Shown: piece after piece, positions 1-63,688 of the stretch | Layout of the letters: each line of letters starts with the position of its first letter | Numbering within the stretch: the first letter of the stretch is position 1 | Sequence record: MK250019.1 | DNA length: 63,688 nucleotides | Reading direction: 5' to 3' (one strand) | Translations under genes and position numbers: made by a program | Notes under the pieces: generated by a model | The model's database searches: none | The model's input: the letters and a program-made list of their open reading frames with translations, nothing else | What the model was told of the DNA's origin: nothing

Positions 1-89
1 TGTGTCAGTATAATAATAATGTGTTATAGTTTTATCTGATGATACTTCTCCTTTTTTTAAATATTTAATACCATTTATCGTTAACATAA

Positions 90-1148
90 TTATTTAGATT
101 TCTTTGTATTTTTATTTGTATTAGATTTATCTGTACTATTAGTTTTCTTATCTGATTTACCGGTAGATGTATCTTTTTTACCAATGGATGTATCTGCAGT
201 TTTTTTTGCTACGTCCTCTTTAGTAATACCTTGATTTGCATATTCTATAGCTGGATCATTTGAATTATATGGTATTTTTAATTCATCTAACACAATACAA
301 GAATCATTTGTAGAATATATACGTGTATGACTACTTGCAAATTGATCTTTTGATGTAAACATTGTTTGTTTAGATGTTGCTGATGCAGTTTGAAATGCAT
401 TATCTTTTGAATTTTCAAATATATTACCACCTTGACCGGTAAATGTTTGATATTCATCATGTACAGGATATGCATTAGAATTTCCCATACCTGCACCACC
501 AGTATCACCAAAACCACCACCGTCTAAACCACCGCCAGAAACTTCAGTACCTAATCCTGATAAATCAGCTAAGTTTACAGAACCCATTTTACTTAATACT
601 GCATTTGCCCATGATGTTCTGCATGTTAGTGCACCAATATATCCATCTTTAAATGTACGTCTGCTACCATCTGCCATATATGATGTTTTACACCATGTAT
701 ATGATTTCATAGATTGCTATGAACGTAATCTTGTTCCTTTACCTGCAGAACCATTTTCATAACCGCGTAGCACAATATCAGTTGATTGTCCAACTGATGT
801 AGTTTTTCTTAACAAATTAATAAATGATTCAGAGCATCCTTTTGTTACAATAGCTATTTGCTAATCTAATGACCAATTTTCTATAGGTCTAGAATTATTG
901 AATTGTCTCTATATTTGACGTTTCCATGCATTAGACCATTGTGCAAGTCCGGCACCATATCCGGAACCATTTGCAGATGAACCTTTAAATCTTCCAGATT
1001 TTTCAGCAGCGTTATATGCTCCAGGATCACAACCAGATTCTTCCATAAAACATCCTGCAAATCCAGCAGCCTAGAAATCTTTAAGATGCCATGTATCCAT
1101 TATTTTCTTTGTTATATAAACACCATTTAATAATTTTTTACCTGCCAT
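90..1148 (-). CDS. Phage tail lysozyme-like peptidoglycan hydrolase (352 aa with TAG=Gln)
   Basis: ATG at 1148 reads in frame through 4 TAG into ORF 90..710. Motifs F(Q)AAGFAGCFMEESG, GAGLAQWS and RGYENG match the phage tail lysozyme family. Confidence 0.8.
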
Positions 1149-1154
1149 AAATCA

Positions 1155-2078
1155 TTAACCATTAGTTTTAACTGAACTATTTACTATATTTAATGTTGTC
1201 GTATTTGATGAAACACTAGAATCCCAAGGATTTATTGGAATTGATAATTCGTCTAATACGATAGAAGAATCATTTGTTGAATATATACGAGTTGTTTTTA
1301 AATTCATTACTGAAGAATCATTCATCTATTTATATGCTGTAGAATCTGTATATGTTAATCTTAATTTATTTTCACCAACTATTTCAAATACAGATTTTGA
1401 ACCATTACCTGATGCAATAGTTTCATATTCATCATGTACAGGATATGTATTTGAAGTATAATTAAATTGTGAACCTGCACGACCATTAAATGTACCACCA
1501 ATACCATATCCTGTATTCATTTGTTGTTGCATTGTATTTCCATTAACAGAAGAAAAATCTAATGGTGTATCAATGCTTACACCAGAATTTCGCCATATAA
1601 TAGAATATCCTGGTTTAATTGATGTATAACATGGCATACCTGCTCGTTTTTTTCCATTTGGACCTGGTCGTCCATCATGTATATTTCCCCATGCGTATGA
1701 CATAAAAGAAGATCCGTTTTTTCCATAAAATACTTCAACATGACCATTTCTTGCAATTATATCGAATGGCTATAATAGTGTAAATCCTGAAAATCGTAAT
1801 GGAGAGAAACCTGCTTTTTTAAGATACCTTGCAGTTGTACTTGTAGTAGATGCAAATTCATGTGAAGATACAAGATAAGATTTTGGAAACGCACCAAATA
1901 ACTATAAACATGCTGATGTAAAGCCTGAACAATCATCTCCTACACTATTACCTAATAAAGGACATGAATACATACGTCTTGATCCTGTTGCATGTCCAGA
2001 AACACCACCCTAATATGTATGAATATTATGAAAGTAAAAAGTACCCATAGATTGAACAGCTTGATTCCATGTTGCCAT
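1155..2078 (-). CDS. NlpC/P60-like Cys peptidase (307 aa with TAG=Gln)
   Basis: ATG 2078 to TAA 1155 with 4 in-frame TAG. GDDCSGFTSACL and (Q)PFDIIARNGHVEVF give the Cys/His catalytic motifs. Confidence 0.8.
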
Positions 2079-2243
2079 ATATTATTAATTCAGTTAAATA
2101 AATTTTAAATATTTATTAAATAAAAAGGAGTATATCAAATAAACTGAATATTTGATACACTCCTAAAATTAGTTTAATATAAACCAATATATGTTTATAT
2201 TTTTAAATTACACAAAATTCTCATTTAAAGTTTGTCTTATAAA

Positions 2244-2417
2244 TTACATAGGACAAACTGTAGAATCTGCTGCTGTAGAATCAGCAGCTACTGAATCAAC
2301 AACTGTAGTATCTGTTGCTGTAGAATCAGCACCAGCACCATAACCAACAGTCTTGTTACCGCATGATGCAAAACTCAATGTTACAACAGCAGCAAGTACG
2401 AATAAAATCTTTTTCAT
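2244..2417 (-). CDS. Small Bacteroidota-type lipoprotein (57 aa)
   Basis: MKKILFVLAAVVTLSFASC signal peptide with lipobox, followed by DST/DSV/DTT repeats. Has its own promoter at 2486-2514. Not in the ORF track. Confidence 0.75.
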   Translation of the reverse strand: MKKILFVLAAVVTLSFASCGNKTVGYGAGADSTATDTTVVDSVAADSTAADSTVCPM

Positions 2418-2485
2418 ATTCTTCTTTACTTAAAATTTATTTTTTAAACTTTATTATTTATCTCAATTATTTAAAAAGTTCTTAT

Positions 2486-2514
2486 ATTATAGTGAAAAAA
2501 TATATTTTTGTCTA
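2486..2514 (-). promoter_or_regulatory. sigma70-like promoter TAGACA-N17-TATAAT
   Basis: Exact 17-nt spacer. The motif recurs at least six more times upstream of leftward genes or tRNAs. Confidence 0.6.
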
Positions 2515-2581
2515 TAATTTATTATCTATAATTTTGAAGATAAATAAATAAAATATAAACAAAATATACTTTGATAATAAT

Positions 2582-3208
2582 ATGGCAGTAACAAATGGAC
2601 CTACATTACCTAAGAAATCCCCAGGTTTGTTAGGATTATCACATTTTAGAAATAGCCGTGTAGCAACATCTCTTTGGGAACCAATATATTTGAATTTATT
2701 TACTGTTCAATTAACATGTCCTCAAGGTATGGTAGATACTACAGATGATGAGCGCTTAAATATTATTCTTGAAGGTGTATCGTCAGTTGGTTAGATTTCT
2801 ACTTCATTTGGTGCAAATGCAACAGAGCAGAAGTATAAATTTGCACAGCGTTCATTCGCAGGCGCAAAACCTGATAGAACAAACGTTGATTTGACATTAC
2901 ACTTTAATCTTAACCTTTCTTATGATAACGGTTCACCAGAGAACTATACATATAAGTTCCTTCGTGAATGGGTTGACCTTATTTATGATCCTCTTACAGG
3001 TCGTGAAGGTCTTAAGAAAGATTATGTTGCGCCTTCTATGACTATTACTATGCAAGACCGTGCAGGTAATCCTTATTGGCAATGGGTATTCTATTACATT
3101 TTCCCTACAACCGGTGTACCTGGTCCTACACTTAATTATGATAGTACAGACCTTATGTCATGTGATATGACATTCCGTGCTGACTGGTGGGATGAATGTA
3201 TGCTTTAA
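2582..3208 (+). CDS. T4 gp19-like tail tube protein (208 aa, one TAG=Gln)
   Basis: ORFs 2582..2794 and 2891..3208 are in one frame joined by TAG 2792. The translation has a tail-tube-like pattern (F.REWVDLIYDP.TG..G.KKDY, MTFRADWW). Confidence 0.75.
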
Positions 3209-3256
3209 TATTCATATATTTTATAGTAATATGAAGTTAAAAAGTTTATATAAAAT

Positions 3257-3295
3257 AAAGAGACTTAGAATAATTCTTAATTCTAAGTCTCTTTT
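3257..3295. terminator. Bidirectional intrinsic terminator
   Basis: AAAGAGACTTAGAA...TTCTAAGTCTCTTT inverted repeat between convergent genes. Confidence 0.7.
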
Positions 3296-3311
3296 ACATT
3301 ATAAAATATAT

Positions 3312-4157
3312 TTAATCTTCTTTCTTTCTACGTCCACCTCTATTAACACGTCTACGTCCGCGTGTAGGTTTTTCTTCTTCAATTACTGGTTCGACTTCTT
3401 TTAATTCAGGTTCTTCAACTGGTGATTCTGCAATAATTTCATGCGAATCTGTATCCATAAGTTTTGCAGTTGACCATGTATCATCATCTGAACCAAATGT
3501 TTCTATTAATTCATCTACAGCATTATCAGAATCTTCATTCTATTTTTCAAAAATATCATTAGATTCTATATTTAAATTTGAATCATCTACATCATTTAAT
3601 ATAGAATCTACATCATCTGATGTTTCCACTGGTTCAATCTCATCAGGAATACTATCTACTAATGGCATACCATAACAAGACGACGTTTCTATTGATGAAT
3701 CTTCATTTTTATCTGTATTATTTCCAATATTATCTGGAATTGGATTTGGTATATAATTTTCAGGTACTTTATGTATTAAATCACCTTCTACAAATCCATC
3801 TCCATCTGTATCTATTGGAAATAAATGTGGATCATGACAATCGCAATGATGATGCAGTGGACATGGCGGTATTGGTTGACAACAATGATCATGTTTACAG
3901 TGTTCACACTCACAATGATGTTTACAGTGTTCACACTCACAATCACAATGATGACAATCACAATAATGTTCACAGCAATCACAATGATCACATTTACTGC
4001 ATGAATCTGTAAATTCACAATCAACACAATGATGATGGTGATGACAATGATGACAATGGCAGAAACAATAAGTTCCAACTGGTCTAATATTCATAATTTT
4101 ATTACCTAAATTCCAATCACTCCAATTATCATATGATACTTTACTTGATGTTTGCAT
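3312..4157 (-). CDS. His/Cys-rich (metallothionein-like) protein with acidic middle and basic tail (281 aa)
   Basis: ORF 3540..4157 reads through TAG to TAA 3312. About 80 aa are mostly C and H. Confidence 0.7.
3891..3943 (-). repeat. 27-nt-period tandem duplication encoding CECEHCKH x2
   Basis: ATGTTTACAGTGTTCACACTCACAAT at 3891-3916 and 3918-3943. Confidence 0.85.
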
Positions 4158-4188
4158 ATATCTATTTTATTATTAATTAATTTTCATT

Positions 4189-4689
4189 TTATAGTGTTAT
4201 TTCATCCTCAATTTCATCCTTTGAATCATCTTCAGGTTCTACAGGTCTAACATTAATAGTTCCATGAGGACCATGTGAACAACCGTTTTCATCAATAACT
4301 TCTTCAAACATCATAGGTTTACGATTTTTTGAATGGAATTTATGCCAATCTGGTCTATCATCATCATCAAATGGTGTCATAAGTCTTGTTGTTGCAATAC
4401 CATATGGTTTATGCTAATTAAAGCAAGGCATATTCATATGACTATATCTATTAGGGTGACATGGATCACATATATTACAACCATCTGCAGGACATGTATA
4501 CATTGATGGATTCTTATGTTTAATAATAAACTGTGTTTTATGAGATCCACAAGGACGCATAATAGGTTCAGGACAAACAGGAGGTCTCCAAGGTTTACTA
4601 ACTTCTACAGAAGGCGTGTATTTGTTAACTTGCTATTCAAAATAACCAACCCATGCATCTGGGATATTACTTATATTTGTAGTTATCAT
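4189..4689 (-). CDS. Cys/Pro/His-rich hypothetical protein (166 aa)
   Basis: ATG 4689 reads through 2 TAG into ORF 4189..4380. Confidence 0.65.
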
Positions 4690-4721
4690 TTGTTATATTA
4701 ATTTATTTTTATTTTATTTGA

Positions 4722-5672
4722 TTATCTAAGATAATTTCTAAACTTCTTTAACATCGCCTTCCAATTAACTTGAGGATTGTTTTTATTAGATGTTATCTTC
4801 AAAACATTTTTCTGAATTATCATTAGGAAATCAATTATATTATCTAATCTTTTAAATACAAGATTTGAACTGACGGTATAAGATACACCATTATCTAATA
4901 ATTTTATACCATTATTAGGATATTCTTTATTAATACGAGAAATAAGTTTCTATACTTTTTCAATACCAACTTCATTATCCATTGGTCTTATTTTAATATT
5001 ATTTTCAGGAAACAAATAATAAAAGTCTTCAAATGTTAAATGTAATGCAGATAATGGAATAGGTGCAAACATTCCCTTATTTGTATACTTATTATATGTT
5101 ACTTTACCTAATATTGATTTTAAAAATTCTTGTCTTTGATCATATGCTTTACTTGCTTTCTTCTACTCTTTAGAATAATTTTTTAATAACATATCCATTT
5201 GTTCAGTATTATTAAAATAATCTTCAAGCAAAACTTTTATTGAATTTACCATCCTATCTTTTCGCTTTAATTTATTATATTTATCATTAAAGATAGTTTC
5301 ATATAATTTTATAGCTACATCAAAACCATATGATTCATTAATATTCTTATTATATTTTAATGAATTATAATTTAATGTTAATTTATTTCGAGTCTTATTA
5401 TCAATAACATAAACTAAATATGGGACTTGTGTGGTAGAACTAAATAAAATATTTGTAATTCTACCTGTATGATATTTCTAATCATCTATACATAAACCTT
5501 TTACATTATCACCGATATTAAATTTACATTTATTATATTTCTTTGTCTTCACATCATTTCCTCTCTATTGTAAATTAAAAGATAAAGGCATGATTTTATA
5601 TAAGAATCCATTATTTCTCGTACTACCATTAATATTATAATTTCTCTAAGATGGTTGATTTATTGGATTCAT
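4722..5672 (-). CDS. Hypothetical protein (316 aa), open only under code 15
   Basis: ATG 5672 to TAA 4722 with only TAG interruptions. Absent from the ORF track. Confidence 0.65.
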
Positions 5673-5685
5673 AATTTATAGTATA

Positions 5686-6279
5686 TTAAAATTTTACTGC
5701 ATATGCATTATTTACTCCACAAAGACCAGCATCAGGATTAGGTAATTTCTAATCTTGACCATAATCAGCAGTAGAGCATTTATCTAATCTAAAAAGGTAT
5801 ACATACTTATGAATAACAGAAAGAAAACTACTTGTTAATGAACGAGCGCCTTCATATTCAATATCATCTACATGTAATGTAAACCAATTTTGCACACATT
5901 GTTTTAATTCATTAATAATTTCAAGAGGATTATCACTAATAGGTAATTCAATTTTAGTAATATCAGAACCTTGTAATACTCCAATTATTGACTACACTAC
6001 TTCAAATATATCTTCTTTATATTGTTGTAGTCTCCACATAAAATCTTGAATATGCATCTTATATTGATTATTAGGTGTTACACTTGCTAAATTATTAAAT
6101 TTGGTATAAAATGCGATAATTTTTGTTAAATAAATAACATCATCACATTTCTATGGTTCACACTTTGAATCATCAATAGTAGATTTAATTCCTGCTACAT
6201 ATTCTGTTTCTTCTGGTGTAATATTCTGTGTAATATATCTTACTGTATCTTTGTCCATTAACGGTAACATTGTTGGCAT
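5686..6279 (-). CDS. Hypothetical helical protein (197 aa), possibly ferritin-like
   Basis: ATG 6279 to TAA 5686 with 3 TAG. The fold is a weak guess. Confidence 0.55.
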
Positions 6280-6299
6280 AATATAATATGTTTATTTTC

Positions 6300-6433
6300 A
6301 TATTTATTCAACATTTATTTCTTGTTTCACAGACACGCTACTTTTTAGTATAGTTAAATAATTTAACTTCTTTCATCCATAGTTGGTATCTCCGCAAGCG
6401 TAAATTCGGGTATGTTCATCCCTATTTAATATC
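6300..6433 (-). ncRNA. Probable TnpB omega-RNA scaffold / IS200-IS605 right end
   Basis: Directly after the tnpB stop: ATAGGG...CCCGAATTTACGCTTGCGGAG...GTGTCTGTGAAACAAGAA, resembling IS605/IS1341 right-end RNAs. Boundaries approximate. Confidence 0.6.
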
Positions 6434-7564
6434 TTATATTAATATTTGTTTTAAACCATTATCTAATATATTTAATGATGCATTATAATCTCTATCAATT
6501 TCTTTACCACAATGAGGACATATCCATTCACGTTCACTTAATTTTAAGTCTTTATAAATATAACCACAATTATGACATGTTTTAGATGATGGATAGAATC
6601 TATCTATTATAATTAACTATCTTCCATACCATCTACATTTATATTCTAACTAACGTCTAAATTCATATAAAGATAATTCTTGAATAGATTTTGCTAATTT
6701 ATGATTAGACATCATACCTTTCACATTCAAATCTTCAATACAGATAATTTGGTTTTCATTAACTAATTTTGAAGTGATTTGATGTAAATACGTATTACGT
6801 TGATTACTTATCTTTTCATGAACTTTTGCTAATTTAATTTTTAATTTATTTCTATTGTTACTTCCTTTTTGCTTTTTACTTAATTGCCGTTGTAGTTTCT
6901 TTAATTTCTTTTCTTGATTTTTATAGAAATGCTTATTCTCATATCTATTTCTATTAGAATCTACAATAAAATCTTTAATTCCTAAATCCAACCCTATTAC
7001 TGTATCTAATTTTTCTTTCTAAATTATATTATAATCAATAAGAATCGATAAGTAATATTTGTTTGTAGATGTTTTAGTAAGAGTAACAGAATGAATATAT
7101 TTTTCATTATGATTTAAATAGATTTCCTCTTTTCTTGAACATTTAAATAATATATTTGTTAACTATTTTATTAAAGTTATTCTATTACCATTAATTTTCT
7201 TCTTCCCTCTAAAAATTAAATTTGTAAATCTACAACTCTATTTTGTATCTTTTTTAGATTTAAATTTAGGATAACCTTTATGTAATTTAAAGAAATTATC
7301 ATATGCTTTTAATAAATCCTGCATCGTTTGTGCTAAACACATTGCATATACATCATTAAGAAATAGATATTCATCTTGTTTCTTTAAATTAGTTAAATAT
7401 TTACCTAACTAAGATAAAGATGTATTTTGCTTATATTCTTTATACTATGTTTTCTTATAATCTAATAATTTATTATATATAAGTCTACAACAACCTAACT
7501 GTTTAGAAATAAAATCTTTCTAAACAGAATCAGGATATATTCTTATTTTAATTGCTTTTAACAT
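6434..7564 (-). CDS. tnpB: TnpB RNA-guided nuclease (IS200/IS605 family), 376 aa with 8 TAG=Gln
   Basis: [14 protein letters not shown](Q), Ruv[12 protein letters not shown], Ruv[14 protein letters not shown](Q)LEYK, Zn finger CHNC/CPHC, Ruv[15 protein letters not shown]. No tnpA adjacent. Confidence 0.93.
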
Positions 7565-7577
7565 AATATAATAAAAA

Positions 7578-7706
7578 ATCGTTTATATTTTTAATTTGTA
7601 TAAAAATTGGCCGGTTAATACAAATTATTAATATAAACGATCTATAAATATCTTTAATTATATAGTATATTCAAAATTATAAAAATAGTCTAAATTAACC
7701 GGCCAA
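7578..7706. repeat. Two interleaved inverted repeats upstream of tnpB (candidate IS left end)
   Basis: 12-bp IR at 7578-7589/7630-7641 and 13-bp IR TTGGCCGGTTAAT at 7607-7619/7694-7706. Confidence 0.75.
7664..7692 (-). promoter_or_regulatory. sigma70-like promoter TAGACT-N17-TATACT for tnpB
   Basis: Same motif class as 2486-2514. Confidence 0.55.
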
Positions 7707-7794
7707 AGTTTTTAAACATATTTCTTATATTATTTATCTAAATTATTTTAAAAATTATTGTAAATTAATAAATATTTTTATATTTATTTAAAAT

Positions 7795-7832
7795 AAAAAA
7801 GAGACTTGTATTTAATCTACAAGTCTCTTTTA
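7795..7832 (-). terminator. Intrinsic terminator
   Basis: GAGACTTGTA...TACAAGTCTC hairpin flanked by A/T runs. Confidence 0.7.
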
Positions 7833-7835
7833 TTA

Positions 7836-8333
7836 TTAAATCTTTTTCTTCAAAATAGAATCTCTATATTTAACAACCTCATCTTTTGTATAAAAAAGAT
7901 TATTTGTTAATGCTCTCCATGAATCAGCTGCTGGATCTTTTCCAATATAAGATGATGAAGTCTGACCAGATGAATTAATAAAATAATAGAATGTTACTGG
8001 TTTCAAACGATGATACCCAACTCTGGAAATCTCCTTATTTGCATATACCTCATGAAGGCTGCAGATACCAGTGATATAATTAATATCTGTGATTCTATAC
8101 AATCTTGTCTCATATAATACAATATCATCTATCTTAAAAGAAATATCTACACATTTCTTTACAAACTTTGAATTTGAAATATCAAAATCAGAAATTTGTA
8201 CACCATTTGGAAATGACGCAACTTTAGTTATTGCATTATAAGTAAAGATTGTATCCTTTTTCAGATTACCGAATGGAAGGTCTGCACTAAGGATATATTT
8301 CTTCTCTGTTGTCTTATTTTTCTTTGTATTCAT
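7836..8333 (-). CDS. Hypothetical protein
   Basis: 165-aa ORF downstream of a Bacteroidota-type promoter motif. Confidence 0.65.
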   Translation of the reverse strand: MNTKKNKTTEKKYILSADLPFGNLKKDTIFTYNAITKVASFPNGVQISDFDISNSKFVKKCVDISFKIDDIVLYETRLYRITDINYITGICSLHEVYANKEISRVGYHRLKPVTFYYFINSSGQTSSSYIGKDPAADSWRALTNNLFYTKDEVVKYRDSILKKKI

Positions 8334-8364
8334 AATCTTTATTTTTTAATTGTTTATTATTTCA

Positions 8365-8400
8365 TTAACAATACAAAGATACATATTTTATTTGAAATAA
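8365..8400 (-). promoter_or_regulatory. Bacteroidota-type promoter (-7 element TATCTTTG)
   Basis: TATGTATCTTTGTATTGTTAA-like motif, 7 copies in the window, containing the TAnnTTTG consensus. Confidence 0.65.
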
Positions 8401-8406
8401 AAAAAA

Positions 8407-9900
8407 TTAATTAGGTAATTTCATCGGTAATTGTATAGCAGATGGGATATTCCATGCATTTGCTTTAATACCATTTGAATAACCAAATTTTATAATTCTA
8501 TCATTTGCAATCTGCTCTTGTAATGATGATGATATATATCCATCTTTTGTTATATAATAAAGAAATGTTCTATTATCAGATATAACTACATCCTTTTTAT
8601 TGGATATTGCTTTATTTAATTCACCAGGTTCAGATTGATTTGGAAATTCTCGTGATTTAGAAATTAGTAATTGTGGATGTCCCGGATCACATATTTTCTT
8701 ATAACCTGTATTTATATTAATTTCCATAAAATCATACATATATGGTAAATAAGACGGTAACCACAATTTCCAAGCAGCATTTTCATTAATAAGCATAATA
8801 AAATCTTGTATCAATACAGATTTACCATCAGGTGATATGATCGATTTCAATGCTCTAACATTATTATTAATTATATCAGATTTACTATATGAATCAGGAA
8901 GTTCATTAAACCATTCTGGCACAATTTTTAATCTATCATACCTTGTACCTTCATACCTAAATGTATCTTTAACTATAAATTTTCCATTTTCATCTTTATC
9001 AGATAAATCATATGAAATAGTATAAGGTGATTTATAATTATTTTTTATACATTCATGATCCGGTACAAATTTATCTACAATATTTGACAAATTATGCCAG
9101 AAATCAAATGAGTATGAAGATAAACTAAATCTATGTAAATAATCATTTACTGTTTCTTTTGAAAAATAATCTTGCTGTATTTCTGCAATTATACTAGATA
9201 CTGATTTAAATACAAAACAATCACTATAATCTCGATTGTTATCATTATCATTATTAGCTATATAATTATGACAATTATATAACCATGCATCTTCATCAAC
9301 AGAAACAAATGCAAGTTTACTTACATATTTCTTATCAAACTCAGTGGATAATTTTACTTTACCAATATATACGACATTACTATTACCTTTACATCTATAT
9401 AACGTACCTGGTACTAAATCTTTTTCTTTAAATGAATTCTTAGTAAACATCTTTTCAGACATTTCATTTGATTCAATATAATCTGTAGAATTTACAGGAA
9501 GCAGTACAAGTTCAGTACCATAATAACTATATACTAATTTACCTTTAATTTCTTTTTTATCAGTGTTACACCAATTTAATATATACAGTAAATTATCTAT
9601 TGATATTTCAATTTCAAATCCACGCGGATCAAATATACGTGCGAATGTCATACGTTGTGACCATCTTTCACCACCTACTCGCTTATTTAATACAAACCCA
9701 TCAATAGGTTCATTATCTATATATAACGGATCTATTTTCTGATCTCTCCATGAATTCCATGAAGCTTCTTTACGTAATTTATTCATTGCATCATAATAAA
9801 TTACATAACCAATTTTTCCTGTATATGTATCAGATCTTTTATTAAATCCAACTGCTAGTTTTTTAGGAATAAAAAAACTATCTTCTTTTTTACCATTCAT
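8407..9900 (-). CDS. Conserved phage hypothetical protein (497 aa, no TAG)
   Basis: Long ORF; the N-terminus VGF..R.DTY.GK.GYVIYYD...LRKE.SW.SWRD resembles a widespread phage family. Confidence 0.75.
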   Translation of the reverse strand: MNGKKEDSFFIPKKLAVGFNKRSDTYTGKIGYVIYYDAMNKLRKEASWNSWRDQKIDPLYIDNEPIDGFVLNKRVGGERWSQRMTFARIFDPRGFEIEISIDNLLYILNWCNTDKKEIKGKLVYSYYGTELVLLPVNSTDYIESNEMSEKMFTKNSFKEKDLVPGTLYRCKGNSNVVYIGKVKLSTEFDKKYVSKLAFVSVDEDAWLYNCHNYIANNDNDNNRDYSDCFVFKSVSSIIAEIQQDYFSKETVNDYLHRFSLSSYSFDFWHNLSNIVDKFVPDHECIKNNYKSPYTISYDLSDKDENGKFIVKDTFRYEGTRYDRLKIVPEWFNELPDSYSKSDIINNNVRALKSIISPDGKSVLIQDFIMLINENAAWKLWLPSYLPYMYDFMEININTGYKKICDPGHPQLLISKSREFPNQSEPGELNKAISNKKDVVISDNRTFLYYITKDGYISSSLQEQIANDRIIKFGYSNGIKANAWNIPSAIQLPMKLPN

Positions 9901-9906
9901 ATCTAA

Positions 9907-10437
9907 TTAAATTTTATTCTGTTCTCGTAATCGGTCTAATTGCTTATATGGTGAATCTGTTGAATATGATGTACCATGCTTTTGGATTTTAAAGCATTTA
10001 CAATCTAATGATGGTGTATATACATAATTTTTCTGTATACTTTTTTCTATATTATATAAATCGCAGTTACTTTCATAAATTTGTCGTCTGCAAAATATAA
10101 TGTCTGTTACAACAAATAATTTTGGCGATAATCCAAAATTATTTGGATACTTATCTAAATGTAAATACCATGGCTGACCATAAAATGTTATTCGTTTAAA
10201 ATCATCATACCATAAACCAGTATTTGTATCATAATTTGCATCAAATTCAGTTCTACATATTAACATTAAAAAATACCTATCGTACTTATCAACCATAACA
10301 ATGCCATTTGCAAAACGATATTCGGAATTGTTACTAGTACAACTTGTTAATACTTTACATTTAAATAACATCCCTGGATGAATATCAATTTTTTTAATAT
10401 CCGGTAATATCGTTTCTGTATAATTACTCATAATCAT
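9907..10437 (-). CDS. Hypothetical protein
   Basis: 176-aa ORF in tight operon spacing. Confidence 0.65.
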   Translation of the reverse strand: MIMSNYTETILPDIKKIDIHPGMLFKCKVLTSCTSNNSEYRFANGIVMVDKYDRYFLMLICRTEFDANYDTNTGLWYDDFKRITFYGQPWYLHLDKYPNNFGLSPKLFVVTDIIFCRRQIYESNCDLYNIEKSIQKNYVYTPSLDCKCFKIQKHGTSYSTDSPYKQLDRLREQNKI

Positions 10438-10894
10438 ATTTAAATTCTCTAAGAAAAATAGGAGTTAATTCATACTTTTTCCATCCATATAATTTATATT
10501 GATTACATCGTTTTTTGTTATCTAATGTAGTAATAGGTCTATCATATATAGCAACAATTTCTAAATATTTTTTATCAAACCCAAAGTTTAATGTTGTTAT
10601 ATCAAGATTATTAGGATTATAATGATGCCATATACTTTCTTTATTTACATCAATTATAAATGATCTACCCATTACAGGATCTGTAACAGATGTAAAACAT
10701 ATAAGGGCTGCTCCATTTTTATCTGTATACTTACTTATTATAAAAGTTTCAAAAGAAATATATATATTACTAAATCGTTCTGTTGAAATTTTTATAACAA
10801 TAATAGAACCATTAGGTATATGACATAATGTAAATGTACGTCCATCATGAATAGCAACATAACTATCAATAATTTTCCTATTTGTTTTTTCCAT
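10424..10894 (-). CDS. Hypothetical protein
   Basis: 156-aa ORF overlapping the next gene. Confidence 0.6.
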   Translation of the reverse strand: MEKTNRKIIDSYVAIHDGRTFTLCHIPNGSIIVIKISTERFSNIYISFETFIISKYTDKNGAALICFTSVTDPVMGRSFIIDVNKESIWHHYNPNNLDITTLNFGFDKKYLEIVAIYDRPITTLDNKKRCNQYKLYGWKKYELTPIFLREFKYDYE

Positions 10895-11101
10895 AATTTT
10901 ATATATAAAAATAATGCAAAATATAACAAATTTAAATCCACATCATCTTATATTCACTTCAATCCATGTTTCAATCTATAGGGACATTTGTTACATTTTT
11001 GAACGCAACAGGTATGATAAACATCCGCACTTCAATCAGATCCTATAAAACTTCGACGATAAACGTTATATCTTGCATTTATAACTATTCAACTTTTCAT
11101 A

Positions 11102-11172
11102 ATATAGTTTAAAGGATTCGAACCTTTTTCTCTGCTCTCACAGTGTGTTGCCACATACACCATTAAACTATA
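11102..11172 (-). ncRNA. tRNA-like RNA with GAGA tetraloop in place of an anticodon loop
   Basis: Acceptor TATAGTTT/AAACTATA (8 bp), D arm GTGT/ACAC, CTGT-GAGA-GCAG, T arm AAAGG-TTCGAAT-CCTTT. Confidence 0.6.
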
Positions 11173-11221
11173 CATTATAAATGTCATTGATATAGTTATA
11201 TAAACATTAATTCTTAATGTT

Positions 11222-11322
11222 ATTAAAGTCAGATTCGAACTGACACCTCAGCAAGGAGATAATACCACTATTGGGTAACAGAGCATCCCAAGGCACTGAC
11301 CAACAAATTATGCCTATTTAAC
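11222..11322 (-). ncRNA. Atypical tRNA-like RNA (11-nt anticodon-position loop)
   Basis: T arm GTCAG-TTCGAAT-CTGAC, D stem AGGCAT/GTGCCT, stem TTGGG/CCCAA, short AT-rich acceptor. Confidence 0.5.
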
Positions 11323-11382
11323 AACAAACTAATGTATTAATTAATAATTATATATTTTATATGTATATTACTACATAAAGTT

Positions 11383-11766
11383 TTAATGCTTCAAGTTAAA
11401 TTTTTCAAATATAGGCAATAAATCATCACTGAAATCAGTAAATAACTTCTGATATGTTTCCCATGCATCCATGGGTTTATCAGGTTTCGTAAATCTTGCA
11501 GATTCCCAATCGAGAATCGCCTCGTCAAAATGCATATGTTTTTTATATTTACGCAAATGATGTTTTGCAAATCTTGTATGTATTTTTTGTATTACTTTAG
11601 TTCCTAAAAATGGGAAAAATATATACATAAAAATTTTATCCAAATCATGAAAAGGATATTTATAATAACCTATATATTTCTTTTCTAATTTCATTACCAT
11701 AATATAATGTTTAAAACTATATGGTATATGTTTATATGATTTTTTTATATTTGTTATAATGTTCAT
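11383..11766 (-). CDS. HD-superfamily-like phosphohydrolase
   Basis: H...HDLDK...H...KHH...DWE pattern; paralog at 62061..62564. Confidence 0.55.
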   Translation of the reverse strand: MNIITNIKKSYKHIPYSFKHYIMVMKLEKKYIGYYKYPFHDLDKIFMYIFFPFLGTKVIQKIHTRFAKHHLRKYKKHMHFDEAILDWESARFTKPDKPMDAWETYQKLFTDFSDDLLPIFEKFNLKH

Positions 11767-11797
11767 TGTTAATTAAATTATTAATTATTAAATTACT

Positions 11798-11832
11798 ATA
11801 TACAAAGATACATATTTTATTTAAAATAAAAA
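11798..11832 (-). promoter_or_regulatory. Bacteroidota-type promoter
   Basis: CAAAGATA on + strand at 11803-11810. Confidence 0.6.
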
Positions 11833-11874
11833 AGTCACCAATAGGAATTTGACTTCTTATTAGTGACTTTATTT

Positions 11875-12114
11875 TTATTTCAAATATTTAAATATCTCGT
11901 GATATTTCTTTATATTTTCTTTAAAATGTTCAGTCGATATATTAGAATAATCTACATAATCACCTTCTACGTAATAAAGATTATCATCAGATGAAAAATG
12001 TTTAAATCCATATTTATTAGCTTCATTTAATGCTTCATCATCATCTTTTGCTTCAAATCTATGATGGAAAAAGTGTCCATAATAATCTTCTAACTCTACT
12101 TCATATTTTCTCAT
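11875..12114 (-). CDS. Hypothetical protein
   Basis: 79-aa ORF, last gene of the nucleotide operon, followed by a hairpin terminator. Confidence 0.6.
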   Translation of the reverse strand: MRKYEVELEDYYGHFFHHRFEAKDDDEALNEANKYGFKHFSSDDNLYYVEGDYVDYSNISTEHFKENIKKYHEIFKYLK

Positions 12115-12124
12115 AATGAAATTA

Positions 12125-12991
12125 TTATTGTGTAATCATTTTATAAAGTAAATTCCACTTTTCCAATACTTGATCTGATGAACCTCCTGCACGCCATACA
12201 TCTTTATCAAGACTTCCAAGATCATAATGTCTATATCGTCCGCAATCTGGTGAAATTTCACCATATACAGTCTTACCGTCTTCTGATATAAACAAACATA
12301 AGTCATATATTACAATATCTTTTTCTGCAAGAAAATCAGATAATACAGAAAATGTCATAGCTGCTGTTTTTCTTGCTTCTTTTACATCAATATAATAATC
12401 TGCTTGAGCATCACACATAACTTCATCTGCTAACATCTTATGTGTTTCTGGTTCCCAGAATGGATTTCTCCAATCAAAACGTACAATTGGTTCAGGATAT
12501 GGTTCCATATCTTTAATTTCCATACCTGCATAATAAGGATGTGTTTTTCTTACGTGTGATTTACCCATACCAAAATATCGGTGTTTACTTGTACCTGTAT
12601 GATTTGCTTTAACTACAACTTCAATATTTGGTGCATCTTTAATTATACGAGCTAACACAAATTCATCGCCATAATCAAGATATGCATGTTTAATACCATG
12701 TTCTTTAAGCAATTCACATAATACTTTACTTACATGTACACGAGGAATATTACTACCTTCTACAATACCTGTTCTATTATATGTAAATGAATAAATTGTA
12801 GGTTTAAAATAGATAATACAATATTCGTCATCTAATGCACGTATTTCTTTACTTTCACCTTCTACAACTAAAGGCATTTTTCTAAATGTTTCAAAATCAA
12901 TAGAAAATAAGTCTTTAATATTCCATTTAGGATATAATACTGTTTTACAATATTCTATTGATTTCAAATCTTCTTCTTGTATCTTATTCAT
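12125..12991 (-). CDS. purC: Divergent SAICAR synthetase-fold ligase
   Basis: IEVVVK, GEISPDCGRY and SLDKDVWR match PurC; several usual residues differ (KD to PT, DFKLEFG to DLCLFIS). Confidence 0.75.
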   Translation of the reverse strand: MNKIQEEDLKSIEYCKTVLYPKWNIKDLFSIDFETFRKMPLVVEGESKEIRALDDEYCIIYFKPTIYSFTYNRTGIVEGSNIPRVHVSKVLCELLKEHGIKHAYLDYGDEFVLARIIKDAPNIEVVVKANHTGTSKHRYFGMGKSHVRKTHPYYAGMEIKDMEPYPEPIVRFDWRNPFWEPETHKMLADEVMCDAQADYYIDVKEARKTAAMTFSVLSDFLAEKDIVIYDLCLFISEDGKTVYGEISPDCGRYRHYDLGSLDKDVWRAGGSSDQVLEKWNLLYKMITQ

Positions 12992-12997
12992 AAATTA

Positions 12998-13489
12998 TTA
13001 CCAAGTTAAATTATTATCCTTAATATATTTCTCAACAACAGGAGGTACAAACTCTCCAATAGGAAGTTTATAATGTACTAACTCTCTTACAAATGTAGAT
13101 GAAATATCAATATTATAAGGTTCACAAAAGCCCATTACCAACATTGTTTCTACACCTGCTAAATAATGATTAGTTGCAGCCAAAGACTTTTCATATGTAA
13201 AATCTTCTGAATTTCTAATACCTCTAACAATATATGAAACATTATTTTTCTTACAATAATCAGAAATTAATGTATCAGTCATATCAATTACTGTTACATT
13301 AGGATAATCCTTGAAAATTTCTTTAATTAACTTAATTCGCTCTGAACGTTTAATAAGCCCTTCACCTTTCTTTAAATTTGTTGCTAATGCAATAATAAAT
13401 TCATCACATAATTTATATGTCTGATCTACAATTGCCTTATGCCCATTTGTAAATGGATCAAATGATCCAGGAAATATAAATTTCTTCAT
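12998..13489 (-). CDS. coaD: Phosphopantetheine adenylyltransferase-like nucleotidyltransferase
   Basis: FPGSFDPFTNGH, IVRGIRNSEDFTYE, ISSTFVREL. Confidence 0.85.
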   Translation of the reverse strand: MKKFIFPGSFDPFTNGHKAIVDQTYKLCDEFIIALATNLKKGEGLIKRSERIKLIKEIFKDYPNVTVIDMTDTLISDYCKKNNVSYIVRGIRNSEDFTYEKSLAATNHYLAGVETMLVMGFCEPYNIDISSTFVRELVHYKLPIGEFVPPVVEKYIKDNNLTW

Positions 13490-13492
13490 CTT

Positions 13493-14143
13493 TTAATTTT
13501 CAATATTTTGTGAAACCCAAAGTCCTAATTGCTTTAATGCTTGCTTTCGATGACTCTTCAAATTTTTTCTTGCTGAATCTAATTCAGCATATGTTTTACC
13601 AAATGTATTATCTCCTACAAATATAGGATCATATCCAAATCCATTTGTACCTCTTAATTCATCTAATATATATCCATATGAATATCCGCTAAACGTTTTT
13701 TCGATAATACCATTTTTTGCTATTGCAAAACATACTTCAAAATATGCAGATCGTTCATTAAATGGAATCTTTTTGATATATTGTAACAATTTCTCATTGT
13801 TAAGTCTATCATGTTCTGACTTATCTGTTGTAAACTCTTCATGCGGTACATTAGTAACATTTAATTCATTATCTATTGTAACTTCATGAAAACGAGCTGA
13901 ATATGGTCCAGGTAAATTATTCAATCCAGGAACAACTAAACCACTATCTTCTGCAATAACATATGTATCAGGATATTCTTTACTATATGCAGTTGCTTTA
14001 AGTATAGCATTATCTTTAATTGTTTTACCAGTCTCTTGAACATCTAATGCATGTGGTTCAATTTCATATCCTAATGGACTTAAAATTGATGCAATCTCTC
14101 TAATTTTACCAGGATTACTTGTACCTACAATAATTTTACTCAT
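13493..14143 (-). CDS. rdgB: HAM1/RdgB non-canonical purine NTP pyrophosphatase
   Basis: TSNPGK, EDSGL...LPGPYSARF, GFGYDPIF, SHR. Confidence 0.9.
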   Translation of the reverse strand: MSKIIVGTSNPGKIREIASILSPLGYEIEPHALDVQETGKTIKDNAILKATAYSKEYPDTYVIAEDSGLVVPGLNNLPGPYSARFHEVTIDNELNVTNVPHEEFTTDKSEHDRLNNEKLLQYIKKIPFNERSAYFEVCFAIAKNGIIEKTFSGYSYGYILDELRGTNGFGYDPIFVGDNTFGKTYAELDSARKNLKSHRKQALKQLGLWVSQNIEN

Positions 14144-14604
14144 GATTTATTCATTATTTGTTTCTTAATAAAATCTCTTATAATTTCTATAATAGTTCCT
14201 GTACTATCATATGGTATTCTTGAAACTAAATATACATTACTATATTTTTTTTCTTTACAATGATTATATAGTAACATAAATGATTTTCTATAATACTCTA
14301 AATCTTCTAATGTATGAAATTCTTCATCTAATGAATCTCCTCTTTTTTGTATTCTTTGTTGACAATGTTCTGGAAAATCATCTAAAATAATATATAAAGT
14401 ATCATTATCAATATTATTATCGATGTAATCATACATTTTTTCTTCTGAATCTTTATTTAGTAATGTAGCTTTACTGAAAATACCTCTATCTTTAAATATA
14501 CAATTATTAAAAAATTGTTTAATAAGATTAATTATATAAGTTTTACCAGTACCATCATTACCATCGAATTCAATATTAAACGTTAATTGTTTTTCTGTTT
14601 GCAT
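14140..14604 (-). CDS. Nucleoside monophosphate (dTMP-like) kinase
   Basis: IEFDGNDGTGKT P-loop. Confidence 0.65.
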   Translation of the reverse strand: MQTEKQLTFNIEFDGNDGTGKTYIINLIKQFFNNCIFKDRGIFSKATLLNKDSEEKMYDYIDNNIDNDTLYIILDDFPEHCQQRIQKRGDSLDEEFHTLEDLEYYRKSFMLLYNHCKEKKYSNVYLVSRIPYDSTGTIIEIIRDFIKKQIMNKS

Positions 14605-15221
14605 AAATTATAAACTTTTTGTATATTTGTTGGTAACCAGCAATCCATTAAACTAGCATGCTCAAATATACATGTATCAGTATTAATAATATTACTTAGT
14701 ATCTTTATGCCATTTGCTTTTAATGTTGCACCTGTTTCAACAACATCTATAATACAATCAGCACCAATATCGATATATCCTTCTGTTGAACCTGATGTAT
14801 TCAATGTATAATATGGACAATGCATTTTATTTGTAAAATAATGCTTTGCTATTGTTTCAAATTCAGTAGCACATATGATAGGGTGTTTCAATGACGTTAA
14901 TTCATCTAATGTCATTTTTGATGCTAAACATATTTGTACCTTATTTAAACCTGTATGTGATACTAATTCTAATTCATTTTCATACTCACTATTATTAACC
15001 ATATCATAGCCACATATACCAAATTCACAAAACTTACTTGCAATTAATTCTGGTATTGCTTTTGGTTTAGCTATAAATAATGCACAGTCATCTGACCAAT
15101 CAGGAAAATAATATTTACGAGTATTTTCATCTGGCATATCAATATTACATTCATTAAATAATGATTTAACTCCTGTATATAATCTACCTTTTGGTACAAC
15201 TAATATTGGTTTATTATTCAT
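14583..15221 (-). CDS. hisG: ATP phosphoribosyltransferase, short form
   Basis: VPKGRL, GICGYD, SGSTEG...ADCIIDVVETGATLKANG. Confidence 0.85.
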   Translation of the reverse strand: MNNKPILVVPKGRLYTGVKSLFNECNIDMPDENTRKYYFPDWSDDCALFIAKPKAIPELIASKFCEFGICGYDMVNNSEYENELELVSHTGLNKVQICLASKMTLDELTSLKHPIICATEFETIAKHYFTNKMHCPYYTLNTSGSTEGYIDIGADCIIDVVETGATLKANGIKILSNIINTDTCIFEHASLMDCWLPTNIQKVYNLCKQKNN

Positions 15222-15669
15222 AATTATTTTTCTTTAAAATTCTTAGATTATCTCTATCTTTTAAAATAAAATTTGTAATCTCTTCAATTAAATATTTGTT
15301 ATTAGTAGTCATATAGAAACATGTAGTTGAATCATCTCCTCTATGCTTATCCCAACCCTTTCTACCAAATTCAATTTTCAAATTATCTTTCTTAAATAAA
15401 AATCCAGGAAACCAATAATATACAAAACCTGAAAATGAATTTGTTTTCTTTACTTCACCATTAGTTAACAATGCTAATTCATTTAAAAATTTTCTATATT
15501 GATAACCAAACATTCTCGCTGTATATGATGTAGTATTCCTAAAAATTAAATCATAATAATTTTCATGACCAGTTGCATAAGATTTTCCTGATAAACTTAC
15601 ACATTCTATATGTTTCCCGAATATATTAATAATTTGCTTTACTATTTCATCTAATTCTGCATTTACCAT
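15214..15669 (-). CDS. Hypothetical protein
   Basis: 151-aa ORF between the RNA ligase and hisG. Confidence 0.6.
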   Translation of the reverse strand: MVNAELDEIVKQIINIFGKHIECVSLSGKSYATGHENYYDLIFRNTTSYTARMFGYQYRKFLNELALLTNGEVKKTNSFSGFVYYWFPGFLFKKDNLKIEFGRKGWDKHRGDDSTTCFYMTTNNKYLIEEITNFILKDRDNLRILKKNNYE

Positions 15670-15671
15670 AA

Positions 15672-16355
15672 TTACTCTAATATTTTACATTCCTCTTCTG
15701 TATATCTCTTATGTAATTCAGTTAACCACCATTTTGTTTTAACTTTTACTTTAGGCATTCGTTGTCCCTTTAATAATGTTGATCGCCTAATTACTACACC
15801 TTCTTTTATATATGGATATTTACAATTAGTTTCAGTCCAATCATTATTTTGTATATCTTTAATAAAGTCATTAACTAATGGTCCTGTATAAACTAATTGT
15901 GGTAATTCAATACCACAATCTTTAAATAAATCCATATAAATTTTTGGTTCAATATATCCTTTCTTTTTTATAAATACATCAATTAATGCAAGATGCATAT
16001 TATCTTTATCTTCTAATGAATGAAATCCTGCGAAACTATGTTCTCCATACCATTCAAAGAAAAATGTAATTTCATCAACGTCAGAGAATACATCTTTCTT
16101 ACCTCTATGTTGTTCAACAATATTAGATAATATAGTTTCATAATTATGTGATTTAAAATAACGTACAGCATCACCAAATTGTTCAGATGACTCATCTACC
16201 ATACATTTTCTTGAACCAAAATTTGTGAACATCTTTTTCTTAACAGAATATTTTGCACAGAAATTTTGTCCATCTAATTTATTAAATGCCCATACTTGTT
16301 CACCTAGTAATTCAGTATTATATTTTATATTATCTATTGAATCGTAATGTTTCAT
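15672..16355 (-). CDS. ATP-dependent RNA ligase (Rnl-type adenylyltransferase domain)
   Basis: Motif I NKLDGQN, III FFEWYG, IV EGVVIR, V KVKVK. Confidence 0.75.
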   Translation of the reverse strand: MKHYDSIDNIKYNTELLGEQVWAFNKLDGQNFCAKYSVKKKMFTNFGSRKCMVDESSEQFGDAVRYFKSHNYETILSNIVEQHRGKKDVFSDVDEITFFFEWYGEHSFAGFHSLEDKDNMHLALIDVFIKKKGYIEPKIYMDLFKDCGIELPQLVYTGPLVNDFIKDIQNNDWTETNCKYPYIKEGVVIRRSTLLKGQRMPKVKVKTKWWLTELHKRYTEEECKILE

Positions 16356-16374
16356 GTAATGTAATTATTTTAGT

Positions 16375-16578
16375 TTAACTTATTTTAGCAGAAGCATTTT
16401 TACATATATCAATGTGTTCTCCTTTATTATCAGTTATTAAATTTAAAATGTTATTATCTGTTATTAAATTTAAAATATATGACCACATCTCTTTATCTTC
16501 TAACCCATCTGTAATTATATCTATATCATAATTATCTGGTAATTCAAACTGTAAATGAATATCTAACTTTCTTTTCAT
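16375..16578 (-). CDS. Hypothetical protein
   Basis: 67-aa ORF in operon spacing. Confidence 0.45.
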   Translation of the reverse strand: MKRKLDIHLQFELPDNYDIDIITDGLEDKEMWSYILNLITDNNILNLITDNKGEHIDICKNASAKIS

Positions 16579-16591
16579 AATTAACTCATTA

Positions 16592-17170
16592 TTAAATATT
16601 ATCTAATTTACTACAATTATATCCTTGATCGTATGATAATTTTAAAAGTTCTGTAACTAACTTAATATCTTTTGTATTAGAATCTCTATATTTCTTAATT
16701 ATTTGTTCAATGAAATAATTTCGTTTATTTGTATATTCAAGTAATGTTTTTGCATCATCAATTACATCTTTTGTACTTTCTAACTGATTTTTATCTGTAT
16801 AAACATTATTATACTCTTTACATTCTATAATACTACAATTTTCATCTTCATCTATATTATCAATATCATAATCTCCAATTACTGGAACCTTATAACATGT
16901 ATAAAATATAGTATGATTAAAAAGAGTTATTTCATACAAATATGAAATATCTCTTGCAACTTTATCATCTTCTTGTATATCATCATATGAATCAAGAATT
17001 TGTTTTGTTAATGATTCATAATCATATTCTTCTACATTTTTTGAATATTTTTCTAATACTGCTTTTAAATCATCACCAGTACCACTGTCTGGATAACCAT
17101 CACAATGTCTATATAAAATATTGCGTCCTGTTATACCACTTTGAACTATAATATTACAACGTGTCGGCAT
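16592..17170 (-). CDS. Phage hypothetical protein (YxHxDGYP family)
   Basis: LYRHCDGYP motif. Confidence 0.65.
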   Translation of the reverse strand: MPTRCNIIVQSGITGRNILYRHCDGYPDSGTGDDLKAVLEKYSKNVEEYDYESLTKQILDSYDDIQEDDKVARDISYLYEITLFNHTIFYTCYKVPVIGDYDIDNIDEDENCSIIECKEYNNVYTDKNQLESTKDVIDDAKTLLEYTNKRNYFIEQIIKKYRDSNTKDIKLVTELLKLSYDQGYNCSKLDNI

Positions 17171-17272
17171 AATTTTATAATACTTCTATTTTAATCTACT
17201 TGTTATATAACTTTTATTTTAAAATGTTTATAAAACAAATAAATAATAAAAATAAAATTTTAATTTTTTAAC

Positions 17273-17887
17273 ATGAATAAAAAGGCATTATATGAAGCTA
17301 TAATGAAAGATATTAGCAAAATTGTTAAGAAAAAAATTAACGAAAATATGGAAGAAAATACAATTAATATTCCATCTCAATATTATGATGAAGATGGCGA
17401 TATTGATTTAAGTGATCTTTCGGCATTACCACAAAATATTATCAATGCATTGGCAAAGGATCTTCTTACAAATGGTGATTTCCAAGAAGATGATAGAGAT
17501 GATAATTGTCTCATGTGTAGTATATTACCATATATTGATTCAAAAAATGAAAATGCTACTATTTTAACACGTTCATTAGAAGATTATGATATGTGTTTAT
17601 CATTCAATGTAGAAGTTGATTATGAAAATATTGATCATTCAGCATATCCATCAAATGATAGGGACGTACCTGATGATCCGGCATATAGAGAATGTATAGT
17701 TAACGATGTTATTATTTCTGGATTAATGCTAACAGACGGTGACCAAGAAATTATGATTAATGATCCAGATATTATTGAAAATGTAAAGGATGAGACATTA
17801 TCATCTAAAGTTATAGATAATTTCACTGTTGAATAGGAAGAAGAGTTTGATCCATATGATATGGATGATTATTATTATGAAGAATAA
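17273..17887 (+). CDS. Acidic late protein with N-terminal KALYEAIMKD motif (204 aa)
   Basis: Reads through TAG 17834 to TAA 17887. The N-terminus is shared with 55764..56144. Confidence 0.7.
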
Positions 17888-17900
17888 TTATTAAAAATAA

Positions 17901-17945
17901 TAAAGGTTAATAAGCATAAACACTTATTAACCTTTAATTTTTTAT
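17901..17945. terminator. Bidirectional terminator
   Basis: TAAAGGTTAATAAG...CTTATTAACCTTTA. Confidence 0.7.
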
Positions 17946-17968
17946 ATGATAATAAAAATGAAAAAATG

Positions 17969-18039
17969 TTGGGATAACAGGATTCGAACCTATGATTACT
18001 GATCCAGAGTCAGTCGTATTACCACTATACTATATCCCA
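17969..18039 (-). tRNA. tRNA-Gln(CTG)
   Basis: Full cloverleaf; ACTGA-CTCTGGA-TCAGT. Confidence 0.92.
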
Positions 18040-18448
18040 ATAAAATCTATAAGCTTACTATACTATATATTATATATCGTTTTGGTTTTATGAGTTAATA
18101 AGATTTATTATACCAAAAACATTATTTTCATAAACAACCACATTTATTATTTACCGGTATGTGTTTCATTCACCTATTAATATATATGTAATATATTAAT
18201 AACATCTGGTTACTCTTTATTACTAATAAACAATGTTCCTATTTCATCATCTTAATAGAAGTAAATATGAAATTATTTTAATTATCTTCATATAACAATA
18301 AAACAGAAGATATTTTCAAATCATTAAAATAATCTATTTACTAATGTCAATTGCATTCTTTATTTGTGCACTATTTATAATGCAATAATCTCTCATTAAG
18401 GAACGAACTTATAGACCACTACATCTTTAAATCTGTTGTGGATTTTTG

Positions 18449-18533
18449 CGGAGAGCAGTGGTCCCGACCCACATTCACATACATGAACGAGCAATTTAGC
18501 AGATTGTCCCTAACCCCGTTAGGTTTACTCTCC
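18449..18533 (-). tRNA. tRNA-Ser(GCT), atypical T loop
   Basis: Long variable arm, G73, loop CTGCTAA; T loop reads GTCGGGA. Confidence 0.75.
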
Positions 18534-18575
18534 AAATTGATTAATAAATTATATCAATCAATTTTATTTACTATA

Positions 18576-18604
18576 TTTATAGTATATTATAATCAAAAAG
18601 TTTA
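18576..18604 (-). promoter_or_regulatory. sigma70-like promoter TAAACT-N17-TATAAA
   Basis: Upstream of tRNA-Ser(GCT). Confidence 0.5.
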
Positions 18605-18614
18605 CTTTTTATCA

Positions 18615-18959
18615 CTAAAAATATAATATAATTTTATTATCAGTTGATTCCTGACGATATTCACATCTATAACCATATGTATAGATAAGTAATGATATAA
18701 ATCGTTGAATCCATTGTTTATAACAATCTTCTGCTGGTATACTATGTTTTTTTGTTAGCATTGCAACCATAGTTAATTCTGATATGACACAATACGTACT
18801 TCCTTTTGCTACTGCATCTTTAAGCTTTTCATTTACATAATCAATAATAACATCACCACGTCTTAAAAATGATTGATTTGCTTTATATGCAATAGAATTA
18901 CGTAATTCTGTAGCTTTTGGAATTATAATATCACTTTTCTTCTGTTTAAATTTTATCAT
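18615..18959 (-). CDS. Hypothetical protein
   Basis: 114-aa ORF. Confidence 0.55.
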   Translation of the reverse strand: MIKFKQKKSDIIIPKATELRNSIAYKANQSFLRRGDVIIDYVNEKLKDAVAKGSTYCVISELTMVAMLTKKHSIPAEDCYKQWIQRFISLLIYTYGYRCEYRQESTDNKIILYF

Positions 18960-19339
18960 TGAAAATTTTCATATTTATCCTTTAATTGTTGAAACCTTCT
19001 ATAATTTGTATACAATACATTTGCATCACCACTGGTAGGATTATTCACTAATTTATAATAATCTAACTCTGCCTGTAAATATTCAGATTTTGCTATTTGG
19101 TAATCTGCTTCTTTATAAGCATTGAATAAATCTGGTTCATATTGTTCAAGTGAATCACCATATTTTTCTTCTGTTACATTATTAATTAATGAAACTCTCG
19201 AATCATTAAATATATGGTGTTGAAAATCTTCAGTTATATTTGAAGATTCTTTTTTTATTATTTCATCCTTTTTATTAACTACATATATAACATACTATTT
19301 AGATGAAAAAAGTAATTTAATTAATTTAAAAATGTTCAT
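18956..19339 (-). CDS. Hypothetical protein (127 aa, one TAG)
   Basis: MNIFKLIKLLFSSK(Q)YVIY...; its TGA overlaps the next ATG. Confidence 0.55.
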
Positions 19340-19697
19340 CTTCATTTAAAATAAATTTCGTACAATCTCGCGTTTTATATAGAAATTCTTTTGCTGCTTC
19401 ATATGATAAAAAATAATTTGAAACTAATTCTTTATCAATTCCAGTACATACTATCTGGTTATCAGTTTTCATTAAAAAATCGCGGAAAAATGGCAAAATA
19501 CTGAAGTAATTCCAGTAAATTTTGTAATATTTTATATGTTTTCCTAAACCTATATCAAATTCATCAACATATTTAATAGTATACTCAATTGGACCAAAAA
19601 TATTAAATATTTTCTTAATTTGTATATCTCTATCATATGTTAATGATATTAGGTACATATAAAAAAATGTGAATATTAATATATTTGTAATCATCAC
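19326..19697 (-). CDS. Hypothetical membrane-anchored protein
   Basis: Hydrophobic N-terminus. Confidence 0.55.
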   Translation of the reverse strand: MMITNILIFTFFYMYLISLTYDRDIQIKKIFNIFGPIEYTIKYVDEFDIGLGKHIKYYKIYWNYFSILPFFRDFLMKTDNQIVCTGIDKELVSNYFLSYEAAKEFLYKTRDCTKFILNEDEHF

Positions 19698-19836
19698 AAT
19701 TCATTTTCTAAATTTTCTAATTTTATCTCTAACAACCTTATCCTGTTCTCTTGTGTTAAAATAATAGTTTTTAACTTATTAATAGAATCAATAATTTCAT
19801 TTATCTTATCATATAATTGCTTTTCTTGTTCATTAC

Positions 19837-20148
19837 TCATATTATTATCTTATCATTTAAAATATCATCAACTATATTAACTAATATAGGACAAACACAA
19901 TTATAATAATCAAAGTCTTTTTCAAAAGAAATATCATTATTAGAAAAATCCTTATATAATTGTAAAAGAATAAATGCAACATATTTATTAAATGGACGAT
20001 CAGTGATATTATATGATGAAATATTACGTAATATTTCATATACACTTTCTGCATCCATATAAGTATCCAACTCTTTTACGTATTTAACTATATTATTTTG
20101 AATCTGAATAATATAATTATTTATATTTGAATTATTTATAATTATCAT
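19837..20148 (-). CDS. Hypothetical protein
   Basis: 103-aa ORF. Confidence 0.5.
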   Translation of the reverse strand: MIIINNSNINNYIIQIQNNIVKYVKELDTYMDAESVYEILRNISSYNITDRPFNKYVAFILLQLYKDFSNNDISFEKDFDYYNCVCPILVNIVDDILNDKIII

Positions 20149-20153
20149 ATTTC

Positions 20154-20366
20154 TTACTCTTCAATAAATTTTTTAATTGTTTTTGCCATATCAATAATTC
20201 TATCAAATTCATATCGGTCTCTATTAGCCTTCTCTGAATTTGCCCAATACATTGTATAAATCAATGCACGATCAGCTGCAGGTAACTTACCAAAGTTATC
20301 GTCATTGATTAATTCATCAAATTTATTGTTCTTAAACTTAATATTTTTAGTTTCATTTGTATTCAT
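20154..20366 (-). CDS. Hypothetical protein
   Basis: 70-aa ORF in operon spacing. Confidence 0.5.
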   Translation of the reverse strand: MNTNETKNIKFKNNKFDELINDDNFGKLPAADRALIYTMYWANSEKANRDRYEFDRIIDMAKTIKKFIEE

Positions 20367-20388
20367 ATAATTTATATATCAATTTATA

Positions 20389-20601
20389 TTATTTGTTTTC
20401 ATTATTATTAATAACTTTAAACTTATCAGTATCAGGAATAATGGCTAAACTACCCCATGTTCCATGAAGCTGTCCAATACTATCGATAAATTGAACAACA
20501 CCTTCACGTCCAATATATGAGTTTACAACTGTATCATAACCACAATCATCAACCCATAAAATTTTAATAGTATCTCCTATCTTTACGTTTTCTTGTTCCA
20601 T
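20389..20601 (-). CDS. DUF4314-like small protein
   Basis: GVVQFIDSIGQLHGTWGSLAIIPDTDKF pattern. Confidence 0.6.
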   Translation of the reverse strand: MEQENVKIGDTIKILWVDDCGYDTVVNSYIGREGVVQFIDSIGQLHGTWGSLAIIPDTDKFKVINNNENK

Positions 20602-20624
20602 AACAAATCTTATTTAAACATTAT

Positions 20625-20656
20625 ATAACAAAGATACATATTTTATATTAAAAAAG
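20625..20656 (-). promoter_or_regulatory. Bacteroidota-type promoter
   Basis: CAAAGATA at 20629-20636. Confidence 0.6.
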
Positions 20657-20683
20657 AAAGGATACTAACTTAAATTAGTATCC

Positions 20684-21070
20684 TTAATATATTTTCCACT
20701 ATTCAAAATGATTTCTTGTATCTAAATAAAATAAATTAGTTTCATTCTTATATGCTTCCTGTTCAAATGATATATTTCTATATGCTTTATGCGAAAATCT
20801 ATCTTTTGTAAATAATACACGCCATAACCATTCAAAGAAATATATTATATAGAATATAATACCACCTATATACTATTGAAGACACAATGGTAAAAAACAT
20901 GCAAAATCTTTCATTTGTTCAGTATGTATAGACTCATGATTTAATATTTTTTCTTTATATCTAGGAATCTATAATTTATATGCATATTCTTTTCTGACAA
21001 ATAATGTACCGAAAAGATTAATAGCAATAAAACCCTATACAGGTATAATACTATTATAAACAATTTTCAT
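20684..21070 (-). CDS. HExxH-containing membrane-associated protein (128 aa, 4 TAG)
   Basis: MKIVYNSIIPV(Q)GFIAINLFG...NHESIH...AYRNISFEQEAY, a pattern typical of Bacteroidota and their phages. Absent from the ORF track. Confidence 0.7.
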
Positions 21071-21099
21071 TTTATTAACTTATTCTTTTAAGTATTTAT

Positions 21100-21834
21100 T
21101 TAATCATTATTAATACGTTCTGTTTTTAACTCAATAATTATATCTTCTTTTATAAATAAAACAGTATTATTATCAATATTTCTATATTCAATATTTTTAA
21201 TTACATTCACAAAATTATGAACAAAAGTATTTAATATAGATATATCTGTATCTTCTATTCTAAATATAAATTTAGATAATTCTGGATATGCTAATGATAT
21301 TTCTTTCTTTGTAAAATATTCATCTCCATTTATTAAACCTAAACATTGTCCAGATTGAAATGCAATTAATTTTAATATATCTTCTTTTGACATATTATTA
21401 TTTAATGTTGTGAAATCTATTGTTGTTAAATCAATATTTAATAATGTATTTAATCTACAATCAAAGTCACTACGTAATGCGAGTTTTACTTCTGATCTAT
21501 ATTGAGATCTAGGTAAATGAGATAAAATAGAACGTATAGAGCGTACTATCTTTAATGGTATATTGCGCTTTACATTTTTAGTAATTAATAAAGGAGTATT
21601 CTGATGATGTAAAGAATATGTATTTTTAATGGCATTATTTAATTCATCTTTTGTTCCTTTATAACAATTAGAAATAATACCATCATCAATAGTTATTAAA
21701 TTTCTATTTTCATTTTTATCAGATGAACAAAATATCTTACATTCATTTAATGACGGTAATTTATCTACAATATATGCTATGTCTATATCAGTTGAATCAG
21801 ATGAACCATATATATAATTTCCATATATTTCCAT
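21100..21834 (-). CDS. Pol-beta superfamily nucleotidyltransferase
   Basis: IYGSSDSTDIDIAYIV (GS-x-DxD). Confidence 0.6.
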   Translation of the reverse strand: MEIYGNYIYGSSDSTDIDIAYIVDKLPSLNECKIFCSSDKNENRNLITIDDGIISNCYKGTKDELNNAIKNTYSLHHQNTPLLITKNVKRNIPLKIVRSIRSILSHLPRSQYRSEVKLALRSDFDCRLNTLLNIDLTTIDFTTLNNNMSKEDILKLIAFQSGQCLGLINGDEYFTKKEISLAYPELSKFIFRIEDTDISILNTFVHNFVNVIKNIEYRNIDNNTVLFIKEDIIIELKTERINND

Positions 21835-21839
21835 TTTAA

Positions 21840-22106
21840 TTATTCTAAATTAATTTGCTTAAATATTAAATAATTCTCTAAATCTATAAGAGTCTGTAAC
21901 GATTCATCAAAGTATTGATGATCATAATTTTCATCATTTCTTGCATGCAAATCTATTAAAGCTTCATGAAATCTTGAATCAGGATATTTCTCAAAATATT
22001 TTTTCAAAATTTCCAAAATTTTCATATTACTTTCATAACGTTTACTTCTGTAATACTCAAACATCTTCTGCTCTGACTCATTTCTTTTTATATCATTCTC
22101 TACCAT
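21840..22106 (-). CDS. Hypothetical protein
   Basis: 88-aa ORF. Confidence 0.55.
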   Translation of the reverse strand: MVENDIKRNESEQKMFEYYRSKRYESNMKILEILKKYFEKYPDSRFHEALIDLHARNDENYDHQYFDESLQTLIDLENYLIFKQINLE

Positions 22107-22129
22107 AATTTATAAAATTAAATTAATAG

Positions 22130-22993
22130 TTATATACTTATATCTTTTATTTCTCTATCTAATGATATACATTTAGGATCTATATTTTCATATGTAAAAA
22201 CACTATTCTATCCTTTTGGATCATCAAAGAATCTATACATAGTTGCTTTATTTCCTTCAATATAAGAACCTCTTGTTTTTAAATCTATCTTTAATATTAC
22301 TGCATTATTTATATTTTGTTTATTCTTAAATAAATCTTTTGCATAACTTTCCAATTTATTATAATTATATTTTAAATAAAAATAAACTCTATCTGGATAA
22401 TTATCACCATTAAATTGCTTAGATCTCGGTATTAACCCATTTTTCTATATTTTCTAATATGTTTTATAATCAGTTATATGGTATAAAATACCATCACATT
22501 CCTTATATACATAATCAGTTAATTCATATATAAATTTTGGATGTAACATAAATACATAGTTATCATTCTATCGTTTTTTTACCGCAATAAAATATCCTAA
22601 ATTATAAATAATAGATTCTAGATTTATTAATGCATCTTTATTATATTCATCATCATAATCATCACAATATATATAAAAATATAATAATGGTGTTTTATCT
22701 TTCTATAATGGATTATAATCAATTCCAGCATGATGAATAAAACCATCAAAATATTTTTTTAGTTTAGATAATGCTTTATTCGGATCCATTGTATGTAATA
22801 AACCTTCATACAAATAATTTTGTTCACATTTTTTTAAGTAACTATATTGACATGTATCTTCTATACCATATTTTAGTTGATTATATGACTAAAACCATAT
22901 ATTATCTTTTGAATATTCTCTTAATGCATTATCATAATAATTAAATTTCATTTCATATAAGGTTTTGCCTATCAATCTATCATAACTATCCAT
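22130..22993 (-). CDS. ADP-ribosyltransferase-fold / Tpt1(KptA)-like protein (287 aa, 6 TAG)
   Basis: C-terminal LYHITD....KI(Q)KNGLIP...RVYFYL...VILKID...FFDDP....VFTYENIDP..I. Absent from the ORF track. Confidence 0.6.
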
Positions 22994-23132
22994 AAAATTA
23001 AATATTTATAAAAATTTAATTATTTATTACATTTATCGAATATATTGCAAACCTTACTAATAGTTTTCAAAAAATTATTAATAAAAAATAGGTTATGAAA
23101 TACGAGATTTCATAACCTATTAATACTTCATG

Positions 23133-23218
23133 CGGAAGCTGTAGGATTCGAACCTACGGGCCGTCTCCGGTCTCGGGTTTTCAAGACCCGCGCAATCGAC
23201 CAACTCTGCCAAACTTCC
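23133..23218 (-). tRNA. tRNA-Ser(TGA)
   Basis: Type II cloverleaf, CGGGT-CTTGAAA-ACCCG, G73. Confidence 0.93.
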
Positions 23219-23359
23219 AAATAAAAATTAGGATTTATATTCTGTGAGAATCCTTTAACTCAGTACCAATACGATGGTCTCCAAGACTTTCCATTAAATA
23301 AATTTAATGTTCTTGTAGTTACGATTCTATATCATAATAATATAGACTATTAATAATTG

Positions 23360-23430
23360 TTGCAACTAACGGAATCGAACCGCTTACTCTCTCGCATGAT
23401 GAGAATGTGTTGCCATTACACCAAGATGCA
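23360..23430 (-). tRNA. Atypical tRNA with CAT anticodon
   Basis: Cloverleaf with loop ATCATGC and a T-T mismatch in the acceptor. Confidence 0.6.
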
Positions 23431-23552
23431 TGCAGAGTTTTATCGATCGCTTATTATCTCTGTCATTCATATTTCCCCATTTATGATATTACTTTATAGA
23501 TACACAATCGCGAACAGTTATCTATATTCATAAAATAAACGTATCATACTAG

Positions 23553-23627
23553 TTGCGGAAGGGTGGGACTCGAACCCACGATCTTTTGCTTATGAGACAA
23601 ACGAGATACCAACTTCTCTACCCCGCG
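23553..23627 (-). tRNA. tRNA-Met(CAT), initiator-like acceptor
   Basis: CGCGGGG with C1xA72; 2-nt bulge in the acceptor; lacks the three G-C pairs in the anticodon stem. Confidence 0.75.
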
Positions 23628-23971
23628 ATATATAAAAACATAAAAATAATAATGAATTCATAGATGGATTCCTGACTACCATCAAACCTCATTACATATT
23701 AAGCACATTATTCAGTCACTACAAGTTAGTTCATGACGCTAACTTTTTATGTAGGAAGGATTGATTACCTTCAAAGGCTACAGACATCATTCCATTAAAA
23801 CGATTTGACCTTTCTTACGTCACTCACAGTTGGCCAACTGTGGTTATTTTAACCTTATGCTTCTTAATATTGATTACTCTAAATCATATCTTTTCAAATA
23901 TAACCTAAATGCCTTATTTGCTGTCCACAAATTATTCAGCAATATAAAAACATTATTAAGTTATGTTATTG

Positions 23972-24157
23972 AGCTCCGAGTCGGATTCGAACCAACGACC
24001 TGCTCATTGCTCTATGCTGAAGAAACGAACTTCAGATATTATAAATTTAATTCTCATTAAATTTTTGCATTAACCACTATGCTACATAGAGTTTAATTTT
24101 TTTCAATCTTTATTGATTGTAAACAAGTGAGCTGCACTACCACTGTGCTATCGGAGC
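23972..24157 (-). tRNA. tRNA-Thr(TGT) interrupted by a 114-nt intron (24009-24122)
   Basis: GCTCCGA/TCGGAGC acceptor; GCTCA-CT-TGT [intron] AA-TGAGC. The intron holds a tRNA mimic at 24009-24091. Confidence 0.85.
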
Positions 24158-24237
24158 ATAAATTTTATTAACTTATTATTTATCTAATTTACTTTAAAAA
24201 TTAATAATAAATCAAAAAAATATTTCATAATTATTTG

Positions 24238-24318
24238 TACCTTCACTCGGACTCGAACCGAGACGTAATTAAACCTAGCTCCTTAGGCTAGTGACTATAC
24301 CAATTCGTCTATGAAGGT
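24238..24318 (-). tRNA. tRNA-Leu(AAG)
   Basis: CTAGC-CTAAGGA-GCTAG, variable arm, A73. Confidence 0.85.
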
Positions 24319-24393
24319 ATTAAAATTAGTTTCATAAAGAAACTTTTTATTTAATAACGTAAATTTAAAATAATTTATTTTTAACTATTTTAG

Positions 24394-24467
24394 TAGTGCG
24401 TACCGGGATCGAACCGGTGAAATACCAGCGTGAAAAACTGGCGACTTAACCACTTGTCAAACGCACC
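24394..24467 (-). tRNA. tRNA-Glu(TTC)
   Basis: CCAGT-TTTTCAC-GCTGG. Confidence 0.9.
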
Positions 24468-24489
24468 AAATTTTTTTAAAATACATTAT

Positions 24490-24518
24490 ATTATATATAA
24501 CTTTTTAAATAAAGTCTA
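24490..24518 (-). promoter_or_regulatory. sigma70-like promoter TAGACT-N17-TATAAT
   Basis: Inside the tRNA array, upstream of tRNA-Glu. Confidence 0.6.
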
Positions 24519-24550
24519 TATATTTATTAAAAATATTTTCAAAATATTTG

Positions 24551-24654
24551 TGGGAACAACAGGATTCGAACACTGTGACGTAAGATCATTTCAACCGGTT
24601 TGTAAATACAACCCACTTACCATGGGTCTCTCACACCAACGAGAAGGTATTCCC
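24551..24654 (-). ncRNA. Degenerate tRNA-like RNA (GTA loop, long extra arm)
   Basis: GGGAATA/TGTTCCC acceptor, ACCCA-TGGTAAG-TGGGT, bulged T arm. Confidence 0.5.
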
Positions 24655-24659
24655 AAATA

Positions 24660-25310
24660 TTATAATTTATTTATATATTCCTTTAATTCTTTCGCTTTAT
24701 ATGGTAATTCATATTTTTTACACCATTTCTTTATAGCATTACCAGAAATACCATATAATCTTCCAATATTTTCAAATGTAATATATTTCCTAAATAATTC
24801 TATTAACTCTTCTTTTGAAGGAATAATATAATTTTTATTGGTTTTTATATTATCAGATATTTTATTATACTAACTAATTATAGAATTGTCTTTAAATTTA
24901 TATATTAAATTATTAACAGCATTATCATCTTTTATAATTTCTGTTGGACATTCTAGTAAATTACTATGTATTTCTCGATGGCAATTAGAACATACTAATA
25001 CACATTTATCTAATTCTGTTTTTACTTTATTCCAACTTCTAGTATAACCTCTACTTCCTATTGCAAAATCTTTCTATTCAGGATTAATATGATGAAATTC
25101 TAATGCTGAAATACATTTATTATAACCACAACATTGACATCTATTCCCTTTATATGCTAATGCTAATAGTTTTATATGATCTCTTCGTTTCTAAACATAT
25201 TCAGACTAACATTTCATGCATTTCCAATGAATTGAATTATCATAAAAATACTATTTAAATAAAGTATTCCCATGCTTTTTGCATATACGATATTCTTTTA
25301 TATCACTCAT
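24660..25310 (-). CDS. HNH homing endonuclease with C-terminal HTH (216 aa, 5 TAG)
   Basis: CQCCGY...LEFHHINPE(Q)KDF...KCVLVCSNCHREIH; starts 4 nt after tRNA-Asn. Confidence 0.85.
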
Positions 25311-25314
25311 ATTG

Positions 25315-25388
25315 CGCTTCGGAATGGACTCGAACCATTGACTTTCTGATTAACAGTCAGACGTTCTAACCAACTGAACTACCGAAGC
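25315..25388 (-). tRNA. tRNA-Asn(GTT)
   Basis: Canonical cloverleaf. Confidence 0.95.
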
Positions 25389-26056
25389 AAATATTGAATA
25401 GTTTATCTTCGGACACTATTCATAAATTATTAAAATTCAGTCATATACTTACCGAGAATTATATATGCACTATATCATGAAAGTTTATTCATAATGGCAC
25501 TACTTATCATGATTAAAACCATATTCAACTTTGGTAACTAATATTCATATAGGAAAAATATCTTACCATCTCATCTTAAATATATGGTTGAATAACATAT
25601 ATTCATAATTATTTTTTAGAACCTATATTAAAATCAAAAAAATGCATATCATTATTATAAGAAATAATTAAAACTTATAATAAAGTCTCGAGCTATGCGC
25701 AATATCTTTATAAAAAATGTAAATATAAAACAGATAATATTGAATAACAAATTCTTTTTATAACTGTTTCATTATTTAAATCTACATCTTTTGTCCTATC
25801 TCTCTATATATGTAAATCATAAAGAAGATTATGTGAACGCCATTCATTTATTAAACTATACATACTTCTTTTATGAATTATATAACTATTATCACATCTC
25901 TATTTAATACTATTAATAACATATTTCATGTTCTTAATAGATTTTATTTGGTAACTATCAATAATACATATATTATCTTTACTAATAATTACTTCTGGAT
26001 TAATCATAAATATATTTTTAACTATTTCATATATTTATTCATAATCAACATTATTG

Positions 26057-26129
26057 TGACTCTGGTAAGATTCAAACTTACGACTCACTCCTTAGAAGGG
26101 AGTTGCTCTATTCACTGAGCTACAGAGCC
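26057..26129 (-). tRNA. tRNA-Arg(TCT)
   Basis: ACTCC-CTTCTAA-GGAGT. Confidence 0.92.
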
Positions 26130-26160
26130 AAATAACAACATAGATATGTTAAATAAGTTG

Positions 26161-26234
26161 CGGTACGTACGAGATTCGAACTCGTGACTTCTACAGTGAC
26201 AGTGTAGCGCTCTGACCAACTGAACTAACGCACC
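26161..26234 (-). tRNA. tRNA-Asp(GTC)
   Basis: CTACA-CTGTCAC-TGTAG, G73. Confidence 0.95.
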
Positions 26235-26464
26235 AAATTAAAAAACAGAAGTCATTTATATATTAAGTATTTGAGTTATTAAATATATTCCAAAAATATA
26301 TTAATCACTTTGTAAACATTATTATAAAAATAAGTTTGCTGTATTGACTTCCATATTCATAAACAAATCTCATTAAACACTTACATTTCTTACTAATAAA
26401 AGTCTCATCGTAAGTCAAATACTTCAATTATTATTTATGAATTATTATATTATTTAAATTTGTG

Positions 26465-26539
26465 TGGGCCCAGTAGGACTTGAACCTACGACCTTCAGAT
26501 TATGAGTCTGCTGCTGCTAACCGTCTGAGCTATAGGCCC
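26465..26539 (-). tRNA. tRNA with CAT anticodon, Ile2-like (or elongator Met)
   Basis: GGGCCTA/TGGGCCC acceptor resembles bacterial Ile2. Confidence 0.85.
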
Positions 26540-26606
26540 AAATAATATATTTTTATATTATGTAATTAAAATATCTATATTATTAATATTAAAATTTAAT
26601 TTATAG

Positions 26607-26679
26607 TGTTCCGTACGAGACTCGAACTCGTTACCCCGATATTAAAAGTATCGTGCTCTGCCAGATGAGCTAACGGAAC
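26607..26679 (-). tRNA. tRNA-Lys(TTT)
   Basis: CGATA-CTTTTAA-TATCG. Confidence 0.92.
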
Positions 26680-26689
26680 CGCATATTAA

Positions 26690-27508
26690 TTACATAACCT
26701 AATATAATTTATCTAATCGTTCATTATATCTCCAAAATTGACAATGTAATTTATTTATAATATTATTCTAACGAATTATATCTTTATCTGATAAAATATT
26801 ATTATATACATCTTTATAATGTTTAGGTTCATCATATTCAAATACAATATTTTTTTCTTTATCATATCCATCAAGAAAATAACCTAAAATCTCACATTCA
26901 CCGCCATTTCCGTAATACTATAAATTCCAGTTATTTTCTTTATTTAATTTTTCTATATATTCTCCAGAATTTTTATTAAATCGTGGATTGTGAAATCCTT
27001 TATTCTTTTTCAAATATTCAATTGCACCTAATCGCTATTTATATTTATGATCTTCTGTATGATGTGTACCTAAATTATAGGGTATATTTTTACCAGACAT
27101 ATAATTCTATCTAATTGTAATTGATTGCTATTTTACGCTATCACTTGTTTTTATAGTTAAACCTTTATTCCATGCAATATGTCCTTTTGTTGCTCCATTA
27201 TTGCCATGATGTATTTCTCTATTAGGATTCATATGACAATATCTTTCATGATATTTTATACCATAAATTGAATATAAATTATTACAAAACTAACAATTAA
27301 CTTTCTAACAATTAATTTTCTTTATCTTAAAATCTTTCTATTTAAACTATAAATCAATATTATATTTTTCAACTATTATTTTTAAATAATTTATATTTCC
27401 TGAATTCTAATAACAATTTAACTATCGCAAACAATCATTATATGATGTACAATTATTTAATTTCTAAATAATTTCATTATCACTAATCTATTTAATATTA
27501 TTTTTCAT
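26690..27508 (-). CDS. Vsr/EDxHD-like PD-(D/E)XK homing endonuclease (272 aa, >10 TAG)
   Basis: AWNKGL and HHTEDHK NUMOD-like segments; GYFLDGYDKEKNIVFEYDEPKHY. Absent from the ORF track. Confidence 0.75.
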
Positions 27509-27533
27509 GTTTTCAAAGAACTAAATACATAAT

Positions 27534-27562
27534 ATTATATGTAAAACTTAAAATAAAGTCTA
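27534..27562 (-). promoter_or_regulatory. sigma70-like promoter TAGACT-N17-TATAAT
   Basis: Upstream of the 27508 endonuclease. Confidence 0.6.
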
Positions 27563-27593
27563 TTTTTAATAGATTATTTTTTAAATTATTTTG

Positions 27594-27667
27594 TTGGGTG
27601 GGTGAGACTTGAACTCACGACCTCTTGCTTATCAGGCAAGCTATCTAACCAGCTGATATACCACCCA
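27594..27667 (-). tRNA. tRNA-Ile(GAT)
   Basis: CTTGC-CTGATAA-GCAAG. Confidence 0.92.
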
Positions 27668-27673
27668 AAATTA

Positions 27674-27934
27674 AAACAAGTAGATTTACGAGACACAGCT
27701 TCTTCACCCTTTATAAAGGAAACTCGCTATTAGGCACTTGCGCTGTTTTACGAAGTTGTTGTGTGTCAACTTATGGCTTCTCACGAAATTTGCTGCTCTT
27801 CACATCTATGATCGAAATCAAACCAATTCTTTTCAATAATTGACCTGTAACCCTTATCAGTTCTTCAGTATATAACATAAGCTAGCATTACTATACACTT
27901 ACTCATTATTATAATCAGAAGTCTATACTTGTTT
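27674..27934 (-). ncRNA. Candidate structured ncRNA closed by a terminal stem
   Basis: AAACAAGTA...TACTTGTTT ends; GC-enriched and non-coding; lies between two tRNAs. Confidence 0.4.
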
Positions 27935-27939
27935 TTTAG

Positions 27940-28022
27940 TAGAGATAAAGGGACTCGAACCCTTACACTTTAACAGTATATGCTCCTAAGGCATACGTGG
28001 CTACCAATTACACCATATCTCT
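27940..28022 (-). tRNA. tRNA-Leu(TAG)
   Basis: TATGC-CTTAGGA-GCATA, variable arm. Confidence 0.92.
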
Positions 28023-28028
28023 AAAATG

Positions 28029-28182
28029 TGGACCCTCGTGGAATCGAACCACGACCTCTGGATTGTCTCTATAAATGGAATCGAACCATTAATAATAACC
28101 ATTAATATTATAGAGATTGATTTAATACAGTTTACTCTGTTAATTCAGTCCAGCGTACAGGCACCAGCCATACGCAAGGTCC
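28029..28182 (-). tRNA. tRNA-Phe(GAA) interrupted by a 79-nt intron (28065-28143)
   Basis: GGACCTT/AGGGTCC; CTGGA-CT-GAA [intron] AA-TCCAG. The intron holds a minimal tRNA mimic at 28065-28116. Confidence 0.85.
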
Positions 28183-28191
28183 ATTTATGTG

Positions 28192-28271
28192 TTGCGGGTC
28201 TTAGAGTCGCACTAAGTATCGCATAGCTTATGAGACTAGCATGATTTATATATCTGTTTCACCCCCCCGCA
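28192..28271 (-). tRNA. Atypical tRNA with CAT anticodon
   Basis: GCGGG/CCCGC acceptor, loop CTCATAA, T loop TGCGACT, enlarged D loop. Confidence 0.55.
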
Positions 28272-28443
28272 ATATTATATTATTATTTTTTAAATAGGCC
28301 ATTTTCACTGGTTATATTTAAACTATTCCATTGTCCTCAGCTATCTAACGTTCTTTTTCTTTCTAACCCAAATGATTAATTTTAAGGTAATTACGCTATT
28401 TAATAGCGTCACTGAGAGTTGTTTAGAACCTATACTTTATTTG

Positions 28444-28510
28444 TCAGATTTAGAGATTCGAACTCCTTAGACTTATTCCCGCGCGTCCTATTCGTCAATC
28501 TACCCATCTG
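28444..28510 (-). ncRNA. tRNA-like remnant
   Basis: CAGAT/ATCTG ends and a TTCGAAT loop; other arms are weak. Confidence 0.3.
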
Positions 28511-28549
28511 TAGAAATACAGTTCCCACACTGTAAGTCACCTGTAATTG

Positions 28550-28620
28550 TTGGACTAGTAGGACTCGAACCTACTCAAATAGCGTCAAAGGCTATTGTGC
28601 TGCCATTACACCATAGTCCA
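28550..28620 (-). tRNA. tRNA-Gln(TTG)
   Basis: ATAGC-CTTTGAC-GCTAT. Confidence 0.93.
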
Positions 28621-28637
28621 GTATTTATATCACATAG

Positions 28638-28874
28638 CGGTTGTAATTGGATTCGAACCAATAATCTACCCACGACCTTGGGTCATTCTACGAGTAAACG
28701 ATAATTTTTTTATTCATTATAAGCAAATAATTATAAAATCAATAACGGTATAAGAGCTTAAGATTAATACCATTCGATCCGCAAACATCTCATATTAATT
28801 ATTATAATATTCGAAATAAATATTCATTTTAATTACCAGTTTTAACTACTCCACCTGTTTTGAACTATACAACC
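28638..28874 (-). ncRNA. tRNA-framed RNA with about 170 nt inserted in the D loop
   Basis: GGTTGTA/TACAACC-G acceptor, GTTC...GAAT D stem, ACCCA-AGGTCG-TGGGT, ATTGG-TTCGAAT-CCAAT. Confidence 0.55.
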
Positions 28875-28897
28875 ATATTATTAAAAATAGACGTTCC

Positions 28898-28975
28898 TAT
28901 CTGATTTGCACAGCACCCTATACCATAATGATATAGATTCTAACTATTAAACTATCAGAACATTAAATATACTTA
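28898..28975 (-). pseudogene. Degenerate tRNA-like sequence
   Basis: GTTCT/GGAAC ends, CTATA/TATAG stem, TGCAAAT loop. Confidence 0.3.
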
Positions 28976-29014
28976 ATAACTAGTATATAAAAATATATCC
29001 TCTATTTTTATTTC

Positions 29015-29425
29015 TTAATTTGATGGATGATAATAATCTTTCCAATTATTAAATGTATTCTTTATTGATAAATTTTGTAAATATTCAACAGAATAACATT
29101 TATTAGTATGTATTATTCTATGATGATTTGGACATACAATAATTAAATTTGAAACATCATCAGTTCCACCATTACATTTCTCAATTATATGATGAATATC
29201 ACATGTTGATTCATTCCAACCACATATTGCACAACCTATTTTAGAACGATTTAAAATCTTTGATATTGTTCTTTTTGAACAATCTAATATAGAATTTATT
29301 TCTTGTTCTTTTGAATGTTTTCTATGTTGTTTACATTCATCACATCTTATATATCTATCTTTACGGATTGTCTTATTAGTTAAAAAAGATTTTCCACATA
29401 TTTCACATATATACTAATATTCCAT
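29015..29425 (-). CDS. HNH endonuclease (136 aa, TAG at codon 4)
   Basis: CAICGW...CDIHHIIEKCNGGTDDVSNLIIVCPNHHRIIH; directly after tRNA-Tyr. Confidence 0.85.
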
Positions 29426-29432
29426 AATAATG

Positions 29433-29515
29433 TGGGTGAGGCAGGACTCGAACCTGCGAAGTCAAATGACAGCTGATTTACAGTCAGCCCCCTTTGCCGC
29501 TCGGGACACTCACCC
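29433..29515 (-). tRNA. tRNA-Tyr(GTA), canonical type II
   Basis: GCTGA-CTGTAAA-TCAGC, long variable arm, A73. Confidence 0.95.
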
Positions 29516-29850
29516 AAAATTAATGAAATATTTCGAAGAAATTGCATCTTCTAATAATCTTACAGCTTACCCTTTAGGTTTTTTAATAGCTTGCCTGTTA
29601 CTTCACAGGAACAAAATATTTCATTAAAAATTACCCGAAACATTCATTGTCGTCACAGTCACATCTATAGGATTTAAAAATAGATTCTAACCAGGAAGAG
29701 TTTGCTCTACATCATCAGATTTATTTTATATTTAGACTTAATAATAAACCCTACATACTTACCATATAACTCTTTTATTTAATAGTCATATAAATACACT
29801 GTCTAATAATATAAGTATACAACTATTACTGTAATGTTTCGCACAAGACG

Positions 29851-29924
29851 TGGAGGTATGGAGACTCGAACCCCAGACACCCTGCGTGCAAAGCAGGTGC
29901 TCTAGCCAACTGAGCTATACCCCC
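29851..29924 (-). tRNA. tRNA-Ala(TGC)
   Basis: G3:U70; CCTGC-TTTGCAC-GCAGG. Confidence 0.95.
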
Positions 29925-29996
29925 AATATTTCTCTGTTTTAAGAGTAATATTTATATTTGAAAAACATTATATTGCCTATTCAAATAATAAAAAAT

Positions 29997-30227
29997 TGTT
30001 CACATAGGCGGATTCGAACACACCTTCTTAGATTTCATTGTGCCATTCCAATTTCATTCTTCACCTACTCTGGACATCAAGACCTTTTCTTTTGGCTTCT
30101 ATCGGACACATTATTTTTATAATCAAATAATGGAGGTCCTGCACTTTTATTCGCATTTCAACTTCACTACTCTCTTCTTTTACCTCCATCAGCATTCAGT
30201 TTTACCATAGCTAAACTATATGTGAAC
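29997..30227 (-). ncRNA. tRNA-framed 231-nt RNA with a large insert replacing the anticodon arm
   Basis: GTTCACATA/TATGTGAAC acceptor, D arm AGTTT/AAACT, TTCGAAT T loop, internal helix ATGGAGGT/ACCTCCAT. Confidence 0.65.
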
Positions 30228-30233
30228 ACATGG

Positions 30234-30293
30234 TAGGTTATGAGGAACTCGAATCCCCGTACTAATAAGTTATTAGTATCCAAAATATAACCT
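30234..30293 (-). ncRNA. Minimal tRNA-like RNA
   Basis: AGGTTAT/ATAACCT, one internal hairpin, GGGGA-TTCGAGT-TCCTC. Confidence 0.45.
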
Positions 30294-31228
30294 TATAAAG
30301 TATTAATATCAACTTCTTTATGTTCTAATATTAATTTAATATTATAACCTAATTTTTTATATTCATAAAATTTATCTTTAATTTCTTGCAGATTTAATGT
30401 ATAGTTTGATTTTATTTCTATAATAGTATTTGTTGATGGTAAATAAAAATCAGGAATTGCAATTCTATATATTTTCTTTATTGAATCAAAATATTTTATA
30501 TGTAAATTTTCAACTTCATATAAAATTTTCTATTCATCTAATTTTTTTGCATAATCCTGTTCATATGAACTTCTCAAATATACATTTTTATTATCCCATG
30601 TTTTATACCAACCTGCTTTATATATTGATTTATTGAAAATATTACTATGATCTAATCTACCTGTTAATACAGCATTTTGTGTAAACATCTCTGGTTCAGA
30701 ACGTGTAGGAATATTTAAATATTTAAATATTTTCTATGTTAAATTATGCCCATTTTTATAACCATACATTTCTGCAATCTATAAACCTGACATTTTTTTA
30801 TTCCAATATAAATCGTATAATTTCTATCTAATTATATTAAATTCATTTTCAACATCAATAGTTCCTAATTTATTTTTATCAAACCCAAAATATTTTATTA
30901 ATGTATTAAACTACTTATAGTTATGTATTTGACAAAAAGGATTCTAACATTGTTTTTGATATTTGTAATACGTTCGTCCACAAATTTTACATTTACACTA
31001 ATTTTGGGGTAATGTCTATTTACATGACATACATAAACATTCTTTTTTTGATAATCTTTTATTAACATAAATAAGTTTTCCACATATATTACATATCGTT
31101 TCCTTTTGCTAATTATTATCATCATTTTTAGTTGAAAATGATCTTGCGCATTTTGAACAACAAAAACGACCACTTCCATATGTTCCATCATGTTCTTTTC
31201 CACAATTTTCACAAATCATAGTATACAT
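30293..31228 (-). CDS. Zn-finger plus TnsA-like PD-(D/E)XK homing endonuclease (311 aa, multiple TAG)
   Basis: CENCGKEHDGTYGSGRFCCSKC; LRSSYEQDYAKKLDE...PDFYLPSTNTIIEIKS. Confidence 0.8.
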
Positions 31229-31637
31229 AATTCTTTATTATATTTATCTACACTTATAATAGAAATAGTTCAAATTTTATAAAAAATAGTATACTGCTTT
31301 CCCAAGTGGTATACTATGAAATAATTCACAAATCCGATTTTATGAATTTAAAAATTAAATAGTTAATTAGGGTGGATTTGCACTTCCCTTACTCCATAGC
31401 TAAATGTTAATGATGGACCCTTCTTACTAATGAATAAAAGAAAATTGCGCAAGTTTTTATTCATTAATATGTTTAGTTCTACATAACGTAGTTCTCTACT
31501 TACCGTTAAACTTCGTTACTATTTAATTAAAAACGTTTAAAAATATATTCAGAAATTTAATATATATTCGCCTCGACGATACTATCTGAACATAGAAGGT
31601 ACATCCTTTATACATACTAAATCATATTTTTAAATTG

Positions 31638-31801
31638 CGGGAATAGAGGGAATCGAACCCACGCCCAGAGATTAGCTACATAAATTGGATTCGAACCAAT
31701 TAAACTTTATAAAGTATGATACCCAACAGCATTATGTAGTTTAATTTAATCAGGTTGTTTCCTGTATACAGTCTCTTGCTCGACCTTCGAGCTATATTCC
31801 C
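31638..31801 (-). tRNA. tRNA-Tyr(GTA)-like, short variable loop, interrupted by a 93-nt intron (31674-31766)
   Basis: GGGAATA/TATTCCC-G; AGAGA-CT-GTA [intron] AA-TCTCT. The intron holds a tRNA mimic at 31675-31739. Confidence 0.8.
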
Positions 31802-31805
31802 AACT

Positions 31806-31995
31806 TTTGCATTAAGGTCAGCAAACCACACATCTCGCCGTCATATAAGCATCCACGATTACTATCGTTCCATGTATACAACCAATCATGCCTGTGCGAC
31901 TATTTGTTCTATTCGGCTCGTGGCGATATTCTTTTCGAAAGCAATAGCAAATATTAAAAGGACTTTAATATTCTATAATATCGCCTGATGCACTT
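31806..31995 (-). ncRNA. Candidate structured ncRNA
   Basis: GC-enriched; TGCAT terminal stem and GGCGATATT/AATATCGCC helix. Confidence 0.4.
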
Positions 31996-32247
31996 TGGAC
32001 AAGCAGTATAATATAAGAAATCTTATATATAGCCTGATATATTTCAATCATATTTTTCTTTGGCAGCATCATTCTATAAATTCATATAATTATTGTTTTC
32101 TTCTTCACATAAGTAAAATACTTATGAAGTTACTTTTCAATAAAGTTCATAGTATATCTGATTAACTTTTCAGTAACAGAAACATTTATTATATGAATAA
32201 CATTTATATTTGTCTATCAAAATTTCAAAGAACAATATATTTTTTAA

Positions 32248-32400
32248 TTAACAATACAAAGATACATCTTTATTTTGAATTAAAAAAATATTCATTGAAA
32301 TTTTTGAAATATTTTTTTGTTTATTATCAATATGTCAAAGAACTAAATGTTTGTTATTTTATTAACAACACAAAGATACATAATATATTTCAAATAAAAA
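32248..32400 (-). promoter_or_regulatory. Tandem Bacteroidota-type promoters
   Basis: CAAAGATA at 32257-32264 and 32371-32378, pointing into the tRNA array. Confidence 0.6.
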
Positions 32401-32426
32401 AATAAGTCTATAAAAAATTGATATTT

Positions 32427-32675
32427 TTATTTAAGTTTTATAATTGTATCTTCTTTAATAGAACGTCTAATCCATCTCATTAGAATTATTGCTCTATCAT
32501 AATGTGGTAAGAATGAAGCAGTTTCACCTACATCATGTTTATCTGATAAATCGATTTCAAACTGATATACATGATTATCAGTTGATGTAATATTATAAAC
32601 TGCAATTCCTCCAGCATTCATACAAACAAGGTCTGCTGCACCTTTAACTAAAATTTTTAAATCAATGTTTTCCAT
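32427..32675 (-). CDS. Conserved phage hypothetical protein
   Basis: 82 aa ending ILMRWIRRSI. Confidence 0.65.
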   Translation of the reverse strand: MENIDLKILVKGAADLVCMNAGGIAVYNITSTDNHVYQFEIDLSDKHDVGETASFLPHYDRAIILMRWIRRSIKEDTIIKLK

Positions 32676-32699
32676 TTTTAATTAATTTTCTTTTTTTAG

Positions 32700-32772
32700 T
32701 TGGGGTGGTGGGAGTTGAACCCACTACCAGAATTTTATAAGAATTCCACTCTAACCGTTGAGTTACACCCCA
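32700..32772 (-). tRNA. tRNA-Ile(TAT)
   Basis: GAATT-CTTATAA-AATTC. Confidence 0.85.
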
Positions 32773-32962
32773 ATATGGGATGTTCCTAAATATAATACAA
32801 CATTATATCATTAAACATATAGGAACATAATTTCTATTGTTAATCCTATATATAATAATGTATATAAGATCAACAATTATAATATTCGATGCTTATGTAT
32901 ATGTCGTATTAAATTTGTCATAACTTTATTCTTATAAAATTTGTTTGTATTCTTTTAATTTG

Positions 32963-33053
32963 CACACAGAGAAGGATTCGAACCCTCGAACAGACTGTTA
33001 AATCCGTTATTGGTTTTGGAGACCAACTGCATCAACCACTCGCACATCTGTGT
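32963..33053 (-). tRNA. Serine-type tRNA body with CCA (Trp) anticodon
   Basis: TTGGT-CTCCAAA-ACCAA, about 7-bp variable arm, G73. Confidence 0.8.
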
Positions 33054-33074
33054 ATTATGTATATAATAAATGAA

Positions 33075-33118
33075 AAAATCTTGAAACTCTCTGATTATGC
33101 AGAATGTTTCAAGATTTT
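33075..33118 (-). terminator. Hairpin (terminator or processing site)
   Basis: AAAATCTTGAAAC...GTTTCAAGATTTT. Confidence 0.55.
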
Positions 33119-33363
33119 AATATATTAATCGTTATTTATATTACACTATTCAACGTATTAACTATTCACAATATCTCGTAACATACATGCACAACGTACT
33201 TGTTCATACCAATTAAATGAATCGGCATAAATATCCACGTTATTTTTATATATGTTATTAAATTGTCTCATAGTTTTTTATCTTTTAAAATTATTTCCTT
33301 TATTATATATATCTAAATTTTTTTCAAAAGTCTTCATTTTTGAGAACTTTTTTTCAAAAAATA

Positions 33364-34074
33364 TTAATTTTTTTTAATTTTCTTTATAGTAATCTTTATT
33401 TTCTCTATTAATGATTCTAATTTATGAATACGATCACCTGTATAAAAAGCAATATAATCATCCAATAGTTTCTTTTCTGTAGACATTACCATAATTCGAT
33501 TTTTAAAAAATTCACCATAATTTCTATTTGGTTCAAATTCTGTACAATGTTCTACACTATAATCATGATCATATATTTTATATGTTGATTCTGTTCTACC
33601 TGCACATATTTTTGGTTCCCATTCATATATAGATTTATGAATTAAGCAACACTGATATGGTTTTACATCTTTATCATCAGATATACAGTGCCAATATGTT
33701 CTAAAATTATTATATAAACTTCTTTGCATACCTGCTGCATAATGTCTAGATTTATATGCAATACCTCTATCTACAATAATCTTGTTATCTTTATATTCTG
33801 ATTCTGAATTTCTTTCTAATACCACATAATAAACTGGAATATCTTTATAATTCACATTATAATTATGACTTATTAATGATAGCTCTTTATCACCTGCATA
33901 ACATTCTGGTGATAATAATCCATCTAATTTATATTCATTAAAATAATCTGGATAACTATTTTTAAGTTCATCCAGATTATTTGAATATATAAAATCAAGA
34001 GAATCAAATCGATTATGTAATTTATCATTTACAAATAAACAGAATCTCCATCTATATAATTCGTTAATATCCAT
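33364..34074 (-). CDS. Hypothetical protein
   Basis: 236-aa ORF. Confidence 0.65.
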   Translation of the reverse strand: MDINELYRWRFCLFVNDKLHNRFDSLDFIYSNNLDELKNSYPDYFNEYKLDGLLSPECYAGDKELSLISHNYNVNYKDIPVYYVVLERNSESEYKDNKIIVDRGIAYKSRHYAAGMQRSLYNNFRTYWHCISDDKDVKPYQCCLIHKSIYEWEPKICAGRTESTYKIYDHDYSVEHCTEFEPNRNYGEFFKNRIMVMSTEKKLLDDYIAFYTGDRIHKLESLIEKIKITIKKIKKN

Positions 34075-34087
34075 ATAAAATATTCAT

Positions 34088-34651
34088 TTAATCCATATTT
34101 AACTTATCTACAATAATACCACACTCTTCAAGAAGTTTGATACCAGCATCACTTTTATAGTTATTTAAATAAACAACACGTGATACTTCTGACTGTACCA
34201 AAAGTTTTGCACAATGAATACATGGAGATAATGTTACATATACAGTACCTCCTTTTGCAGATGAATTATATTTTGCAAGTTTTGTAATTGCATTACTTTC
34301 TGCATGCAATGTAATATCTTTTGTAATAAGTCTAAAACCAGGCATCATACCTTTATTGATATTACGATACTGTACAAGAATCTCTTCCTGTTTTTTCTTA
34401 TCATGATAAGATTCAGCAGTTTCAAGTGTTGTATGTTCACCTGTATTAATATTATAGATTTCTTCACAAATATTCGGCATACCAATAGGCATACCATTAA
34501 AGCCCTGTGAAATAACCTGATCATCCTTTGAAACAACAATACAACCTACCTGTTTCTTAATAGCATATGACAAATTACTCATAGCAATAGCCATATTCAT
34601 ATATGCAACATCAAATTCATGCTGTCTTTCTTTAGATGATTTCTGTACCAT
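34088..34651 (-). CDS. dCMP deaminase
   Basis: VGC.VV, GFNGMP, HAESNAI, TLSPCIHCAKLLVQS. Confidence 0.92.
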   Translation of the reverse strand: MVQKSSKERQHEFDVAYMNMAIAMSNLSYAIKKQVGCIVVSKDDQVISQGFNGMPIGMPNICEEIYNINTGEHTTLETAESYHDKKKQEEILVQYRNINKGMMPGFRLITKDITLHAESNAITKLAKYNSSAKGGTVYVTLSPCIHCAKLLVQSEVSRVVYLNNYKSDAGIKLLEECGIIVDKLNMD

Positions 34652-34682
34652 ATCTTTATATTTTTAATTGTTTATTACTAAA

Positions 34683-34722
34683 TTAACAATACAAAGATAC
34701 ATATTATTTTTGGATTAAAAAA
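34683..34722 (-). promoter_or_regulatory. Bacteroidota-type promoter
   Basis: CAAAGATA at 34692-34699. Confidence 0.6.
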
Positions 34723-35029
34723 ATAATTTAAAACTTATTTTCAATACATTATTAAATAAAATGTGGTCCAACCGATTTTCACAAACAGACTGGACCCGAT
34801 AGTTAAAAATAAATTTTAAATTACGTTATTGATTATATTATTTATTATTAAAAACATCAAAAGTTTAAGTTTTTAATAATTATTTTTTATAAATATTTCA
34901 TTTTTTAATAAAGTAATTCTATATCTATATGAATATAATATACTTCATTAGTTTCGCAATCTTCCCATTTAAGCTTTGAAACTTTCTTTACTTTAACTGA
35001 ATGATTATCCTTCAGTCTCAATGCATTCA

Positions 35030-35596
35030 TTACTTCATCCATGGTAAAATCAAATTATTATTATCATCAATAAAACCATTAAGTTTAAAATATTTTATTT
35101 CATCTTCATTAGTACATGTTTTCAATTGGAAAACTAACATATCCTTTGCAAATGAAATACATTCATTAAGCTTGTTTATTTCGTCTGTATCGTCCGATTT
35201 TATTCCAGATAGAAAATTATATAGGCGCAAAGAAAATGTCTTGTTACAGAGAAATCTACCATCTTTTAACAATGATGTTTTGTCATCAGAATTGATATAT
35301 GATGTGATAACATAAATAAACATATCTCTTTCTTCTTCTGATATAAAATCATTTACTTTAGTGTCTTCAATAATAGATAATATATTTTTTAGTAATGTGT
35401 CTGTATAGAATCTATTATATGGATTAAAAATACGGCTATAAATAAATTTTTTATTATCTATATCACAATGATACCCATTACAAGCTAACCAACAATTTCC
35501 AAGATTACCACAAAAACTACAATAATCACAAATCTTTCCGTCATTATCGAGTACTTCATAATACTCATTTTTCGATAACTTTAATATTTTATTCAT
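35030..35596 (-). CDS. Hypothetical protein
   Basis: 188-aa ORF with an N-terminal Cys cluster. Confidence 0.6.
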   Translation of the reverse strand: MNKILKLSKNEYYEVLDNDGKICDYCSFCGNLGNCWLACNGYHCDIDNKKFIYSRIFNPYNRFYTDTLLKNILSIIEDTKVNDFISEEERDMFIYVITSYINSDDKTSLLKDGRFLCNKTFSLRLYNFLSGIKSDDTDEINKLNECISFAKDMLVFQLKTCTNEDEIKYFKLNGFIDDNNNLILPWMK

Positions 35597-35610
35597 ATTA
35601 TTCTTAATAA

Positions 35611-36456
35611 TTAAGGTAATTCATTTTCTATTTCATTTATTAATGAAGCATTATCTTTATCAGGTACATGCTCTTCACAATATGGACATATCCATCCTCG
35701 TGTCATATACTTTGCATCTTTACCACAAACAATGCAAGTTTTATATGAAATATCTTCATATTTGTTTATTATATTAAATATTTCTTGCGTATCACCTTCT
35801 GAATACCATCTGAGCCCACTGAATTTCTCCTTGATCTGCATTATTCTATAATTCAATAATAACTTAATACCTTTAATATATGCTATTAAATATTTTATAG
35901 AATACTTATGAATATCTTTTGTATATTCATGTAATAAAGCTGTTTTTATTTCTCTACATATATCTTCACCAAACTTTATACGCCAGCCAGTTTCCATTGC
36001 ATCTAATTCTGTATAAGTCGGCAATATATGAAATATTCCTAAAAATGTATTTAGTTTCCTTAACAAATATATTTTCGTATGAGCAAATTTTGTAAGATTT
36101 ACAGATATATTATTAAGTTTATACTTTACATTATCATCTTCTATATCATCTACTGTTTTAACAGAAACATAAATATATGGTTTAATAATTTCACCACCTA
36201 ATGTCTTATATTTAGTTATATAAAATAAAGCATTATTTACTATATGATACTTATCTAGATTATATACAGTATTTGAAATTATCTTATTATTTGCTTTATT
36301 TCTAACTTCAATCTCTATAGAACAGTTTGGAATATTATGATGTCTAAGAATAATTGTAGTTTCCTGATATTCAAATATAGGTGTTAATTTCCGCTCTTTA
36401 TTATCCTTAATATCTAATACTTTCTTACATTCAACCGTGAACTTATCATTTTCCAT
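35611..36456 (-). CDS. Hypothetical protein with C-terminal Zn ribbon
   Basis: QIKEKFSGLRWY...TCIVCGK...GWICPYCEEH. Confidence 0.65.
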   Translation of the reverse strand: MENDKFTVECKKVLDIKDNKERKLTPIFEYQETTIILRHHNIPNCSIEIEVRNKANNKIISNTVYNLDKYHIVNNALFYITKYKTLGGEIIKPYIYVSVKTVDDIEDDNVKYKLNNISVNLTKFAHTKIYLLRKLNTFLGIFHILPTYTELDAMETGWRIKFGEDICREIKTALLHEYTKDIHKYSIKYLIAYIKGIKLLLNYRIMQIKEKFSGLRWYSEGDTQEIFNIINKYEDISYKTCIVCGKDAKYMTRGWICPYCEEHVPDKDNASLINEIENELP

Positions 36457-36646
36457 TATATTTAAAGGAATTGATAATATACCGAATGTTCTTAATTCAT
36501 GTATTTTATTTGATATTAGTCTATTTGTATAATGTTCATCTGTAAATCTATTACGAGGATATAAGAATGGATATTTAATACAAAGCCATGTATTTTTTAA
36601 TATCTATTTAAAATTAGTTTTCATAATAGTTTATTTTTTATATTAT

Positions 36647-37537
36647 TTACTTAATGTTGTTAGTAAGGTATTCTTCTAAATTATTATATAATGGTACTGC
36701 ATAACGATCACATGTAATTTCCACATTACCATATCTATAAAAATCTTTTTCACAAATAACAACAAGCTTTTTAGTTCTCGCGAATAATCCCAATTCCATC
36801 AAGGTAATAGGTGATTTACTTGTACCTAATATATTCATTACAATAATATCAGATTCTTCCAAATGATCTAATTCCCAATTAACCTGATATGAAAATTCAT
36901 CTGAATTATTATTAGGCCATGTATTTCTACGAGGATTAAATATTACGCATTTCTTATTATATTCATCTAATACTTTACAAAGGTATGTTTGCCAATCAAC
37001 TGAATTTCCCATATCAATAGTTCCTGCAAGAAATATTTTAGGAACGTAGTAAAAATTAGATGGAATATTCTGTTCTTTACTATCTGGCTTTATTTCAAAG
37101 ATATTTTTGTATTCAAACATATCATCATTTGTTATTTCATTAATCTTTCCATTAAGATAATCTGCAATTTCTTCCAAATTATTCAAAACAATTCCGCCAT
37201 TTTTTTGCACTAATTCAACTGTTGCCTTTAATGACTTAACCTGAAACTTTTCCATACCATCATATAATACGCAAAATAATGTCTATGATGGTTTCTTATT
37301 TGATAAATCAACTACTTCTGCAATAGAAAAACAACCTTGCATTTCTTTGGTGATTACAAACAAATTATAATCATCATTTTCTTTATGCCAGTTTTCTATT
37401 ACCTAACAATCTTCAGTCCAATCATCAACAACAGGATTAAAATATGTTATATTAAACTTATCCAACATAGGCATTAACTATTCTCTCCATGTTGATTCTG
37501 CACATGTTCCTCCAAAGAATACATTATATTTTTCCAT
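36647..37537 (-). CDS. Tandem nucleoside 2-deoxyribosyltransferase-like domains (296 aa, 3 TAG)
   Basis: N-domain VFFGGTCAESTWRE(Q)...YFNP is in frame with C-domain IFLAGTIDMGNSVDWQ...IFNPRR...QVNWEL. Confidence 0.75.
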
Positions 37538-37581
37538 ATTAATTTAAACTATATAATTTTACATATATTATACATGTAAAA

Positions 37582-38040
37582 TCAATTAAAGTTTTTCATT
37601 ACTCTATCAAGATTTCTCTTATTATCTTTTTCCTTAATAGATTCTCTTTTATCATATTCTTTCTTACCCTTGCATAAAGCTATTTCTACCTTACAAAGAC
37701 CTCTATCATTAATAAACATTCTTATAGGTACAATAGTTATACCGGGAATTTTTGATTCCTTTCCAAGACGTTTAATTTCATTTTTATTAAGAAGAAGTTT
37801 TCGCGAACGACGTTCTTCCTGCTTAATATACCATCCTTTATCATAAGGAGCAACATATGAATTGTTCATCCATACTTCATTATTATTTTTTACATAACAA
37901 AATGTATCAACAAGAGAAGCTTTACCATCACGTATTGACTTGATTTCTGTTCCTGTTAAAATAATACCTGCCGTAAATGTTTCTATAAATGAATAATCAA
38001 AATATGCTTTCTTATTCTTAATGTTTATATTTGTTTTCAT
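37582..38040 (-). CDS. smpB: SsrA-binding protein
   Basis: NKKAYFDY...[14 protein letters not shown]...RKLLL...[13 protein letters not shown]. Confidence 0.95.
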
Positions 38041-38126
38041 AACAACTTCATTTTAATTAATTACACTATATATTATTTAATTAAATATAGATATTGTTTA
38101 AAATAATAATAGAAACTATTATTATT

Positions 38127-38825
38127 TTAATCTAATGTTATCGTCGCAATAGGAATAATATAACAATCTAATGTTTCAACTTGTGAATCTTTTATATCTT
38201 TCCATGTTTTTATATTATTCCATGTATCATTTCTGTTTTCTAATCTTATATCACTTATAGTTTTATCAATATTATAATTATCTTTTAAACTATATGTAAA
38301 TTCCAAAGATTTCTTATTATCAAATACTATTATATCATTTGATATAATTTCTTGTATATCTTTATCTTTTGGAATATTTATATTATTAAAATATTCTATT
38401 CCGTTTAATACTTTATCTGAATTATCTATTAATAATTGTAAATCATCTGCAGTTGCCATATTAAATTTCATATCATCAAGTTCTTCATTAAATAACTATT
38501 TCGTATATGAATGGACAAATGATTTAAGTTCCTTTATAATATTCTTTTCTGATATTTTTTCATTCATATCAAATGAAACTTTAATTAAATATGGTGTTAT
38601 CAATTTTAATGTTTTACAATTAGTTGATATATCTGCAATAATTCCAATAGGAATGAATCTTAAATTTATAAATCTATCATCTCCAACTTCCTAAATAATT
38701 GCCTGTTTATCTATTGTGTCATAATATAATATATCTCCTATACATGGAATCATAATACCACGCATATCATATTCTCGTTTCTTATTAAAAAGATTTTTAT
38801 GTATACTATTCTAAAGTTCTTCCAT
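38127..38825 (-). CDS. Hypothetical protein (232 aa, 3 TAG)
   Basis: ATG 38825 is in frame with ORF 38127..38471. Confidence 0.6.
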
Positions 38826-38831
38826 TTTATA

Positions 38832-39470
38832 TTAATTGTATTGTAATGTGAACACTGGTAAAAATTCAACTCTTGTTAATGCTAATATATTCTCTATTTT
38901 TCTTTTTGAATTAATAACTGGTAACCATCTATAATACTTACCTTTATGTATAGAAAATAAGCCGCTTTTATACAATCTTTCAGTAAACTGTATAGATCTT
39001 TCTTCACCCCATATAGTCTTAATAACATCAACTAATGTAGTTAAATTTTTATTAACAAAATCTAATAAAGCTATCTACGGTACCTAATATTTAAATGTTG
39101 TTAAATCTATTACAGATGTTCTCTAATATTTATTACAATATCTATCAAACATATCTTTTAAATATGCTGATATAAAAGTCGGTTTTTCCATATAACGATA
39201 TGGTATTAATAAAGATTCACTTGTAAGGTAATTCTTCATTAATACATCAACTGTCATATCATTATTAACCTATACAACAATACCTACTATTGCTTTATCA
39301 TCTTCTTTCCCACATCTATCTTTAGGTATAATATCAAAATTCTAATTACTATAATTAAATACAACAAGATCACCAAATTTAGGTTTCATTATGTTGTATA
39401 ATGTATCATCATAACTTTCATCTATGATATTATAAAATTCATCATCGAATACTTCATTAAACTTATGCAC
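38832..39470 (-). CDS. Hypothetical protein (212 aa, 5 TAG)
   Basis: GTG 39470 to TAA 38832, open under code 15. Confidence 0.55.
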
Positions 39471-39503
39471 AATTTATTCAATATAATAAATTTAATTTAT
39501 TTA

Positions 39504-40043
39504 TTAATCGAATATTGTTTCTTGCATATCTTTTTCTGCAATAATAGATGCATTTTTAATATCATTCTTATGTGCATTTGCCCATGGAGTATCAATAAGT
39601 TCTATATTACCGCCAACTGTAATATTTTCTAATACACTTATATCACTAATAGGATTATTTGATGCAATAAAATTATTGTTAATTTTAGGAGCAATACCAG
39701 ATATATCAGAAATGTTACAATGATCACATATAAGAGAACCATAAATTTCTTTTGGACATCCATCTAATGATGTTAATTTTGGATTATTAAAAATATATAC
39801 ATTTCCTGTTACAATATCAGGGAAATTCTTTAAACTCTTTAATGATCCATAAGGTTCATCTGAAATATGACCATACCAATTTATAGATCCATTTACTTTA
39901 TGAATCTTCACAGGAAATTCATCATATTCCTTATCAAATATAATAATAGTTCCATCCACTATTATATTATTATGCTCATCTTTGTACACATGTACATTCT
40001 TATCATTGAGCATGTTTACTAATGTTAAAACTTCTTTATCCAT
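39504..40043 (-). CDS. Short leucine-rich-repeat-like protein
   Basis: LKSLKNFP..V.G, LTSLDGCP..I.G, ISDISG repeats. Confidence 0.65.
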   Translation of the reverse strand: MDKEVLTLVNMLNDKNVHVYKDEHNNIIVDGTIIIFDKEYDEFPVKIHKVNGSINWYGHISDEPYGSLKSLKNFPDIVTGNVYIFNNPKLTSLDGCPKEIYGSLICDHCNISDISGIAPKINNNFIASNNPISDISVLENITVGGNIELIDTPWANAHKNDIKNASIIAEKDMQETIFD

Positions 40044-40150
40044 AACGTATCATTTATTTAGTTTATTATTTATATATACAAAAATAGTCATAAGCAATAG
40101 AAAGACTCTATCACCTATGACTATCGTGAAATTATTAATATGTTATTTTA

Positions 40151-40867
40151 TTACTCACTCTTTGCTTCATCTAGAAACTTCTGACGAAAATTAGTAGGAC
40201 TCTTTGTTACATGAATAACTGAATCATGCACTGGAGCTGCAGCATCAGGTTCAAATGCAACCGCATTCTCATTTGCTTCAGTTTCTTTCTTTGATGCATC
40301 CTCAATCTCTGTTTCAGTCATCTCAACCTCTGCAATCTTACCATCCTTTGCATAACGTGCCTTTGCCTCATTATAGCCTGCAAGATATGAACCTGGGTCC
40401 TTCTTAAAATGTTCTGCCTCCTGCTCAAGCAATGCCTTAACCATCTTAGTATTAATCATACCAGGATGTGAAACATACAATGAATGATCCAAAAGTTTCA
40501 AAGCCTTACCATATGCAATTCTAACACCCAAATCTGCATCATGTGTATCACGTACACAACGTGTAGCAACACCAACAGAAAGCATCTTTGTAATAGGTGC
40601 AAGAACCTCATCAACCTCGTCAATAAACTTTTCTGTACTTGCAGGTACATACTCAATCTGACCATTCTCTTCATTCAACACATTCTTTGCAGGAATCTCA
40701 TACTCATCCTCTACCATAACTGGACGTGTTACAACTGCATCATCATACTTCATTGGAATTGATACTGCTACCATTGTAAAATCACGAACCATTCCACGAT
40801 AATCTGTAAACTTGCCTGTAAGCGTTTCGTACTTATACTCAGGCTTAAACTCTTTCTTATTTGCCAT
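40151..40867 (-). CDS. Hypothetical protein (likely highly expressed)
   Basis: 238 aa with GAG/AAG-rich codon usage distinct from neighbours. Confidence 0.75.
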   Translation of the reverse strand: MANKKEFKPEYKYETLTGKFTDYRGMVRDFTMVAVSIPMKYDDAVVTRPVMVEDEYEIPAKNVLNEENGQIEYVPASTEKFIDEVDEVLAPITKMLSVGVATRCVRDTHDADLGVRIAYGKALKLLDHSLYVSHPGMINTKMVKALLEQEAEHFKKDPGSYLAGYNEAKARYAKDGKIAEVEMTETEIEDASKKETEANENAVAFEPDAAAPVHDSVIHVTKSPTNFRQKFLDEAKSE

Positions 40868-40956
40868 TACAAAATTACATTAAATATTTAAAATAAAAAA
40901 ATGTTTTATCTAAAAAACTTTATTATATATTAAAAAATAATAGATTTGTCTATGTT

Positions 40957-41247
40957 TTAATCAAAAAAACTTTTAATTTTCTCAATTAATGTACGTTTCT
41001 TTTTGAAATATACATATGATGAAAAACTGGTATAAAACTTCCAACCTATTTTTTCATATTGTAGAACAAAATCTAAAAATTCAGCTCTTGTACATCCACT
41101 TATATTACATAATTTAAAAATGTCTACTACAAGAAACTCACGTTTATTTCTTTTTATTAAACGAACAACACCATTTGGAAAATTTGTAAAATTATTAGTC
41201 TTGATTTCCTCAAGCTGTTGCGATGTCATTTTTAATTGTGTTGCCAT
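40957..41247 (-). CDS. Hypothetical protein
   Basis: 96-aa ORF; start uncertain. Confidence 0.5.
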   Translation of the reverse strand: MATQLKMTSQQLEEIKTNNFTNFPNGVVRLIKRNKREFLVVDIFKLCNISGCTRAEFLDFVLQYEKIGWKFYTSFSSYVYFKKKRTLIEKIKSFFD

Positions 41248-41680
41248 ATTTCTTACTATTTAAATCAAGACCTAATTGTCTACGAGTTGTTTGAATAATT
41301 GCCTTTATAATACATGCAATATAACTTAACAAATCTGATGAATATAAACGATTTGTATGTGGATTGATTTCCTGATCAATAACATCATAACAATATGTAG
41401 TAAAATTATTAAAATCACTATATGTTGTTACAAAATCAACATTCAAAATCTTTGCACGAAGTTTCAATGAACATGATTTACTATCATTAATAAGATTAAA
41501 CCAATGTGTCATAAATGAGCCCATATCATGAATAAACTTATTCTTCAACATAGGATATTTCTTATCTACTTCTGTAATCATATCAACTAAAACAGGTAAT
41601 GCTGAACTATCACCATCGATATGTTTATTAATTGTATTTACAAGCTCATTAAAAGCATTTTCATTATAATTCTTTACCAT
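41210..41680 (-). CDS. Hypothetical protein
   Basis: 156-aa ORF. Confidence 0.6.
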   Translation of the reverse strand: MVKNYNENAFNELVNTINKHIDGDSSALPVLVDMITEVDKKYPMLKNKFIHDMGSFMTHWFNLINDSKSCSLKLRAKILNVDFVTTYSDFNNFTTYCYDVIDQEINPHTNRLYSSDLLSYIACIIKAIIQTTRRQLGLDLNSKKYGNTIKNDIATA

Positions 41681-41830
41681 AAAATCAATTTTTAAATCAA
41701 ATTTATATTATATACTCTATATAAACTATTTTGTTTATAATAGAAATATTAATAATTACTAAACAAAATAACATGGAGATTAAAATATAGTTAATTTCAA
41801 TTTCCCATTATTTAACAATTTAAAAATATA

Positions 41831-42361
41831 TTATGAACACATCGATTCTTTGAGCTTCATCAATGCAGGATTATCTGACATAACACATGAAGTTGAATTA
41901 ACAGGTGTTTCTACACGTTTTGGGAATTTATCCTTATTCATCTCATTACGTTGCTTCTTATAATAATCACGAGAATGTGATTTCTTATCAGAACCAAACA
42001 TATTATTAATTGCATTAATACGATTTTTAACCAATTTCATTGCATCAAGTCCTGTACAATTCAACAACTTCTGAATTTTTTCAATAGTTTCCGAAAGAAC
42101 TGCTGCATAACTCAACTGCTTAATATCTGGAACAGAATTTTGCATAATGAAATATGCAGTTGTTGCTGTATCAATAAGTTCATCAAGCTGAGTCATTTGT
42201 TCAACCATTTTATCATTCATTACTGCATAAACATTATCTACAATATTATATCCAGCATTAAATTCATCCCATGAAAACTTTACGGATGTACCATTTTCCT
42301 TAATAGTAATACCATCCTTTTCCTTCTTTACAATACGAAGTTTTTTATTTTTAAAATCCAT
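41831..42361 (-). CDS. Hypothetical protein
   Basis: 176-aa ORF. Confidence 0.65.
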   Translation of the reverse strand: MDFKNKKLRIVKKEKDGITIKENGTSVKFSWDEFNAGYNIVDNVYAVMNDKMVEQMTQLDELIDTATTAYFIMQNSVPDIKQLSYAAVLSETIEKIQKLLNCTGLDAMKLVKNRINAINNMFGSDKKSHSRDYYKKQRNEMNKDKFPKRVETPVNSTSCVMSDNPALMKLKESMCS

Positions 42362-42381
42362 AGTTAAATATTTTTAAATGA

Positions 42382-42696
42382 TTAGTAAATAATTCTACAT
42401 GCATGAAGTAACATACACCAAGTCATTTCCATTGCATCGTCAAAAGACAAGTACATATCAGGTGGACATGCTTGCTTAACAGTATTTAAGAACCAGATTT
42501 TGAAATTGATTTCATCTTTATCATTATTATATGAATATGATTTCTTCAATACATTATTATTTGTACCAAGTGGAAGAATAAACTGTGTACTCATCACCTT
42601 TCGTACATCTGAAACTGACATACTATCAATAAACTCAGATACCGCACGAAGACGAACTGTAAAATTATGCACTGCGTTTGAACTAATCTCTTTCAT
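42382..42696 (-). CDS. Hypothetical protein (start revised to MKEISS)
   Basis: A promoter motif at 42738 lies inside the longer ORF call. Confidence 0.6.
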   Translation of the reverse strand: MKEISSNAVHNFTVRLRAVSEFIDSMSVSDVRKVMSTQFILPLGTNNNVLKKSYSYNNDKDEINFKIWFLNTVKQACPPDMYLSFDDAMEMTWCMLLHACRIIY

Positions 42697-42728
42697 ATTT
42701 CTATTTTTAATTAATATTATTTGTTTCA

Positions 42729-42768
42729 TTAACAATACAAAGATACACATAAGTTTTGAAATAAAAAA
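42729..42768 (-). promoter_or_regulatory. Bacteroidota-type promoter
   Basis: CAAAGATA at 42738-42745. Confidence 0.6.
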
Positions 42769-42975
42769 ATAAATATAAGAAAAAGAACTTAAATAAAATG
42801 GAAAATAATAATTATACACAACGTTTTTGTAAAAATTGTATTCACTATAATCCAAATGAAAATTGGAATGAATGTAAATCCGGTTTATTTGGACATACAT
42901 ATGCAAATGATCATGGATGTTGGTGTTGGAAACTTAAAGATATAGAAAAATAAAAATTAAATACGTTATTATATT

Positions 42976-43431
42976 ATGAAACTAAGTAAAAACTTTTCTT
43001 TAGAAGAACTCATAAAATCAAATACAGCAAATGAATGTGGAATTAAAAATTCTCCAAATTCATTAGAATTGAAAAACTTAACAAATCTTACTACTAAAAT
43101 ATTACAACCAATAAGAGATGCATTTGGTAAACCTATTATAATTAGTTCTGGATTTAGATGTGTTCAATTAAATAAGAAAATAGGAGGTGCAAGTAATTCA
43201 GATCATTTATTTGGTGCTGCTGCTGATATACATACATCTTCAAATACATATGAAGATAATAAAAAACTTTATGATACTATTATATCTTTAAAAAATAAAG
43301 GTAAAATATCATGTAGACAAATAATATGGGAATATGGCAAGAAAAATGCAGGACCTAAATGGATTCATATAAGTGTAAACCATACAAAAAATTCATATAA
43401 GAAAAATCAATTAGTTTATGTAGGTATATAA
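42976..43431 (+). CDS. Peptidase M15 family endolysin-like protein
   Basis: SSGFRCVQLNKKIGGASNSDHLFGAAADI...WIHIS. Confidence 0.88.
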   Translation: MKLSKNFSLEELIKSNTANECGIKNSPNSLELKNLTNLTTKILQPIRDAFGKPIIISSGFRCVQLNKKIGGASNSDHLFGAAADIHTSSNTYEDNKKLYDTIISLKNKGKISCRQIIWEYGKKNAGPKWIHISVNHTKNSYKKNQLVYVGI

Positions 43432-43437
43432 ACTATT

Positions 43438-43470
43438 AAAGGTTAGAGAAGTAATATCTCTAACCTTTAT
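43438..43470. terminator. Bidirectional terminator
   Basis: AAAGGTTAGAGA...TCTCTAACCTTT. Confidence 0.7.
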
Positions 43471-43472
43471 TT

Positions 43473-44906
43473 TTATTGTATAAAATTATCGTAATTATTA
43501 TTATAATATAATATAGCAGAAATTAAACTCCATAATATATTTTGAATTTCTTTCATATCTATACGTAAATCACCATCATCTAACATATTATAAGAACCAA
43601 TAAATGATGCAGGTGATTGATGTTGACCGCATGAATATGATGATATATATCCATCTGTTGTTTTACTTTCTGAATTTATATATTCAACATGAATTTTTGG
43701 AGATGGATCATAATCATAACCCGTAATATAAAATTTTTTATTACTATTAAAAAATTTACCTTCATATATAGGTTCATTTAATTCAAATGACATATCATTA
43801 TTCTTATTACCTAACTTATTCTTATATAATAATATTTCCAAACATGTTAAACATTTTTTAATTGTCGGATATTTTCTTATAACCTTTGGCATTATTTTTT
43901 CTATCTCATGAGAATCAATTTCTTCATTGAAGTCTCTCTTTTTATTACCGAATTTACCTAATGTATTATTAATGACTTTATTTTTTGGTAAAAATGGATT
44001 ATTATATTGTCTCTATGATGAATAACTTAATTTTGCTAATGCAATTTGACATAATTCATATAATTGTTCATATGTAATAAATGTATTATCATCTAATTCT
44101 ATCTTATCACCAATAGGCTCATCATTAATTGTCATATTATTTTCTAAAATACAGAATGTTCCTTCATATACACGTTTTTTCTATGTTTTCACCCATGATA
44201 TATATATACAATGTTTATCATTGAAATATATTTTCTAATCTTCATCAGTTGTTACAGTTCTAAAATATAATTTATATGTAGGTTCTTCTATTTTATAAAA
44301 TGATTTCTATATAGTATAATATGTTTTATCTAATATATTATAAATACATTCACACACTTCAGATAAACTATCATAACCGCGTTTTACAAACTTTAATGTA
44401 TCTTCATATGACTTTATGTCATCAGGTAATTTCTTCTATACTATTGTTGGTTGTTTAATAACTTTTTTCTATTCAGTATCATCTACTTTTACCTATGTAT
44501 CAGATTTAACTTCTGTATTTAATTTCTGATCAACTTGTTTTGGTTGTACATTAATAGTATTTGTTACCAATTTACCACCATTATTTATGTATTCCTGTTT
44601 GATTTCATCTATTGTACATCCTAACTATAAAAGGCGTTTACCAACCAATTTGAATGTTTTAATATCATCAATATCCTGTTCAGATTCTGGACATTGTTTT
44701 TTCATTATAAGGAGTGCTGCAACATATCTTGGTAATAATTCTTCTTTAGACTATGATGCTCTTGGTTTAACATTTTCTGCTTCTGTCGCCTTATTTCTTG
44801 AACATGTAGATGCAATACTTAACCATAATTTTTTATCTATTGTTCTTGAAACTCTTGCTTCATTTATACAATTTAACAATGATTCATATAGTGATTTAAT
44901 TATCAT
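43473..44906 (-). CDS. Hypothetical late protein (477 aa, 9 TAG)
   Basis: MIIKSLYESLLNCINE... reads in frame into ORF 43473..43892. Confidence 0.65.
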
Positions 44907-44944
44907 ATCTTATCTAAACAAAAATAATATTTAAATATTTATTT

Positions 44945-45829
44945 TTAAGAATATAAACTATTAAAAAAATATCCATAAGTATTAAAATATTCTACATCAT
45001 ATTTTAATAATTCTAATATTAAATAGATACTTGTATTTTTAATACCACCACTTTGATATTCTTCGAAATCAAGAGATAATGATATTTTATTATCACATGT
45101 ATTGACATGCAATTTTGTTGTTACATTACCACCTGTACTATTATAAACATAATAATATATTCTCTGATTTATTTCTTCTATTAAATTATATGTAGATTGT
45201 GTCATAGGCATACAATACAATTCTTTAGTTAACTTAATTAAATAATCTCTAATTGTATTGTATGATTCTTTTGCTTCTTTTAATTTATATGACATTAATT
45301 TTGCTGATGGTTCAAACCGTTCATAATCAGATATATTTCGTTTATAATCATTTGAAACTACATAAACACAAAACATTAATGTTAAATCATCATTTCTATA
45401 TGTTTTTTGATTCGATGTAATATTAAAAAACTCTAATATTCTATTCTGCTCAGGTTCTTTCCATGCATTAGGATAAAAATAACTTTTATCAGTAGATGTA
45501 TATAATAACCATCCCTTAATCAAATCTGATATATTTCTATCTTTTGTATACTTCTCTATATACTTTTTTGATCTTAATAACGAAAGATTATATGAAACCT
45601 CATCATAATCAATACGTTTAATAATAAAAGCATCATATACAAGATTTTTAATTTTATCATGAAAATCCGTTGTTATATCTTCATCTGTTAAATCCAACTT
45701 ATCTAACAGTTCTGACCATAAATTTATATCAATTGGTCTATTCGAAAATGAATAATGAATTACATTCTTTAATTCATCCTCTGTTAACTCCGTTGTTAAC
45801 ATATATTTTATTTTTTCTGATTGTCGCAT
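44945..45829 (-). CDS. Hypothetical protein
   Basis: 294-aa ORF. Confidence 0.65.
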   Translation of the reverse strand: MRQSEKIKYMLTTELTEDELKNVIHYSFSNRPIDINLWSELLDKLDLTDEDITTDFHDKIKNLVYDAFIIKRIDYDEVSYNLSLLRSKKYIEKYTKDRNISDLIKGWLLYTSTDKSYFYPNAWKEPEQNRILEFFNITSNQKTYRNDDLTLMFCVYVVSNDYKRNISDYERFEPSAKLMSYKLKEAKESYNTIRDYLIKLTKELYCMPMTQSTYNLIEEINQRIYYYVYNSTGGNVTTKLHVNTCDNKISLSLDFEEYQSGGIKNTSIYLILELLKYDVEYFNTYGYFFNSLYS

Positions 45830-46668
45830 TTTTCTGATAATGTTTTCATTAATTTAAATTTTTGATTTCCAAAATCAATAAATGTATTTAATCTATTTAC
45901 ATCAAAATCAAAATTTTGTTTAAACAATTTAAAATTTAATCCTTGTTCATTCGGTTGTCTAAGTAAATTACATACATATACACTTATCTTATCATATGAA
46001 GATAAACCATACGTTTCTACCAATGCTTTCTTATAAACATGTAGTTGAATTGTATATGTATTCATATCACACTCATCTAACATATATGCAGGACCTTGTA
46101 ATTTTTTACCATATCTTGATGATGTTGTTATATCATCTGTTGTTTTCCAATCTATTATTATATAAGCATCTGTATTCTCATCATAAAATAAGCAATCAAA
46201 ACGTCCATTAATATGACTATCTTTTGGTGTTTTACAATATAATGGTAATTCTCGCGCTACATACTTATAATTTGTTTTAGTTGATATAAAATTATAGAAA
46301 TCATCAAATCCTTTACAAATTGATTTTAATCTATCATCATAATCATAACCATTATCTAACTTCCATAACTCTAATTTTTCTGTTTCTTTATTAAGATTCA
46401 TACCGGCATAATCATCCAATAAAGAACCATATCTTTTTGATTCTGACGATTTTGCGTGCCATTGTTCAAGGATCTGATTTGCAGTCATACCTGCATATTT
46501 ATAATTAGGATCATTCAAACCTTTCTTTGAACATACTTCTGCTTGAGCTACATCATCAAACTTTACTTTAATATAATCATTACATAACTTTGAAACAGAT
46601 ACACTACCTTTATATTCTGTCTTTATCTAATTATTAATATTTTCAATTAATTCTTTAATATTCTTCAT
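45808..46668 (-). CDS. PD-(D/E)XK (Cas4/RecB-like) exonuclease (286 aa, TAG at codon 14)
   Basis: GRFDCLF...IIDWKT...QL.VY. Confidence 0.8.
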
Positions 46669-46696
46669 ATTAATTTTATATATAATTTATCATTAA

Positions 46697-46725
46697 TTTA
46701 TAGTAAAAATAATATATAAAGTTTA
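46697..46725 (-). promoter_or_regulatory. sigma70-like promoter TAAACT-N17-TATAAA
   Basis: Upstream of the 46668 gene. Confidence 0.5.
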
Positions 46726-46789
46726 TATAAAAATTAAGGGAAATAGCACTTACAAAAATGTTATTTCCCTTAATTTAATCATTATATTA

Positions 46790-47632
46790 TTATTTAAAAT
46801 GTATTAATGCAATAGATAATAATCTTGTATTTTTTGTAGTTGATTTAAATGATATATTAGAAAGATCTGCACAATATATATACTTAACATATTCTGAAGT
46901 ACTTGCATACTATGATGATGTACTATATAATTTTGTACTCTATATATTAAATAATTTTCCAAGATTCTTACTAAATGTATGTGTAGAAATACCGCCTGTC
47001 TATTCTGGATTATGTTGTTTATCACATAAATCTTCTAATATTCTTAATATTTCAAATTTAGAAGGTATATACAAATAATAATCATCTGTACTTTCATTTA
47101 ATAACTTCTACCATATAGTTTGATTTTTACCTACTGATAATTCATTTGTATGCTTTGTAAACATATGTTCTGTACCATCCCATCCATTACCATATATATT
47201 TTCCGCATGGTATGCATTATACAAAGTAGTATTTAAAAATGCCCAACTATATTCATTTTTAAGTCCTGACCAATATGGTGATGCCCATAATCCTTTACCA
47301 ACACAAATACATAAAACTTCTCCATACTAATCAGATATATCTGTTATAACATCTGATTTCGGATCCCAATAATTCTATTCATCTTTATTTGTATTCCATA
47401 TTGTATACATACCTTTATCATTTTTACTCATAATTGCACCAATTATACAAAAATATTGGTAAACCTATTTTATTTCATCCCTATTATATGTCATAGGTTT
47501 CTTTTGTTCTGTTATAATACCAATAGATGATAATGTATCTAATACTGTAACATCTTCACCCGTATAATAAATTACTGAATTTTTATGAAGAATCTTTCCT
47601 TCTAAACCATCAAGTTTTTGCAAATATTTCAT
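46790..47632 (-). CDS. Hypothetical protein, DUF1566/C-type-lectin-like (280 aa, 7 TAG)
   Basis: Open under code 15; YIPSKFEI...YSTSS pattern. Confidence 0.55.
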
Positions 47633-47663
47633 TATAACATAATAATTACATTTAATATATTTA

Positions 47664-48866
47664 TTAAATATTCAAATATGTATCTATTACCTATTTGATA
47701 ACATCTATCTTATTACTCCATATCGGTAAATAATTCAAATTATTATCTATTGCAGTTTTAAATTTTAATGGATCAACTACAGTCCATACATTTATAGCTG
47801 CCACATATTGCTTTGATGTTTCTGCTTTCTATTTCCAAATATTTAATAACTATATATCATCTTCATTATTTTCGTTAAAAAGATGCTTACCATGTGTCCA
47901 ATATGCATTTATTTCTATAAATAAATCTAATGAATGTATATAGAAATCAACATGAAACGGATAACGTTCATCTACATTTACATTAAACTAAATATCATCT
48001 TTATTAAATAATGTCAATAAATATTCATATGTTTGATATTCTGGTTTTGTCATTCCAAAATTATCCTTATATTTTTGTTTTATTGTTTTTATATATTGTT
48101 CAAACTAATATTGATGAAATTTATTCAATGAACCATATTTTTTAATAACTGTCTCTTTTGATTTATCCCTATTATTAAATGTAGGATCACCATATAATTC
48201 CTGTTTTGTTTCTTTAATTTTATTTTTTATTTCTTCATTTTTTGCAGGATTATCAACACCATATTTTTTAATAACGGTTTCTCTTGTTTTTTCTTTATTA
48301 TTATCTGACTAAAAACTGTATTTACATCCATATTTTTTTAAACATGTATTAATAGATTTCTATTTAACAATATCAGATTGTCCTGTATATTCAACACCAT
48401 ATTTTTCTATGTTTGTTCTTTTTGTCTTTTGTAAATATTCATCTGTTTTTGTATATGAAGAAACACCATATTTTTCTAAACATGTTTTCTTTATTTTATC
48501 CTTAACAGATTTTAACTGCATCTAATGTTCAACACCATACCGTTCTTTTAATGTATTCTTAATTTTATCCTATACATCTTTAGAATTCATAATACAACTT
48601 GTATTTGAACAAAAAGTTCTGAATCCTCTACTATAACAATTAAATTCAACTGGTTTACCACATGTTTTACATACAGGTCTTATATCTATATTATTAACAA
48701 TACGATATATAGTTTCCTAAATAGATTTACTATCACTATATCTATTAATTAAATACTTATATATATCTTCATGTTTCTCTAACCATGACATTCTTGTATA
48801 ATTTTTTGCTAACTAATTTCTTTTTGTTATAAACTTATTTTTTATATAATTATCATCTATTAACAT
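47664..48866 (-). CDS. Free-standing homing endonuclease, KYG-repeat plus PD-(D/E)XK (400 aa, many TAG)
   Basis: CKTCGK, repeated KYGV units, YPFHVDFYI..LDLFIEINAYWTHG. Confidence 0.8.
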
Positions 48867-48950
48867 AAAAACATCTAAACATTTTATTATTATATAAAAA
48901 ATATGGAGAATAGTTTTACATATACTATTCTCCATAATTCTTATATATAA

Positions 48951-50246
48951 TTAATCAATATTTGCATCTGCAATAGGATCATCTTCTTTACTTTCATCAG
49001 AAATTCCCATCGTTTCTTCCAAATCTTTAACATCATCAAATGCTGATTGATCTGGTAACTGAAACATTGGATGAATCACATTCTCATTTATATAATCAAG
49101 ATATTCTGGTGTAAATACTTTATCAGACCAAAAATCAGTAAATGGAACTTGTGCGTTAAGATGCTTCACTACAATATACCTTGCTGTATCCTTTGGTAAA
49201 CAATAAGATGTTTCTCCTGCATCTGTTGTCCATGTATATACTTTCTTTTTATCGCCATCACTTAATTTATCATATTCTTTCTGTGTTAGTAAGTTACCTC
49301 TACAAACACCAGAATTTTCCCATGTCATAAACTGTTCTAGTCCAACAAAAGGATTAGGTTTTTTAAAATACGGGATCTAAAATTTTATTTTGATTGGTCG
49401 GCAGAATCTAGACTTAACTGGTTTTGCTGTAACTAAAACACCGTTTTTTGTACCTGCATCAGAACCTTGTCTTGATTTTGCAGCTGTATCATTTTCTTTA
49501 TCTTCCAATTTTGCTGCACTCAATTCGATTGTAATTGATGCATTATATACAATACCCGAACCCATTGCTTGTATATTTTGTGGAATAAAAGACATTGACT
49601 GATATACATGGTTAACAACAATCCATGGAATTTGTAATTTTGCAATTGGAGTTGCACATACTCTAAACATTGCTTTTGTATCCTTAGCTTTTGTAAAATC
49701 TGCTTTTTGTGAACCAGATAATGTATCTTCTCGTTCCTTTTCAGATGTTAAGTTACCTAAAGAATCCAATACAATAATTACTTTGTCATGCTGTCCAAAT
49801 TTATCTTGTTGTTCTTGTAATTTATCACATAAATTTGCAATAAATTGACTTGTTTCCATAATAGTATTAACCTTCTTTATAATCATCTTTGTTGGATCTA
49901 CACCAAGACGTTTAACAAAATCAGAATCAATTGCACCTTCAGAATCAAGATAAATTGGAATATATCCTAATTTCTGTGCTTCTCTACAACATGAACATGC
50001 TAAAAATGATTTACCAGCGCCAGATGTACCAGAAAATGTTACAACACGTCCTGTTGGAATGGCCTTGTAAATATCACCACTCATACAGGCGTTAAGTATA
50101 TAGTTACCTGTAGAAATCCATTCTTTAATATTAGAATATGCAGAGTCTGCAATAATTTCTGCCTAATCATCTATACTACTTACCATTGACATTAATGAAC
50201 CAATACCACCTTCAAAATCTTCACTTGACTACTTTTTCTTTGCCAT
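48951..50246 (-). CDS. uvsX: RecA/UvsX recombinase (431 aa, 3 TAG)
   Basis: ISTGNYILN, GTSGAGKS Walker A, YLDSEGA, IVLDSLGNL, IVVNHVY; joins ORFs 49377..50084 and 48951..49328. Confidence 0.92.
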
Positions 50247-50272
50247 ATATGTTAATTAAAATAAATTTTTCT

Positions 50273-51484
50273 TTATATATTATATTCACATTTATTAATA
50301 TAGTTTTCAAATTGTTCAATTACTTCATTTATTTTATTTGAATATATTACTAAATAATTTAAATTATTTTTCACTGCAATATTATATTTGTTTACATCTC
50401 TAATAGACCATGTTTTAATAGCATTATTATAATATTTTGTATTCTTTTGTTTCCATTCATTTAATTTCTATATATCATCATTATTATCTTTATTAAATAA
50501 ATGAAATCCATGTGTCCAATGCGCATTTATTTCAATATATAAATTATATTTTATAATATAAAAATCGGACTTAAATGGATACTCATCAGATTTATATTGT
50601 GTTTTATAATTTATATTATTATCTATTAAATATTGTTCAAATAAATTTTCTATTTTTGAAGTATTAAATGAGTTATGTATTTTTTTTGTATTATAAGATT
50701 TATTAAGAAAATCTTCTGTCTAAACATAAAGTAAACCATTATATTTTTTACGCTGTGTTTCCCATCCTTTTTCTCTTATATCTTTATTAGATAATGCATA
50801 TTCAACATTATATTTTTCTAATAATGTTTGCCTTATTTTATCTTTTACAGATTTAAGTTTAAAAGGATTATCAACTCCTAATTTTTTAATATAACATTGT
50901 TTTTGAAATTCTTTATCTTTTCTAACAGAATCAACACCAAAATGTTTTAAACATGTATTTCTTGCTTTATCTAAAAACTCTTTATATTGATAGGGAAATT
51001 CAACACCATATTTCTTTAAATTAGTCTGCTTTATTTTTTCAATATTTGTTTTATAACCATATCGTTTTAATGTAGTATCAATACATTTCTATCTAATATC
51101 TTTATTAGACCAATTATGTTCACACCCATATTTTTCTAAATTTGTATTCTTTAATTTTTCCTTTACATCCGGATCTAATGTTGCACATGATGAACAGCAA
51201 TGTTTTAAATAGCCTTTAGTAAATGAATAAAATTTAGTTTTATTATTATGGCAATAAGAGCATAATGGTATTTCATTAATATTATTATATATACGATATA
51301 ATGTTTCTTTATATGAATTAAAATCAATATATCTGTTTTCTAAATATTGTTTTACTGTAGGGTACTAATCTAAAAATATATGATTTACTCTTGTTTTAAT
51401 AATCTTATTATTTTTTATGAAAAACTATATTATGAAATTATCATCTATAATGTCAGGAATATCTATTAATTTTTTCTTTTTCAT
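50273..51484 (-). CDS. Free-standing homing endonuclease, KYG-repeat plus PD-(D/E)XK (403 aa)
   Basis: Paralog of 47664..48866 (CSYC, KYG repeats, YPFKSDFYI...EINAHWTHG). Confidence 0.8.
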
Positions 51485-51556
51485 TAATTTGTTTAGAAAA
51501 TAATAGCATCTAAAATACTAAATCTTAGATGCTATTAATATATGTTAAATTAAAAA

Positions 51557-52581
51557 TTACATAATTCCTGTAAGAACGTCATCAAGACTCATATTTGATG
51601 CAGGATTAGTTGGAGCTGCTGCAGGAACTCCACCATTAAGAATTGAATCAAGTTCACCATTTCCAACACCTGGAATATTAGCGGCATTAAAACCACCTGG
51701 TGTTGTCTGATTCATTGATGTTGCATCTGCACCCATCTCAAGACCTGTAACTGGTGCAGTAGGCATTGATGTCGGCATTACTGGTTGTGCAGGAGCTGCT
51801 GGAGATACCTGTGGCTGCATAGCTGGTTGCATATATGGATTTGCTGCTGGCATTGCTGCTGGCTGCATTCCTGTTGCTGCTTGCATTGAAGCCTGTGGAT
51901 TTGTATAAATCTTAATACAAGAATTTACAAAATTAGTAGTCTCTGATGTCCATGCATGATATTCATATGGTGCAAGTGAAGGACAATTTTCTTTAAGATA
52001 ATTAAGAACAAGTGGTTTAACATCAGGATTCTGTGCAATAACTTCCTGTGTAATAACTTGCCAATTTTCCTGTCCCTGTGCATTCTTAACCTGAATACGA
52101 AGAGCACCATCCTGTGGTTGAAGATCAATAAACTGAGAATCATCAAAATTATTGAAATTTGATACCAACTTACACTTTACATAGAAAGGACGACCAACAA
52201 ACATATTAAATGGATTTCTTGGTGTACCCATTGGTGGATTCATTTCATTATAAATCTTCTCATGGATCTTAATACCATAACGCCAAACAAGAATCTTTCC
52301 AACTAGCTGAGGCTCTGCCTTACATGAAAGAATCTGAATAAGCGATGCATAACGCTGACGACGTGAAAAATGCTTTGAATTTTCCTTAAGAACTGGATTA
52401 TCACTATTACGAAGTGCAAAGAATGTGTCCTGAAGAATATCAGGTTGACCAACTGTAGATGGACAATCAACTTCCATCTGAGCATTTGTCAAAGGATTCT
52501 TAAGGAATACTGTATTCTTTGAAACGATAGATTTGTTAGAAGGATCTTCTGGATTTGGAATAAAGCGAATTACTGCATCAT
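51557..52581 (-). CDS. T4 gp32-like single-stranded DNA-binding protein (5' end in N gap)
   Basis: DAVIRFIP, GKILVWRYGIKIHEKI, FNNFDDSQF, low-complexity tail ending in acidic residues. Confidence 0.8.
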
Positions 52582-52936
52582 NNNNNNNNNNNNNNNNNNN
52601 NNNNNNNNNNNNNNNNNNNNNNNNNNNNNNNNNNNNNNNNNNNNNNNNNNNNNNNNNNNNNNNNNNNNNNNNNNNNNNNNNNNNNNNNNNNNNNNNNNNN
52701 NNNNNNNNNNNNNNNNNNNNNNNNNNNNNNNNNNNNNNNNNNNNNNNNNNNNNNNNNNNNNNNNNNNNNNNNNNNNNNNNNNNNNNNNNNNNNNNNNNNN
52801 NNNNNNNNNNNNNNNNNNNNNNNNNNNNNNNNNNNNNNNNNNNNNNNNNNNNNNNNNNNNNNNNNNNNNNNNNNNNNNNNNNNNNNNATTGTTTATAAAA
52901 AATCTAAAATATATATAAAAAATATATTTTTTATTT

Positions 52937-54148
52937 ATGTCAAATCAAGAACTAATAGAATATTTAACTGATAATAGTGGAGAATATAATAAACGTATAA
53001 ACAGAAAATACTTAGAAATTCATGATTTAAACATATTACATATATTATATAATGTATATGATGATCTGTCTAAAGAAACTCCCGTATATGAAATATATTA
53101 CCGGTTAAAAAATAATTTAAAAAAACGACCAGTATGTATTATTTGTGGAAAACCAGTAAAATATACTTCTGGCCATTATGCAAAATTTTGTAGTAAAGAA
53201 TGTCAATATTCAGATTTAGGTAAAAAAATAACAAAAGAAATAAAAATAAAATCAAATTTAGAAAAGTATGGAGTTGAACATACGTCTCAATTAAAGGGTG
53301 TAACAGATAAACGTACAAAAAGTCGAGCAGATCACGTTAATAAAATACAATAGCATGTTCGTGAATCATTATATAAAAAATATGGAGCATATGATGTTAT
53401 GCATATTCCTCATATTTTATAGAAAATAAAAGATNNNNNNNNNNNNNNNNNNNNNNNNNNNTTTCCTTTACAATAGTTAAAAAAAGAAAATAGTGAAATT
53501 TATTAGAAAATTTCGCAAACATGTATTAATAAATTTGGTGTAGACTCTCCATTAAAGAATAAAGAAGTTAGAGAAAAAATTAAACAAACCAATATACAGA
53601 AATATGGAGTTGATTATCTTTTTAAAAGTAATATTATAAAAGAAAAAATTAAGCAAACAAATATATAGAAATACGGAGTTGATAATCCATTAAAAAATAA
53701 AGAGATATGGAAAAAATCACAAGATAATAGACAAATATCTTCAAAATCAAAATTAGAAAATAATTTTTTAAATTATTTAAAATTAAAATATGAATCAGAT
53801 GATATTATTACATAGTATAAATCTAAAGAATATCCATATTATTGTGATTTTTATATAAAGTCCATTAACTTATATATAGAAATTCAAGGTCATTGGACTC
53901 ATAACGATCATCCGTTTGATATTAATAATTTAAATGACTAGTTAATAATGAATAAATGGCGTACCAAATCATTATCTGACAAATATTATAAAAATGCTTT
54001 AAATACATGGACGATAAAAGACGTAGAAAAGCGAAATACTGCTATATAGAATAATCTAAATTATTTAGAAATATTTGGAAAAACAGATTTAAATAAGTAT
54101 ATAGATATATTTGAAAACTATATTAAAAATATGGAGAATAATACATAA
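52937..54148 (+). CDS. Free-standing homing endonuclease, KYG-repeat plus PD-(D/E)XK (403 aa)
   Basis: CIICGK, KYGV repeats, YPYYCDFYIKSINLYIEIQGHWTH. Confidence 0.8.
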
Positions 54149-54165
54149 TTATTCTCCATATTTTA

Positions 54166-54771
54166 TTAAAATTCAATAATACTATTAAATATATTATGAA
54201 GATATTCCTTATATTCTGTTTTACCATTATTTACATTAATAAGTTCCTTATTTGTTAATAAAGACATACAAAAAGCCTATTGAAATAAAATACATTCTTT
54301 GTTAATAAGTTCTTTATTTGAATTTGATAATGATAAATTATCTTCATGTTCTAACAAAAATTCCGGATCACCAACTAATACATATAGAAATATGTTTTCT
54401 TTGCCGAATATTTTAGAAGTCTTATAATCCAATACAATATTGTCCTCTGTTATTTCTTGATATGTTCTATTTCTATATAATGGACCATAAACATATTCAG
54501 AAATCCAGCCTCTATCTAATATGATGTAATCATACATATCAGAATTATATAATGTATTAAGTTGTTTTACTAATATATCTGTATAATACATATGCGAATA
54601 ATGTGGAATATCTTCTTTCTTTATTTCCTTCGGTGGTTTTTCAAGATGAATAATATTCACATTCATATTCAACTAATCCTACAAAACCGATGTGATCCGG
54701 TTAATTAATGTAGTTTTACCGGTATTATCCATACCGTCTATTATAATAAGTTTTGTATCTTTCTATCTCAT
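54166..54771 (-). CDS. tmk: Thymidylate kinase-like dNMP kinase (201 aa, 4 TAG)
   Basis: IIIDGMDNTGKTT and ILDRGWISEYVYG; TAG at codon 3. Confidence 0.8.
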
Positions 54772-54775
54772 ATTT

Positions 54776-55657
54776 TTATGAAAAATAATAATTTATACGT
54801 ATATTGTCCGATGATATATAACCATAAATTTCATCTACTAATCGATGAATAATAACAATTNNNNNNNNNNNNNNNNNNNNNNNNNNAAACGGTTCATCAA
54901 ATAATGAATCTATGTTTTCTTCATAATCATAACTTTCTGTATCATAATCTGTGTCATCCGACATTTCATTTACTTCCGGTTCTGGTTCTGGTTCCATTTC
55001 AGATTCAACTTCTGGTTCTGTATCTTCACCATTTAATTTACTATATATTTTATCTATTTTTTTATCTATAGTCTTAAGTTGATCATTAAGAATTGTTGTC
55101 TTAATCTTATTCTTGAAATCCTCAATCTCCCTATTATGAATAGAGTAGAGCTCTGATAATAAAACATATGTTCTATTATAGATATAATTGTCATCTAAAC
55201 ATAATTCTTTCCTTGTTTCTTCAGAACAATCTTCTGGAATACCTCGATTAATGATATTATACTTATCTTCATACCATCGTGATAGATAAACATCTCTGAT
55301 TGAACCTCCATTATCACAATATTCAGAGATCTTTTTCACTTCTTCTTGTTTTCCATTATTATTTGAAATTATTTCAAATTTATCTGTATGTGAATGAGGA
55401 TTATTTAATACCCAATATTTTACCAAATGCCATTTATAATCGCATGTTTTCATTTTCTCCCAATATTCTGGAATACCATCAATTTCATGTGCAATATGAA
55501 ATTTTCTATATGGATATTCATTATCTGAATTAACTCTATAAACATCATATGGTAATAATGTTTTCTTATCTATCTTATTTAAACTTTCTTCATTCCATAC
55601 ATATCCTTTTACACATGGTAATTTTACCTCTATAACTCTTGTTACGTATGTACTCAT
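54776..55657 (-). CDS. Hypothetical protein
   Basis: 293-aa ORF with a short N run. Confidence 0.65.
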   Translation of the reverse strand: MSTYVTRVIEVKLPCVKGYVWNEESLNKIDKKTLLPYDVYRVNSDNEYPYRKFHIAHEIDGIPEYWEKMKTCDYKWHLVKYWVLNNPHSHTDKFEIISNNNGKQEEVKKISEYCDNGGSIRDVYLSRWYEDKYNIINRGIPEDCSEETRKELCLDDNYIYNRTYVLLSELYSIHNREIEDFKNKIKTTILNDQLKTIDKKIDKIYSKLNGEDTEPEVESEMEPEPEPEVNEMSDDTDYDTESYDYEENIDSLFDEPFXXXXXXXXXIVIIHRLVDEIYGYISSDNIRINYYFS

Positions 55658-55763
55658 TTTATTTAAATCTATTTTTTCTATAGTTTATATTAAAAGAAAT
55701 AGGTATTGTTTGAAAACAATATTTTTAATAATAAATATATTAGTAAAAAATATAAAATTTATT

Positions 55764-56144
55764 ATGAATAAAAATAGCAAACGCGCATTATATGAATCTA
55801 TAATGAAAGATGTTTCAAAAACAATAAAAAGAAAGATTAACGAAAATGTTGAAGATTTTGAAGCTNNNNNNNNNNNNNNNNNNNNNNNAGATGATGATGT
55901 ATTCTATATTATGCATGACGAAACAGCTCGTAAACTTCGTAATCAAGTAACTGATAGAGGACAATGTTTTACAATCGATGGTATGGTTGTTTTTGTTCCT
56001 TCTATTGATGATCAATATTTCTATGTTCAACTTAATGAACAATTAATTAAAATGGGTGATTATAATTTCTTTACAGTTGCAACATGTGCATCAGATGGAG
56101 ATGACCTTATTGGAAATATTCGTATGTATTGTAATTTACTTTAA
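55764..56144 (+). CDS. Late protein with N-terminal RALYESIMKD motif
   Basis: ATG start at 55764; N-terminus shared with 17273..17887. Confidence 0.65.
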   Translation: MNKNSKRALYESIMKDVSKTIKRKINENVEDFEAXXXXXXXXDDDVFYIMHDETARKLRNQVTDRGQCFTIDGMVVFVPSIDDQYFYVQLNEQLIKMGDYNFFTVATCASDGDDLIGNIRMYCNLL

Positions 56145-56229
56145 TTAATAATTAAATAAGGAGATTAATAAAATTAGTCTCCTTATTTTCATTTTAAATA
56201 AATATTTAAAACATATATTTCTCTTAATC

Positions 56230-56994
56230 ATGGAAANNNNNNNNNNNNNNNNNNNNNNNNNNNNNNNNNNNNNNNNNNNNNNNNNNCTGAAATCTTTTAA
56301 TTTTAAAAAAGAATTGAATCCTAAAATATGGAAAAATGGAAAATTAAAAGATAACATAAGAAAACGCTTAATAAAAATAGCAAAAGAATTTATTGATTCT
56401 ACTGACTTAGATTTCATTCCTATAGATATTGTTATCGTTGGCTCTATTGCATCATTTAATTGGTCAAAATATTCTGATATTGATTTACATATAATTACAG
56501 ATTTCAAATAGNNNNNNNNNNNNNNNNNNNNNNNNNNNNNNNNNNNNNNNNNNNNNNNNNNNNNNNNNNNNNNNNNNNNNNNNNNNNNNNNNNNNNNNNN
56601 NNNNNNNNNNNNNNNNNNNNNNNNNNNNNNNNNNNNNNNNNNNNNNNNNNNNNNNNNNNNNNNNNNNNNNNNNNNNNNNNNNNNNNNNNNNNNNNNNNNN
56701 NNACATAAAAAATTAGATAAAGATGCGATAAAAGAAATTGCTTCTATGTATATTAATAAAATAGAATATTATAACAGAAAATATGATGAATTAAATAGTG
56801 ATAAATCTATTTTATTATTATAGTCTAAAGTTGATTATTTATATGATTCTATTATATAGGGTAGAAAAAAATCATTACCAATTGATGGTGAACAAGCAAC
56901 AGGGAATATTGTATTTAAAGTACTAAGAAGAAGTGGACATTTAGAAATGTTAAATAATCTAAAAACAAAAATATTTGACCGATTGAATTCTATT
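56230..56994 (+). CDS. Pol-beta superfamily nucleotidyltransferase (gapped; 3' end in N run)
   Basis: VGSIASFNWSKYSDIDLH; the same frame resumes after the gap with GNIVFKVLRRSG. Confidence 0.75.
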
Positions 56995-57098
56995 NNNNNN
57001 NNNNNNNNNNNNNNNNNNNNNNNNNNNNNNNNNNNNNNNNNNNNNNNNNNNNNNNNNNNNNNNNNNNNNNNNNNNNNNNNNNNNNNNNNNNNNNNNNN

Positions 57099-57479
57099 GT
57101 CATAACACCATGCGCAATTTAAGAAATCTATGTAGACCTGTGAATTTCCATTACTTTCTATTCGTAATCGCACTGTTCCCTTATCATAATCCTGATCAAT
57201 AACATAGAATGTTACTTGTCTACCTCCTTTATTATCAGTAAAAACATCACCTGTTTTATAAACCTTATATATCTGAGTCTTTGGACTATAAATTGTTATA
57301 ACATCAGTATTAAGATTAATTGTTAAAACCATATCAGATGATTGCCAATCACCCCAGTAGTATTTACCATTATAAATCTTTGCTTCTGCAAATGATGTTG
57401 TTTTATAATATTGAATTTGTGCATGTGAAGAAATTACAAATCCAAATATCATTAAAAAAATAAAAATAAATTTCTTCAT
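57099..57479 (-). CDS. Secreted hypothetical protein (3' end in N run)
   Basis: Signal peptide MKKFIFIFLMIFGFVISSHA. Confidence 0.65.
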
Positions 57480-57501
57480 AATAAAATTAATTAAAAAATT
57501 A

Positions 57502-57992
57502 GAAGCTTAGATGAGAATCGAACTCATAAAGTTTTTAATAACTTACCACACTTATTCACATAAGCAATACTTGAGTAAACTAACAGCTCATCTGTATTTG
57601 ACTACTGATTTTGATATTATCTCATGGTTACTGACTTTTACTCTCACTACTGTTAACTATTTTTCATTTTTAAGTATTTTGTGGTCTGAACTTTTTTTAC
57701 CATATTTAAGTATGCGCGCTCCTTATTGTAATACCTAATACTCAATGATTAGGTGATAGTCTGCAAATTAACTATACTTCGTGTACTTAAACGTAGGTAT
57801 CTCCTATAAAGTCTCATCACAATTTATGCTGTAACACTACAATTTACATTTAAAATAGATTCACGTTCTATTACAATTTAGTGGAATATAATCTATTATC
57901 AAAAATAGATTAATATTCATTAGGGAGATTTTTATCACTATGTATTTCTAACATGTGTAAATATTTTTTAAACTTATTCCAAATCTAAGCTT
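57502..57992 (-). ncRNA. 491-nt tRNA-framed RNA with tmRNA-like topology but a non-Ala acceptor
   Basis: AAGCTTAG/CTAAGCTT-C, stemless D region, long interrupted helix 2, ATGAG-TTCGATT-CTCAT. Confidence 0.65.
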
Positions 57993-58024
57993 AACCATAA
58001 TAATTATTATATATTGTTAATATA

Positions 58025-58369
58025 TCAATGTCTACCAAACAAAGACAAAAACTTTTTAATTAATGAATTATTAGATTTATTTAGGTTATTATCTGTTTTA
58101 ATTACACTAATTATATTTGATATATTTGTACCTATTAGCATATCTTGACCATCAATTTTTAATGTTATATTATTATACATAATACCTTGATATGTATTAT
58201 CATCATTTAAAAATGGTATTAATGCTTTACTATACTTATTTTCTTCTTTGTTTACAGTTTTCTGATAATTAATATATGCATTGCTTTCTAATTTAACAAT
58301 CAATGCATCCTTATCACTTATATTGGTTCTTACTTTATCTCCTATATGTAAGTCTTCAATCTTTAACAT
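58025..58369 (-). CDS. Hypothetical protein
   Basis: 114-aa ORF. Confidence 0.55.
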   Translation of the reverse strand: MLKIEDLHIGDKVRTNISDKDALIVKLESNAYINYQKTVNKEENKYSKALIPFLNDDNTYQGIMYNNITLKIDGQDMLIGTNISNIISVIKTDNNLNKSNNSLIKKFLSLFGRH

Positions 58370-59321
58370 AATTTTTAATAAAAATAATTTCTTTTAATAA
58401 AGATTCAGTTAAACAGGAAATATATAATTCTTTATTTGAATCATCTAACCAATTTACTATAGCTTTATTTATATAAGATATGATGTCTAATATTTTATCT
58501 TTATGTCGTTTATCATTTAAGTATTCTTTTAATACATTAAATATTACAGTATTATCATATTTGTAATTTTTACTGAATACGAAATCGATTAATGTTTCAA
58601 ATGAATTAGTATCTGTAAATGTAGCTGTTTCTCCTAATATAAATTTAATAATTTCGTTAATATCATTTGTAATAAATTTATCATCTTCTTTTACAGTAAC
58701 TGGATTCTTCAATAATTCCCTTTTTCCTTTATATGTTTTATGTCGTAAAAATAAACCTTTATCATATGTTAATGTATATTTCCAGAAATCAGTTAATACA
58801 TGATCATCATTATATACATCAGGTATATTAGTAGGAATAAAGCTTGCTAAATCAATTAACAAATTTGTTCTATATAAACCTTTAAAGTTTGATTCATTAT
58901 TTCTGTAATCTGGTGAATGATACATGAATTTTGAATATTCTATATCATTAGAAAACATTAAATCTACCTGAACAACATCACTAACCCACTTAACACCAAA
59001 AGAAATGATATGGAAACCAGAACTAACTTTTATTTGAGGTTTATTATCAGAAAACGCTGGGCAAATCTTATTACGAATACAATTTTCTATTGCATTAATA
59101 TTGTTATCAGAGAATTCAAGTTCAACNNNNNNNNNNNNNNNNNNNNNNNNCTCATCATCTTTTTTCTTTCCAGTAGAACCTAATGTGCATGCATTAAAAT
59201 TCATTATATTTCCATCAGTATCTTTACAATTATGTGTTAAATTATCTATTACCATACTTGCTATGTATACTGCATCAAAATTTCTAACAGGCACAGAGCC
59301 TTTAATTGCCATACCACTCAT
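58356..59321 (-). CDS. Nucleotidyltransferase-like protein
   Basis: TLGSTGKK...VQVDLMF; the DxD region is hidden by Ns. Confidence 0.6.
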   Translation of the reverse strand: MSGMAIKGSVPVRNFDAVYIASMVIDNLTHNCKDTDGNIMNFNACTLGSTGKKKDDEXXXXXXXXVELEFSDNNINAIENCIRNKICPAFSDNKPQIKVSSGFHIISFGVKWVSDVVQVDLMFSNDIEYSKFMYHSPDYRNNESNFKGLYRTNLLIDLASFIPTNIPDVYNDDHVLTDFWKYTLTYDKGLFLRHKTYKGKRELLKNPVTVKEDDKFITNDINEIIKFILGETATFTDTNSFETLIDFVFSKNYKYDNTVIFNVLKEYLNDKRHKDKILDIISYINKAIVNWLDDSNKELYISCLTESLLKEIIFIKNYVKD

Positions 59322-59354
59322 ATTATATTAATTAAATATATTCATATTTTGTAA

Positions 59355-59383
59355 TTTATAATAAACTTAATGCGAAAAGTCTT
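59355..59383 (-). promoter_or_regulatory. sigma70-like promoter AAGACT-N17-TATAAA
   Basis: Upstream of the 59321 gene. Confidence 0.45.
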
Positions 59384-59633
59384 TTATAATAATAAAGAAA
59401 AAAAATAAATTTTAGCAAACTTATATNNNNNNNNNNNNNNNNNNNNNNNNNNNNNNNNNNNNNNNNNNNNNNNNNNNNNNNNNNNNNNNNNNNNNNNNNN
59501 NNNNNNNNNNNNNNNNNNNNNNNNNNNNNNNNNNNNNNNNNNNNNNNNNNNNNNNNNNNNNNNNNNNNNNNNNNNNNNNNNNNNNNNNNNNNNNNNNNNN
59601 NNNNNNNNNNNNNNNNNNNNNNNNNNNNNNNNN

Positions 59634-60977
59634 AAAGATATTGAAATTGATGGTTGTATAGTATGTCATTCTATTGAAGATGCTATCAGTTATTCAAAAG
59701 AAATTAAAATGGATTCTGCATTCATTATTGGTGGTGGATCTATTTATAAAGAAGCAATTAACAAAGATCTTATTGATATTTTATATATTGATTTTTTAAA
59801 TACAGGTTTATCTGATGAAGATTTTGATACATATTTTGAATTTCCTCCTGTTGAACAAACATATCGTACATGTGAAAATTTAACAGATTATAATTTAAAC
59901 GCAAATATTAATCCGGTTATTTCATACAGAGAACGTACATTTGTTACAACTGATTATGATTATTTGTCATTAATGAATAAAATTATTAAAAATGGAAAAA
60001 CAAAACATACACGTGCAGGTGAAACATTATCTATTTTTGGTGAAATGCTTTCATTTGATTTAAGGAAAGGTTTACCTATTCTCACAACAAAGAAAGTATA
60101 TTCAAAAGGTTGTATTCATGAATTGTTATGGATTTTACATGGTGATACAAATATAAAGTATCTTGTTGAAAATAATACTCATATATGGGATGATGATGCA
60201 TACAGATATTATTTGCAGAAATTTGAATCTGATAAAGATGTAAAGACGACAAAAGAACAGTTTATTAACCGTGTAATTAAACAGGATATTATTCATTATG
60301 TTGAAGATGGTGATATGAATAGCNNNNNNNNNNNNNNNNNNNNNNNNNNNNNNNNNNNNNNNNNNNNNNNNNNNNNNNNNNNNNNNNNNNNNNNNNNNNN
60401 NNNNNNNNNNNNNNNNNNNNNNNNNNNNNNNNNNNNNNNNNNNNNNNNNNNNNNNNNNNNNNNNNNNNNNNNNNNNNNNNNNNNNNNNNNNNNNNNTTGT
60501 CATTACTTATCCCAATGGTATGTAACTGAAATGAATAACTATGAAAGAAATGAAGAATATCATAAAAGATATAATATCAATGTAGATGATAATAAACTAT
60601 TATCTGATGAAGAATTAGATAAATTAGGAATTCCACATCAATATTTAAGCTGTATGTGGATGCAGAGATCTGTTGATACATGTTTAGGTTTACCATATGA
60701 TTTATTGAGTTATTCTATATTAACTCATCTTATTGCACAAATTTGTAATATGGTTCCTTATAAAGTTAAATGTTCACTTGGTGATTGTCATATATATAAA
60801 AATCAGTTATCTGGTGCAATTAAACAAATTAAGAGAAATCCGTTTAAATATGAATATGCACAACTTGTGCTTAATAAAGAAATCACAGATATTAATGATT
60901 TTAAATATGATGATATTAAAATTGTAAATTATAATTCATATTCAACAGTTAAATATCCTCTTTCTGTTGGACTTTAA
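59634..60977 (+). CDS. thyA: Bifunctional dihydrofolate reductase-thymidylate synthase (5' end in N gap)
   Basis: DHFR C-terminus AFIIGGGSIY in frame with TS motifs LTTKKV, ELLW, QRSVD..LGLPY. Confidence 0.88.
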   Translation, partial: KDIEIDGCIVCHSIEDAISYSKEIKMDSAFIIGGGSIYKEAINKDLIDILYIDFLNTGLSDEDFDTYFEFPPVEQTYRTCENLTDYNLNANINPVISYRERTFVTTDYDYLSLMNKIIKNGKTKHTRAGETLSIFGEMLSFDLRKGLPILTTKKVYSKGCIHELLWILHGDTNIKYLVENNTHIWDDDAYRYYLQKFESDKDVKTTKEQFINRVIKQDIIHYVEDGDMNSXXXXXXXXXXXXXXXXXXXXXXXXXXXXXXXXXXXXXXXXXXXXXXXXXXXXXXXXXXCHYLSQWYVTEMNNYERNEEYHKRYNINVDDNKLLSDEELDKLGIPHQYLSCMWMQRSVDTCLGLPYDLLSYSILTHLIAQICNMVPYKVKCSLGDCHIYKNQLSGAIKQIKRNPFKYEYAQLVLNKEITDINDFKYDDIKIVNYNSYSTVKYPLSVGL

Positions 60978-60980
60978 AAA

Positions 60981-61017
60981 TAAAGGTTGAAACATTCTGA
61001 AATGTTTCAACCTTTTT
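60981..61017. terminator. Bidirectional terminator
   Basis: AAAGGTTGAAACATT...AATGTTTCAACCTTT. Confidence 0.7.
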
Positions 61018-61032
61018 ATATTTAAATATATA

Positions 61033-61926
61033 TTATACTTCTAAAGCTAAGAAAGCTAATGTATAACCTAAGATCCCTCTAACTGATTTATGGTTAACAC
61101 CATTATAAAGATTGACAATGTATGTATATTTACTGTACTCTTTACAACTCCAATATTCATAAGGATTATCCACGAAATAATGACCACATAATGTTTTTCT
61201 TTTTTCATTTATAACTAATTTATTTGCATAAATTTGATATAATTCACCAACAGAAGGTAAATACCAGTCACCTGGTTTTGTTCCAAGTGTTGAATACCTA
61301 ACACAACAACATGCGGGCGCACAATATCCTTCTCCACTATCATTTGTTATACCATTACATATATATGGATCTTGTTTTGTTGCTTTAGATAAACATCGTT
61401 GTGTATTCCATTTACCTCCTACATATGAAGTTTTATCAGTTCCACCTTTACGATTACCTATCACAACATTATCATTACCAAAATACATCTCTAGATACAT
61501 TTTACCTGGTGTCTGATCATTCATATAATCTAAAGAAACAAATCTGGCAGTCTTAACTGCACCAATTGAATCATCACCTTTTTCAAAATTTTCCATAACT
61601 TCTGGAATTACACAAATTGCAATAGCTGTATTATCTACACTATTTGTCTGTTCATCAAGTGTTAACTTTCCATCTGCAGTTGAATAAAGAACATCGCCAA
61701 CAGCTGGTTTATTTTTAGTTGATGAAGAATCTAACTTAACTGGTGGCATATTAACTGGTTGTAACTTCACACAATTTAAACCAGGATGTCTCTAATCATA
61801 TAGAGTTAGATCCTCTACACCCTGTGCAGTTGAAACACCAAATACAAATGCACCATCACCATGTTTAATAGATGTCACTGATGAATCCAATACAGACTTA
61901 CTATTAAACACTTTTATGAATTTCAT
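61033..61926 (-). CDS. DUF1566/C-type-lectin-fold protein (297 aa, one TAG)
   Basis: WYLPSVGEL...YWSCKEYS; ATG 61926 is in frame through TAG. Confidence 0.65.
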
Positions 61927-62060
61927 AAATATTACTTTTTATTATATTTATACGTATAAAGAATACTCATGGAATCTTATAACTTTATAAACATAACTAA
62001 ATAGATATTTCATAATTAAGTTATATTTTTATAAAAACTTAATATTTTATCAATTTTCTA

Positions 62061-62564
62061 TCAATTTAATTCAATTTTCTTCAGTTTTTCATATAAATTT
62101 TGATAAAATTTTTCAACCAGTATAATATATCTTGAATTTCCATTTTCTTCTATAATTTCATTAAAATAATCAGAATATTTTTCAACAATTTGTTTTACAT
62201 ATTCACTTTCATTATTTTTATAAATTACATATTGTGCATCAACTTCTTGTTTAGCATTTCTTGGACAATTAGTCTTTGTATAGTGTGAACATTCCCAATC
62301 GATAATAGTTGCTTCATAATCATAATTATCACATTTATGATATTTTCCCATTTGTAAAAAATAATATTCTGGATGATGTTTATTATGAAATCTATGAAAT
62401 TTCTGTAATGTTTTATATGGTAATATTAATTTAAGAAATGGTTTTTCCATATCATGAAATAGATATTTAAATTTCCAGCATTTTTGATTTAATGCAACCA
62501 TATTAAATGAACACCAGTGTGCAAACCAATATTTAAATGAACTTCTTTCTGTTTTATCAAACAT
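62061..62564 (-). CDS. HD-superfamily-like phosphohydrolase
   Basis: HW...FHDMEKP...HRFHNKHHPEY...IIDWE. Confidence 0.55.
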   Translation of the reverse strand: MFDKTERSSFKYWFAHWCSFNMVALNQKCWKFKYLFHDMEKPFLKLILPYKTLQKFHRFHNKHHPEYYFLQMGKYHKCDNYDYEATIIDWECSHYTKTNCPRNAKQEVDAQYVIYKNNESEYVKQIVEKYSDYFNEIIEENGNSRYIILVEKFYQNLYEKLKKIELN

Positions 62565-62641
62565 AGTTTTATATTTTATTTTTAAAAATTAAAAGGAAGA
62601 TTCAAAATATTACAATATTAGAATCTTCCTTTTATTATAAG

Positions 62642-63010
62642 TTAATAAACATTTTCATTTGTTATATCAGATAATTTAGCATCTGTTACAACAATATAAA
62701 TTTTAGAATTAATTTCTTGTTCTGGATCCTCTATGAAATCATATCTAATTACCTTATATGGAATTAAATTTGTTTGTGCTTCATTTGGACACCATATAAT
62801 AGAATCTTGATTAGGAAGAGTATCAACATGGAAATCACAGATATGTATAATATCTGGTATATCATTATCTTCTGTTACTTTATATTTAATAATACATATA
62901 TTTGTCTTATTTTGTAGACTTATATTATTATCAATAACTTCTTTTTCTATTTCTTCTTCCTGCTCTAATTCAGTTTTTTTATTATTAAATAGTTGTTTAA
63001 AAATATTCAT
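62642..63010 (-). CDS. Hypothetical protein
   Basis: 122-aa ORF. Confidence 0.6.
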   Translation of the reverse strand: MNIFKQLFNNKKTELEQEEEIEKEVIDNNISLQNKTNICIIKYKVTEDNDIPDIIHICDFHVDTLPNQDSIIWCPNEAQTNLIPYKVIRYDFIEDPEQEINSKIYIVVTDAKLSDITNENVY

Positions 63011-63014
63011 TTAA

Positions 63015-63419
63015 TTAATCAACTGGTTCCCAAAGGATACTTTGTTTATTTTGATCTTCAATAATTTCCATAAGAGGTCTTGCATGTTTGAAGTCAAGAT
63101 TTGCTATAAATGAAACAATCTTATCCATTTCTTCAATAGGCATTCTATCATACTTCTGTTCAATATATTTAACCAAATCAATAAGCTTAATCTGATCATT
63201 ATTTGAATTCTTTAAAATAGTTGCATATGGAAGTGTATCAACAGTTTCATGGAAAAGTTGCATGAACTTATTTGTACATTTGATAAGTTTTTCATATGAC
63301 TTTGTTTCAGGTTCTGGCATATCTGAATCATCATCCATGACAATCATTTCTGGATCAATAGTATTATCTAATTTTGCAGACTTTACTTCTTCTGCTTCAA
63401 TGATTTTATCTTTACTCAT
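63015..63419 (-). CDS. Hypothetical protein
   Basis: 134-aa ORF. Confidence 0.65.
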   Translation of the reverse strand: MSKDKIIEAEEVKSAKLDNTIDPEMIVMDDDSDMPEPETKSYEKLIKCTNKFMQLFHETVDTLPYATILKNSNNDQIKLIDLVKYIEQKYDRMPIEEMDKIVSFIANLDFKHARPLMEIIEDQNKQSILWEPVD

Positions 63420-63433
63420 TTTCTTTATATTAT

Positions 63434-63688
63434 TTAGATTTTTGGTATATTAAAATTTGGGGTTGGTATATTAGGCGGCTGATAACTATTTGTTATACTT
63501 GATGGATTACTCATTTGATTTTTTAAATCATTCATGTTATAACGACTTTGCATATTATTCATTTGTTTTTCCATACGCTGATTTTCTTCTTTATTTTGTT
63601 TTTCTTGCTCTTCCATATTTTCTTTATAAACATCTAATATATCAAGAATTTCAAAAAAAGACATTTCTTTAATATCTTGAAAACTTAG
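63434..63688 (-). CDS. Partial gene, possibly a gp51-like baseplate hub assembly protein
   Basis: Runs off the window; LSFQDIKEMSFFEILDILD..KE..EE pattern. Confidence 0.45.
   Translation of the reverse strand, partial: LSFQDIKEMSFFEILDILDVYKENMEEQEKQNKEENQRMEKQMNNMQSRYNMNDLKNQMSNPSSITNSYQPPNIPTPNFNIPKI

What the first reader, a model, noticed from the sequence alone, without database searches (positions are those of the whole stretch)
12125..15221. Five-enzyme nucleotide operon: HisG, NMP kinase, HAM1, CoaD-like and divergent PurC
Seen: five abutting or overlapping TAG-free genes, each from a different bacterial pathway, with no other his, coa or pur genes in the window. The PurC homolog has altered active-site motifs. 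Established: HisG makes N1-phosphoribosyl-ATP; HAM1 hydrolyses non-canonical purine NTPs; CoaD-fold enzymes transfer adenylyl groups to phosphates; PurC ligates an amine to a carboxylate. Inference: a dedicated pathway for a non-standard nucleotide rather than scattered auxiliary genes. One option is intramolecular adenylyl transfer on PR-ATP, giving N1-cyclic ADP-ribose or a related decoy of immune signals. Another is HAM1 removing dITP-type signals as used by the Kongming defence. A third is a modified-base precursor.
Basis: partly seen in the sequence, partly recalled or inferred. Interest (0 to 1): 0.85.

Follow-up and report, generated by a model that had tools for sequence, protein, structure and literature searches.

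The report
Phage histidine-branch purine-analogue pathway
Four of the five genes are a megaphage copy of a conserved gene set that I found undescribed in the searched papers. Giant viruses, tiny parasitic bacteria and predatory bacteria also carry it, and it diverts the first steps of histidine synthesis into an unusual purine nucleotide, most likely one that blocks adenine-deaminating enzymes. The fifth gene (CoaD) is a Lak-only add-on.

Summary
The window is Prevotella phage Lak-A2. The five abutting minus-strand genes are real and lie in a 9.3-kb TAG-free block. All five are under purifying selection.

HisG, a roughly 120-150 aa thymidylate-kinase-like kinase, a divergent HAM1 and the PurC-like protein are not scattered auxiliary genes. 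They recur together in other phages, giant viruses, CPR bacteria, an archaeon and predatory bacteria. They are also repeatedly fused into single polypeptides. Cellular versions and some viral ones add a HisA-HisI-HisE fusion.

The PurC-like protein keeps the SAICAR-synthetase fold but belongs to a family far from canonical PurC. It has replaced the K, E and D residues that canonical PurC keeps in its ATP site.

The only characterised precedent for a HisG homologue working with a PurC homologue is pentostatin/coformycin biosynthesis. My best model is therefore a histidine-pathway branch. It would make an inosine-like, probably ring-expanded nucleotide that inhibits adenine-nucleotide deaminases. 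Lak would rely on host HisIE and HisA. The product is inferred, not shown, and no reductase was found.

CoaD is a canonical PPAT found only in Lak-type loci.

Its specific chemistries are not.

The parts
14583..15221 (-). Short-form ATP phosphoribosyltransferase (HisG), first enzyme of the module
   Evidence: TIGR00070 scores 116.7 bits, above the cut-off. The PRPP-loop motif (D-V-V-E-T-G-A-T-L-x-A-N-G) aligns to solved HisG. It is 34-53% identical to module HisGs in bacteria and other phages. dN/dS between Lak-A and Lak-B is 0.29.
14140..14604 (-). Minimal thymidylate-kinase-like P-loop kinase, a core module gene
   Evidence: A family profile matches thymidylate kinase 2pbr at E 7e-10. The family keeps invariant DGNDGxGK and DRG motifs and is only about 120 aa long in bacteria. 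It is found fused to HisG, to the PurC-like protein or to HAM1 elsewhere. dN/dS is 0.30.
13493..14143 (-). Module-type HAM1/RdgB pyrophosphatase paralogue
   Evidence: Pfam Ham1p_like scores 164 bits and TIGR00042 is just above its cut-off. Genomes with the module also hold a separate, higher-scoring housekeeping HAM1. It lies next to or is fused with the PurC-like gene in 18 of 18 close bacterial loci. dN/dS is 0.063.
12998..13489 (-). Canonical-looking phosphopantetheine adenylyltransferase (CoaD), a Lak-specific accessory gene
   Evidence: TIGR01510 scores 133 bits against a cut-off of 103. All PPAT motifs align to solved PPATs. It is absent from all non-Lak module loci, and phage L057 has endonuclease V in the same slot. 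dN/dS is 0.018 with dS 0.94. No CoaE was found in the genome.
12125..12991 (-). PurC-like (SAICAR-synthetase-fold) enzyme of a distinct family, the signature gene of the module
   Evidence: The AlphaFold model has pLDDT 82, and Foldseek puts SAICAR synthetases on top with TM 0.6-0.78. The purC equivalog scores 27 against a cut-off of 190. It is 55-60% identical to bacterial homologues with many invariant residues. Only 367 relatives turned up among 1.84 billion cluster representatives. Canonical PurC sits on a branch of about 10 substitutions per site.
15214..15669 (-). 151-aa ORF of unknown function; its end overlaps the HisG start by 8 nt, so it is probably co-transcribed
   Evidence: It gave no Pfam or NCBIfam hit. 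It is found only in Lak-type phages. It is 80% identical between Lak-A and Lak-B, with dN/dS 0.20.
15672..16355 (-). RNA ligase (PF09414) immediately upstream in the same orientation; context, not part of the module
   Evidence: Pfam RNA_ligase scores 35.1 bits. It is conserved in Lak-B at 91%.
7836..17170 (-). TAG-free block of 13 genes that contains the cluster
   Evidence: It has zero in-frame TAG, against 1-14 per gene in flanking code-15 genes. Lak phages leave large genome regions TAG-free.

Best explanation
SHOWN. HisG, the mini kinase, HAM1 and the PurC-like gene of Lak-A2 are a reduced phage copy of one conserved pathway module. The full form is HisA-HisI-HisE + HisG + PurC-like + HAM1 + kinase. 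It occurs in CPR bacteria, a Woesearchaeote, Myxococcota, Bdellovibrionota, Planctomycetes and Acidobacteria. Viral copies of the module genes occur in other phages and in giant viruses, including Bodo saltans virus. The five sampled host genomes (four CPR, one Myxococcales) lack histidinol dehydrogenase, so the his genes there do not make histidine.

INFERRED. HisG condenses ATP or dATP with PRPP. HisE, HisI and HisA then give PRFAR, and in Lak these three steps are borrowed from the Prevotella host. The PurC-like enzyme binds the aminoimidazole-carboxamide ribotide half of PRFAR. It has lost the acidic and lysine residues that PurC uses for ATP-Mg chemistry, so it would act as a cyclase rather than a ligase. 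This is what is reported for CofB/PenC of coformycin and pentostatin biosynthesis. The product would be an inosine-like, ring-expanded (1,3-diazepine) nucleoside 5'-phosphate.

The HAM1 paralogue would keep this analogue (and ITP/dITP) out of the triphosphate pool. In phages it might also replace HisE. The kinase would either supply ADP/ATP from AMP or raise the product to the diphosphate.

The biological effect would be inhibition of adenine-nucleotide or adenosine deaminases. That would preserve the adenylate pool of an invaded cell for a 25%-GC virus. It could also blunt deaminase-based immunity such as RADAR RdrB or Kongming KomA.

CoaD is a bona fide PPAT riding in the operon, with no demonstrated link to the module.
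For: Co-conservation. Among the 18 genome loci whose PurC-like protein is at least 46% identical to Lak's over most of its length, HAM1 lies within 1.2 kb in 18, the kinase in 15, HisG in 15 and the HisA-I-E fusion in 9.

Gene fusions seen:
- kinase::HisG
- kinase::PurC-like
- kinase::HAM1
- PurC-like::HAM1::kinase
- kinase+HisG+PurC-like+HAM1
- HisA+HisI+HisE+HisG+PurC-like
- a 1264-aa Bodo saltans virus protein and a 1228-aa phage protein with PurC-like+HisA+HisI+HisE+HisG

Not housekeeping. Four CPR genomes and one Myxococcales genome with the module lack HisD. The two larger genomes checked keep a separate canonical PurC, and three of five genomes keep a second HAM1. The His_biosynth domain is HisA-type.

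PurC-like enzyme. It has the SAICAR-synthetase fold, but K, E and D of the ATP site are replaced by invariant C, F and G.

Precedent. PenA (a HisG homologue that uses dATP), PenC/CofB/AdeA (SAICAR-synthetase homologues) and recruited HisA homologues make pentostatin, coformycin and adechlorin. Fungal Cns3 is a nucleoside kinase::HisG fusion needed for pentostatin. Like the pen cluster, Lak carries HisG and PurC-like genes but no HisI/E/A.

Inosine theme. Endonuclease V occupies the CoaD slot in phage L057. PurA sits in or beside the module in 6 CPR loci. Bodo saltans virus is 25% GC and also encodes adenylosuccinate synthetase.

Selection. All five genes are under purifying selection.

RNA libraries. 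Contigs from four metatranscriptomic studies cover the cluster, and one 3.8-kb contig spans PurC-like to the RNA ligase.
Against: - No SDR reductase (the PenB/CofA equivalent) is in the Lak-A2 genome or conserved in the module. A coformycin-type transition-state mimic with the 8-hydroxyl would therefore need another reductase, or the product stops at the 8-keto stage, or the product is different.
- No actinomycete PenC/CofB sequence could be retrieved. The relationship of this family to CofB is untested, and the family motifs were not found in any actinomycete genome scanned.
- Three of four Saccharibacteria genomes with PurC-like (plus a kinase and HAM1 in the one locus annotated) show no HisG. 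PRFAR may not be the universal substrate.
- A kinase and a triphosphate pyrophosphatase in one module look opposed unless they act on different nucleotides.
- The CPR genomes lack PF00962 deaminases and PurH but have IMPDH and PurA. This equally fits an ATP-to-IMP conversion role.
- Host HisIE/HisA were not checked in Prevotella.
- The CofB mechanism is quoted from memory, because the primary paper is not held.
- RNA-library contigs do not prove transcription.
Confidence: 0.5

Rival explanations
1. Deaminase-free purine interconversion. The module turns adenine nucleotides into IMP/ITP. For example, the PurC-like enzyme closes the carboxamide nitrogen of ProFAR/PRFAR onto the formimino carbon, releasing the amino-sugar phosphate and IMP. 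HAM1 returns ITP to IMP, and PurA and IMPDH then redistribute the IMP.
For: CPR genomes with the module lack PF00962 deaminases, PurH and canonical PurC but have IMPDH and PurA. PurA is in or beside the module in 6 CPR loci. HAM1 has intact catalytic motifs (sequence, motifs recalled from memory), and endonuclease V sits in L057. An IMPDH/GMP-reductase-like gene lies two genes upstream in phage-like contig L003. The loss of ATP-Mg ligands fits an ATP-independent cyclisation.
Against: Five enzymes plus PRPP would replace one deaminase. HisA (the Amadori step) would be unnecessary, yet it is conserved. Myxococcales with the module already have deaminases and PurH. AT-rich viruses (Lak and Bodo saltans virus, both about 25% GC) have no obvious need to drain ATP into IMP. 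There is no biochemical precedent.
Confidence: 0.17
2. The module makes some other PRFAR-derived or PR-ATP-derived small molecule, such as a toxin, a signal or a cofactor-like nucleotide, whose chemistry has no known precedent.
For: The PurC-like family is very far from canonical PurC. It has many extra invariant Arg/Lys/His residues and two invariant Cys. No reductase is present. The module is found in parasites and predators. More distant relatives sit in nucleoside natural-product-like clusters: MetRS-like + aminotransferase + P450, and SAH-hydrolase-like + HAD.
Against: It is a less parsimonious reading than the documented HisG-homologue plus PurC-homologue chemistry.
Confidence: 0.18
3. 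Precursor of a modified base that is installed in phage DNA, RNA or tRNA.
For: A kinase is present. A tRNA array and an RNA ligase lie nearby.
Against: The same module occurs in free-living and symbiotic bacteria and in giant viruses. HAM1 would destroy the triphosphate needed for incorporation. No transglycosylase or dedicated polymerase was seen next to it.
Confidence: 0.07
4. Immune-signal decoy. CoaD cyclises or adenylylates PR-ATP to an N1-linked cyclic ADP-ribose-like molecule, or the genes form an NAD-reconstitution analogue (phosphoribosyltransferase + adenylyltransferase + amide ligase).
For: A phosphoribosyltransferase and an adenylyltransferase lie in one operon. CoaD is under extreme constraint, with dN/dS 0.018.
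Against: CoaD is absent from all non-Lak modules and is replaced by endonuclease V in L057. CoaD keeps every PPAT motif and scores above the PPAT equivalog cut-off. The full module contains the ring-opening enzymes HisI and HisA. The PurC-like enzyme lacks the ATP-Mg ligands needed by a ligase.
Confidence: 0.04
5. Five unrelated auxiliary metabolic genes, each doing its textbook job (PR-ATP, NMP phosphorylation, ITP hydrolysis, dephospho-CoA, SAICAR).
For: HisG, HAM1 and CoaD score above their NCBIfam equivalog cut-offs.
Against: Four of the genes show multi-way gene fusions and co-conservation. The PurC-like protein fails the purC equivalog (27 against 190) and lacks catalytic residues. Sampled host genomes with the module lack HisD and keep separate canonical PurC and HAM1 genes.
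Confidence: 0.03

Closest known systems
Pentostatin / coformycin / adechlorin biosynthesis (PenA-PenB-PenC, CofA-CofB, AdeA/AdeC/AdeK) of actinomycetes
   Same: A dedicated HisG homologue works with a SAICAR-synthetase homologue. The intervening histidine-pathway steps come from primary metabolism or from recruited HisA homologues. Lak, like the pen cluster, carries HisG and PurC-like genes but no HisI/E/A.
   Different: There is no short-chain dehydrogenase (PenB/CofA) here. The kinase and the HAM1 paralogue are obligatory partners and are often fused. The hosts are phages, giant viruses, CPR bacteria and predators, not actinomycetes. Sequence relationship to PenC/CofB could not be tested.
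Cordyceps militaris Cns3 (N-terminal nucleoside kinase + C-terminal HisG, required for pentostatin)
   Same: It has the same kinase::HisG domain order as the Blastocatellia and Myxococcales fusion proteins, and the same kinase-HisG pairing as Lak.
   Different: It is fungal. Its kinase domain is credited with 3'-phosphorylation of adenosine for cordycepin. No Cns3 sequence was compared here.
Early histidine pathway (HisG, HisE, HisI, HisA)
   Same: The domain families are the same. HisG is above the equivalog cut-off and HisIE reaches the HisIE cut-off in a CPR copy.
   Different: No HisD was found in the genomes checked. The HisA domain is below its equivalog cut-off. The genes are coupled to PurC-like, HAM1 and kinase genes rather than to HisB/C/D/F/H.
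SAICAR synthetase PurC
   Same: The fold and several motifs are shared, including the DKD-x-(F/W)-R motif and the ribotide-binding strand.
   Different: It scores 27 bits against a cut-off of 190. GKAK becomes GESK, and K/E/D become C/F/G. It has extra invariant loops (H-x-G-T-S-K-H-R-Y and V-R-F-D-W-R-N-P). It coexists with a true PurC in two genomes.
Kongming defence (KomA deaminase, KomB inactive HAM1 sensor, KomC SIR2) and RADAR RdrB
   Same: These systems also centre on adenine-nucleotide deamination, dITP/ITP and a HAM1-fold protein, and they are triggered by phage nucleotide kinases.
   Different: The Lak cluster has no deaminase and no SIR2 domain among its genes. Its HAM1 keeps the catalytic motifs. 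These systems are candidate targets of the Lak module, not relatives of it.

Membership tests
Pentostatin/coformycin-type 1,3-diazepine nucleoside pathway | Dedicated HisG homologue encoded with the pathway | tested here: met
   HisG lies in the operon. It is adjacent or fused to the PurC-like gene in 15 of 18 close bacterial loci and in viral fusions.
Pentostatin/coformycin-type 1,3-diazepine nucleoside pathway | SAICAR-synthetase homologue that is not a working PurC (PenC/CofB type) | tested here: inconclusive
   The fold is SAICAR synthetase, the protein is not a purC equivalog, and the ATP-Mg residues are replaced. No PenC/CofB sequence could be obtained for comparison.
Pentostatin/coformycin-type 1,3-diazepine nucleoside pathway | NADPH-dependent short-chain dehydrogenase (PenB/CofA) that reduces the 8-keto intermediate | tested here: not met
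   PF13561 gave no hit in the whole Lak-A2 record. Clustering of module neighbourhoods found no conserved reductase.
Pentostatin/coformycin-type 1,3-diazepine nucleoside pathway | Use of HisE/HisI/HisA steps to reach the branch-point intermediate | tested here: met
   A HisA-HisI-HisE fusion is adjacent in 9 of 18 loci and fused to the PurC-like domain in several proteins. Lak lacks these genes and must use the host's. Host genes were not checked.
Pentostatin/coformycin-type 1,3-diazepine nucleoside pathway | Product is a diazepine nucleoside or nucleotide that inhibits adenosine or AMP deaminase | not testable with these tools
   This needs LC-MS and enzyme assays.
SAICAR synthetase (PurC, TIGR00081) | Equivalog score and ATP-Mg catalytic residues | tested here: not met
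   It scores 27.1 bits against a cut-off of 189.9. K/E/D are replaced by C232/F234/G244. It sits on a separate long branch from canonical PurC.
ATP phosphoribosyltransferase (HisG, TIGR00070) | Equivalog score and PRPP-binding loop | tested here: met
   It scores 116.7 bits against a cut-off of 75.75. The loop aligns to 1z7m. It is the short form without a regulatory domain. HisZ was not sought.
RdgB/HAM1 non-canonical NTP pyrophosphatase (TIGR00042) | Equivalog score and catalytic motifs | tested here: met
   It scores 151.2 bits against a cut-off of 145.35. It is a divergent paralogue: module copies score about 142-147 bits on Pfam, against 207-222 for housekeeping copies in the same genomes. 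Substrate not tested.
Phosphopantetheine adenylyltransferase (CoaD, TIGR01510) | Equivalog score and PPAT motifs | tested here: met
   It scores 133 bits against a cut-off of 103.3. It aligns along its full length to 34 solved PPATs with the nucleotide-binding and ISST-type motifs kept.
Thymidylate kinase (TIGR00041 / PF02223) | Full-length fold with NMP-binding region, score above cut-off | tested here: not met
   It scores 23.5-24.1 bits, below the cut-offs. The family profile matches TMPK but lacks about 55 residues between the P-loop and the DR motif.
Phage NAD reconstitution pathways (NARP1/NARP2) | Nampt or Namat/Adps enzymes plus an NMN adenylyltransferase | tested here: not met
   The phosphoribosyltransferase is HisG-type and the adenylyltransferase is PPAT-type by equivalog. 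NMNAT models score far below their cut-offs.

The most novel reading that the evidence does not exclude
Megaphages, giant viruses, CPR/DPANN episymbionts and predatory bacteria share a compact pathway. It hijacks the host's histidine pathway to synthesise a coformycin-like nucleotide that shuts down adenine-nucleotide deaminases. This would keep the victim's adenylate pool intact and disarm deaminase-based immunity such as RADAR and Kongming. It would be the first small-molecule enzyme inhibitor shown to be biosynthesised by a phage as a counter-defence.
Probability: 0.25. Interest if true: 0.92.

Novelty: new variant of a known kind. Interest (0 to 1): 0.8.

Why it matters
If the model holds, a natural-product logic known only from actinomycete and fungal antibiotic clusters is widespread among viruses and obligate parasites or predators. 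It would be streamlined there to four or five genes, or even to one polypeptide.

That would open several lines of work:
- It would add biosynthesis of a small-molecule inhibitor to the known phage counter-defence strategies.
- It would explain orphan his genes in CPR, DPANN and giant-virus genomes.
- It would give directly testable candidates against RADAR and Kongming.
- It would provide compact enzymes for making deaminase inhibitors.

Even if the product is different, the multi-way fusions define a new, unannotated nucleotide pathway. Its signature enzyme is currently mislabelled as SAICAR synthetase.

Tried and rejected
- NAD-salvage analogue. My first idea was phosphoribosyltransferase + adenylyltransferase + amide ligase + kinase. 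I rejected it because CoaD is a PPAT by equivalog and is not part of the conserved module.
- Fetching a true PenC/CofB for comparison. The genome-contig scan, a second homologue search seeded with the Nostocales relative, and a plasmid tblastn returned no actinomycete sequence. Cluster look-ups gave no organism names. The primary CofB paper and one review are not held.
- Searching for the missing enzymes in Lak-A2. HisA/F, HisI, HisE, SDR and CoaE are all absent.
- The 151-aa upstream ORF. It gave no family and no Atlas relatives outside Lak.
- Pfam on ten further window neighbours gave nothing.
- The promoter/terminator scan gave no more sites than shuffled sequence.
- Literature searches for a prior description of this module in phages, Lak, jumbo phages, giant viruses or CPR found none.
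- RNA-library contigs cover the cluster but cannot prove transcription.
- One joint in run X15 skips 13418-15215. It has only 24 letters on one side, so I treated it as unreliable.

Full report
WHAT IS THERE

The window is 100% identical over the cluster to Prevotella phage Lak-A2 (MK250019, 541 kb, circular, human faeces). The cluster is conserved in Lak-A1 and Lak-C1 at 99.5-99.7% nucleotide identity and in Lak-B1 to B9 at 82%.

Their families are:
- HisG, above the equivalog cut-off.
- A small P-loop protein with weak dTMP-kinase/dNK similarity.
- HAM1, just above the equivalog cut-off.
- CoaD/PPAT, above the cut-off.
- A SAICAR-synthetase-like protein that fails the purC equivalog, 27 bits against 190.

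The genes lie in a 13-gene block (7836-17170) with no in-frame TAG. Neighbouring genes need TAG read as a residue. This matches the published description of Lak code-15 usage, with large TAG-free regions.

Comparing Lak-A2 with a Lak-B-type contig gives dS of 0.5-1.1 for all genes. dN/dS is 0.018 for CoaD, 0.063 for HAM1, 0.080 for PurC-like, 0.29 for HisG and 0.30 for the kinase. All five are therefore functional genes.

Contigs from four metatranscriptomic studies cover the cluster at 95-99% identity. One is a 3.8-kb contig running from PurC-like to the RNA ligase. DNA carry-over cannot be excluded.

THE DECISIVE RESULT: A CONSERVED, REPEATEDLY FUSED MODULE

The PurC-like protein has homologues at 55-60% identity in Myxococcales, Blastocatellia, Armatimonadetes and others, with dozens of invariant residues. 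Against 1.84 billion cluster representatives the family profile finds only 367 proteins. In a tree, canonical PurC sits on a branch of about 10 substitutions per site.

Neighbourhoods show one recurring gene set: [HisA-HisI-HisE fusion] - HisG - PurC-like - HAM1 - small kinase. It appears in:
- Myxococcota, Bdellovibrionota/Oligoflexia, Planctomycetia and Acidobacteria.
- CPR lineages (Falkow-, Uhr-, Vogel-, Parcu- and Saccharibacteria).
- A Woesearchaeote.

Eighteen genome loci have a PurC-like protein at least 46% identical to Lak's over most of its length. HAM1 is within 1.2 kb in 18, the kinase in 15, HisG in 15 and HisA-I-E in 9. Three further loci with only partial matches showed no neighbours.

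The genes are fused in many permutations:
- kinase::HisG
- kinase::PurC-like
- kinase::HAM1
- PurC-like::HAM1(::kinase)
- kinase+HisG+PurC-like+HAM1 (927 aa)
- HisA+HisI+HisE+HisG+PurC-like (999 aa)
- 1228-1264-aa proteins in a 481-kb phage and in Bodo saltans virus that add the PurC-like domain to HisA, HisI, HisE and HisG

This is strong evidence from gene fusion and neighbourhood that the four Lak genes act in one pathway.

The gut-phage copies (Lak, Wendovervirus, two jumbo-phage contigs and three contigs binned as bacteria) form one clade with 100/100 support.

IT IS NOT HISTIDINE OR PURINE HOUSEKEEPING

- Five genomes with the module have no histidinol dehydrogenase.
- The His_biosynth domain is HisA-like, not HisF-like.
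- A Myxococcales and a Bdellovibrionota genome keep a separate canonical PurC.
- Three of five genomes keep a second, higher-scoring HAM1 beside the module copy.

WHAT LAK LACKS AND ADDS

The complete Lak-A2 record has no HisA/F, HisI, HisE, SDR or CoaE. A 100%-complete Lak-like record and two other phage records also lack HisI. The gut-phage module is therefore reduced to HisG + kinase + HAM1 + PurC-like and must use host HisIE and HisA. A Bacteroides control genome has these genes. Prevotella itself was not checked.

CoaD occurs only in Lak-type loci. It keeps every PPAT motif and is under extreme constraint. In phage L057 the same slot holds endonuclease V. I therefore treat CoaD as a Lak-specific accessory gene of unknown relation to the module.

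MECHANISM

The only characterised systems that pair a HisG homologue with a SAICAR-synthetase homologue are the pentostatin, coformycin and adechlorin clusters. These are PenA, which uses dATP; PenC/CofB/AdeA; and recruited HisA homologues such as AdeK. The fungal pentostatin enzyme Cns3 is a kinase::HisG fusion.

From memory (Ren et al. 2020, not held), CofB converts the HisA product PRFAR to 8-ketocoformycin 5'-phosphate. ATP acts only as an activator in that reaction.

The Lak family fits a non-ligase role. It keeps the PurC fold. However, the K, E and D that two solved PurCs carry in the ATP-Mg site are invariant C232, F234 and G244 here, and GKAK is GESK. The family also gains many invariant basic residues, which would suit a bis-phosphorylated substrate.

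The expected product is an inosine-like, ring-expanded nucleotide. That would explain why a HAM1 paralogue is always attached and why one phage adds endonuclease V: both deal with hypoxanthine-type bases.

The kinase is thymidylate-kinase-like and is replaced by an adenylate-kinase-like domain in some fusions. It may supply ADP/ATP from AMP, or it may phosphorylate the product. This is unresolved.

BIOLOGICAL READING

The carriers found are mainly viruses, episymbionts and predators.

Inhibiting adenosine, AMP or (d)ATP deaminases would preserve the adenylate pool of the invaded cell. This fits four observations:
- Lak is about 25% GC.
- Bodo saltans virus is 25% GC.
- Bodo saltans virus encodes adenylosuccinate synthetase.
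- PurA sits in the module in six CPR loci.

ADA-fold deaminases also drive the Kongming and RADAR defences. In Kongming a phage nucleotide kinase plus KomA makes the dITP signal. A deaminase inhibitor combined with an active dITPase would be a plausible counter-measure. This step is inference only.

WEAK POINTS AND RIVALS

- No reductase equivalent to PenB/CofA was found.
- Relationship to PenC/CofB could not be tested, and no actinomycete carries the family motifs.
- Some Saccharibacteria have PurC-like without HisG, with a kinase and HAM1 in the one locus annotated.
- CPR genomes with the module lack PF00962 deaminases and PurH but have IMPDH and PurA. A deaminase-free ATP-to-IMP conversion is therefore a serious rival.

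I put about 0.85 on 'one dedicated histidine-branch nucleotide pathway'. I put about 0.4-0.5 on a coformycin-type product and about 0.25 on the counter-defence role.

NOVELTY

I found no description of this module in papers on Lak phages, jumbo phages, giant viruses or CPR. I also found no link between phages and coformycin-type inhibitors. It is best classed as a new variant of the pentostatin/coformycin kind of pathway. It has different accessory enzymes and a very different set of hosts.

Noticed in passing
window 7836-17170 versus flanks: There is a sharp boundary between a TAG-free 13-gene block and flanking genes with 1-14 in-frame TAG codons each (code 15). The module therefore sits in a part of the genome that is readable under the host's standard code.
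   Followed up: partly
window 17968-33053: An array of 19 tRNA genes lies on the minus strand just upstream. It includes three tRNA-Met, a tRNA-Ile(TAT), and an 82-nt tRNA-His called with anticodon ATG. No TAG-reading suppressor tRNA lies in this window.
   Followed up: no
window 15672-16355: An RNA ligase (PF09414) lies directly upstream of the cluster and close to the tRNA array. This suggests a tRNA-repair function in the same early block.
   Followed up: no
L057:6353-7944: A 229-kb phage has a kinase::HAM1 fusion followed by endonuclease V exactly where Lak has CoaD. A DUF7666 protein follows the PurC-like gene.
   Followed up: partly
P0235 (ATZ80961.1, Bodo saltans virus) and L067:7233-10919: Giant-virus and 481-kb-phage proteins of 1228-1264 aa fuse a P-loop domain, the PurC-like domain, HisA, HisI, HisE and HisG into one chain. 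The Bodo saltans virus protein is currently annotated only as HisIE.
   Followed up: partly
L016, L017, L018, L020, L021, L046: A canonical adenylosuccinate synthase (PurA) lies in or beside the module in six CPR loci from several CPR lineages.
   Followed up: partly
L039:4645-11494 and L042:5552-10350: More distant PurC-like relatives (about 38-40% identity) sit in different clusters. In Bradyrhizobium the neighbours are a MetRS-like protein, an aminotransferase and a P450. In a Nostocales genome they are an SAH-hydrolase-like protein, a HAD hydrolase and a glutamine amidotransferase. Both contexts look like nucleoside natural-product clusters.
   Followed up: no
window 11800-12122: In RNA-library contigs from other Lak strains the sequence diverges immediately downstream of the PurC-like stop codon, and the 79-aa ORF region is not covered. 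The 3' edge of the cluster is therefore a synteny break between strains.
   Followed up: no
window (whole): The window contains 1131 N positions (masked or gaps). I did not examine or fill them.
   Followed up: no
L003:4893-5918 and 11291-11809: A phage-like contig carrying the module also encodes an IMPDH/GMP-reductase-like protein two genes upstream. It also encodes an RNA 2'-phosphotransferase (PTS_2-RNA) and a GlnRS/GluRS-type synthetase nearby.
   Followed up: no

What the first reader, a model, noticed from the sequence alone, without database searches (positions are those of the whole stretch)
23972..31801. Three tRNA genes carry anticodon-loop introns built around nested non-decoding tRNA mimics
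Seen: tRNA-Thr(TGT), -Phe(GAA) and -Tyr(GTA) are each split at the same register, directly after the anticodon and before AA (positions 37-38). The three introns (114, 79, 93 nt) differ in sequence but share one design. They begin T(T)A(A)CA with a 4-5 bp hairpin (CAATC/GATTG, ACAG/CTGT, CAGG/CCTG), then an AT linker containing TTAAA, then a tRNA mimic. Each mimic has an 8-bp acceptor on a 5-bp T stem with a TTCG loop, no real anticodon, and a C discriminator abutting or within 1 nt of the 3' exon. Established: the introns are too short for group I introns; RNase P and 3' tRNA nucleases recognise the acceptor/T elbow; 8/5 is the bacterial tRNA-Sec geometry. Inference: the mimic recruits tRNA-end-processing nucleases to excise the intron and a ligase joins the halves, which would be a new tRNA splicing route or a timing or anti-anticodon-nuclease device. 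I recall intron-containing tRNAs being noted in Lak phage annotations, but I do not know of this shared architecture being described.
Basis: partly seen in the sequence, partly recalled or inferred. Interest (0 to 1): 0.95.

Follow-up and report, generated by a model that had tools for sequence, protein, structure and literature searches.

The report
tRNA-shaped introns inside megaphage tRNA genes
Three tRNA genes of the gut megaphage Lak-A2 are interrupted in the anticodon loop by short related inserts that each carry a stripped-down tRNA ending exactly at the 3' splice site, which suggests (but does not prove) that ordinary tRNA-trimming enzymes plus a phage RNA ligase remove them.

Summary
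The window is Prevotella phage Lak-A2 (100% identity to MK250019.1). The three interrupted tRNA genes are real. The introns are 24009-24122, 28065-28143 and 31675-31767 on the minus strand.

That these introns exist, and that the Thr intron nests a tRNA, was published by Devoto et al. 2019, who called them "enigmatic". The shared architecture is not described there or in the later papers I found.

I confirm and extend that architecture with 18 sequence-distinct copies from Lak-like phages, in tRNAs with eight anticodons. Each intron has:
- a WTA(C)A start,
- a 3-6 bp hairpin with an A-rich loop,
- an A-rich linker,
- an acceptor/D/T "top half", usually without an anticodon arm,
- a 13-bp acceptor+T stack in all 12 copies measured, and a final C in all 18.

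Covariation strongly supports the stems.

One correction: the "Tyr(GTA)" gene is most likely Asn(GTT), split one base earlier.

One addition: 59 of 62 ordinary tRNA genes in these phages also have C right after the discriminator. The intron's last base therefore sits where a normal phage tRNA has C74.

The introns have no BHB motif and match no group I or ribozyme family. The phage encodes no EndA, RtcB, RNase Z-fold protein, RNase E/G, RNase P RNA or RT. It does encode several ATP-type RNA ligases.

Splicing itself is not shown, and the 5' cut is unexplained.

The parts
23972..24157 (-). tRNA-Thr(TGT) gene. 5' exon 24123-24157, intron 24009-24122, 3' exon 23972-24008. C74 is at 23971.
   Evidence: Lak-C1 carries the same exons joined without the intron. 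The in-silico spliced product is called tRNA-Thr(tgt) by ARAGORN. G1-C72 and C2-G71 are present and there is no G3:U70, so it is not Ala (read from the sequence).
24009..24122 (-). Thr intron, 114 nt. TTA lead, hairpin 24104-24119 (CAATC / AATAAA / GATTG), linker 24092-24103, tRNA-like module 24009-24091 ending in C.
   Evidence: R1 gives 57.5 bits, E 1.5e-7. The nested module is called tRNA by ARAGORN and by Rfam at 30.4 bits. Contigs in runs X9 and X14 skip exactly these 114 nt.
28029..28182 (-). tRNA-Phe(GAA) gene with an unusually long D loop. 5' exon 28144-28182, intron 28065-28143, 3' exon 28029-28064. C74 is at 28028.
   Evidence: The intron-less ortholog in Lak-B8 is called tRNA-Phe(gaa). 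Between Lak-A2 and Lak-B1 the exon T stem changes with compensation, CGTGG/CCACG to TGTGG/CCACA.
28065..28143 (-). Phe intron, 79 nt. TTA lead, hairpin 28127-28140 (ACAG / AGTAAA / CTGT), linker 28117-28126, arm-less tRNA-like module 28065-28116 ending in C.
   Evidence: R1 gives 70.6 bits. An 800-nt contig in run X14 is collinear with 27666-28550 and skips exactly these 79 nt. Between A2 and B1 the mimic T stem changes from AATGG/CCATT to ATTAG/CTAAT.
31638..31801 (-). tRNA annotated as Tyr(GTA), re-read here as tRNA-Asn(GTT). 5' exon 31768-31801, intron 31675-31767, 3' exon 31638-31674. C74 is at 31637.
   Evidence: The syntenic Lak-B1 gene is intron-less Asn(GTT), 79% identical and also 71 nt. 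The gene has G73 and a 4-nt variable loop.
31675..31767 (-). Asn intron, 93 nt. ATA lead, hairpin 31751-31764 (CAGG / AAACAA / CCTG), linker 31740-31750, tRNA-like module 31675-31739 ending in C.
   Evidence: R1 gives 82.7 bits. A 97%-identical but longer copy sits in a different Asn(GTT) paralog in Lak-B1 and Lak-B8.
15672..16355 (-). 227-aa RNA-ligase-family ORF consisting of the nucleotidyltransferase domain only. Candidate sealing enzyme.
   Evidence: PF09414 at 35.1 bits against a cut-off of 27. PHROG 548 'RNA ligase' at E 1e-13. Motifs KLDG, EWYGE, EGVV and KVKTK are present. The genome has three further PF09414 hits above the cut-off, one of them interrupted by stop codons.
24660..25310 (-). 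Free-standing HNH endonuclease ORF between tRNA genes, with 5 in-frame TAG codons read as Gln under code 15. Possible driver of intron presence/absence polymorphism.
   Evidence: PHROG 2255 HNH at E 1e-33. ORF listed.
29015..29425 (-). Second free-standing HNH endonuclease ORF in the tRNA array.
   Evidence: PF01844 at 26.3 bits. Several HNH PHROGs match.

Best explanation
These are members of one family of small mobile introns, which I call 'pre-tRNA cassette' introns, found in Lak-type megaphage tRNA genes.

**Anatomy.** Each intron has two modules:
- a 5' module: WUA(C)A, then a 3-6 bp hairpin with an A-rich loop, then an A-rich linker;
- a 3' module that is a tRNA reduced to the parts end-processing enzymes read. 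These are the acceptor helix extended by a -1:73 pair, a D arm with GG in its loop, a T arm with a UUCGANU loop, and a single unpaired C.

**Proposed mechanism**
1. In the precursor, both the exons and the mimic fold as L-shapes.
2. The host nuclease that removes 3' trailers from all the CCA-less phage tRNAs (RNase Z type) cuts after the mimic's C. This frees the 3' exon with a 5' phosphate, exactly at nucleotide 37 (or 36 in Asn).
3. RNase P cuts at the mimic's 5' end.
4. A further endonucleolytic cut at N|WUA just before the hairpin exposes a 3'-OH on the 5' exon. The enzyme is not identified. A host RNase E/G-type enzyme or a phage enzyme are candidates.
5. One of the phage's ATP-dependent RNA ligases seals the nicked anticodon loop.

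**Shown:** the anatomy, its conservation and covariation, the boundaries, mobility between tRNA genes, the absence of the known intron machineries, and the presence of ligases.

**Inferred:** every enzymatic step, and that splicing occurs at all.
For: **Family and structure**
- The family comprises 18 sequence-distinct copies, in tRNAs with eight anticodons: Thr, Phe, Asn, Gly, Arg, Pro, Tyr and Lys.
- In 21 distinct aligned rows, 94.8% of cells in the 13 acceptor/T pairs are paired, against 64.5% in shuffles. 12 of 13 pairs show double changes. The covariation score is 0.873 against 0.256, with 0 of 500 shuffles reaching it. Slid controls give 31-45% paired (the smaller set is).
- The acceptor+T stack is 13 bp in all 12 copies measured. 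The last base is C in all 18.
- A GG-containing D-like hairpin is visible in every copy.

**Link to the phage's own tRNA ends**
- In 62 ordinary tRNA genes of these phages, position 74 is C in 59 and position 75 is A in 43.
- None has a full CCA.
- The -1 base can pair with base 73 in 48.
- The mimic plus the first exon base therefore reproduces the end of a normal phage pre-tRNA.

**Exons stay functional**
- Removing WTA...C gives a canonical tRNA in 15 of the 17 copies tested. The two failures are the odd-D-loop Phe genes, whose intron-less ortholog is called Phe.
- Exon helices change with compensation between A2 and B1.
- The published Lak tRNA table lists one Thr row and no Phe row. The interrupted genes therefore appear to be the only phage copies of Thr(TGT) and Phe(GAA).

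**Enzymes**
- The phage lacks EndA, RtcB, RNase Z-fold proteins, RNase E/G and RNase P RNA. The same searches hit a Bacteroides control genome for the last four.
- The phage has four PF09414 ligase-like hits above the cut-off, one interrupted by stop codons, and a CCA-adding enzyme.
Against: - There is no direct evidence of a spliced RNA, a free mimic, or the chemistry of the ends. The one read-laying run gave assemblies only.
- RNase Z normally cuts after base 73. If the paired G is counted as 73, a canonical cut would leave the C on the 3' exon.
- The 5' cut has no assigned enzyme, and the hairpin's role is unknown.
- One related intron, in Trp(CCA) of a distant Lak-like contig, has the same 5' module but no T arm. 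The mimic may therefore not be indispensable.
- The ligase gene is present in all 18 searchable more distant Lak-like contigs, but the model found tRNA-nested introns in only two of them.
Confidence: 0.42

Rival explanations
1. The inserts are selfish insertions that are never spliced. A tRNA cassette landed in other tRNA genes and inactivated them, and the mimics are decaying tRNA genes.
For: No spliced RNA was seen. The original paper's tRNA scan classed these genes as pseudo-tRNAs. Presence/absence polymorphism is common. Free-standing HNH endonucleases lie among the tRNA genes.
Against: Decay should erase the pairing, but the stems covary. The 5' module, the 13-bp stack and the terminal C are kept across diverged lineages. 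Exons keep their cloverleaf with compensatory changes. Six sequence-distinct Asn(GTT) genes, of at least five exon types, carry the intron at the identical site. The anticodon arm is lost while the enzyme-recognition parts are kept.
Confidence: 0.15
2. A dedicated, so far unrecognised phage endonuclease makes both cuts. It uses the tRNA-like elbow and the 5' hairpin as handles, and a phage ligase seals the break. Host RNase P and RNase Z play no part in the exon cuts.
For: Both intron ends are defined by intron features, not by tRNA position: the split is at 35|36 in Asn and 36|37 elsewhere. The conserved WUA(C)A, hexaloop and linker sequences look like protein-binding sites. Many Lak ORFs near the array have no known family.
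Against: No candidate was found. The terminal C matches the C74 of ordinary tRNA genes, which is most simply explained by the shared end-processing enzyme.
Confidence: 0.18
3. The intron is a new small self-cleaving or self-splicing RNA built on a tRNA-like scaffold. The host RtcB would join the products if the ends are cyclic phosphate and 5'-OH.
For: Several A-rich single-stranded segments are conserved and could make tertiary contacts. A Bacteroides control genome has RtcB.
Against: No ribozyme or group I family matches, even at E up to 1. The last base is C, not G. The conserved parts are exactly the protein-enzyme recognition elements of tRNAs. The core is very short.
Confidence: 0.08
4. 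Archaeal/eukaryal-type splicing at a bulge-helix-bulge (BHB) motif by an EndA-like endonuclease.
For: Anticodon-loop position and short length only.
Against: None of the 17 copies tested can form the 4-bp central helix; they score 0-3 of 4 pairs with no flanking helices. PF01974 has no hit in the phage although it hits four archaeal controls. The split is at 36|37 or 35|36, not 37|38.
Confidence: 0.02
5. The released mimic is itself the useful product, for example a decoy for tRNA-targeting host defences or tRNA-binding factors, and the host tRNA serves as its expression vehicle. This is compatible with any splicing route.
For: The elbow and acceptor are kept under selection. Similar arm-less tRNA-like genes also stand free in the genome, for example at 11103-11171. 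Abundant tRNA-flanked RNAs occur in the array.
Against: There is no evidence that the mimic accumulates. One related intron lacks the mimic. The mimic bodies differ widely between copies.
Confidence: 0.1

Closest known systems
Lak phage 'enigmatic' tRNA introns (Devoto et al. 2019, Nat Microbiol, PMC6784885)
   Same: These are the same objects. Table S6 of that paper lists the Tyr(GTA), Phe(GAA), Thr(TGT) and Gly(TCC) introns of Lak-A1/A2. It notes that the Thr intron contains an Rfam tRNA and that Lak-C1 lacks it.
   Different: The paper gives no shared architecture, no mechanism and no family. It used tRNAscan's eukaryote-mode boundaries, which it noted are off by one for Thr, and called the third gene Tyr. 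This report adds the two-module design, the 13-bp/C rule, covariation, the Asn re-assignment, the C74 link, further host tRNAs, and exclusion of the known intron types.
Archaeal/eukaryal BHB tRNA introns (EndA/Sen endonuclease plus RtcB or Trl1 ligase)
   Same: Short, protein-spliced (as proposed here) introns beside the anticodon. Some archaeal tRNA introns also encode a functional small RNA.
   Different: There is no BHB motif, no EndA and no RtcB in the phage. The position differs, and the intron carries a tRNA-like domain.
Bacterial and phage group I introns in tRNA anticodon loops (e.g. cyanobacterial tRNA-Leu(UAA))
   Same: A bacterial-world intron in the anticodon loop that is mobile between genes.
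   Different: These are 79-141 nt, against more than about 200 nt for group I. There is no Rfam group I hit, the terminal base is C rather than G, and no conserved U.G pair at the 5' site.
tRNA-like processing signals: mitochondrial tRNA punctuation and the MALAT1 mascRNA
   Same: A tRNA-shaped element embedded in a longer RNA, whose job is to attract RNase P and RNase Z so that the flanking RNA ends are defined (established knowledge).
   Different: Here the element would define a splice site inside another tRNA, and the flanks would need to be rejoined.
Phage T4 tRNA repair (Pnkp plus Rnl1 after PrrC cleavage) and T4 Rnl2
   Same: A phage-encoded ATP-dependent RNA ligase sealing a break in a tRNA anticodon loop. 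The Lak-A1 genes published in Table S7 include a T4 Rnl2 homolog, and Lak-A2 has PF09414 hits.
   Different: In T4 the break is made by a host defence nuclease. Here it would be a programmed step of intron removal.
Bacterial tRNA-Sec (8/5) and tRNA-His (G-1:C73)
   Same: A 13-bp acceptor+T stack.
   Different: The mimic has no UCA anticodon and no Sec-type long variable arm. The extra pair matches the -1:73 pairing possible in 48 of 62 ordinary Lak pre-tRNAs.

Membership tests
BHB (archaeal/eukaryal) tRNA intron | Two 3-nt bulges around a 4-bp helix that carry both splice sites | tested here: not met
   The central helix has 0-3 of 4 pairs in all 17 copies tested, and there are no outer helices.
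BHB (archaeal/eukaryal) tRNA intron | A splicing endonuclease of the EndA/Sen family is available | tested here: not met
   PF01974 has no match in the 541-kb Lak-A2 record, while the control search hits 4 archaea. The Prevotella host was not searched.
Group I intron | Conserved catalytic core (P3-P9), terminal G, and a U.G pair at the 5' site | tested here: not met
   No Rfam group I hit at the gathering threshold or at E up to 1. The last base is C in 18 of 18 copies, the last exon base varies, and the length is 79-141 nt.
Small self-cleaving ribozymes (hammerhead, twister, hatchet, pistol, HDV-like) | Match to the family's covariance model | tested here: not met
   None is listed at E up to 1 over the searched loci holding the Phe (A2), Gly, Arg, Pro, Tyr and L110 Asn introns. 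None reaches the gathering threshold anywhere in the window, which also covers the Thr and Asn introns.
tRNA (Rfam RF00005), tested on the nested module | Cloverleaf scoring at or above 29 bits | tested here: inconclusive
   The Thr mimic scores 30.4 bits and the Arg-intron mimic 31.9 bits. The Phe and Asn mimics do not reach the threshold because the anticodon arm is missing. They are tRNA-derived but not tRNAs.
tRNA-like end-processing signal (RNase P / RNase Z substrate) | Coaxial acceptor+T helix, T loop, D-loop GG for the elbow, and an unpaired base after the helix | tested here: met
   A 13-bp stack in the 12 copies measured, a TTCGNNT loop, GG in the D-like loop, and a terminal C, with covariation.
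tRNA-like end-processing signal (RNase P / RNase Z substrate) | Actual cleavage by RNase P and RNase Z at the helix ends | not testable with these tools
   This needs enzyme assays or end-mapping of RNA from infected cells.
Bacterial tRNA-Sec | 8/5 stack plus a UCA anticodon and a long variable arm | tested here: not met
   The stack length is met. There is no UCA anticodon and no Sec-type arm (read from the sequences).
ATP-dependent RNA ligase (PF09414, Rnl2-like), tested on ORF 15672-16355 | Family profile above the cut-off and nucleotidyltransferase motifs I, III, IV and V | tested here: met
   35.1 bits against a cut-off of 27. KLDG, EWYGE, EGVV and KVKTK are present. No solved relative is found by sequence. 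Activity and substrate are untested.
Spliced intron (any kind) | An exon-exon RNA from a template that carries the intron | tested here: inconclusive
   Joined forms occur in RNA-labelled runs. One has unrelated flanks and the other is an 800-nt contig of a different Lak strain. Only assemblies were available, with no matched DNA.

The most novel reading that the evidence does not exclude
A third route of tRNA splicing, distinct from self-splicing and from BHB/EndA splicing. The intron carries its own miniature pre-tRNA, so the cell's universal tRNA end-processing nucleases cut it out, and a phage RNA ligase rejoins the anticodon loop. The intron would be a complete 'processing unit' running from base 75 of one tRNA to C74 of the next. 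It could therefore spread at the RNA level, by ligation into broken anticodon loops.
Probability: 0.3. Interest if true: 0.9.

Novelty: new variant of a known kind. Interest (0 to 1): 0.72.

Why it matters
If these introns are removed by RNase Z/P-type cuts plus ligation, they would be the first tRNA introns in the bacterial world that are neither self-splicing nor BHB-dependent. They would show that a tRNA shape can serve as a portable splice-site marker.

This would also explain a published puzzle, the "enigmatic" Lak introns. It would change the annotation of megaphage tRNA sets, with Asn rather than Tyr and with the Phe and Thr genes counted as functional. It would give a function to the several RNA ligases of these phages. 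It could also provide a compact, enzyme-borrowed excision module for RNA engineering.

The universal C74 of Lak tRNA genes points to an unusual 3'-end maturation rule in this phage-host pair. That rule is testable on its own.

Tried and rejected
1. **ARAGORN's intron-mode placements** (Ala(AGC), Ser(GCT)). Rejected by the intron-less alleles and by identity elements. Its 'Thr(CGT) with a 143-nt intron' at 11103-11332 is two adjacent tRNA-like genes read as one.
2. **BHB motif.** Absent.
3. **Group I introns and ribozymes.** No Rfam match.
4. **A group-I-like guide pairing** between the hairpin's 5' strand and exon bases 32-35. It fits Thr, Asn, Phe and Tyr but fails for Gly, Arg and Pro. The same hairpin type also occurs with different exons. 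I dropped it as a general rule.
5. **Similarity between the intron's first 8 nt and the mimic's 3' strand.** It is exact in one Tyr intron (L109) and partial in the Phe introns, but not general.
6. **The 5' module elsewhere in the window.** It occurs only inside the introns.
7. **Phage-encoded EndA, RtcB, RNase Z fold, RNase E/G, RNase P RNA and reverse transcriptase.** None found.
8. **Expression and splicing from public RNA runs.**
   - The single read-laying run returned assemblies only.
   - The Thr-less joint lies in contigs with unrelated flanks.
   - The Phe-less joint lies in a contig of a divergent Lak strain.
   - Intron-containing Phe contigs occur in three other runs.
   - So this shows nothing either way.
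9. **Whole-genome file and relatives search.** Not available for this virus.
10. **Literature.** Searches for later mechanistic work on these introns found none.

Full report
**Identity of the window.** Bases 23900-32000 are 100% identical to Prevotella phage Lak-A2 (MK250019.1). They are 99.1-99.6% identical to Lak-A1 and Lak-C1, and about 84% identical over 38-39% of the query to the baboon B-Lak genomes. All tRNA genes of the array lie on the minus strand.

**What was already known.** Devoto et al. [quoted passage not shown]
- Their Table S6 lists introns in Tyr(GTA), Phe(GAA) and Thr(TGT) of Lak-A1 and Lak-A2, and in Gly(TCC) of Lak-A2.
- It notes that Rfam finds a tRNA inside the Thr intron, that Lak-C1 lacks that intron, and that the true boundary is one base off the tRNAscan call.
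- They call the introns enigmatic and give no architecture or mechanism.
- I found no later paper that does.
- So the existence of the introns is not new. The shared design is.

**Checking the observation.** The three genes and their parts are at the coordinates given under 'parts'.
- The Thr boundary is fixed by Lak-C1, where the same exons are contiguous. The Phe boundary is fixed by Lak-B8.
- Contigs in public runs skip exactly 24009-24122 and 28065-28143, with no positional ambiguity.

**The third gene is probably Asn, not Tyr.**
- In Lak-B1 the gene at the same place in the same gene order (Trp, Ile/Asn, X, Val) is an intron-less tRNA-Asn(GTT). It is also 71 nt long and 79% identical to the joined exons of the window gene. 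Other tRNAs of the window are 56-64% identical.
- The gene has G73 and a 4-nt variable loop. A normal long-arm Tyr(GTA) gene lies at 29432-29515.
- If the ancestral loop was CTGTTAA, the insert can only be ATACAGG...GTAGC (31675-31767). The final C then abuts the 3' exon, as in the other introns.
- Five further sequence-distinct Asn(GTT) copies, in at least four other exon backgrounds (Lak-B1 and four metagenome or IMG/VR contigs), have CTGT|ATA...C|TAA in the same way.

**A family, not three oddities.**
- I built a covariance model (R1) from eight copies. It finds exactly four strong members in the Lak-A2 genome: the three in the window and the Gly(TCC) intron.
- It also finds members in IMG/VR and metagenome contigs of Lak-like phages.
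- With manual inspection this gives 18 sequence-distinct copies. They interrupt Thr(TGT), Phe(GAA), Asn(GTT), Gly(TCC), Arg(CCT), Pro(TGG), true type-II Tyr(GTA) and Lys(TTT).
- All 18 begin ATA or TTA, usually followed by CA, and all end in C.
- All 17 copies scanned have a short hairpin with an A-rich loop, typically ARTAAA, followed by an A-rich linker, typically AAAWYAAA.
- The acceptor+T stack is 13 bp in the 12 copies measured.
- Every mimic keeps a small hairpin with GG in its loop where the D arm would be. The anticodon arm is usually gone.
- Removing WTA...C yields a canonical tRNA in 15 of the 17 copies tested.

**Covariation.** On 21 distinct aligned rows the 13 acceptor and T pairs behave as follows (the 11-row set agrees).
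- 94.8% of cells are paired, against 64.5% in shuffles and 31-45% when the partner is slid.
- 12 of 13 pairs have changes on both sides.
- The covariation score is 0.873 against 0.256. None of 500 shuffles reaches it.
- The alignment was fitted to the model, which favours the structure, and three rows are tRNA-plus-leader or unexamined weak hits. The effect is nonetheless large.
- Between Lak-A2 and Lak-B1 the Phe mimic's T stem changes from AATGG/CCATT to ATTAG/CTAAT. The exon T stem also changes with compensation.
- The 5' hairpin is too short to be significant in any single copy. It sits in the same place in nearly all copies, with at least seven different complementary stems.

**Mobility.**
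- The same intron, 97% identical, sits in one Asn paralog in the A/C lineage and in a different Asn paralog in the B lineage.
- The Thr intron is present in A1 and A2 and absent in C1. The Phe intron is present in B1 and absent in B8.
- Near-identical 5' modules occur in the Gly, Arg and Asn introns with different mimics.
- HNH endonuclease ORFs lie between the tRNA genes. They could drive gain and loss at orthologous sites.
- No reverse transcriptase is encoded.

**The link to ordinary tRNA ends.** None of 62 ordinary tRNA genes in seven Lak or Lak-like loci encodes a full CCA. Even so (window genes):
- position 74 is C in 59 of them;
- position 75 is A in 43;
- position -1 is T in 47;
- the -1 base could pair with base 73 in 48.

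In a genome of about 26% G+C this cannot be chance. The mimic reproduces this precursor geometry: helix, one extra terminal pair, an unpaired C, and then A, T or G. In the mimic that next base is the first base of the 3' exon.

The simplest reading is that the 3' splice site is the site at which all phage tRNAs lose their trailers. Conservation of C74 suggests that this C is kept, so that the cut falls after it. That would make the cut coincide with the splice site. This is inference. A canonical RNase Z cut after base 73 would leave one C too many.

**Exclusions.**
- No copy can form a bulge-helix-bulge motif.
- No group I, group II or small-ribozyme family matches, even at lenient thresholds.
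- The Lak-A2 genome has no EndA, RtcB, RNase Z-fold protein, RNase E/G, RNase P RNA or reverse transcriptase. The same searches hit a Bacteroides control for all of these except EndA.
- The genome has four PF09414 ligase-like hits above the cut-off, one of them interrupted by stop codons. One is the window's ORF 15672-16355, which has all the nucleotidyltransferase motifs.
- The published Lak-A1 gene table (Table S7) lists a T4 Rnl2 homolog and a CCA-adding enzyme.
- ATP-dependent ligases need 3'-OH and 5'-phosphate ends. By established knowledge, those are the ends left by RNase P, RNase Z and RNase E.

**What remains open.**
- Splicing is not shown.
- RNase P plus RNase Z would free the mimic and the 3' exon but leave the lead, hairpin and linker on the 5' exon. 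A precise cut at N|WUA is required.
- U at +2 in all 17 copies tabulated loosely resembles the RNase E rule, but I have no test for it.
- A Trp(CCA) intron in a distant Lak-like contig has the same 5' module but no T arm. This warns that the 5' module may be the more basic part.
- The ligase gene is present in all 18 searchable more distant Lak-like contigs, but the model found tRNA-nested introns in only two of them. It is therefore not a dedicated splicing factor.

**Public RNA data.** Of the RNA-labelled runs that hold this region, I laid four from different studies. All are kept as assemblies.
- The Thr-skipping contigs continue into unrelated sequence on both sides, so they come from another genome.
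- The Phe-skipping contig is 800 nt long and collinear with the window, but it has 30 differences on one side, so it is another Lak strain.
- Intron-containing Phe contigs with no differences occur in two of three other runs; the third has 26.
- None of this distinguishes splicing from intron-less genotypes.

**Verdict.** It extends to a conserved, covarying, mobile intron family. It does not belong to any known intron class. It is incomplete for the 5' site and untested throughout.

Noticed in passing
window 17968-33053 (all ordinary tRNA genes); also loci L002, L061, L079, L080, L109: Ordinary tRNA genes of Lak and Lak-like phages almost always have C right after the discriminator (59 of 62) and usually A after that (43 of 62). 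None has a full CCA. The -1 base is T in 47 of 62. This suggests an unusual 3'-end maturation rule (cut after C74?) or a strong RNase P determinant.
   Followed up: partly
window 11103-11171 (-) and 11219-11335 (-): Two free-standing tRNA-like genes with over-long acceptor helices (8-9 bp). The first has no anticodon arm (Rfam tRNA 32 bits; R1 28.6 and 25 bits). ARAGORN's intron mode fuses them into a false 'Thr(CGT) with a 143-nt intron'.
   Followed up: partly
window 30000-30240 (-): A stretch of about 235 nt bounded by a 9-bp tRNA-type acceptor pairing (GTTCACATA / TATGTGAAC), with a T-arm-like element at its 3' end. It could be a tmRNA-like RNA or a tRNA with a very large insert. There is no ARAGORN or Rfam match. 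A sub-threshold permuted-tmRNA hit exists in a Lak-like contig (L110 1033-1241).
   Followed up: partly
window 24549-24655 (-): A tRNA-like gene (acceptor GGGAATA / TGTTCCC, good T arm) with a GTA-containing loop and an insert of about 30 nt in the variable region. It is not called by ARAGORN or Rfam.
   Followed up: no
window 28440-28548 (-) and 28640-28703 (-): tRNA fragments or remnants flanking tRNA-Gln(TTG): a T arm at 28463, and a partial tRNA match of 24.7 bits at 28644-28703. The Gln trailer begins with a TTACAG...CTGTA hairpin that recalls the intron 5' module.
   Followed up: no
window 27670-27844 and 29500-29856: In the pig run X12 these intergenic stretches have assembly depths of 13,000-33,000, against roughly 750-1,500 for most neighbouring bins. 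They abut tRNA-Ile and tRNA-Ala. These look like abundant RNAs released by tRNA processing. The first is not unusually structured (z +1.7) and has no Rfam match.
   Followed up: partly
L109 159-297 (-); L109 2013-2135 (-) and 2833-2952 (-): A more distant Lak-like phage holds other intron types. One is a Trp(CCA) intron that starts ATACAGGG plus a hairpin but has no T-arm mimic. The other two tRNAs carry a different insert that shares CACGTAAAT...AATCAWACAGCAACGTT.
   Followed up: no
window 24660-25310, 26690-27508, 29015-29425, 30293-31228 (all -): HNH or other endonuclease-like ORFs are interspersed among the tRNA genes. Most have many in-frame TAG codons (1-14), read as Gln under the published code 15.
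   Followed up: partly
MK250019.1 166932-167561, 213377-213730, 361427-362128, 220590-221150 (outside the window): Lak-A2 carries several further RNA/DNA-ligase-family (PF09414) hits besides the window's ORF. One of them is riddled with stop codons.
   Followed up: no
L188 5533-5647 (+): A Tyr(GTA) intron whose mimic still looks like a nearly complete long-arm (type II) tRNA. This suggests that different mimics derive from, or are replaced by, different tRNA types.
   Followed up: no

What the first reader, a model, noticed from the sequence alone, without database searches (positions are those of the whole stretch)
24009..24122. Thr intron: near-complete tRNA mimic with its anticodon arm capped by a GNRA tetraloop
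Seen: CTCTATGT-A-GCAT AGTGGTTA ATGC (canonical D arm)-AAATTTAAT GAGA ATTAAATTT (9-bp stem, GAGA loop)-TGAAG TTCGTTT CTTCA-GCATAGAG-C. The elbow is kept and decoding is removed. The same GAGA cap occurs in the free mimic at 11102-11172. Inference: selection preserves tRNA shape for processing or decoy function.
Basis: partly seen in the sequence, partly recalled or inferred. Interest (0 to 1): 0.75.

Follow-up and report, generated by a model that had tools for sequence, protein, structure and literature searches.

The report
tRNA-shaped intron in megaphage tRNA-Thr
A 114-base insert splits the anticodon loop of the threonine tRNA gene of the gut megaphage Lak-A2 and folds into a tRNA look-alike with no anticodon; this oddity was published in 2019, but how the insert is removed is still unknown, and the comparisons here suggest that it borrows the cell's tRNA-trimming enzymes.

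Summary
The window is Prevotella phage Lak-A2. Window 24009-24122 (minus strand) is an exact 114-nt insertion between nucleotides 36 and 37 of tRNA-Thr(UGU). Lak-C1 and Lak-B1 carry the same gene uninterrupted. Its last 83 nt fold into a cloverleaf whose "anticodon" arm is a 9-bp stem capped by GAGA.

It is already published: Devoto et al. 2019 (Nat Microbiol, Fig. 4) described "enigmatic" Lak tRNA introns and this intron-encoded possible tRNA.

New here:
- The four Lak-A2 introns (Thr, Phe, Gly, Asn) are one family: W-U-A, a 4-6 bp hairpin with a hexaloop, an A-rich linker, a 13-bp acceptor/T-arm helix with a UUCG T-loop and a GG loop, then a terminal C.
- The full cloverleaf and the GNRA cap are peculiar to the Thr copy.
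- The 3' splice site copies the N73-C-A-A context of all 28 ordinary Lak tRNA genes.
- The published "Tyr(GTA)" host gene is really Asn(GUU).
- Lak-A2 encodes Pnkp, four RNA-ligase-family genes and a CCA enzyme. It has no RtcB, splicing endonuclease or reverse transcriptase.

Best reading: a mobile intron whose tRNA-shaped handle recruits tRNA end-processing nucleases, with phage enzymes resealing the loop. Splicing itself was not shown.

The parts
24123..24157 (-). 5' exon of tRNA-Thr(UGU), 35 nt, ending with the anticodon (..CUUGU)
   Evidence: Rfam's tRNA model scores 49.7 bits across 23972-24157 with a 117-nt insertion. The exon is identical to the intronless Lak-C1 gene.
24009..24122 (-). 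The 114-nt intron, between nucleotides 36 and 37. No target-site duplication and no ORF.
   Evidence: Limits fixed by the intronless alleles L001 and L002. Covariance model R1 scores it 74.7 bits.
24120..24122 (-). Conserved W-U-A at the intron's 5' end (UUA here)
   Evidence: All four introns begin (U/A)-U-A, three nucleotides before the core hairpin.
24104..24119 (-). 5' hairpin: 5 bp (CAAUC/GAUUG) with hexaloop AAUAAA
   Evidence: Minimum-free-energy fold. The same hairpin occurs in Phe, Asn and Gly with different stem sequences and loops AGUAAA, AAACAA and AAUAAA.
24092..24103 (-). A-rich linker (AAAAAAAUUAAA)
   Evidence: Every member has an 8-12 nt linker ending ..UUAAA..AUCAA or ..AUUAA.
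24009..24091 (-). tRNA-like domain: 8-bp acceptor, D arm with GG, 9-bp stem capped by GAGA, 8-nt variable stretch, T arm, terminal C
24052..24055 (-). GAGA (GNRA) tetraloop in place of an anticodon loop
   Evidence: It reads GAAA in the related contig L061.
24009..24009 (-). Unpaired terminal C, the last intron nucleotide; the exon continues with AA
   Evidence: All four introns end helix-C followed by AA or UAA. All 28 ordinary Lak-A2 tRNA genes read N73-C-(A/U)-A.
23972..24008 (-). 3' exon of tRNA-Thr(UGU), 37 nt (A37 to discriminator U73); C74 lies at 23971
28065..28143 (-). Sister intron (79 nt) in tRNA-Phe(GAA); gene at 28029-28182
   Evidence: An intronless allele exists in Lak-B2.
31675..31767 (-). 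Sister intron (93 nt) in a tRNA-Asn(GUU) gene at 31638-31801, between nucleotides 35 and 36. Published as Tyr(GTA).
11102..11172 (-). Free-standing tRNA-like element with GCAA- and GAGA-capped hairpins. It is not a member of the intron family.
15672..16355 (-). RNA-ligase-family gene (227 aa), one of four in Lak-A2; a candidate sealing enzyme
   Evidence: PF09414 at 35.1 bits; phrog_548 'RNA ligase', E 1.2e-13
24660..25310 (-). Free-standing HNH endonuclease gene (216 aa when TAG is read as Q), about 500 nt from the Thr gene. It could drive DNA-level mobility.
   Evidence: phrog_2255, E 1.3e-33; weak Pfam HNH match

Best explanation
The 114-nt element is one of a small family of ORF-less, mobile introns found only in Lak megaphages so far. 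There are 1-4 copies per genome, each in a tRNA anticodon loop. The intron defines its own ends. The 5' end lies three nucleotides (W-U-A) before a conserved hairpin. The 3' end lies one unpaired C after a 13-bp acceptor/T-arm helix that, with a UUCG T-loop and a GG loop, copies the 'top half' and elbow of a tRNA.

Proposed mechanism (inferred, not shown):
1. The tRNA-shaped module is a processing handle. It is seen by the same host enzymes that mature the phage's ordinary tRNAs: an RNase Z-type 3' endonuclease, and RNase P at 24091|24092.
2. The 3' cut falls at the 3' splice site, because the helix-C-AA context is the N73-C74-A-A context of every Lak tRNA gene.
3. An unidentified nuclease cuts at the hairpin-defined 5' site.
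4. The phage's own healing and sealing enzymes (T4-type Pnkp and one of four RNA-ligase-family proteins) rejoin the anticodon loop.

In the Thr copy the handle has grown into a full cloverleaf whose anticodon arm is closed by a GNRA tetraloop, so it cannot decode.
For: Shown:
- Exact presence/absence alleles without target duplication for Thr, Gly and Phe.
- One family architecture, with covariation in all three helices. A covariance model finds exactly the four introns in 541 kb at 68-94 bits; the next best hit is 25 bits or less.
- All four introns end in C followed by AA or UAA. In 28 of 28 ordinary tRNA genes, N73 is followed by C and then mostly A-A.
- The intron-bearing genes are the only Thr, Phe and Gly tRNA genes of Lak-A2.
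- Phe in A2 versus B1: exons 92-95% identical, with a compensatory C-G to U-A change in the exon T stem. The intron is 80% identical and the flanks 50-58%. The interrupted gene has therefore stayed under tRNA-type constraint.
- Lak-A2 encodes Pnkp (PDB 4xrp E 1.7e-21, T4 Pnk 1ltq E 1e-13), four PF09414 ligase-family genes and a CCA-adding enzyme.

Suggestive: metatranscriptome contigs close into circles that span exactly the spacers between tRNA genes. One is 27670-27936, seen in two RNA runs and absent from the DNA-like run. One begins 2 nt from the Thr 3' splice site, at 24006. This is as expected if tRNA-processing by-products are ligated in infected cells.
Against: - No spliced Thr, Phe or Asn junction attributable to Lak was seen in RNA data. 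The two intronless junction fragments found carry sequence of other organisms' tRNAs.
- The RNA data are assembled contigs, which cannot prove ends. It is not known whether the strain behind the 24006 contig carries the intron.
- RNase P plus RNase Z alone cannot produce the 5' splice site, which lies 26-31 nt upstream of the handle.
- The 13-bp stack, against 12 bp in ordinary tRNAs, makes the exact RNase Z cut uncertain by one nucleotide.
- Spacer circles start 1-2 nt beyond C74, so the real 3' endonuclease may not cut exactly at the C|A bond.
- The Thr T loop lacks A58.
- No endonuclease candidate was identified in the phage.
Confidence: 0.45

Rival explanations
1. Selfish insertion with no splicing. 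The element is a mobile tRNA-like sequence that has broken the tRNA genes. The mimic is processed out like a tRNA ('punctuation'), the two tRNA halves are waste, and the host's own tRNAs do the decoding.
For: - Patchy presence and absence among near-identical genomes.
- No splicing mechanism is known and no spliced product was seen.
- One RNA contig joins the Thr 3' exon to the downstream spacer, with an end at about 24006. That is what a dead-end cleavage product would look like.
- HNH endonuclease genes lie nearby.
Against: - The exons of the interrupted Phe gene stayed 92-95% identical, with a compensatory stem change, while the flanks fell to 50-58%.
- The Thr, Phe and Gly genes have no intact second copy in Lak-A2.
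- Insertions always fall at the same place in the anticodon loop and always restore a 7-nt loop when removed.
- The intron ends are conserved.
Confidence: 0.2
2. A new class of small self-splicing or self-cleaving RNA. The hairpin, the A-rich linker and the tRNA-like fold form a catalytic core, and mobility is by reverse splicing.
For: - The splice sites are set by the intron, not by the position in the tRNA: 36|37 in Thr, Gly and Phe, but 35|36 in Asn.
- The same intron sits in two different Asn paralogs that share little beyond the anticodon stem-loop. That is the pattern expected of reverse splicing.
- Unpaired W-U-A, the hexaloop and the linker are conserved.
Against: - At 79-141 nt it is far below group I or II size.
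- It has no U at all 5' exon ends, no terminal G and no GUGYG.
- No Rfam ribozyme or intron family matches, even at E up to 10.
- No reverse transcriptase is found in Lak-A2.
- The conserved helices are exactly those that tRNA-processing proteins recognise.
Confidence: 0.1
3. The released tRNA look-alike is the point. It is a decoy or regulator, for example a sponge for host tRNA-targeting defence nucleases or for tRNA-binding enzymes, and the intron location is only a way of expressing it.
For: - The elbow features are conserved.
- The Thr copy has a stable, anticodon-less cloverleaf.
- A free-standing tRNA-like element with GNRA caps exists at 11102-11172 and is fixed in Lak-A1, A2 and C1.
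- The phage invests heavily in tRNA repair.
Against: - The body of the mimic (D and 'anticodon' arms) is not conserved across the family. Only the processing-relevant top half is.
- Lak-C1 and the B phages do without the Thr copy.
- No RNA contig of appreciable depth covered the mimic.
Confidence: 0.15
4. Archaeal/eukaryal-type splicing: a bulge-helix-bulge motif cut by a splicing endonuclease and joined by RtcB.
For: - The intron sits in the anticodon loop.
- In the Thr precursor the anticodon stem can extend by 6 bp, which puts the two splice sites 2 bp apart.
Against: - That extension is absent in Gly and Phe, by inspection of the sequences.
- No tRNA_int_endo and no RtcB gene is found in Lak-A2. 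RtcB rang in the Bacteroides control, so a host copy is possible.
- Bacteria lack the splicing endonuclease.
Confidence: 0.03

Closest known systems
Lak megaphage tRNA introns (Devoto et al. 2019, Nat Microbiol, PMC6784885, Fig. 4 and Table S6)
   Same: This is the same object. The paper reports the Thr(TGT) intron, its absence from Lak-C1, the one-nucleotide offset from the tRNAscan prediction, and that Rfam finds a tRNA at intron positions 31-113.
   Different: The paper calls the introns enigmatic and found no Rfam hit for the other three. It did not describe a common architecture, the C|AA rule, the GNRA cap or the repair enzymes as a splicing kit. It lists the Asn host gene as Tyr(GTA), and counts 2 introns in C1 and 1 in B1 where the model finds 3 and 2.
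tRNA-like processing signals: plant mitochondrial t-elements, the MALAT1 mascRNA, and mitochondrial tRNA punctuation (from my own knowledge)
   Same: These are acceptor/T-arm mimics without a decoding function, embedded in longer transcripts. RNase P and RNase Z use them to define RNA ends.
   Different: Those elements mark the ends of mRNAs or lncRNAs. None lies inside a tRNA anticodon loop, and none has to be followed by religation of its flanks.
Healing-and-sealing tRNA ligation: T4 Pnkp plus Rnl repair of anticodon-loop breaks, and fungal/plant Trl1 in tRNA splicing (from my own knowledge; Pnkp reference 10 of the paper's supplement)
   Same: Lak-A2 has a T4-type kinase-phosphatase and Rnl2-family ligases. 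These are the activities that rejoin a tRNA cut in its anticodon loop.
   Different: In T4 the break is made by a host defence nuclease, and in yeast by the Sen endonuclease. Here the cutting enzyme is unknown.
Bacterial group I introns in tRNA anticodon loops (cyanobacterial tRNA-Leu and tRNA-fMet; Azoarcus tRNA-Ile)
   Same: The same location (the anticodon loop, some at 36|37), patchy distribution and mobility.
   Different: Those are 200 nt or longer, with a conserved catalytic core, a U.G pair at the 5' splice site and a terminal G. None of these is present here (sequence).
Archaeal tRNA introns that carry another functional RNA (the C/D box RNA in the tRNA-Trp intron; from my own knowledge)
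   Same: An intron in a tRNA that itself folds into a second, separately recognised RNA.
   Different: That intron is excised through a bulge-helix-bulge motif by EndA and RtcB. No such motif or enzymes are found here.

Membership tests
Canonical decoding tRNA (Rfam RF00005) | Score at or above the curated gathering threshold | tested here: met
   30.4 bits against 29 for 24009-24091, so only marginally. Genuine Lak tRNAs score 44-75 bits.
Canonical decoding tRNA (Rfam RF00005) | A 5-bp anticodon stem with a 7-nt loop carrying U33 and an anticodon | tested here: not met
   A 9-bp stem closed by the 4-nt loop GAGA. ARAGORN's 'His(atg)' is a forced reading.
Canonical decoding tRNA (Rfam RF00005) | A T loop with U54-A58 and a 7-bp acceptor plus 5-bp T stem (12-bp stack) | tested here: not met
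   The loop UUCGUUU has U at position 58. The stack is 13 bp, read either as 8+5 or 7+6.
Lak tRNA-intron family (defined here; model R1) | W-U-A, hairpin with hexaloop, A-rich linker, 13-bp acceptor/T helix with a UUCG loop, terminal C, located in an anticodon loop | tested here: met
   74.7 bits, E 3e-10. The model was built partly from this sequence, so the score is not independent. The three sister introns supply the independent support.
Group I intron | P1 with a U.G pair at the 5' splice site, a terminal G, and a P3-P9 core of about 200 nt or more | tested here: not met
   The 5' exons end in U, C, A and U. All introns end in C. Lengths are 79-141 nt. No Rfam intron hit at E up to 10.
Group II intron | 5' GUGYG, domain V, 3' AY; usually an RT ORF | tested here: not met
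   The introns begin (U/A)UA, have no ORF and no Rfam hit. No RVT_1 is found in the genome.
Archaeal/eukaryal tRNA intron | A bulge-helix-bulge motif at the exon-intron junctions | tested here: not met
   Only Thr can extend the anticodon stem across the junctions. Gly and Phe cannot (sequences).
Archaeal/eukaryal tRNA intron | EndA-type endonuclease and RtcB ligase available | tested here: not met
   There are no PF01974 or PF01139 matches in the 541-kb phage genome. The host was not examined.
tRNA-like processing element (t-element / mascRNA kind) | An acceptor/T-arm minihelix with an elbow, and no decoding loop | tested here: met
tRNA-like processing element (t-element / mascRNA kind) | Cleavage by RNase P at its 5' end and by RNase Z at its 3' end | not testable with these tools
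   There is only an indirect hint: an RNA contig ends at 24006, 2 nt from the 3' boundary.
Small transposon / MITE (e.g. IS200/IS605-derived) | A target-site duplication, or a fixed 4-5 nt target next to one end; terminal repeats or subterminal hairpins at both ends | tested here: not met
   There is no duplication. The left flanks are UUGU, UUCC, UGAA and CUGU. Only the right flank, (U)AA, is shared.
Known self-cleaving ribozymes (hammerhead, twister, pistol, hatchet, HDV) | A match to the family covariance model | tested here: not met
   None is listed at E up to 10 over 23940-24190, or at E up to 5 over 28000-31850.

The most novel reading that the evidence does not exclude
Lak phage tRNA introns are a third kind of tRNA intron, neither self-splicing nor bulge-helix-bulge. 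Each carries its own tRNA-shaped handle, so the ordinary tRNA end-maturation nucleases cut it out. The phage's Pnkp and Rnl-family enzymes then reseal the anticodon loop. The same ligases also circularise the excised inter-tRNA spacers.
Probability: 0.3. Interest if true: 0.85.

Novelty: already known. Interest (0 to 1): 0.5.

Why it matters
Bacteria and their viruses were thought to have only self-splicing (group I) introns in tRNA genes. The Lak introns are too small for that and have stayed unexplained since 2019.

If the tRNA-shaped handle really recruits RNase P/Z-type enzymes and phage ligases, it would be a new, protein-dependent splicing route in the bacterial world. It would resemble the eukaryotic heal-and-seal pathway by convergence. 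It would also show how a phage can gate or protect its own tRNAs.

The family definition, the exact splice-site rule (W-U-A-hairpin ... helix-C | (U)AA) and the enzyme list given here make the question directly testable in vitro.

As a scan finding, however, the core observation is a rediscovery of a published feature.

Tried and rejected
- RNase III-type excision. The Thr precursor can extend its anticodon stem so that the two splice sites are staggered by 2 bp. The pairing is absent in Gly and Phe, so I treat it as chance.
- An internal guide sequence. The intron 5' ends (UACAA, UACAAG, UAACAG) are complementary to Thr or Asn anticodon loops, but not to the loops that Gly and Phe actually sit in. 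I rejected this as a general rule.
- "Only 3'-OH/5'-P chemistry is possible." I dropped this once a T4-type Pnkp was found.
- RNA evidence for splicing. The X16 loose end at 24123 and the one at 28064 are intronless junctions, but they carry T-stem or D-arm sequence of other organisms' tRNAs. They are not evidence.
- Origin of the mimic from a Lak tRNA. The best global match is the UUA suppressor tRNA, at only 52 of 83 identical positions. Inconclusive.
- Relatives outside Lak:
  - A linker-plus-T-loop pattern found only the Gly intron in IMG/VR: 2 of 45 loci, both Lak-like.
  - A Thr 5'-exon pattern found one intron-bearing locus among 26.
  - These screens depend on exact patterns, so absence elsewhere is weak evidence.
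- My permissive helix scan of the whole genome was too noisy to use.
- PDB sequence searches with two of the ligase-family proteins gave nothing useful.
- PF09511 (the Rnl1 type) rang in no control genome, so its absence from Lak-A2 says nothing.

Full report
**Identity of the window.** Window 23000-25000 is 100% identical to Prevotella phage Lak-A2 (MK250019.1, 541 kb) and 96% identical to Lak-A1 and Lak-C1. The window carries a minus-strand cluster of about 20 tRNA genes in DNA of about 25% G+C. The masked N stretches of the window lie at 52582-60496, 28 kb from the finding. I did not read, fill or report anything from them. Whole-record scans of MK250019.1 covered the record as a whole, and nothing I use comes from those coordinates.

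**The observation.** On the minus strand a tRNA-Thr(UGU) gene spans 23972-24157. It is interrupted by 114 nt at 24009-24122.
- The intron alone folds, as its minimum-free-energy structure, into a 5-bp hairpin with a hexaloop, a 12-nt A-rich linker and a four-arm cloverleaf. The z-score is -3.5, and 0 of 200 shuffles fold as well.
- Rfam's tRNA model just passes its threshold, 30.4 against 29 bits.
- The element cannot decode, because it has no 7-nt loop. ARAGORN's "His(atg)" is an artefact.
- Its T loop has U in place of A58, and the acceptor/T stack is 13 bp rather than 12.

**Exact limits.** Lak-C1 has the same gene with the loop CUUGUAA uninterrupted, and its 107 flanking bases are 100% identical. 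Lak-B1 has an intronless ortholog too. The insertion therefore lies between U36 and A37, with no ambiguity and no target duplication.

**Already known.** Devoto et al. [quoted passage not shown] They state that the Thr(TGT) intron "itself may encode a tRNA" (Fig. 4), that C1 lacks it, and that Rfam finds a tRNA at intron positions 31-113. They call the introns enigmatic. I found no later paper that addresses the mechanism.

**A single family.**
- Lak-A2 has four such introns: Thr, Phe (28065-28143), a third at 31675-31767, and Gly (record 33270-33356; L003 471-557).
- Parsed by structure, all four, together with the free-standing mimic at 11102-11172, have an 8-bp acceptor stem directly stacked on a 5-bp T stem with loop UUCG(A/U)(A/U)U. 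All 13 pairs form in each, with 2-4 pair types at 12 of 13 positions.
- All four introns begin (U/A)-U-A followed by a hairpin. The core is 4 bp, the stems covary, and the hexaloops are AAUAAA, AGUAAA and AAACAA. An A-rich linker follows. All four end with a single unpaired C.
- A GG-containing loop follows the acceptor stem in every member. It sits at the same offset in Thr, Phe and Asn.
- The part between that loop and the T arm is free to vary. Phe and Gly have nothing there, Asn-A2 has a short hairpin, Asn-B1 a long arm, and Thr the 9-bp GAGA arm. The conserved core is the tRNA top half and elbow, not the whole cloverleaf.
- A covariance model built from seven sequences finds exactly these four sites in the 541-kb genome at 68-94 bits. 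Everything else scores 25 bits or less, including the free mimic at 24 bits.
- In other genomes the model finds three sites in C1, two in B1, one in B2 and one in a 554-kb IMG/VR Lak genome.

**A correction to the literature.**
- The intron at 31675-31767 sits in a gene published as Tyr(GTA). Its intronless ortholog in Lak-B1 (L004 5321-5392; same odd D loop and T arm, same synteny) has the loop CUGUUAA.
- The B1 gene that carries the related 141-nt intron (L004 10707-10922) is the syntenic ortholog of Lak-A2's intronless tRNA-Asn(GUU) at 25314-25388. Removing A-UACAGG...GUAG-C restores that gene's exact stem-loop.
- The host is therefore Asn(GUU), and the intron lies at 35|36. With that correction every intron ends helix-C. 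The same intron occupies two different paralogs in the two phage lineages.

**The 3' splice site looks like a tRNA 3' end.** In all 28 ordinary tRNA genes of Lak-A2, the base after the discriminator is C. It is followed by A (20) or U (6), and then by A (21). Read with a 7-bp acceptor, the Thr mimic gives N73 = G, then C, then the exon's A37 and A38. The Asn case gives G-C-U-A-A, the second commonest genuine context. The intron/exon bond is thus the bond after "C74" of a Lak pre-tRNA. That is the best clue that the enzyme trimming Lak tRNA 3' ends also makes the 3' cut.

**Evidence that the interrupted genes still matter.** The intron-bearing genes are the only Thr, Phe and Gly tRNA genes of the phage. 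Between A2 and B1 the Phe exons are 92-95% identical. All five exon changes are compatible with the tRNA structure, and one is a compensatory C-G to U-A change in the exon T stem. The intron is 80% identical, with its own T stem changed from AAUGG/CCAUU to AUUAG/CUAAU. The 150-nt flanks are only 50-58% identical.

**Enzymes.**
- Found in Lak-A2: a T4-type polynucleotide kinase-phosphatase; four genes over the cut-off of the RNA_ligase family, one of them in the window at 15672-16355; and a CCA-adding enzyme. The 2019 paper also lists a T4 RNA ligase 2 homolog, a CCA enzyme and a tRNA-His guanylyltransferase-like gene.
- Not found: RtcB, tRNA splicing endonuclease, an RNase Z-like metallo-beta-lactamase, RNase E/G, reverse transcriptase, and RNase P RNA.
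- The sealing half of a splicing pathway is therefore phage-encoded. The cutting half must come from the host or from an unrecognised phage protein.

**RNA data.** Three metatranscriptomes and one DNA-like run, all as assembled contigs, were laid on 23700-29600.
- No Lak-specific spliced junction appeared.
- The introns and the tRNAs themselves are barely covered, as expected for such libraries. One low-depth contig (depth 3.6) runs unspliced through the Phe intron.
- Contigs from RNA runs close on themselves over exactly the spacers between tRNA genes. One spans 27670-27936, between tRNA-Leu and tRNA-Ile, in two runs at depths 418 and 124. Others cover the spacer after tRNA-Thr. The DNA-like run shows none of these.
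- One such contig starts at 24006, two bases inside the exon from the Thr 3' splice site.
- This fits cleavage at tRNA-like boundaries followed by ligation. Contigs cannot prove ends, however. The stretch I laid stopped at 23700, and I cannot tell whether that strain carries the intron.

**Mobility.**
- Presence and absence are patchy. Thr is present in A1, A2 and one IMG/VR contig, and absent in C1, the B phages and others. Gly is present in A2 and C1 but not A1. Phe is present in A, C, B1, B3, B5, B6 and B9, but not in B2; B4, B7 and B8 give the same short match as B2 and were not inspected. Asn sits in different paralogs.
- Two free-standing HNH endonuclease genes lie among the tRNA genes: 24660-25310 (phrog E 1e-33) and 29015-29425. 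They could drive DNA-level spread. A variant lacking 24566-24998 occurs in two runs.

**What it is not.** It is not a group I or group II intron, not a bulge-helix-bulge intron, not a known self-cleaving ribozyme, and not a transposon with a fixed target or a duplication (see the membership table).

**Mechanism: shown and inferred.**
- Shown: a conserved, structured, mobile intron family whose limits are set by its own helices; a 3' limit that copies the tRNA 3'-end context; exons under constraint; and phage heal-and-seal enzymes.
- Inferred: the tRNA-shaped handle recruits tRNA end-processing nucleases, and a phage ligase restores the loop.
- Unknown: what makes the 5' cut. All four 5' sites read N|(U/A)-U-A before a hairpin, with U invariably at +2. 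By my own knowledge of the RN|WUU preference, this resembles RNase E-type sites, but that is only a lead.
- Rivals: a gene-killing selfish insert, a new small ribozyme, or a decoy RNA as the real product. None is excluded.

**Verdict.** The feature is already in the literature, and the mechanism remains open and is now sharply testable.

Noticed in passing
window 31638-31801 (-); L004 5321-5392 and 10707-10922: The intron-bearing tRNA published as Tyr(GTA) is a tRNA-Asn(GUU), with the intron between nucleotides 35 and 36. Nearly the same intron sits in one Asn paralog in Lak-A/C and in the other paralog in Lak-B.
   Followed up: yes
whole Lak-A2 record (window tRNAs included): In all 28 ARAGORN-called tRNA genes the base after the discriminator is C (28/28), followed by A (20) or T (6) and then A (21). 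The genes encode N-C-A-A rather than N-C-C-A. This hints at a particular 3'-end maturation route.
   Followed up: partly
window 27670-27936 (-), 23700-23969 (-), and a contig ending at 24006: In metatranscriptome assemblies the spacers between tRNA genes are highly represented, and their contigs close on themselves ('goes back' joints). This occurs in two or three RNA runs but not in the DNA-like run, as if excised spacers were circularised. The ends lie 1-3 nt from the tRNA boundaries.
   Followed up: partly
window 15672-16355 (-); Lak-A2 record 166932-167561, 361427-362128, 213377-213730 and 94370-95305: There are four RNA_ligase-family (PF09414) genes over the cut-off, one of them in the window and one broken by stop codons. 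There is also a T4-type polynucleotide kinase-phosphatase most similar to Capnocytophaga Pnkp1. This is an unusually rich RNA repair kit.
   Followed up: partly
window 24660-25310 (-) and 29015-29425 (-): Free-standing HNH endonuclease genes lie between tRNA genes and are readable only with TAG = Q (5 TAG codons in the first, 1 in the second). Contigs in runs X16 and X2 lack 24566-24998, so the first gene is itself polymorphic.
   Followed up: partly
window 11221-11323 (-): A 103-nt tRNA-like gene with good acceptor, D and T arms and a long variable arm, but an 11-nt 'anticodon' loop (AUGCUCUGUUA). The free mimic follows it 48 nt downstream. ARAGORN fuses the two into a false 'tRNA-Thr(cgt) with intron'.
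   Followed up: no
Lak-A2 record 489205-489375 (+), 34242-34346 (+), 34356-34476 (+), 135107-135208 (-): Further over-long tRNA-like genes (101-171 nt) with good acceptor and T arms and large inserts that do not match the intron family model (21 bits or less). They may be other kinds of interrupted or expanded tRNAs.
   Followed up: no
Lak-C1 record 460513-460591; Lak-B1 record 126885-126969: The family model finds a Phe intron in Lak-C1 and in Lak-B1. That makes 3 and 2 introns, where Table 1 of the 2019 paper lists 2 and 1.
   Followed up: yes
L070 (IMG/VR contig 3300001525_000092, 148 kb), around position 980: From the first conserved D-arm base onward, an intronless tRNA-Thr identical to the Lak-A2 exons sits in a completely different sequence context. 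The gene may have been exchanged with another phage or with the host.
   Followed up: no
window 28644-28703 (-): A partial tRNA-like match (Rfam 24.7 bits, model positions 6-65), just upstream (5') of tRNA-Gln(ttg) on the minus strand. It may be a tRNA remnant.
   Followed up: no
window 22130-31228 (-), ORFs between the tRNA genes: Several ORFs open only when TAG is read as a sense codon, for example 14 TAG codons in 26690-27508 and 9 in 30293-31228. This agrees with the published TAG = Gln recoding of Lak phages.
   Followed up: no

What the first reader, a model, noticed from the sequence alone, without database searches (positions are those of the whole stretch)
28065..28143. Phe intron: minimal 52-nt acceptor plus T-arm mimic
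Seen: TCTCTATA...AATGG TTCGATT CCATT-TATAGAGA-C with no anticodon arm. It shares a CTCTAT/ATAGAG acceptor core with the Thr intron, suggesting common origin and reduction toward a minimal RNase P substrate (inference). This is the only Phe tRNA in the window, so splicing may be needed for function.
Basis: partly seen in the sequence, partly recalled or inferred. Interest (0 to 1): 0.7.

Follow-up and report, generated by a model that had tools for sequence, protein, structure and literature searches.

The report
Megaphage tRNA-Phe intron with tRNA mimic
The only phenylalanine tRNA gene of the gut megaphage Lak-A2 is split by a 79-base mobile intron that carries a miniature tRNA look-alike; this kind of intron was published in 2019 but never explained, and it may be cut out by the cell's ordinary tRNA-trimming enzymes.

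Summary
The window is Prevotella phage Lak-A2. Minus-strand 28143..28065 is a 79-nt intron between nt 36 and 37 of the phage's only tRNA-Phe(GAA) gene. Intron-less alleles with identical exons fix the junction as GAA|AA. The intron has two parts. The first is UUA, a 4-bp hairpin and an AU-rich, leader-like linker. The second is a 52-nt tRNA-like module: an 8-bp acceptor stem, a short GG-loop hairpin, a canonical T arm and a terminal C. There is no anticodon arm. The same plan recurs in 13 non-identical introns (Phe, Thr, Gly, Lys and a 'Tyr' that is really Asn), with compensatory changes in all three helices.

This intron is already listed in Devoto et al. 2019 (Table S6, 'no hit in Rfam', 'enigmatic'). 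The shared architecture, the corrected junctions and the linkage to a homing endonuclease are additions.

It is not a group I intron, not a BHB intron and not a known ribozyme. The 3' splice site lies 14 nt after the T loop in every member, in the same N73-C|A context in which every genuine Lak tRNA gene ends. My best model (about 0.4) is excision by host tRNA end-processing nucleases, with sealing by phage Rnl2-type ligases. The 5' cut is unexplained, and splicing itself is not shown.

The parts
28144..28182 (-). tRNA-Phe(GAA) 5' exon: acceptor 5' strand, D arm, anticodon stem 5' strand and loop nt 32-36 (CUGAA)
   Evidence: Sequence. Identical to the 5' part of the intron-less genes in G001 and L207.
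28065..28143 (-). 79-nt intron between nt 36 and 37
   Evidence: The X19 contig skips exactly these bases. Intron-less DNA alleles exist. Listed as A1/A2 tRNA_Phe_GAA intron in Devoto 2019 Table S6, offset by 1 nt.
28127..28143 (-). Intron 5' module: UUA lead (28143-28141) and hairpin P1, ACAG (28140-28137) / loop AGUAAA (28136-28131) / CUGU (28130-28127)
   Evidence: P1 is kept by compensatory changes across the family: ACAG/CUGU, CAGG/CCUG, CAAG/CUUG, CAAUC/GAUUG.
28117..28126 (-). AU-rich linker AUUAAAUCAA, resembling a tRNA 5' leader
   Evidence: The conserved AAAUYAAW motif precedes the acceptor in all members.
28109..28116 (-). tRNA-like module, acceptor 5' strand UCUCUAUA (8 bp including a -1:73-type pair)
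   Evidence: Covariation at acceptor positions 3, 4 and 7.
28091..28108 (-). Central segment with a short hairpin UAAU-GGUU-AUUA. It is a possible D-arm remnant; the GG loop recurs in all members.
   Evidence: Sequence. Compared with the Lak-B 7-bp hairpin with GGAU loop. The D-arm role is inferred.
28074..28090 (-). T-arm mimic AAUGG / UUCGAUU / CCAUU
   Evidence: The G53:C61-type pair and UUCG are invariant. Other stem pairs covary (Lak-B: AUUAG/CUAAU).
28065..28073 (-). Acceptor 3' strand UAUAGAGA plus the terminal unpaired C (28065). The 3' splice site follows this C.
   Evidence: The distance from the end of the T loop to the 3' splice site is 14 nt in all 13 family members.
28029..28064 (-). 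tRNA-Phe 3' exon: A37 A38, anticodon stem 3' strand, 4-nt variable loop, T arm, acceptor 3' strand and A73. C74 at 28028 follows; no CCA is encoded.
24009..24122 (-). Paralogous 114-nt intron in tRNA-Thr(UGU). Its tRNA-like part is what ARAGORN calls 'tRNA-His(atg)'.
31675..31767 (-). Paralogous 93-nt intron in the gene published as tRNA-Tyr(GTA). The intron-less allele reads CUGUUAA, so the gene is tRNA-Asn(GUU)-like.
30293..31228 (-). Free-standing homing-endonuclease-like gene (Zn ribbons plus a Vsr/PD-(D/E)xK domain; TAG read as Gln). It is a paralogue of the gene linked to the Phe intron in Lak-B.
15672..16355 (-). Rnl2-family RNA-ligase-like gene, one of several in the genome and a candidate sealing enzyme

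Best explanation
The element is a member of a Lak-megaphage family of small, mobile, protein-dependent tRNA introns. Each is built as N | WUA, a hairpin, a leader-like AU linker, a tRNA-like module (acceptor with an extra -1:73 pair, a GG-loop hairpin and a T arm), a terminal C, then | (U)AA.

Shown:
- the anatomy;
- the exact junction;
- family-wide covariation;
- presence/absence polymorphism with identical exons;
- linkage to a homing-endonuclease gene in Lak-B;
- the absence of group I, BHB and known ribozyme features.

Inferred mechanism:
1. The tRNA-like module makes the precursor look to the host like a tRNA nested in a tRNA.
2. A host RNase Z-type enzyme cuts after the first unpaired base behind the 8-bp stem. 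That base is the terminal C, so the cut is the 3' splice site.
3. Host RNase P cuts at the 5' end of the module.
4. A further endonuclease cuts at N|WUA, three bases before hairpin P1. It may be RNase E/G-like, because position +2 is always U. This cut frees the 5' exon.
5. All these cuts leave 3'-OH and 5'-phosphate ends. These are the substrates of the phage's Rnl2-type ligases, which would reseal the anticodon loop.

At the DNA level the intron spreads or is lost precisely. It probably moves together with free-standing homing endonucleases that populate the tRNA array.
For: - Junction and intron-less alleles.
- Shared plan and compensatory pairs in the acceptor, T stem and P1 across 13 introns of five tRNA types.
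- The 3' splice site is always 14 nt after the T loop. Phe keeps this distance through a different extra base pair.
- All 31 ARAGORN calls in Lak-A2 end N73-C and are followed mostly by A. None encodes CCA. This is the same context as the intron end...N-C|AA.
- ARAGORN's 3' end for the Thr inner tRNA (24009) is the last intron base.
- The phage has no RNase P RNA, RNase Z-type, RNase E/G, EndA, RtcB or Rnl1 gene. Bacteroides thetaiotaomicron in the control panel has RNase P RNA, Lactamase_B_2 and RNase_E_G.
- The phage has several PF09414 ligases and a CCA-adding enzyme.
- Selection on the exons: a compensatory C:G to U:A change in the exon T stem between the Lak-A2 and Lak-B1 intron-bearing genes. 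It is also the only tRNA-Phe gene.
- Mobility: the intron, a variant 3' exon and a 288-aa endonuclease gene are present in B1, B3, B5, B6 and B9 and absent from B2, B4, B7 and B8.
- From established knowledge: acceptor + T-arm minihelices are RNase P and RNase Z substrates, and host RNase BN/Z matures CCA-less T4 tRNAs.
Against: - No spliced Phe junction was seen in three RNA libraries that carry the intron-plus allele. Contigs can miss it, and mature tRNAs are poorly captured.
- The one junction contig (X19) most likely comes from an intron-less strain.
- RNase P plus RNase Z alone would leave 27 intron bases on the 5' exon. The nuclease for the 5' splice site is a guess.
- The module is AU-rich and thermodynamically weak (z = -1.2), and an alternative hairpin competes with the T arm.
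- Rnl2-type ligases prefer nicked duplexes and may serve only for repair.
- No intron of any organism is known to be removed this way.
Confidence: 0.4

Rival explanations
1. Dedicated phage machinery. An unrecognised Lak-encoded protein, or one of the abundant intergenic RNAs, uses the hairpin and the tRNA-like module as handles, makes both cuts and perhaps also the ligation.
For: - Most Lak genes are hypothetical.
- The hairpin loop (ARUAAA) and the linker are conserved without an obvious role in the host-enzyme model.
- The 5' splice site has no known host determinant.
- Very abundant RNA contigs lie in the tRNA array at 27670-27844 and 29675-29856.
Against: - No candidate was identified.
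- EndA, RtcB and Rnl1 are absent.
- The endonuclease gene family next to the introns has a Vsr / I-Bth0305I-type DNA-nuclease fold, not an EndA fold.
- The Lak-A2 Phe intron has no adjacent ORF.
Confidence: 0.22
2. Not spliced. The element is a selfish or protective DNA insertion. For example, it may interrupt the target site of the array's own homing endonucleases, or the released tRNA-like RNA may itself be the product. On this reading the interrupted tRNA-Phe is non-functional.
For: - No spliced RNA was seen.
- No known splicing system is present.
- Intron-less alleles circulate.
- The intron is linked to an endonuclease gene in Lak-B.
- Stand-alone tRNA-like modules occur elsewhere, for example at 30232-30300.
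Against: - The exons stay intact and identical to the intron-less genes.
- A compensatory pair change keeps the exon T stem.
- It is the only tRNA-Phe gene in an AT-rich genome.
- Five different tRNAs are hit at the same loop position, with ends that would restore a normal 7-nt loop.
- The 14-nt ruler has no meaning for a DNA-only element.
Confidence: 0.18
3. A new small self-splicing or self-cleaving RNA. The hairpin, linker and T-loop module would form a catalytic fold that cuts at its own ends.
For: - The cleavage sites lie at the exact ends of a conserved, structured unit.
- T-loop modules are common tertiary building blocks.
- The sequences are unusually conserved across cohorts.
Against: - No Rfam ribozyme or group I match, even at E <= 10 on a 701-nt search.
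- The last intron base is C, not G, and the exon ends vary (A, U, C).
- The conserved unpaired positions are almost only A and U.
- At 79 nt it would be far below any self-splicing intron known.
Confidence: 0.07
4. An archaeal/eukaryal-type intron cut at a bulge-helix-bulge motif by an EndA-like enzyme and joined by RtcB.
For: - The anticodon-loop position.
- Bacteroides gave a sub-threshold signal for PF01974 and has RtcB in the control panels.
Against: - For Phe and Gly, the only helix of 4 bp or more that links the two splice-site neighbourhoods is the anticodon stem itself.
- The position is 36/37 (35/36 in Asn), not 37/38.
- There is no EndA or RtcB in the phage.
Confidence: 0.03

Closest known systems
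Lak megaphage tRNA introns (Devoto et al. 2019, Nat Microbiol, PMC6784885; Table S6, Fig. 4)
   Same: It is the same object. The Phe(GAA) intron of A1/A2/C1 is listed there with 'no hit in Rfam'. The paper notes that the introns are identical across cohorts and that the Thr intron may encode a tRNA.
   Different: - The paper gives tRNAscan junctions one base off for Phe.
- It calls the 93-nt intron host 'Tyr(GTA)'.
- It lists a single intron for the Lak-B genomes.
- It describes no common architecture, no mini tRNA-like module in Phe, Gly or 'Tyr', no endonuclease linkage and no mechanism.
Bacterial and phage group I introns in tRNA anticodon loops (for example cyanobacterial tRNA-Leu(UAA), Azoarcus tRNA-Ile)
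   Same: Both are inserted in the anticodon loop of bacterial-type tRNA genes. Both are mobile, patchily distributed and often linked to homing endonucleases.
   Different: - 79 nt against about 200 nt or more.
- No P3-P9 core.
- No terminal G.
- No U at the 5' splice site.
- No Rfam match.
Archaeal/eukaryal tRNA introns (BHB motif, EndA, RtcB)
   Same: Both are short, protein-dependent introns in the anticodon loop that can transpose between tRNA genes.
   Different: There is no bulge-helix-bulge, the position differs, and the phage has neither enzyme. The host is a bacterium.
tRNA-like processing signals: MALAT1/mascRNA, plant mitochondrial t-elements, mitochondrial tRNA punctuation
   Same: In both, an embedded tRNA-like fold with acceptor, T arm and elbow is used as a cutting signal for RNase P and RNase Z inside a longer RNA. 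This is the proposed logic here (from established knowledge; not tested).
   Different: Those signals define RNA ends and are never followed by re-ligation of the flanks. Here the flanks must be rejoined to make a tRNA.
T4 tRNA biology: host RNase BN/Z matures CCA-less T4 tRNAs; Pnkp/Rnl1 reseals anticodon loops cut by PrrC
   Same: Both involve phage tRNA genes without CCA that depend on host 3' processing, and phage RNA ligases able to close a broken anticodon loop.
   Different: In T4, ligation is repair of damage with 2',3'-cyclic phosphate ends. Lak has Rnl2-type ligases but no Rnl1-type ligase.
Collaborative homing of an intron with a free-standing endonuclease (T-even phage Aeh1 mobE / nrdA intron); endonuclease-rich tRNA regions of T5-like phages
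   Same: In both, an endonuclease gene lies beside the intron rather than inside it. Intron, flanking exon variant and gene are inherited together, and tRNA arrays are full of HNH and Vsr-like genes.
   Different: The target site and the cleavage are untested. In Lak-A2 the Phe intron has no adjacent endonuclease gene.

Membership tests
Lak tRNA intron set (Devoto 2019) | Sequence identity to the published A1/A2 tRNA-Phe(GAA) intron, in the anticodon loop of a Lak tRNA gene | tested here: met
   The window is 100% identical to MK250019.1. The Table S6 sequence equals 28064-28142, one base offset.
Lak tRNA intron set (family architecture defined here) | WUA + hairpin + AAAUYAAW linker + CU-start acceptor + UUCG T arm + terminal C; 14 nt from the T loop to the 3' splice site | tested here: met
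Group I intron | Conserved catalytic core (Rfam RF00028), length of about 200 nt or more | tested here: not met
   79 nt. No hit at E <= 1 (18 kb search) or E <= 10 (701 nt search).
Group I intron | U at the end of the 5' exon and G as the last intron base | tested here: not met
   The exon ends in A and the intron ends in C.
BHB (archaeal/eukaryal) tRNA intron | Two 3-nt bulges separated by a 4-bp helix that joins the splice sites | tested here: not met
   For Phe, the anticodon stem is the only helix linking the two neighbourhoods.
BHB (archaeal/eukaryal) tRNA intron | EndA-family endonuclease and RtcB ligase available | tested here: not met
   Absent from Lak-A2, B1, B2 and C1. The host genome was not examined.
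tRNA (Rfam RF00005) for the inner element | Full cloverleaf with an anticodon arm, detected by the tRNA model | tested here: not met
   No RF00005 hit on 28065-28116 even at E <= 10, and ARAGORN is silent. Only the acceptor, a short hairpin and the T arm are present.
RNase P / RNase Z minihelix-type substrate (mascRNA-like tRNA mimic) | Coaxial acceptor + T stem (12-13 bp) with a canonical T loop (U54 U55 C56 R57, G53:C61) and an unpaired 3' base | tested here: met
   8 + 5 bp, UUCGAUU loop, closing G:C pair, unpaired C.
RNase P / RNase Z minihelix-type substrate (mascRNA-like tRNA mimic) | Actual cleavage by RNase P and RNase Z at the module's ends | not testable with these tools
   Needs an enzyme assay or end mapping. 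The read data were contigs only.
Small self-cleaving ribozymes (hammerhead, twister, pistol, hatchet, HDV-like) | Match to the family covariance model | tested here: not met
Intron with free-standing homing endonuclease (collaborative homing) | Endonuclease gene adjacent; intron, exon variant and gene co-inherited; intron-less alleles in relatives | tested here: inconclusive
   Met in the Lak-B clade, with a DNA-nuclease fold. Not met in Lak-A2, where tRNA-Leu follows directly. The cleavage site is untested.

The most novel reading that the evidence does not exclude
These are the first introns whose splice sites are set by a built-in tRNA mimic. Ordinary tRNA end-processing nucleases (RNase Z and RNase P, plus one more cut) would excise them, and a phage RNA ligase would rejoin the tRNA. 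That would be a third, previously unknown route of tRNA splicing, operating in a bacterial host.
Probability: 0.3. Interest if true: 0.85.

Novelty: already known. Interest (0 to 1): 0.6.

Why it matters
Introns in phage tRNAs were reported once, in 2019, and left as 'enigmatic'. This analysis turns that enigma into a bench test. A 157-nt transcript, two host nucleases and a phage ligase would decide it, together with compensatory mutants of three helices whose base pairs are now known.

If the tRNA mimic guides excision, a bacterium's housekeeping tRNA enzymes can carry out splicing. That would be a new mechanism. It would also suggest a simple origin for tRNA introns, as a tRNA gene nested in another, and offer a compact removable RNA cassette for engineering.

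If the intron is not spliced, Lak-A2 lacks a working tRNA-Phe, and the element would be a selfish or protective insertion in a homing-endonuclease battlefield.

The work also corrects annotation:
- the Phe junction is GAA|AA;
- the published 'Tyr' host gene is Asn-like;
- five Lak-B genomes carry a Phe intron that was not counted.

Tried and rejected
- **Rfam.** Scans of 18 kb at E <= 1 and of 701 nt at E <= 10 gave nothing for the intron.
- **Splicing enzymes.** EndA, RtcB, Rnl1, RNase P RNA, Lactamase_B_2 and RNase E/G are all absent from the phage.
- **BHB test.** Negative for Phe and Gly.
- **Anticodon-intron pairing.** The hairpin 5' strand looked complementary to loop nt 32-34 in Phe, Thr, Gly and Asn. 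I dropped the idea because the Asn variant L161 changes CAGG/CCUG to CAAG/CUUG. That change keeps the hairpin but not the anticodon pairing, and Lys needs a wobble pair.
- **Extending P1 by pairing WUA with the linker.** Not conserved.
- **Folding energies.** Not significant for the intron alone.
- **RNA evidence for splicing.** Inconclusive. Only contigs were available. The single junction contig comes from a run with no intron k-mers at all, so it is most likely an intron-less strain.
- **The 311-aa neighbouring ORF as an RNA splicing endonuclease.** Rejected. Its fold matches I-Bth0305I, Vsr and TnsA, which are DNA nucleases.
- **Formal pair counting.** MAFFT put Phe and the hairpins in different registers, so I did not use the alignment. 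I parsed the helices by script instead. That parse uses pairing to find P1 and the acceptor, so only the T-stem counts are free of that bias.
- **False leads.** ARAGORN 'introns' in L145 (4102-4267) and L181 (1770-1928) are not members of this family.
- **Pattern scans.** Most of the 120+ metagenome hits and all 71 hits in cellular genomes were false. None of the 71 closes an acceptor + T arm.
- **Masked stretches.** The N runs at 52582-60496 were left alone. The public Lak-A2 record was passed whole to ARAGORN and to a motif script, but no letters or hits from those places were read or reported.

Full report
**Identity of the window.** Bases 27500-29000 are 100% identical to Prevotella phage Lak-A2 (MK250019.1), a 541-kb gut megaphage. 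Lak-A1 and Lak-C1 are 99.4-99.9% identical there, and the Lak-B genomes about 82%. The window has about 25% G+C and carries a minus-strand array of tRNA genes between small ORFs that need TAG read as Gln. N runs lie only at 52582-60496 and were not touched.

**The observation.** ARAGORN and Rfam see no tRNA at 28026-28182. Read by eye, the minus strand is a complete tRNA-Phe(GAA) interrupted after the anticodon. The 5' exon is 28182..28144 and ends CUGAA. The 3' exon is 28064..28029 and begins AAUCCAG.

The 79 bases between them are:
- UUA;
- hairpin P1 (ACAG / AGUAAA / CUGU);
- the linker AUUAAAUCAA;
- a 52-nt module: UCUCUAUA, 18 nt with a small GG-loop hairpin, AAUGG-UUCGAUU-CCAUU, UAUAGAGA and a final C.

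The limits are exact. A contig from an RNA-library run (X19) joins 28064 to 28144 with no ambiguity. Thirty-four viral contigs carry the joined anticodon arm. Among them, the 553,716-bp Lak genome G001 and contig L207 have a gene identical to the Lak-A2 exons joined at GAA|AA. Run X19 shows no intron sequence at all, so its contig is best read as an intron-less strain and not as spliced RNA.

**Already published.** Devoto et al. 2019 report 'enigmatic' introns in Lak tRNAs. [quoted passage not shown] Later Lak papers only repeat that the introns exist, and a text search found no mechanistic follow-up. The tRNAscan junction in the paper (GAAU|...|AUCC) is one base off the junction shown by the intron-less alleles.

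**A family with one plan.** I collected 13 non-identical introns:
- Phe of the A, C and B types;
- Gly(UCC), two variants;
- Thr(UGU), two variants;
- the published 'Tyr', four variants, including a 141-nt Lak-B form that sits in a different tRNA gene;
- a Lys(UUU) intron in a 37% G+C tRNA-array contig (L145).

All read as follows: exon | WUA, a 4-5-bp hairpin with a 6-nt A-rich loop, AAAUYAAW, an acceptor starting CU, a hairpin with GG in its loop, a 5-bp T stem with a UUCG loop, the acceptor 3' strand, C | (U)AA exon.

Compensatory changes occur at:
- acceptor positions 3 (C-G, A-U, G-C), 4 (U-A, C-G) and 7 (A-U, G-C);
- four of the five T-stem pairs, while the pair that closes the loop stays G:C as in real tRNAs;
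- all four P1 pairs.

The Phe orthologues alone differ by two double changes in the T stem (AAUGG/CCAUU against AUUAG/CUAAU). The composite pattern is expected 0.00 times by chance in the window. It closes into an acceptor + T arm in none of 71 pattern hits in 185,579 cellular genomes.

The acceptor core shared with Thr therefore reflects common descent. The Lak-A2 Phe copy is the most reduced member.

**A ruler at the 3' splice site.** From the end of the T loop to the 3' splice site is 14 nt in every member. Phe reaches this with an outer extra pair (U:A), the others with an inner one, so the stack is always 8 + 5 bp followed by one unpaired C. In tRNA numbering this is a tRNA with a -1:73 pair and C74.

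All 31 ARAGORN calls in the Lak-A2 record end N73-C. They are followed by A (23), U (6) or G (2). None encodes CCA. So the intron end plus the first exon bases (...N-C|AA) copies the end of a genuine Lak tRNA gene. ARAGORN's 3' end for the inner Thr 'tRNA' is the last intron base.

The 5' splice site is always three bases (UUA or AUA) before P1, whatever the exon base. It lies at 36/37 in Phe, Thr, Gly and Lys but at 35/36 in the 'Tyr' gene. The intron, not the host tRNA, therefore defines both ends.

**What it is not.**
- Not a group I intron: too short, wrong terminal bases, no Rfam hit.
- Not a known small ribozyme.
- Not a BHB intron: for Phe the only helix linking the two splice-site regions is the anticodon stem.
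- The phage encodes no EndA, RtcB or Rnl1.
- The inner module is not a tRNA by RF00005.

**Is the gene meant to work?** It is the only tRNA-Phe gene in the genome. The exons are intact and identical to the intron-less alleles. Between the intron-bearing Lak-A2 and Lak-B1 genes, the exon T stem changed C:G to U:A and the anticodon stem changed C-G to U-G, both keeping the fold. The whole pre-tRNA folds with all four outer arms intact (z = -2.65).

Against this, no spliced junction was found in three RNA libraries that carry the intron. This is weak evidence, because only contigs were available.

**Mobility.** Each Lak genome has its own subset of introns:
- G001 lacks the Phe and 'Tyr' introns but has the Gly one.
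- In the Lak-B clade, B1, B3, B5, B6 and B9 carry the intron, a divergent 3' exon and a 288-aa ORF immediately downstream. B2, B4, B7 and B8 carry none of the three.

That ORF's paralogue in the window (30293-31228) lies about 400 nt downstream of the intron-bearing 'Tyr' gene. It folds with pLDDT 88.6. Its C-terminal domain matches the I-Bth0305I homing endonuclease, Vsr and TnsA, and PHROGs endonuclease and resolvase families. At least 600 relatives exist, sitting in tRNA arrays of other large phages. It is therefore a DNA homing endonuclease, not a splicing enzyme. The pattern resembles co-conversion in collaborative homing, although the target site is untested and the Lak-A2 Phe intron has no adjacent ORF.

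**Most likely mechanism (inferred).** Lak-A2 has no RNase P RNA, no RNase Z-type gene and no RNase E/G gene. Host enzymes must therefore trim its roughly 34 CCA-less tRNAs, as host RNase BN/Z does for T4 tRNAs (established knowledge), and the phage CCA-adding enzyme must finish them. The same enzymes will meet the inner mimic.
1. RNase Z cuts after the first unpaired base behind the acceptor helix. Here that is the terminal C, which is exactly the 3' splice site.
2. RNase P would cut at the 5' end of the module.
3. A third cut at N|WUA is needed. The invariant U at +2 and the hairpin just downstream recall RNase E/G sites, but this is the weakest link.
4. All these nucleases leave 3'-OH and 5'-phosphate ends. 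This chemistry suits the phage's Rnl2-family ligases and does not suit RtcB.

I put this model at about 0.4. The rivals are an unknown phage factor (0.22), no splicing at all (0.18), a new ribozyme (0.07) and BHB/EndA (0.03).

**Verdict.** The feature is real, precisely delimited and more than chance. It is the published Lak tRNA-Phe intron, so as an object it is already known. The additions are the modular tRNA-mimic architecture shared by five tRNA types, the 14-nt ruler and the tRNA-end mimicry at the 3' splice site, the corrected junctions, the Asn identity of the 'Tyr' host, the uncounted Lak-B Phe intron and its endonuclease linkage. The mechanism remains open but can now be tested directly.

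Noticed in passing
window 31630-31793 (-); L027 about 1540-1620: The intron-bearing gene published as tRNA-Tyr(GTA) is probably tRNA-Asn(GUU). The intron-less allele in Lak genome G001 has the loop CUGUUAA. The gene has a short variable loop and G73, and the intron then ends on the family's usual ...AG-C. The intron therefore sits at 35/36, inside the anticodon.
   Followed up: yes
L001 2952-3037 (-) and 1997-2863 (-): Lak-B1, B3, B5, B6 and B9 carry an 86-nt Phe intron plus a 288-aa Vsr-like endonuclease gene. The 2019 paper's Table 1 lists only one intron for the B genomes. B2, B4, B7 and B8 lack both and have a different 3' exon.
   Followed up: yes
window 30232-30300 (-): A stand-alone tRNA-like element starts right at the stop codon of the endonuclease gene 30293-31228. 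It has the acceptor AGGUUAU/AUAACCU, one hairpin and a T arm. It is followed by an encoded CCA, the only CCA after such a fold in the genome.
   Followed up: partly
window 28644-28703 (-): An acceptor + T-arm minihelix-like element (T arm AUUGG-UUCGAAU-CCAAU, identical to that of the 93-nt intron) lies just upstream of tRNA-Gln. It gives a weak RF00005 hit of 24.7 bits.
   Followed up: no
window 27670-27844 and 29675-29856: In the size-fractionated RNA library X18, contigs here have depths of about 13,000-14,000, against about 750-1,400 for neighbouring contigs. These may be abundant small RNAs between tRNA genes. There is no Rfam match and no significant fold (z = -0.5 for 27668-27938).
   Followed up: partly
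window 28293-28433: A 140-nt intergenic stretch upstream of tRNA-Phe is 87-96% identical to crAss-like phage genomes (MT835539.1, cr124_1, cr7_1), which are otherwise unrelated to Lak. No feature is annotated under the match in the two NC_ records, and MT835539.1 has no annotation.
   Followed up: no
whole Lak-A2 record; window tRNA array 17968-33053: Every tRNA gene ends N73-C74 and none encodes CCA. Position 75 is A, U or G. A conserved C74 without a CCA is unusual and suggests a special 3'-maturation rule.
   Followed up: partly
window 24660-25310, 26690-27508, 29015-29425 (all -): The tRNA array is interleaved with HNH-type endonuclease-like ORFs rich in in-frame TAG codons (5, 14 and 1). 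In Lak-B the first of these follows the intron-bearing Asn gene directly.
   Followed up: partly
L002 2246-3172 (-): Lak-C1 has a 308-aa ORF with the same CENCGK...GSGRFC zinc-ribbon motif inserted between tRNA-Gln and tRNA-Phe. It is absent from Lak-A2.
   Followed up: no
L145 3882-3968 (-): An 87-nt intron of the same family sits in a tRNA-Lys(UUU) gene on a 37% G+C contig that carries 21 tRNA genes (QXGG01210416.1). The family therefore reaches beyond the roughly 26% G+C Lak genomes.
   Followed up: partly
window 29925-29960 (-), upstream of tRNA-Ala 29850-29924: The genuine tRNA-Ala has a leader of the form AUA + hairpin (CUCU/UAAAAC/AGAG) + AAAUAUU, much like the intron's 5' module. This hints that the intron began as a leader-plus-tRNA unit nested in another tRNA gene.
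   Followed up: no
window 11080-11340 (-) and 57480-57640 (-): Further odd tRNA-like folds with good T arms that ARAGORN does not call in bacterial mode.
   Followed up: no
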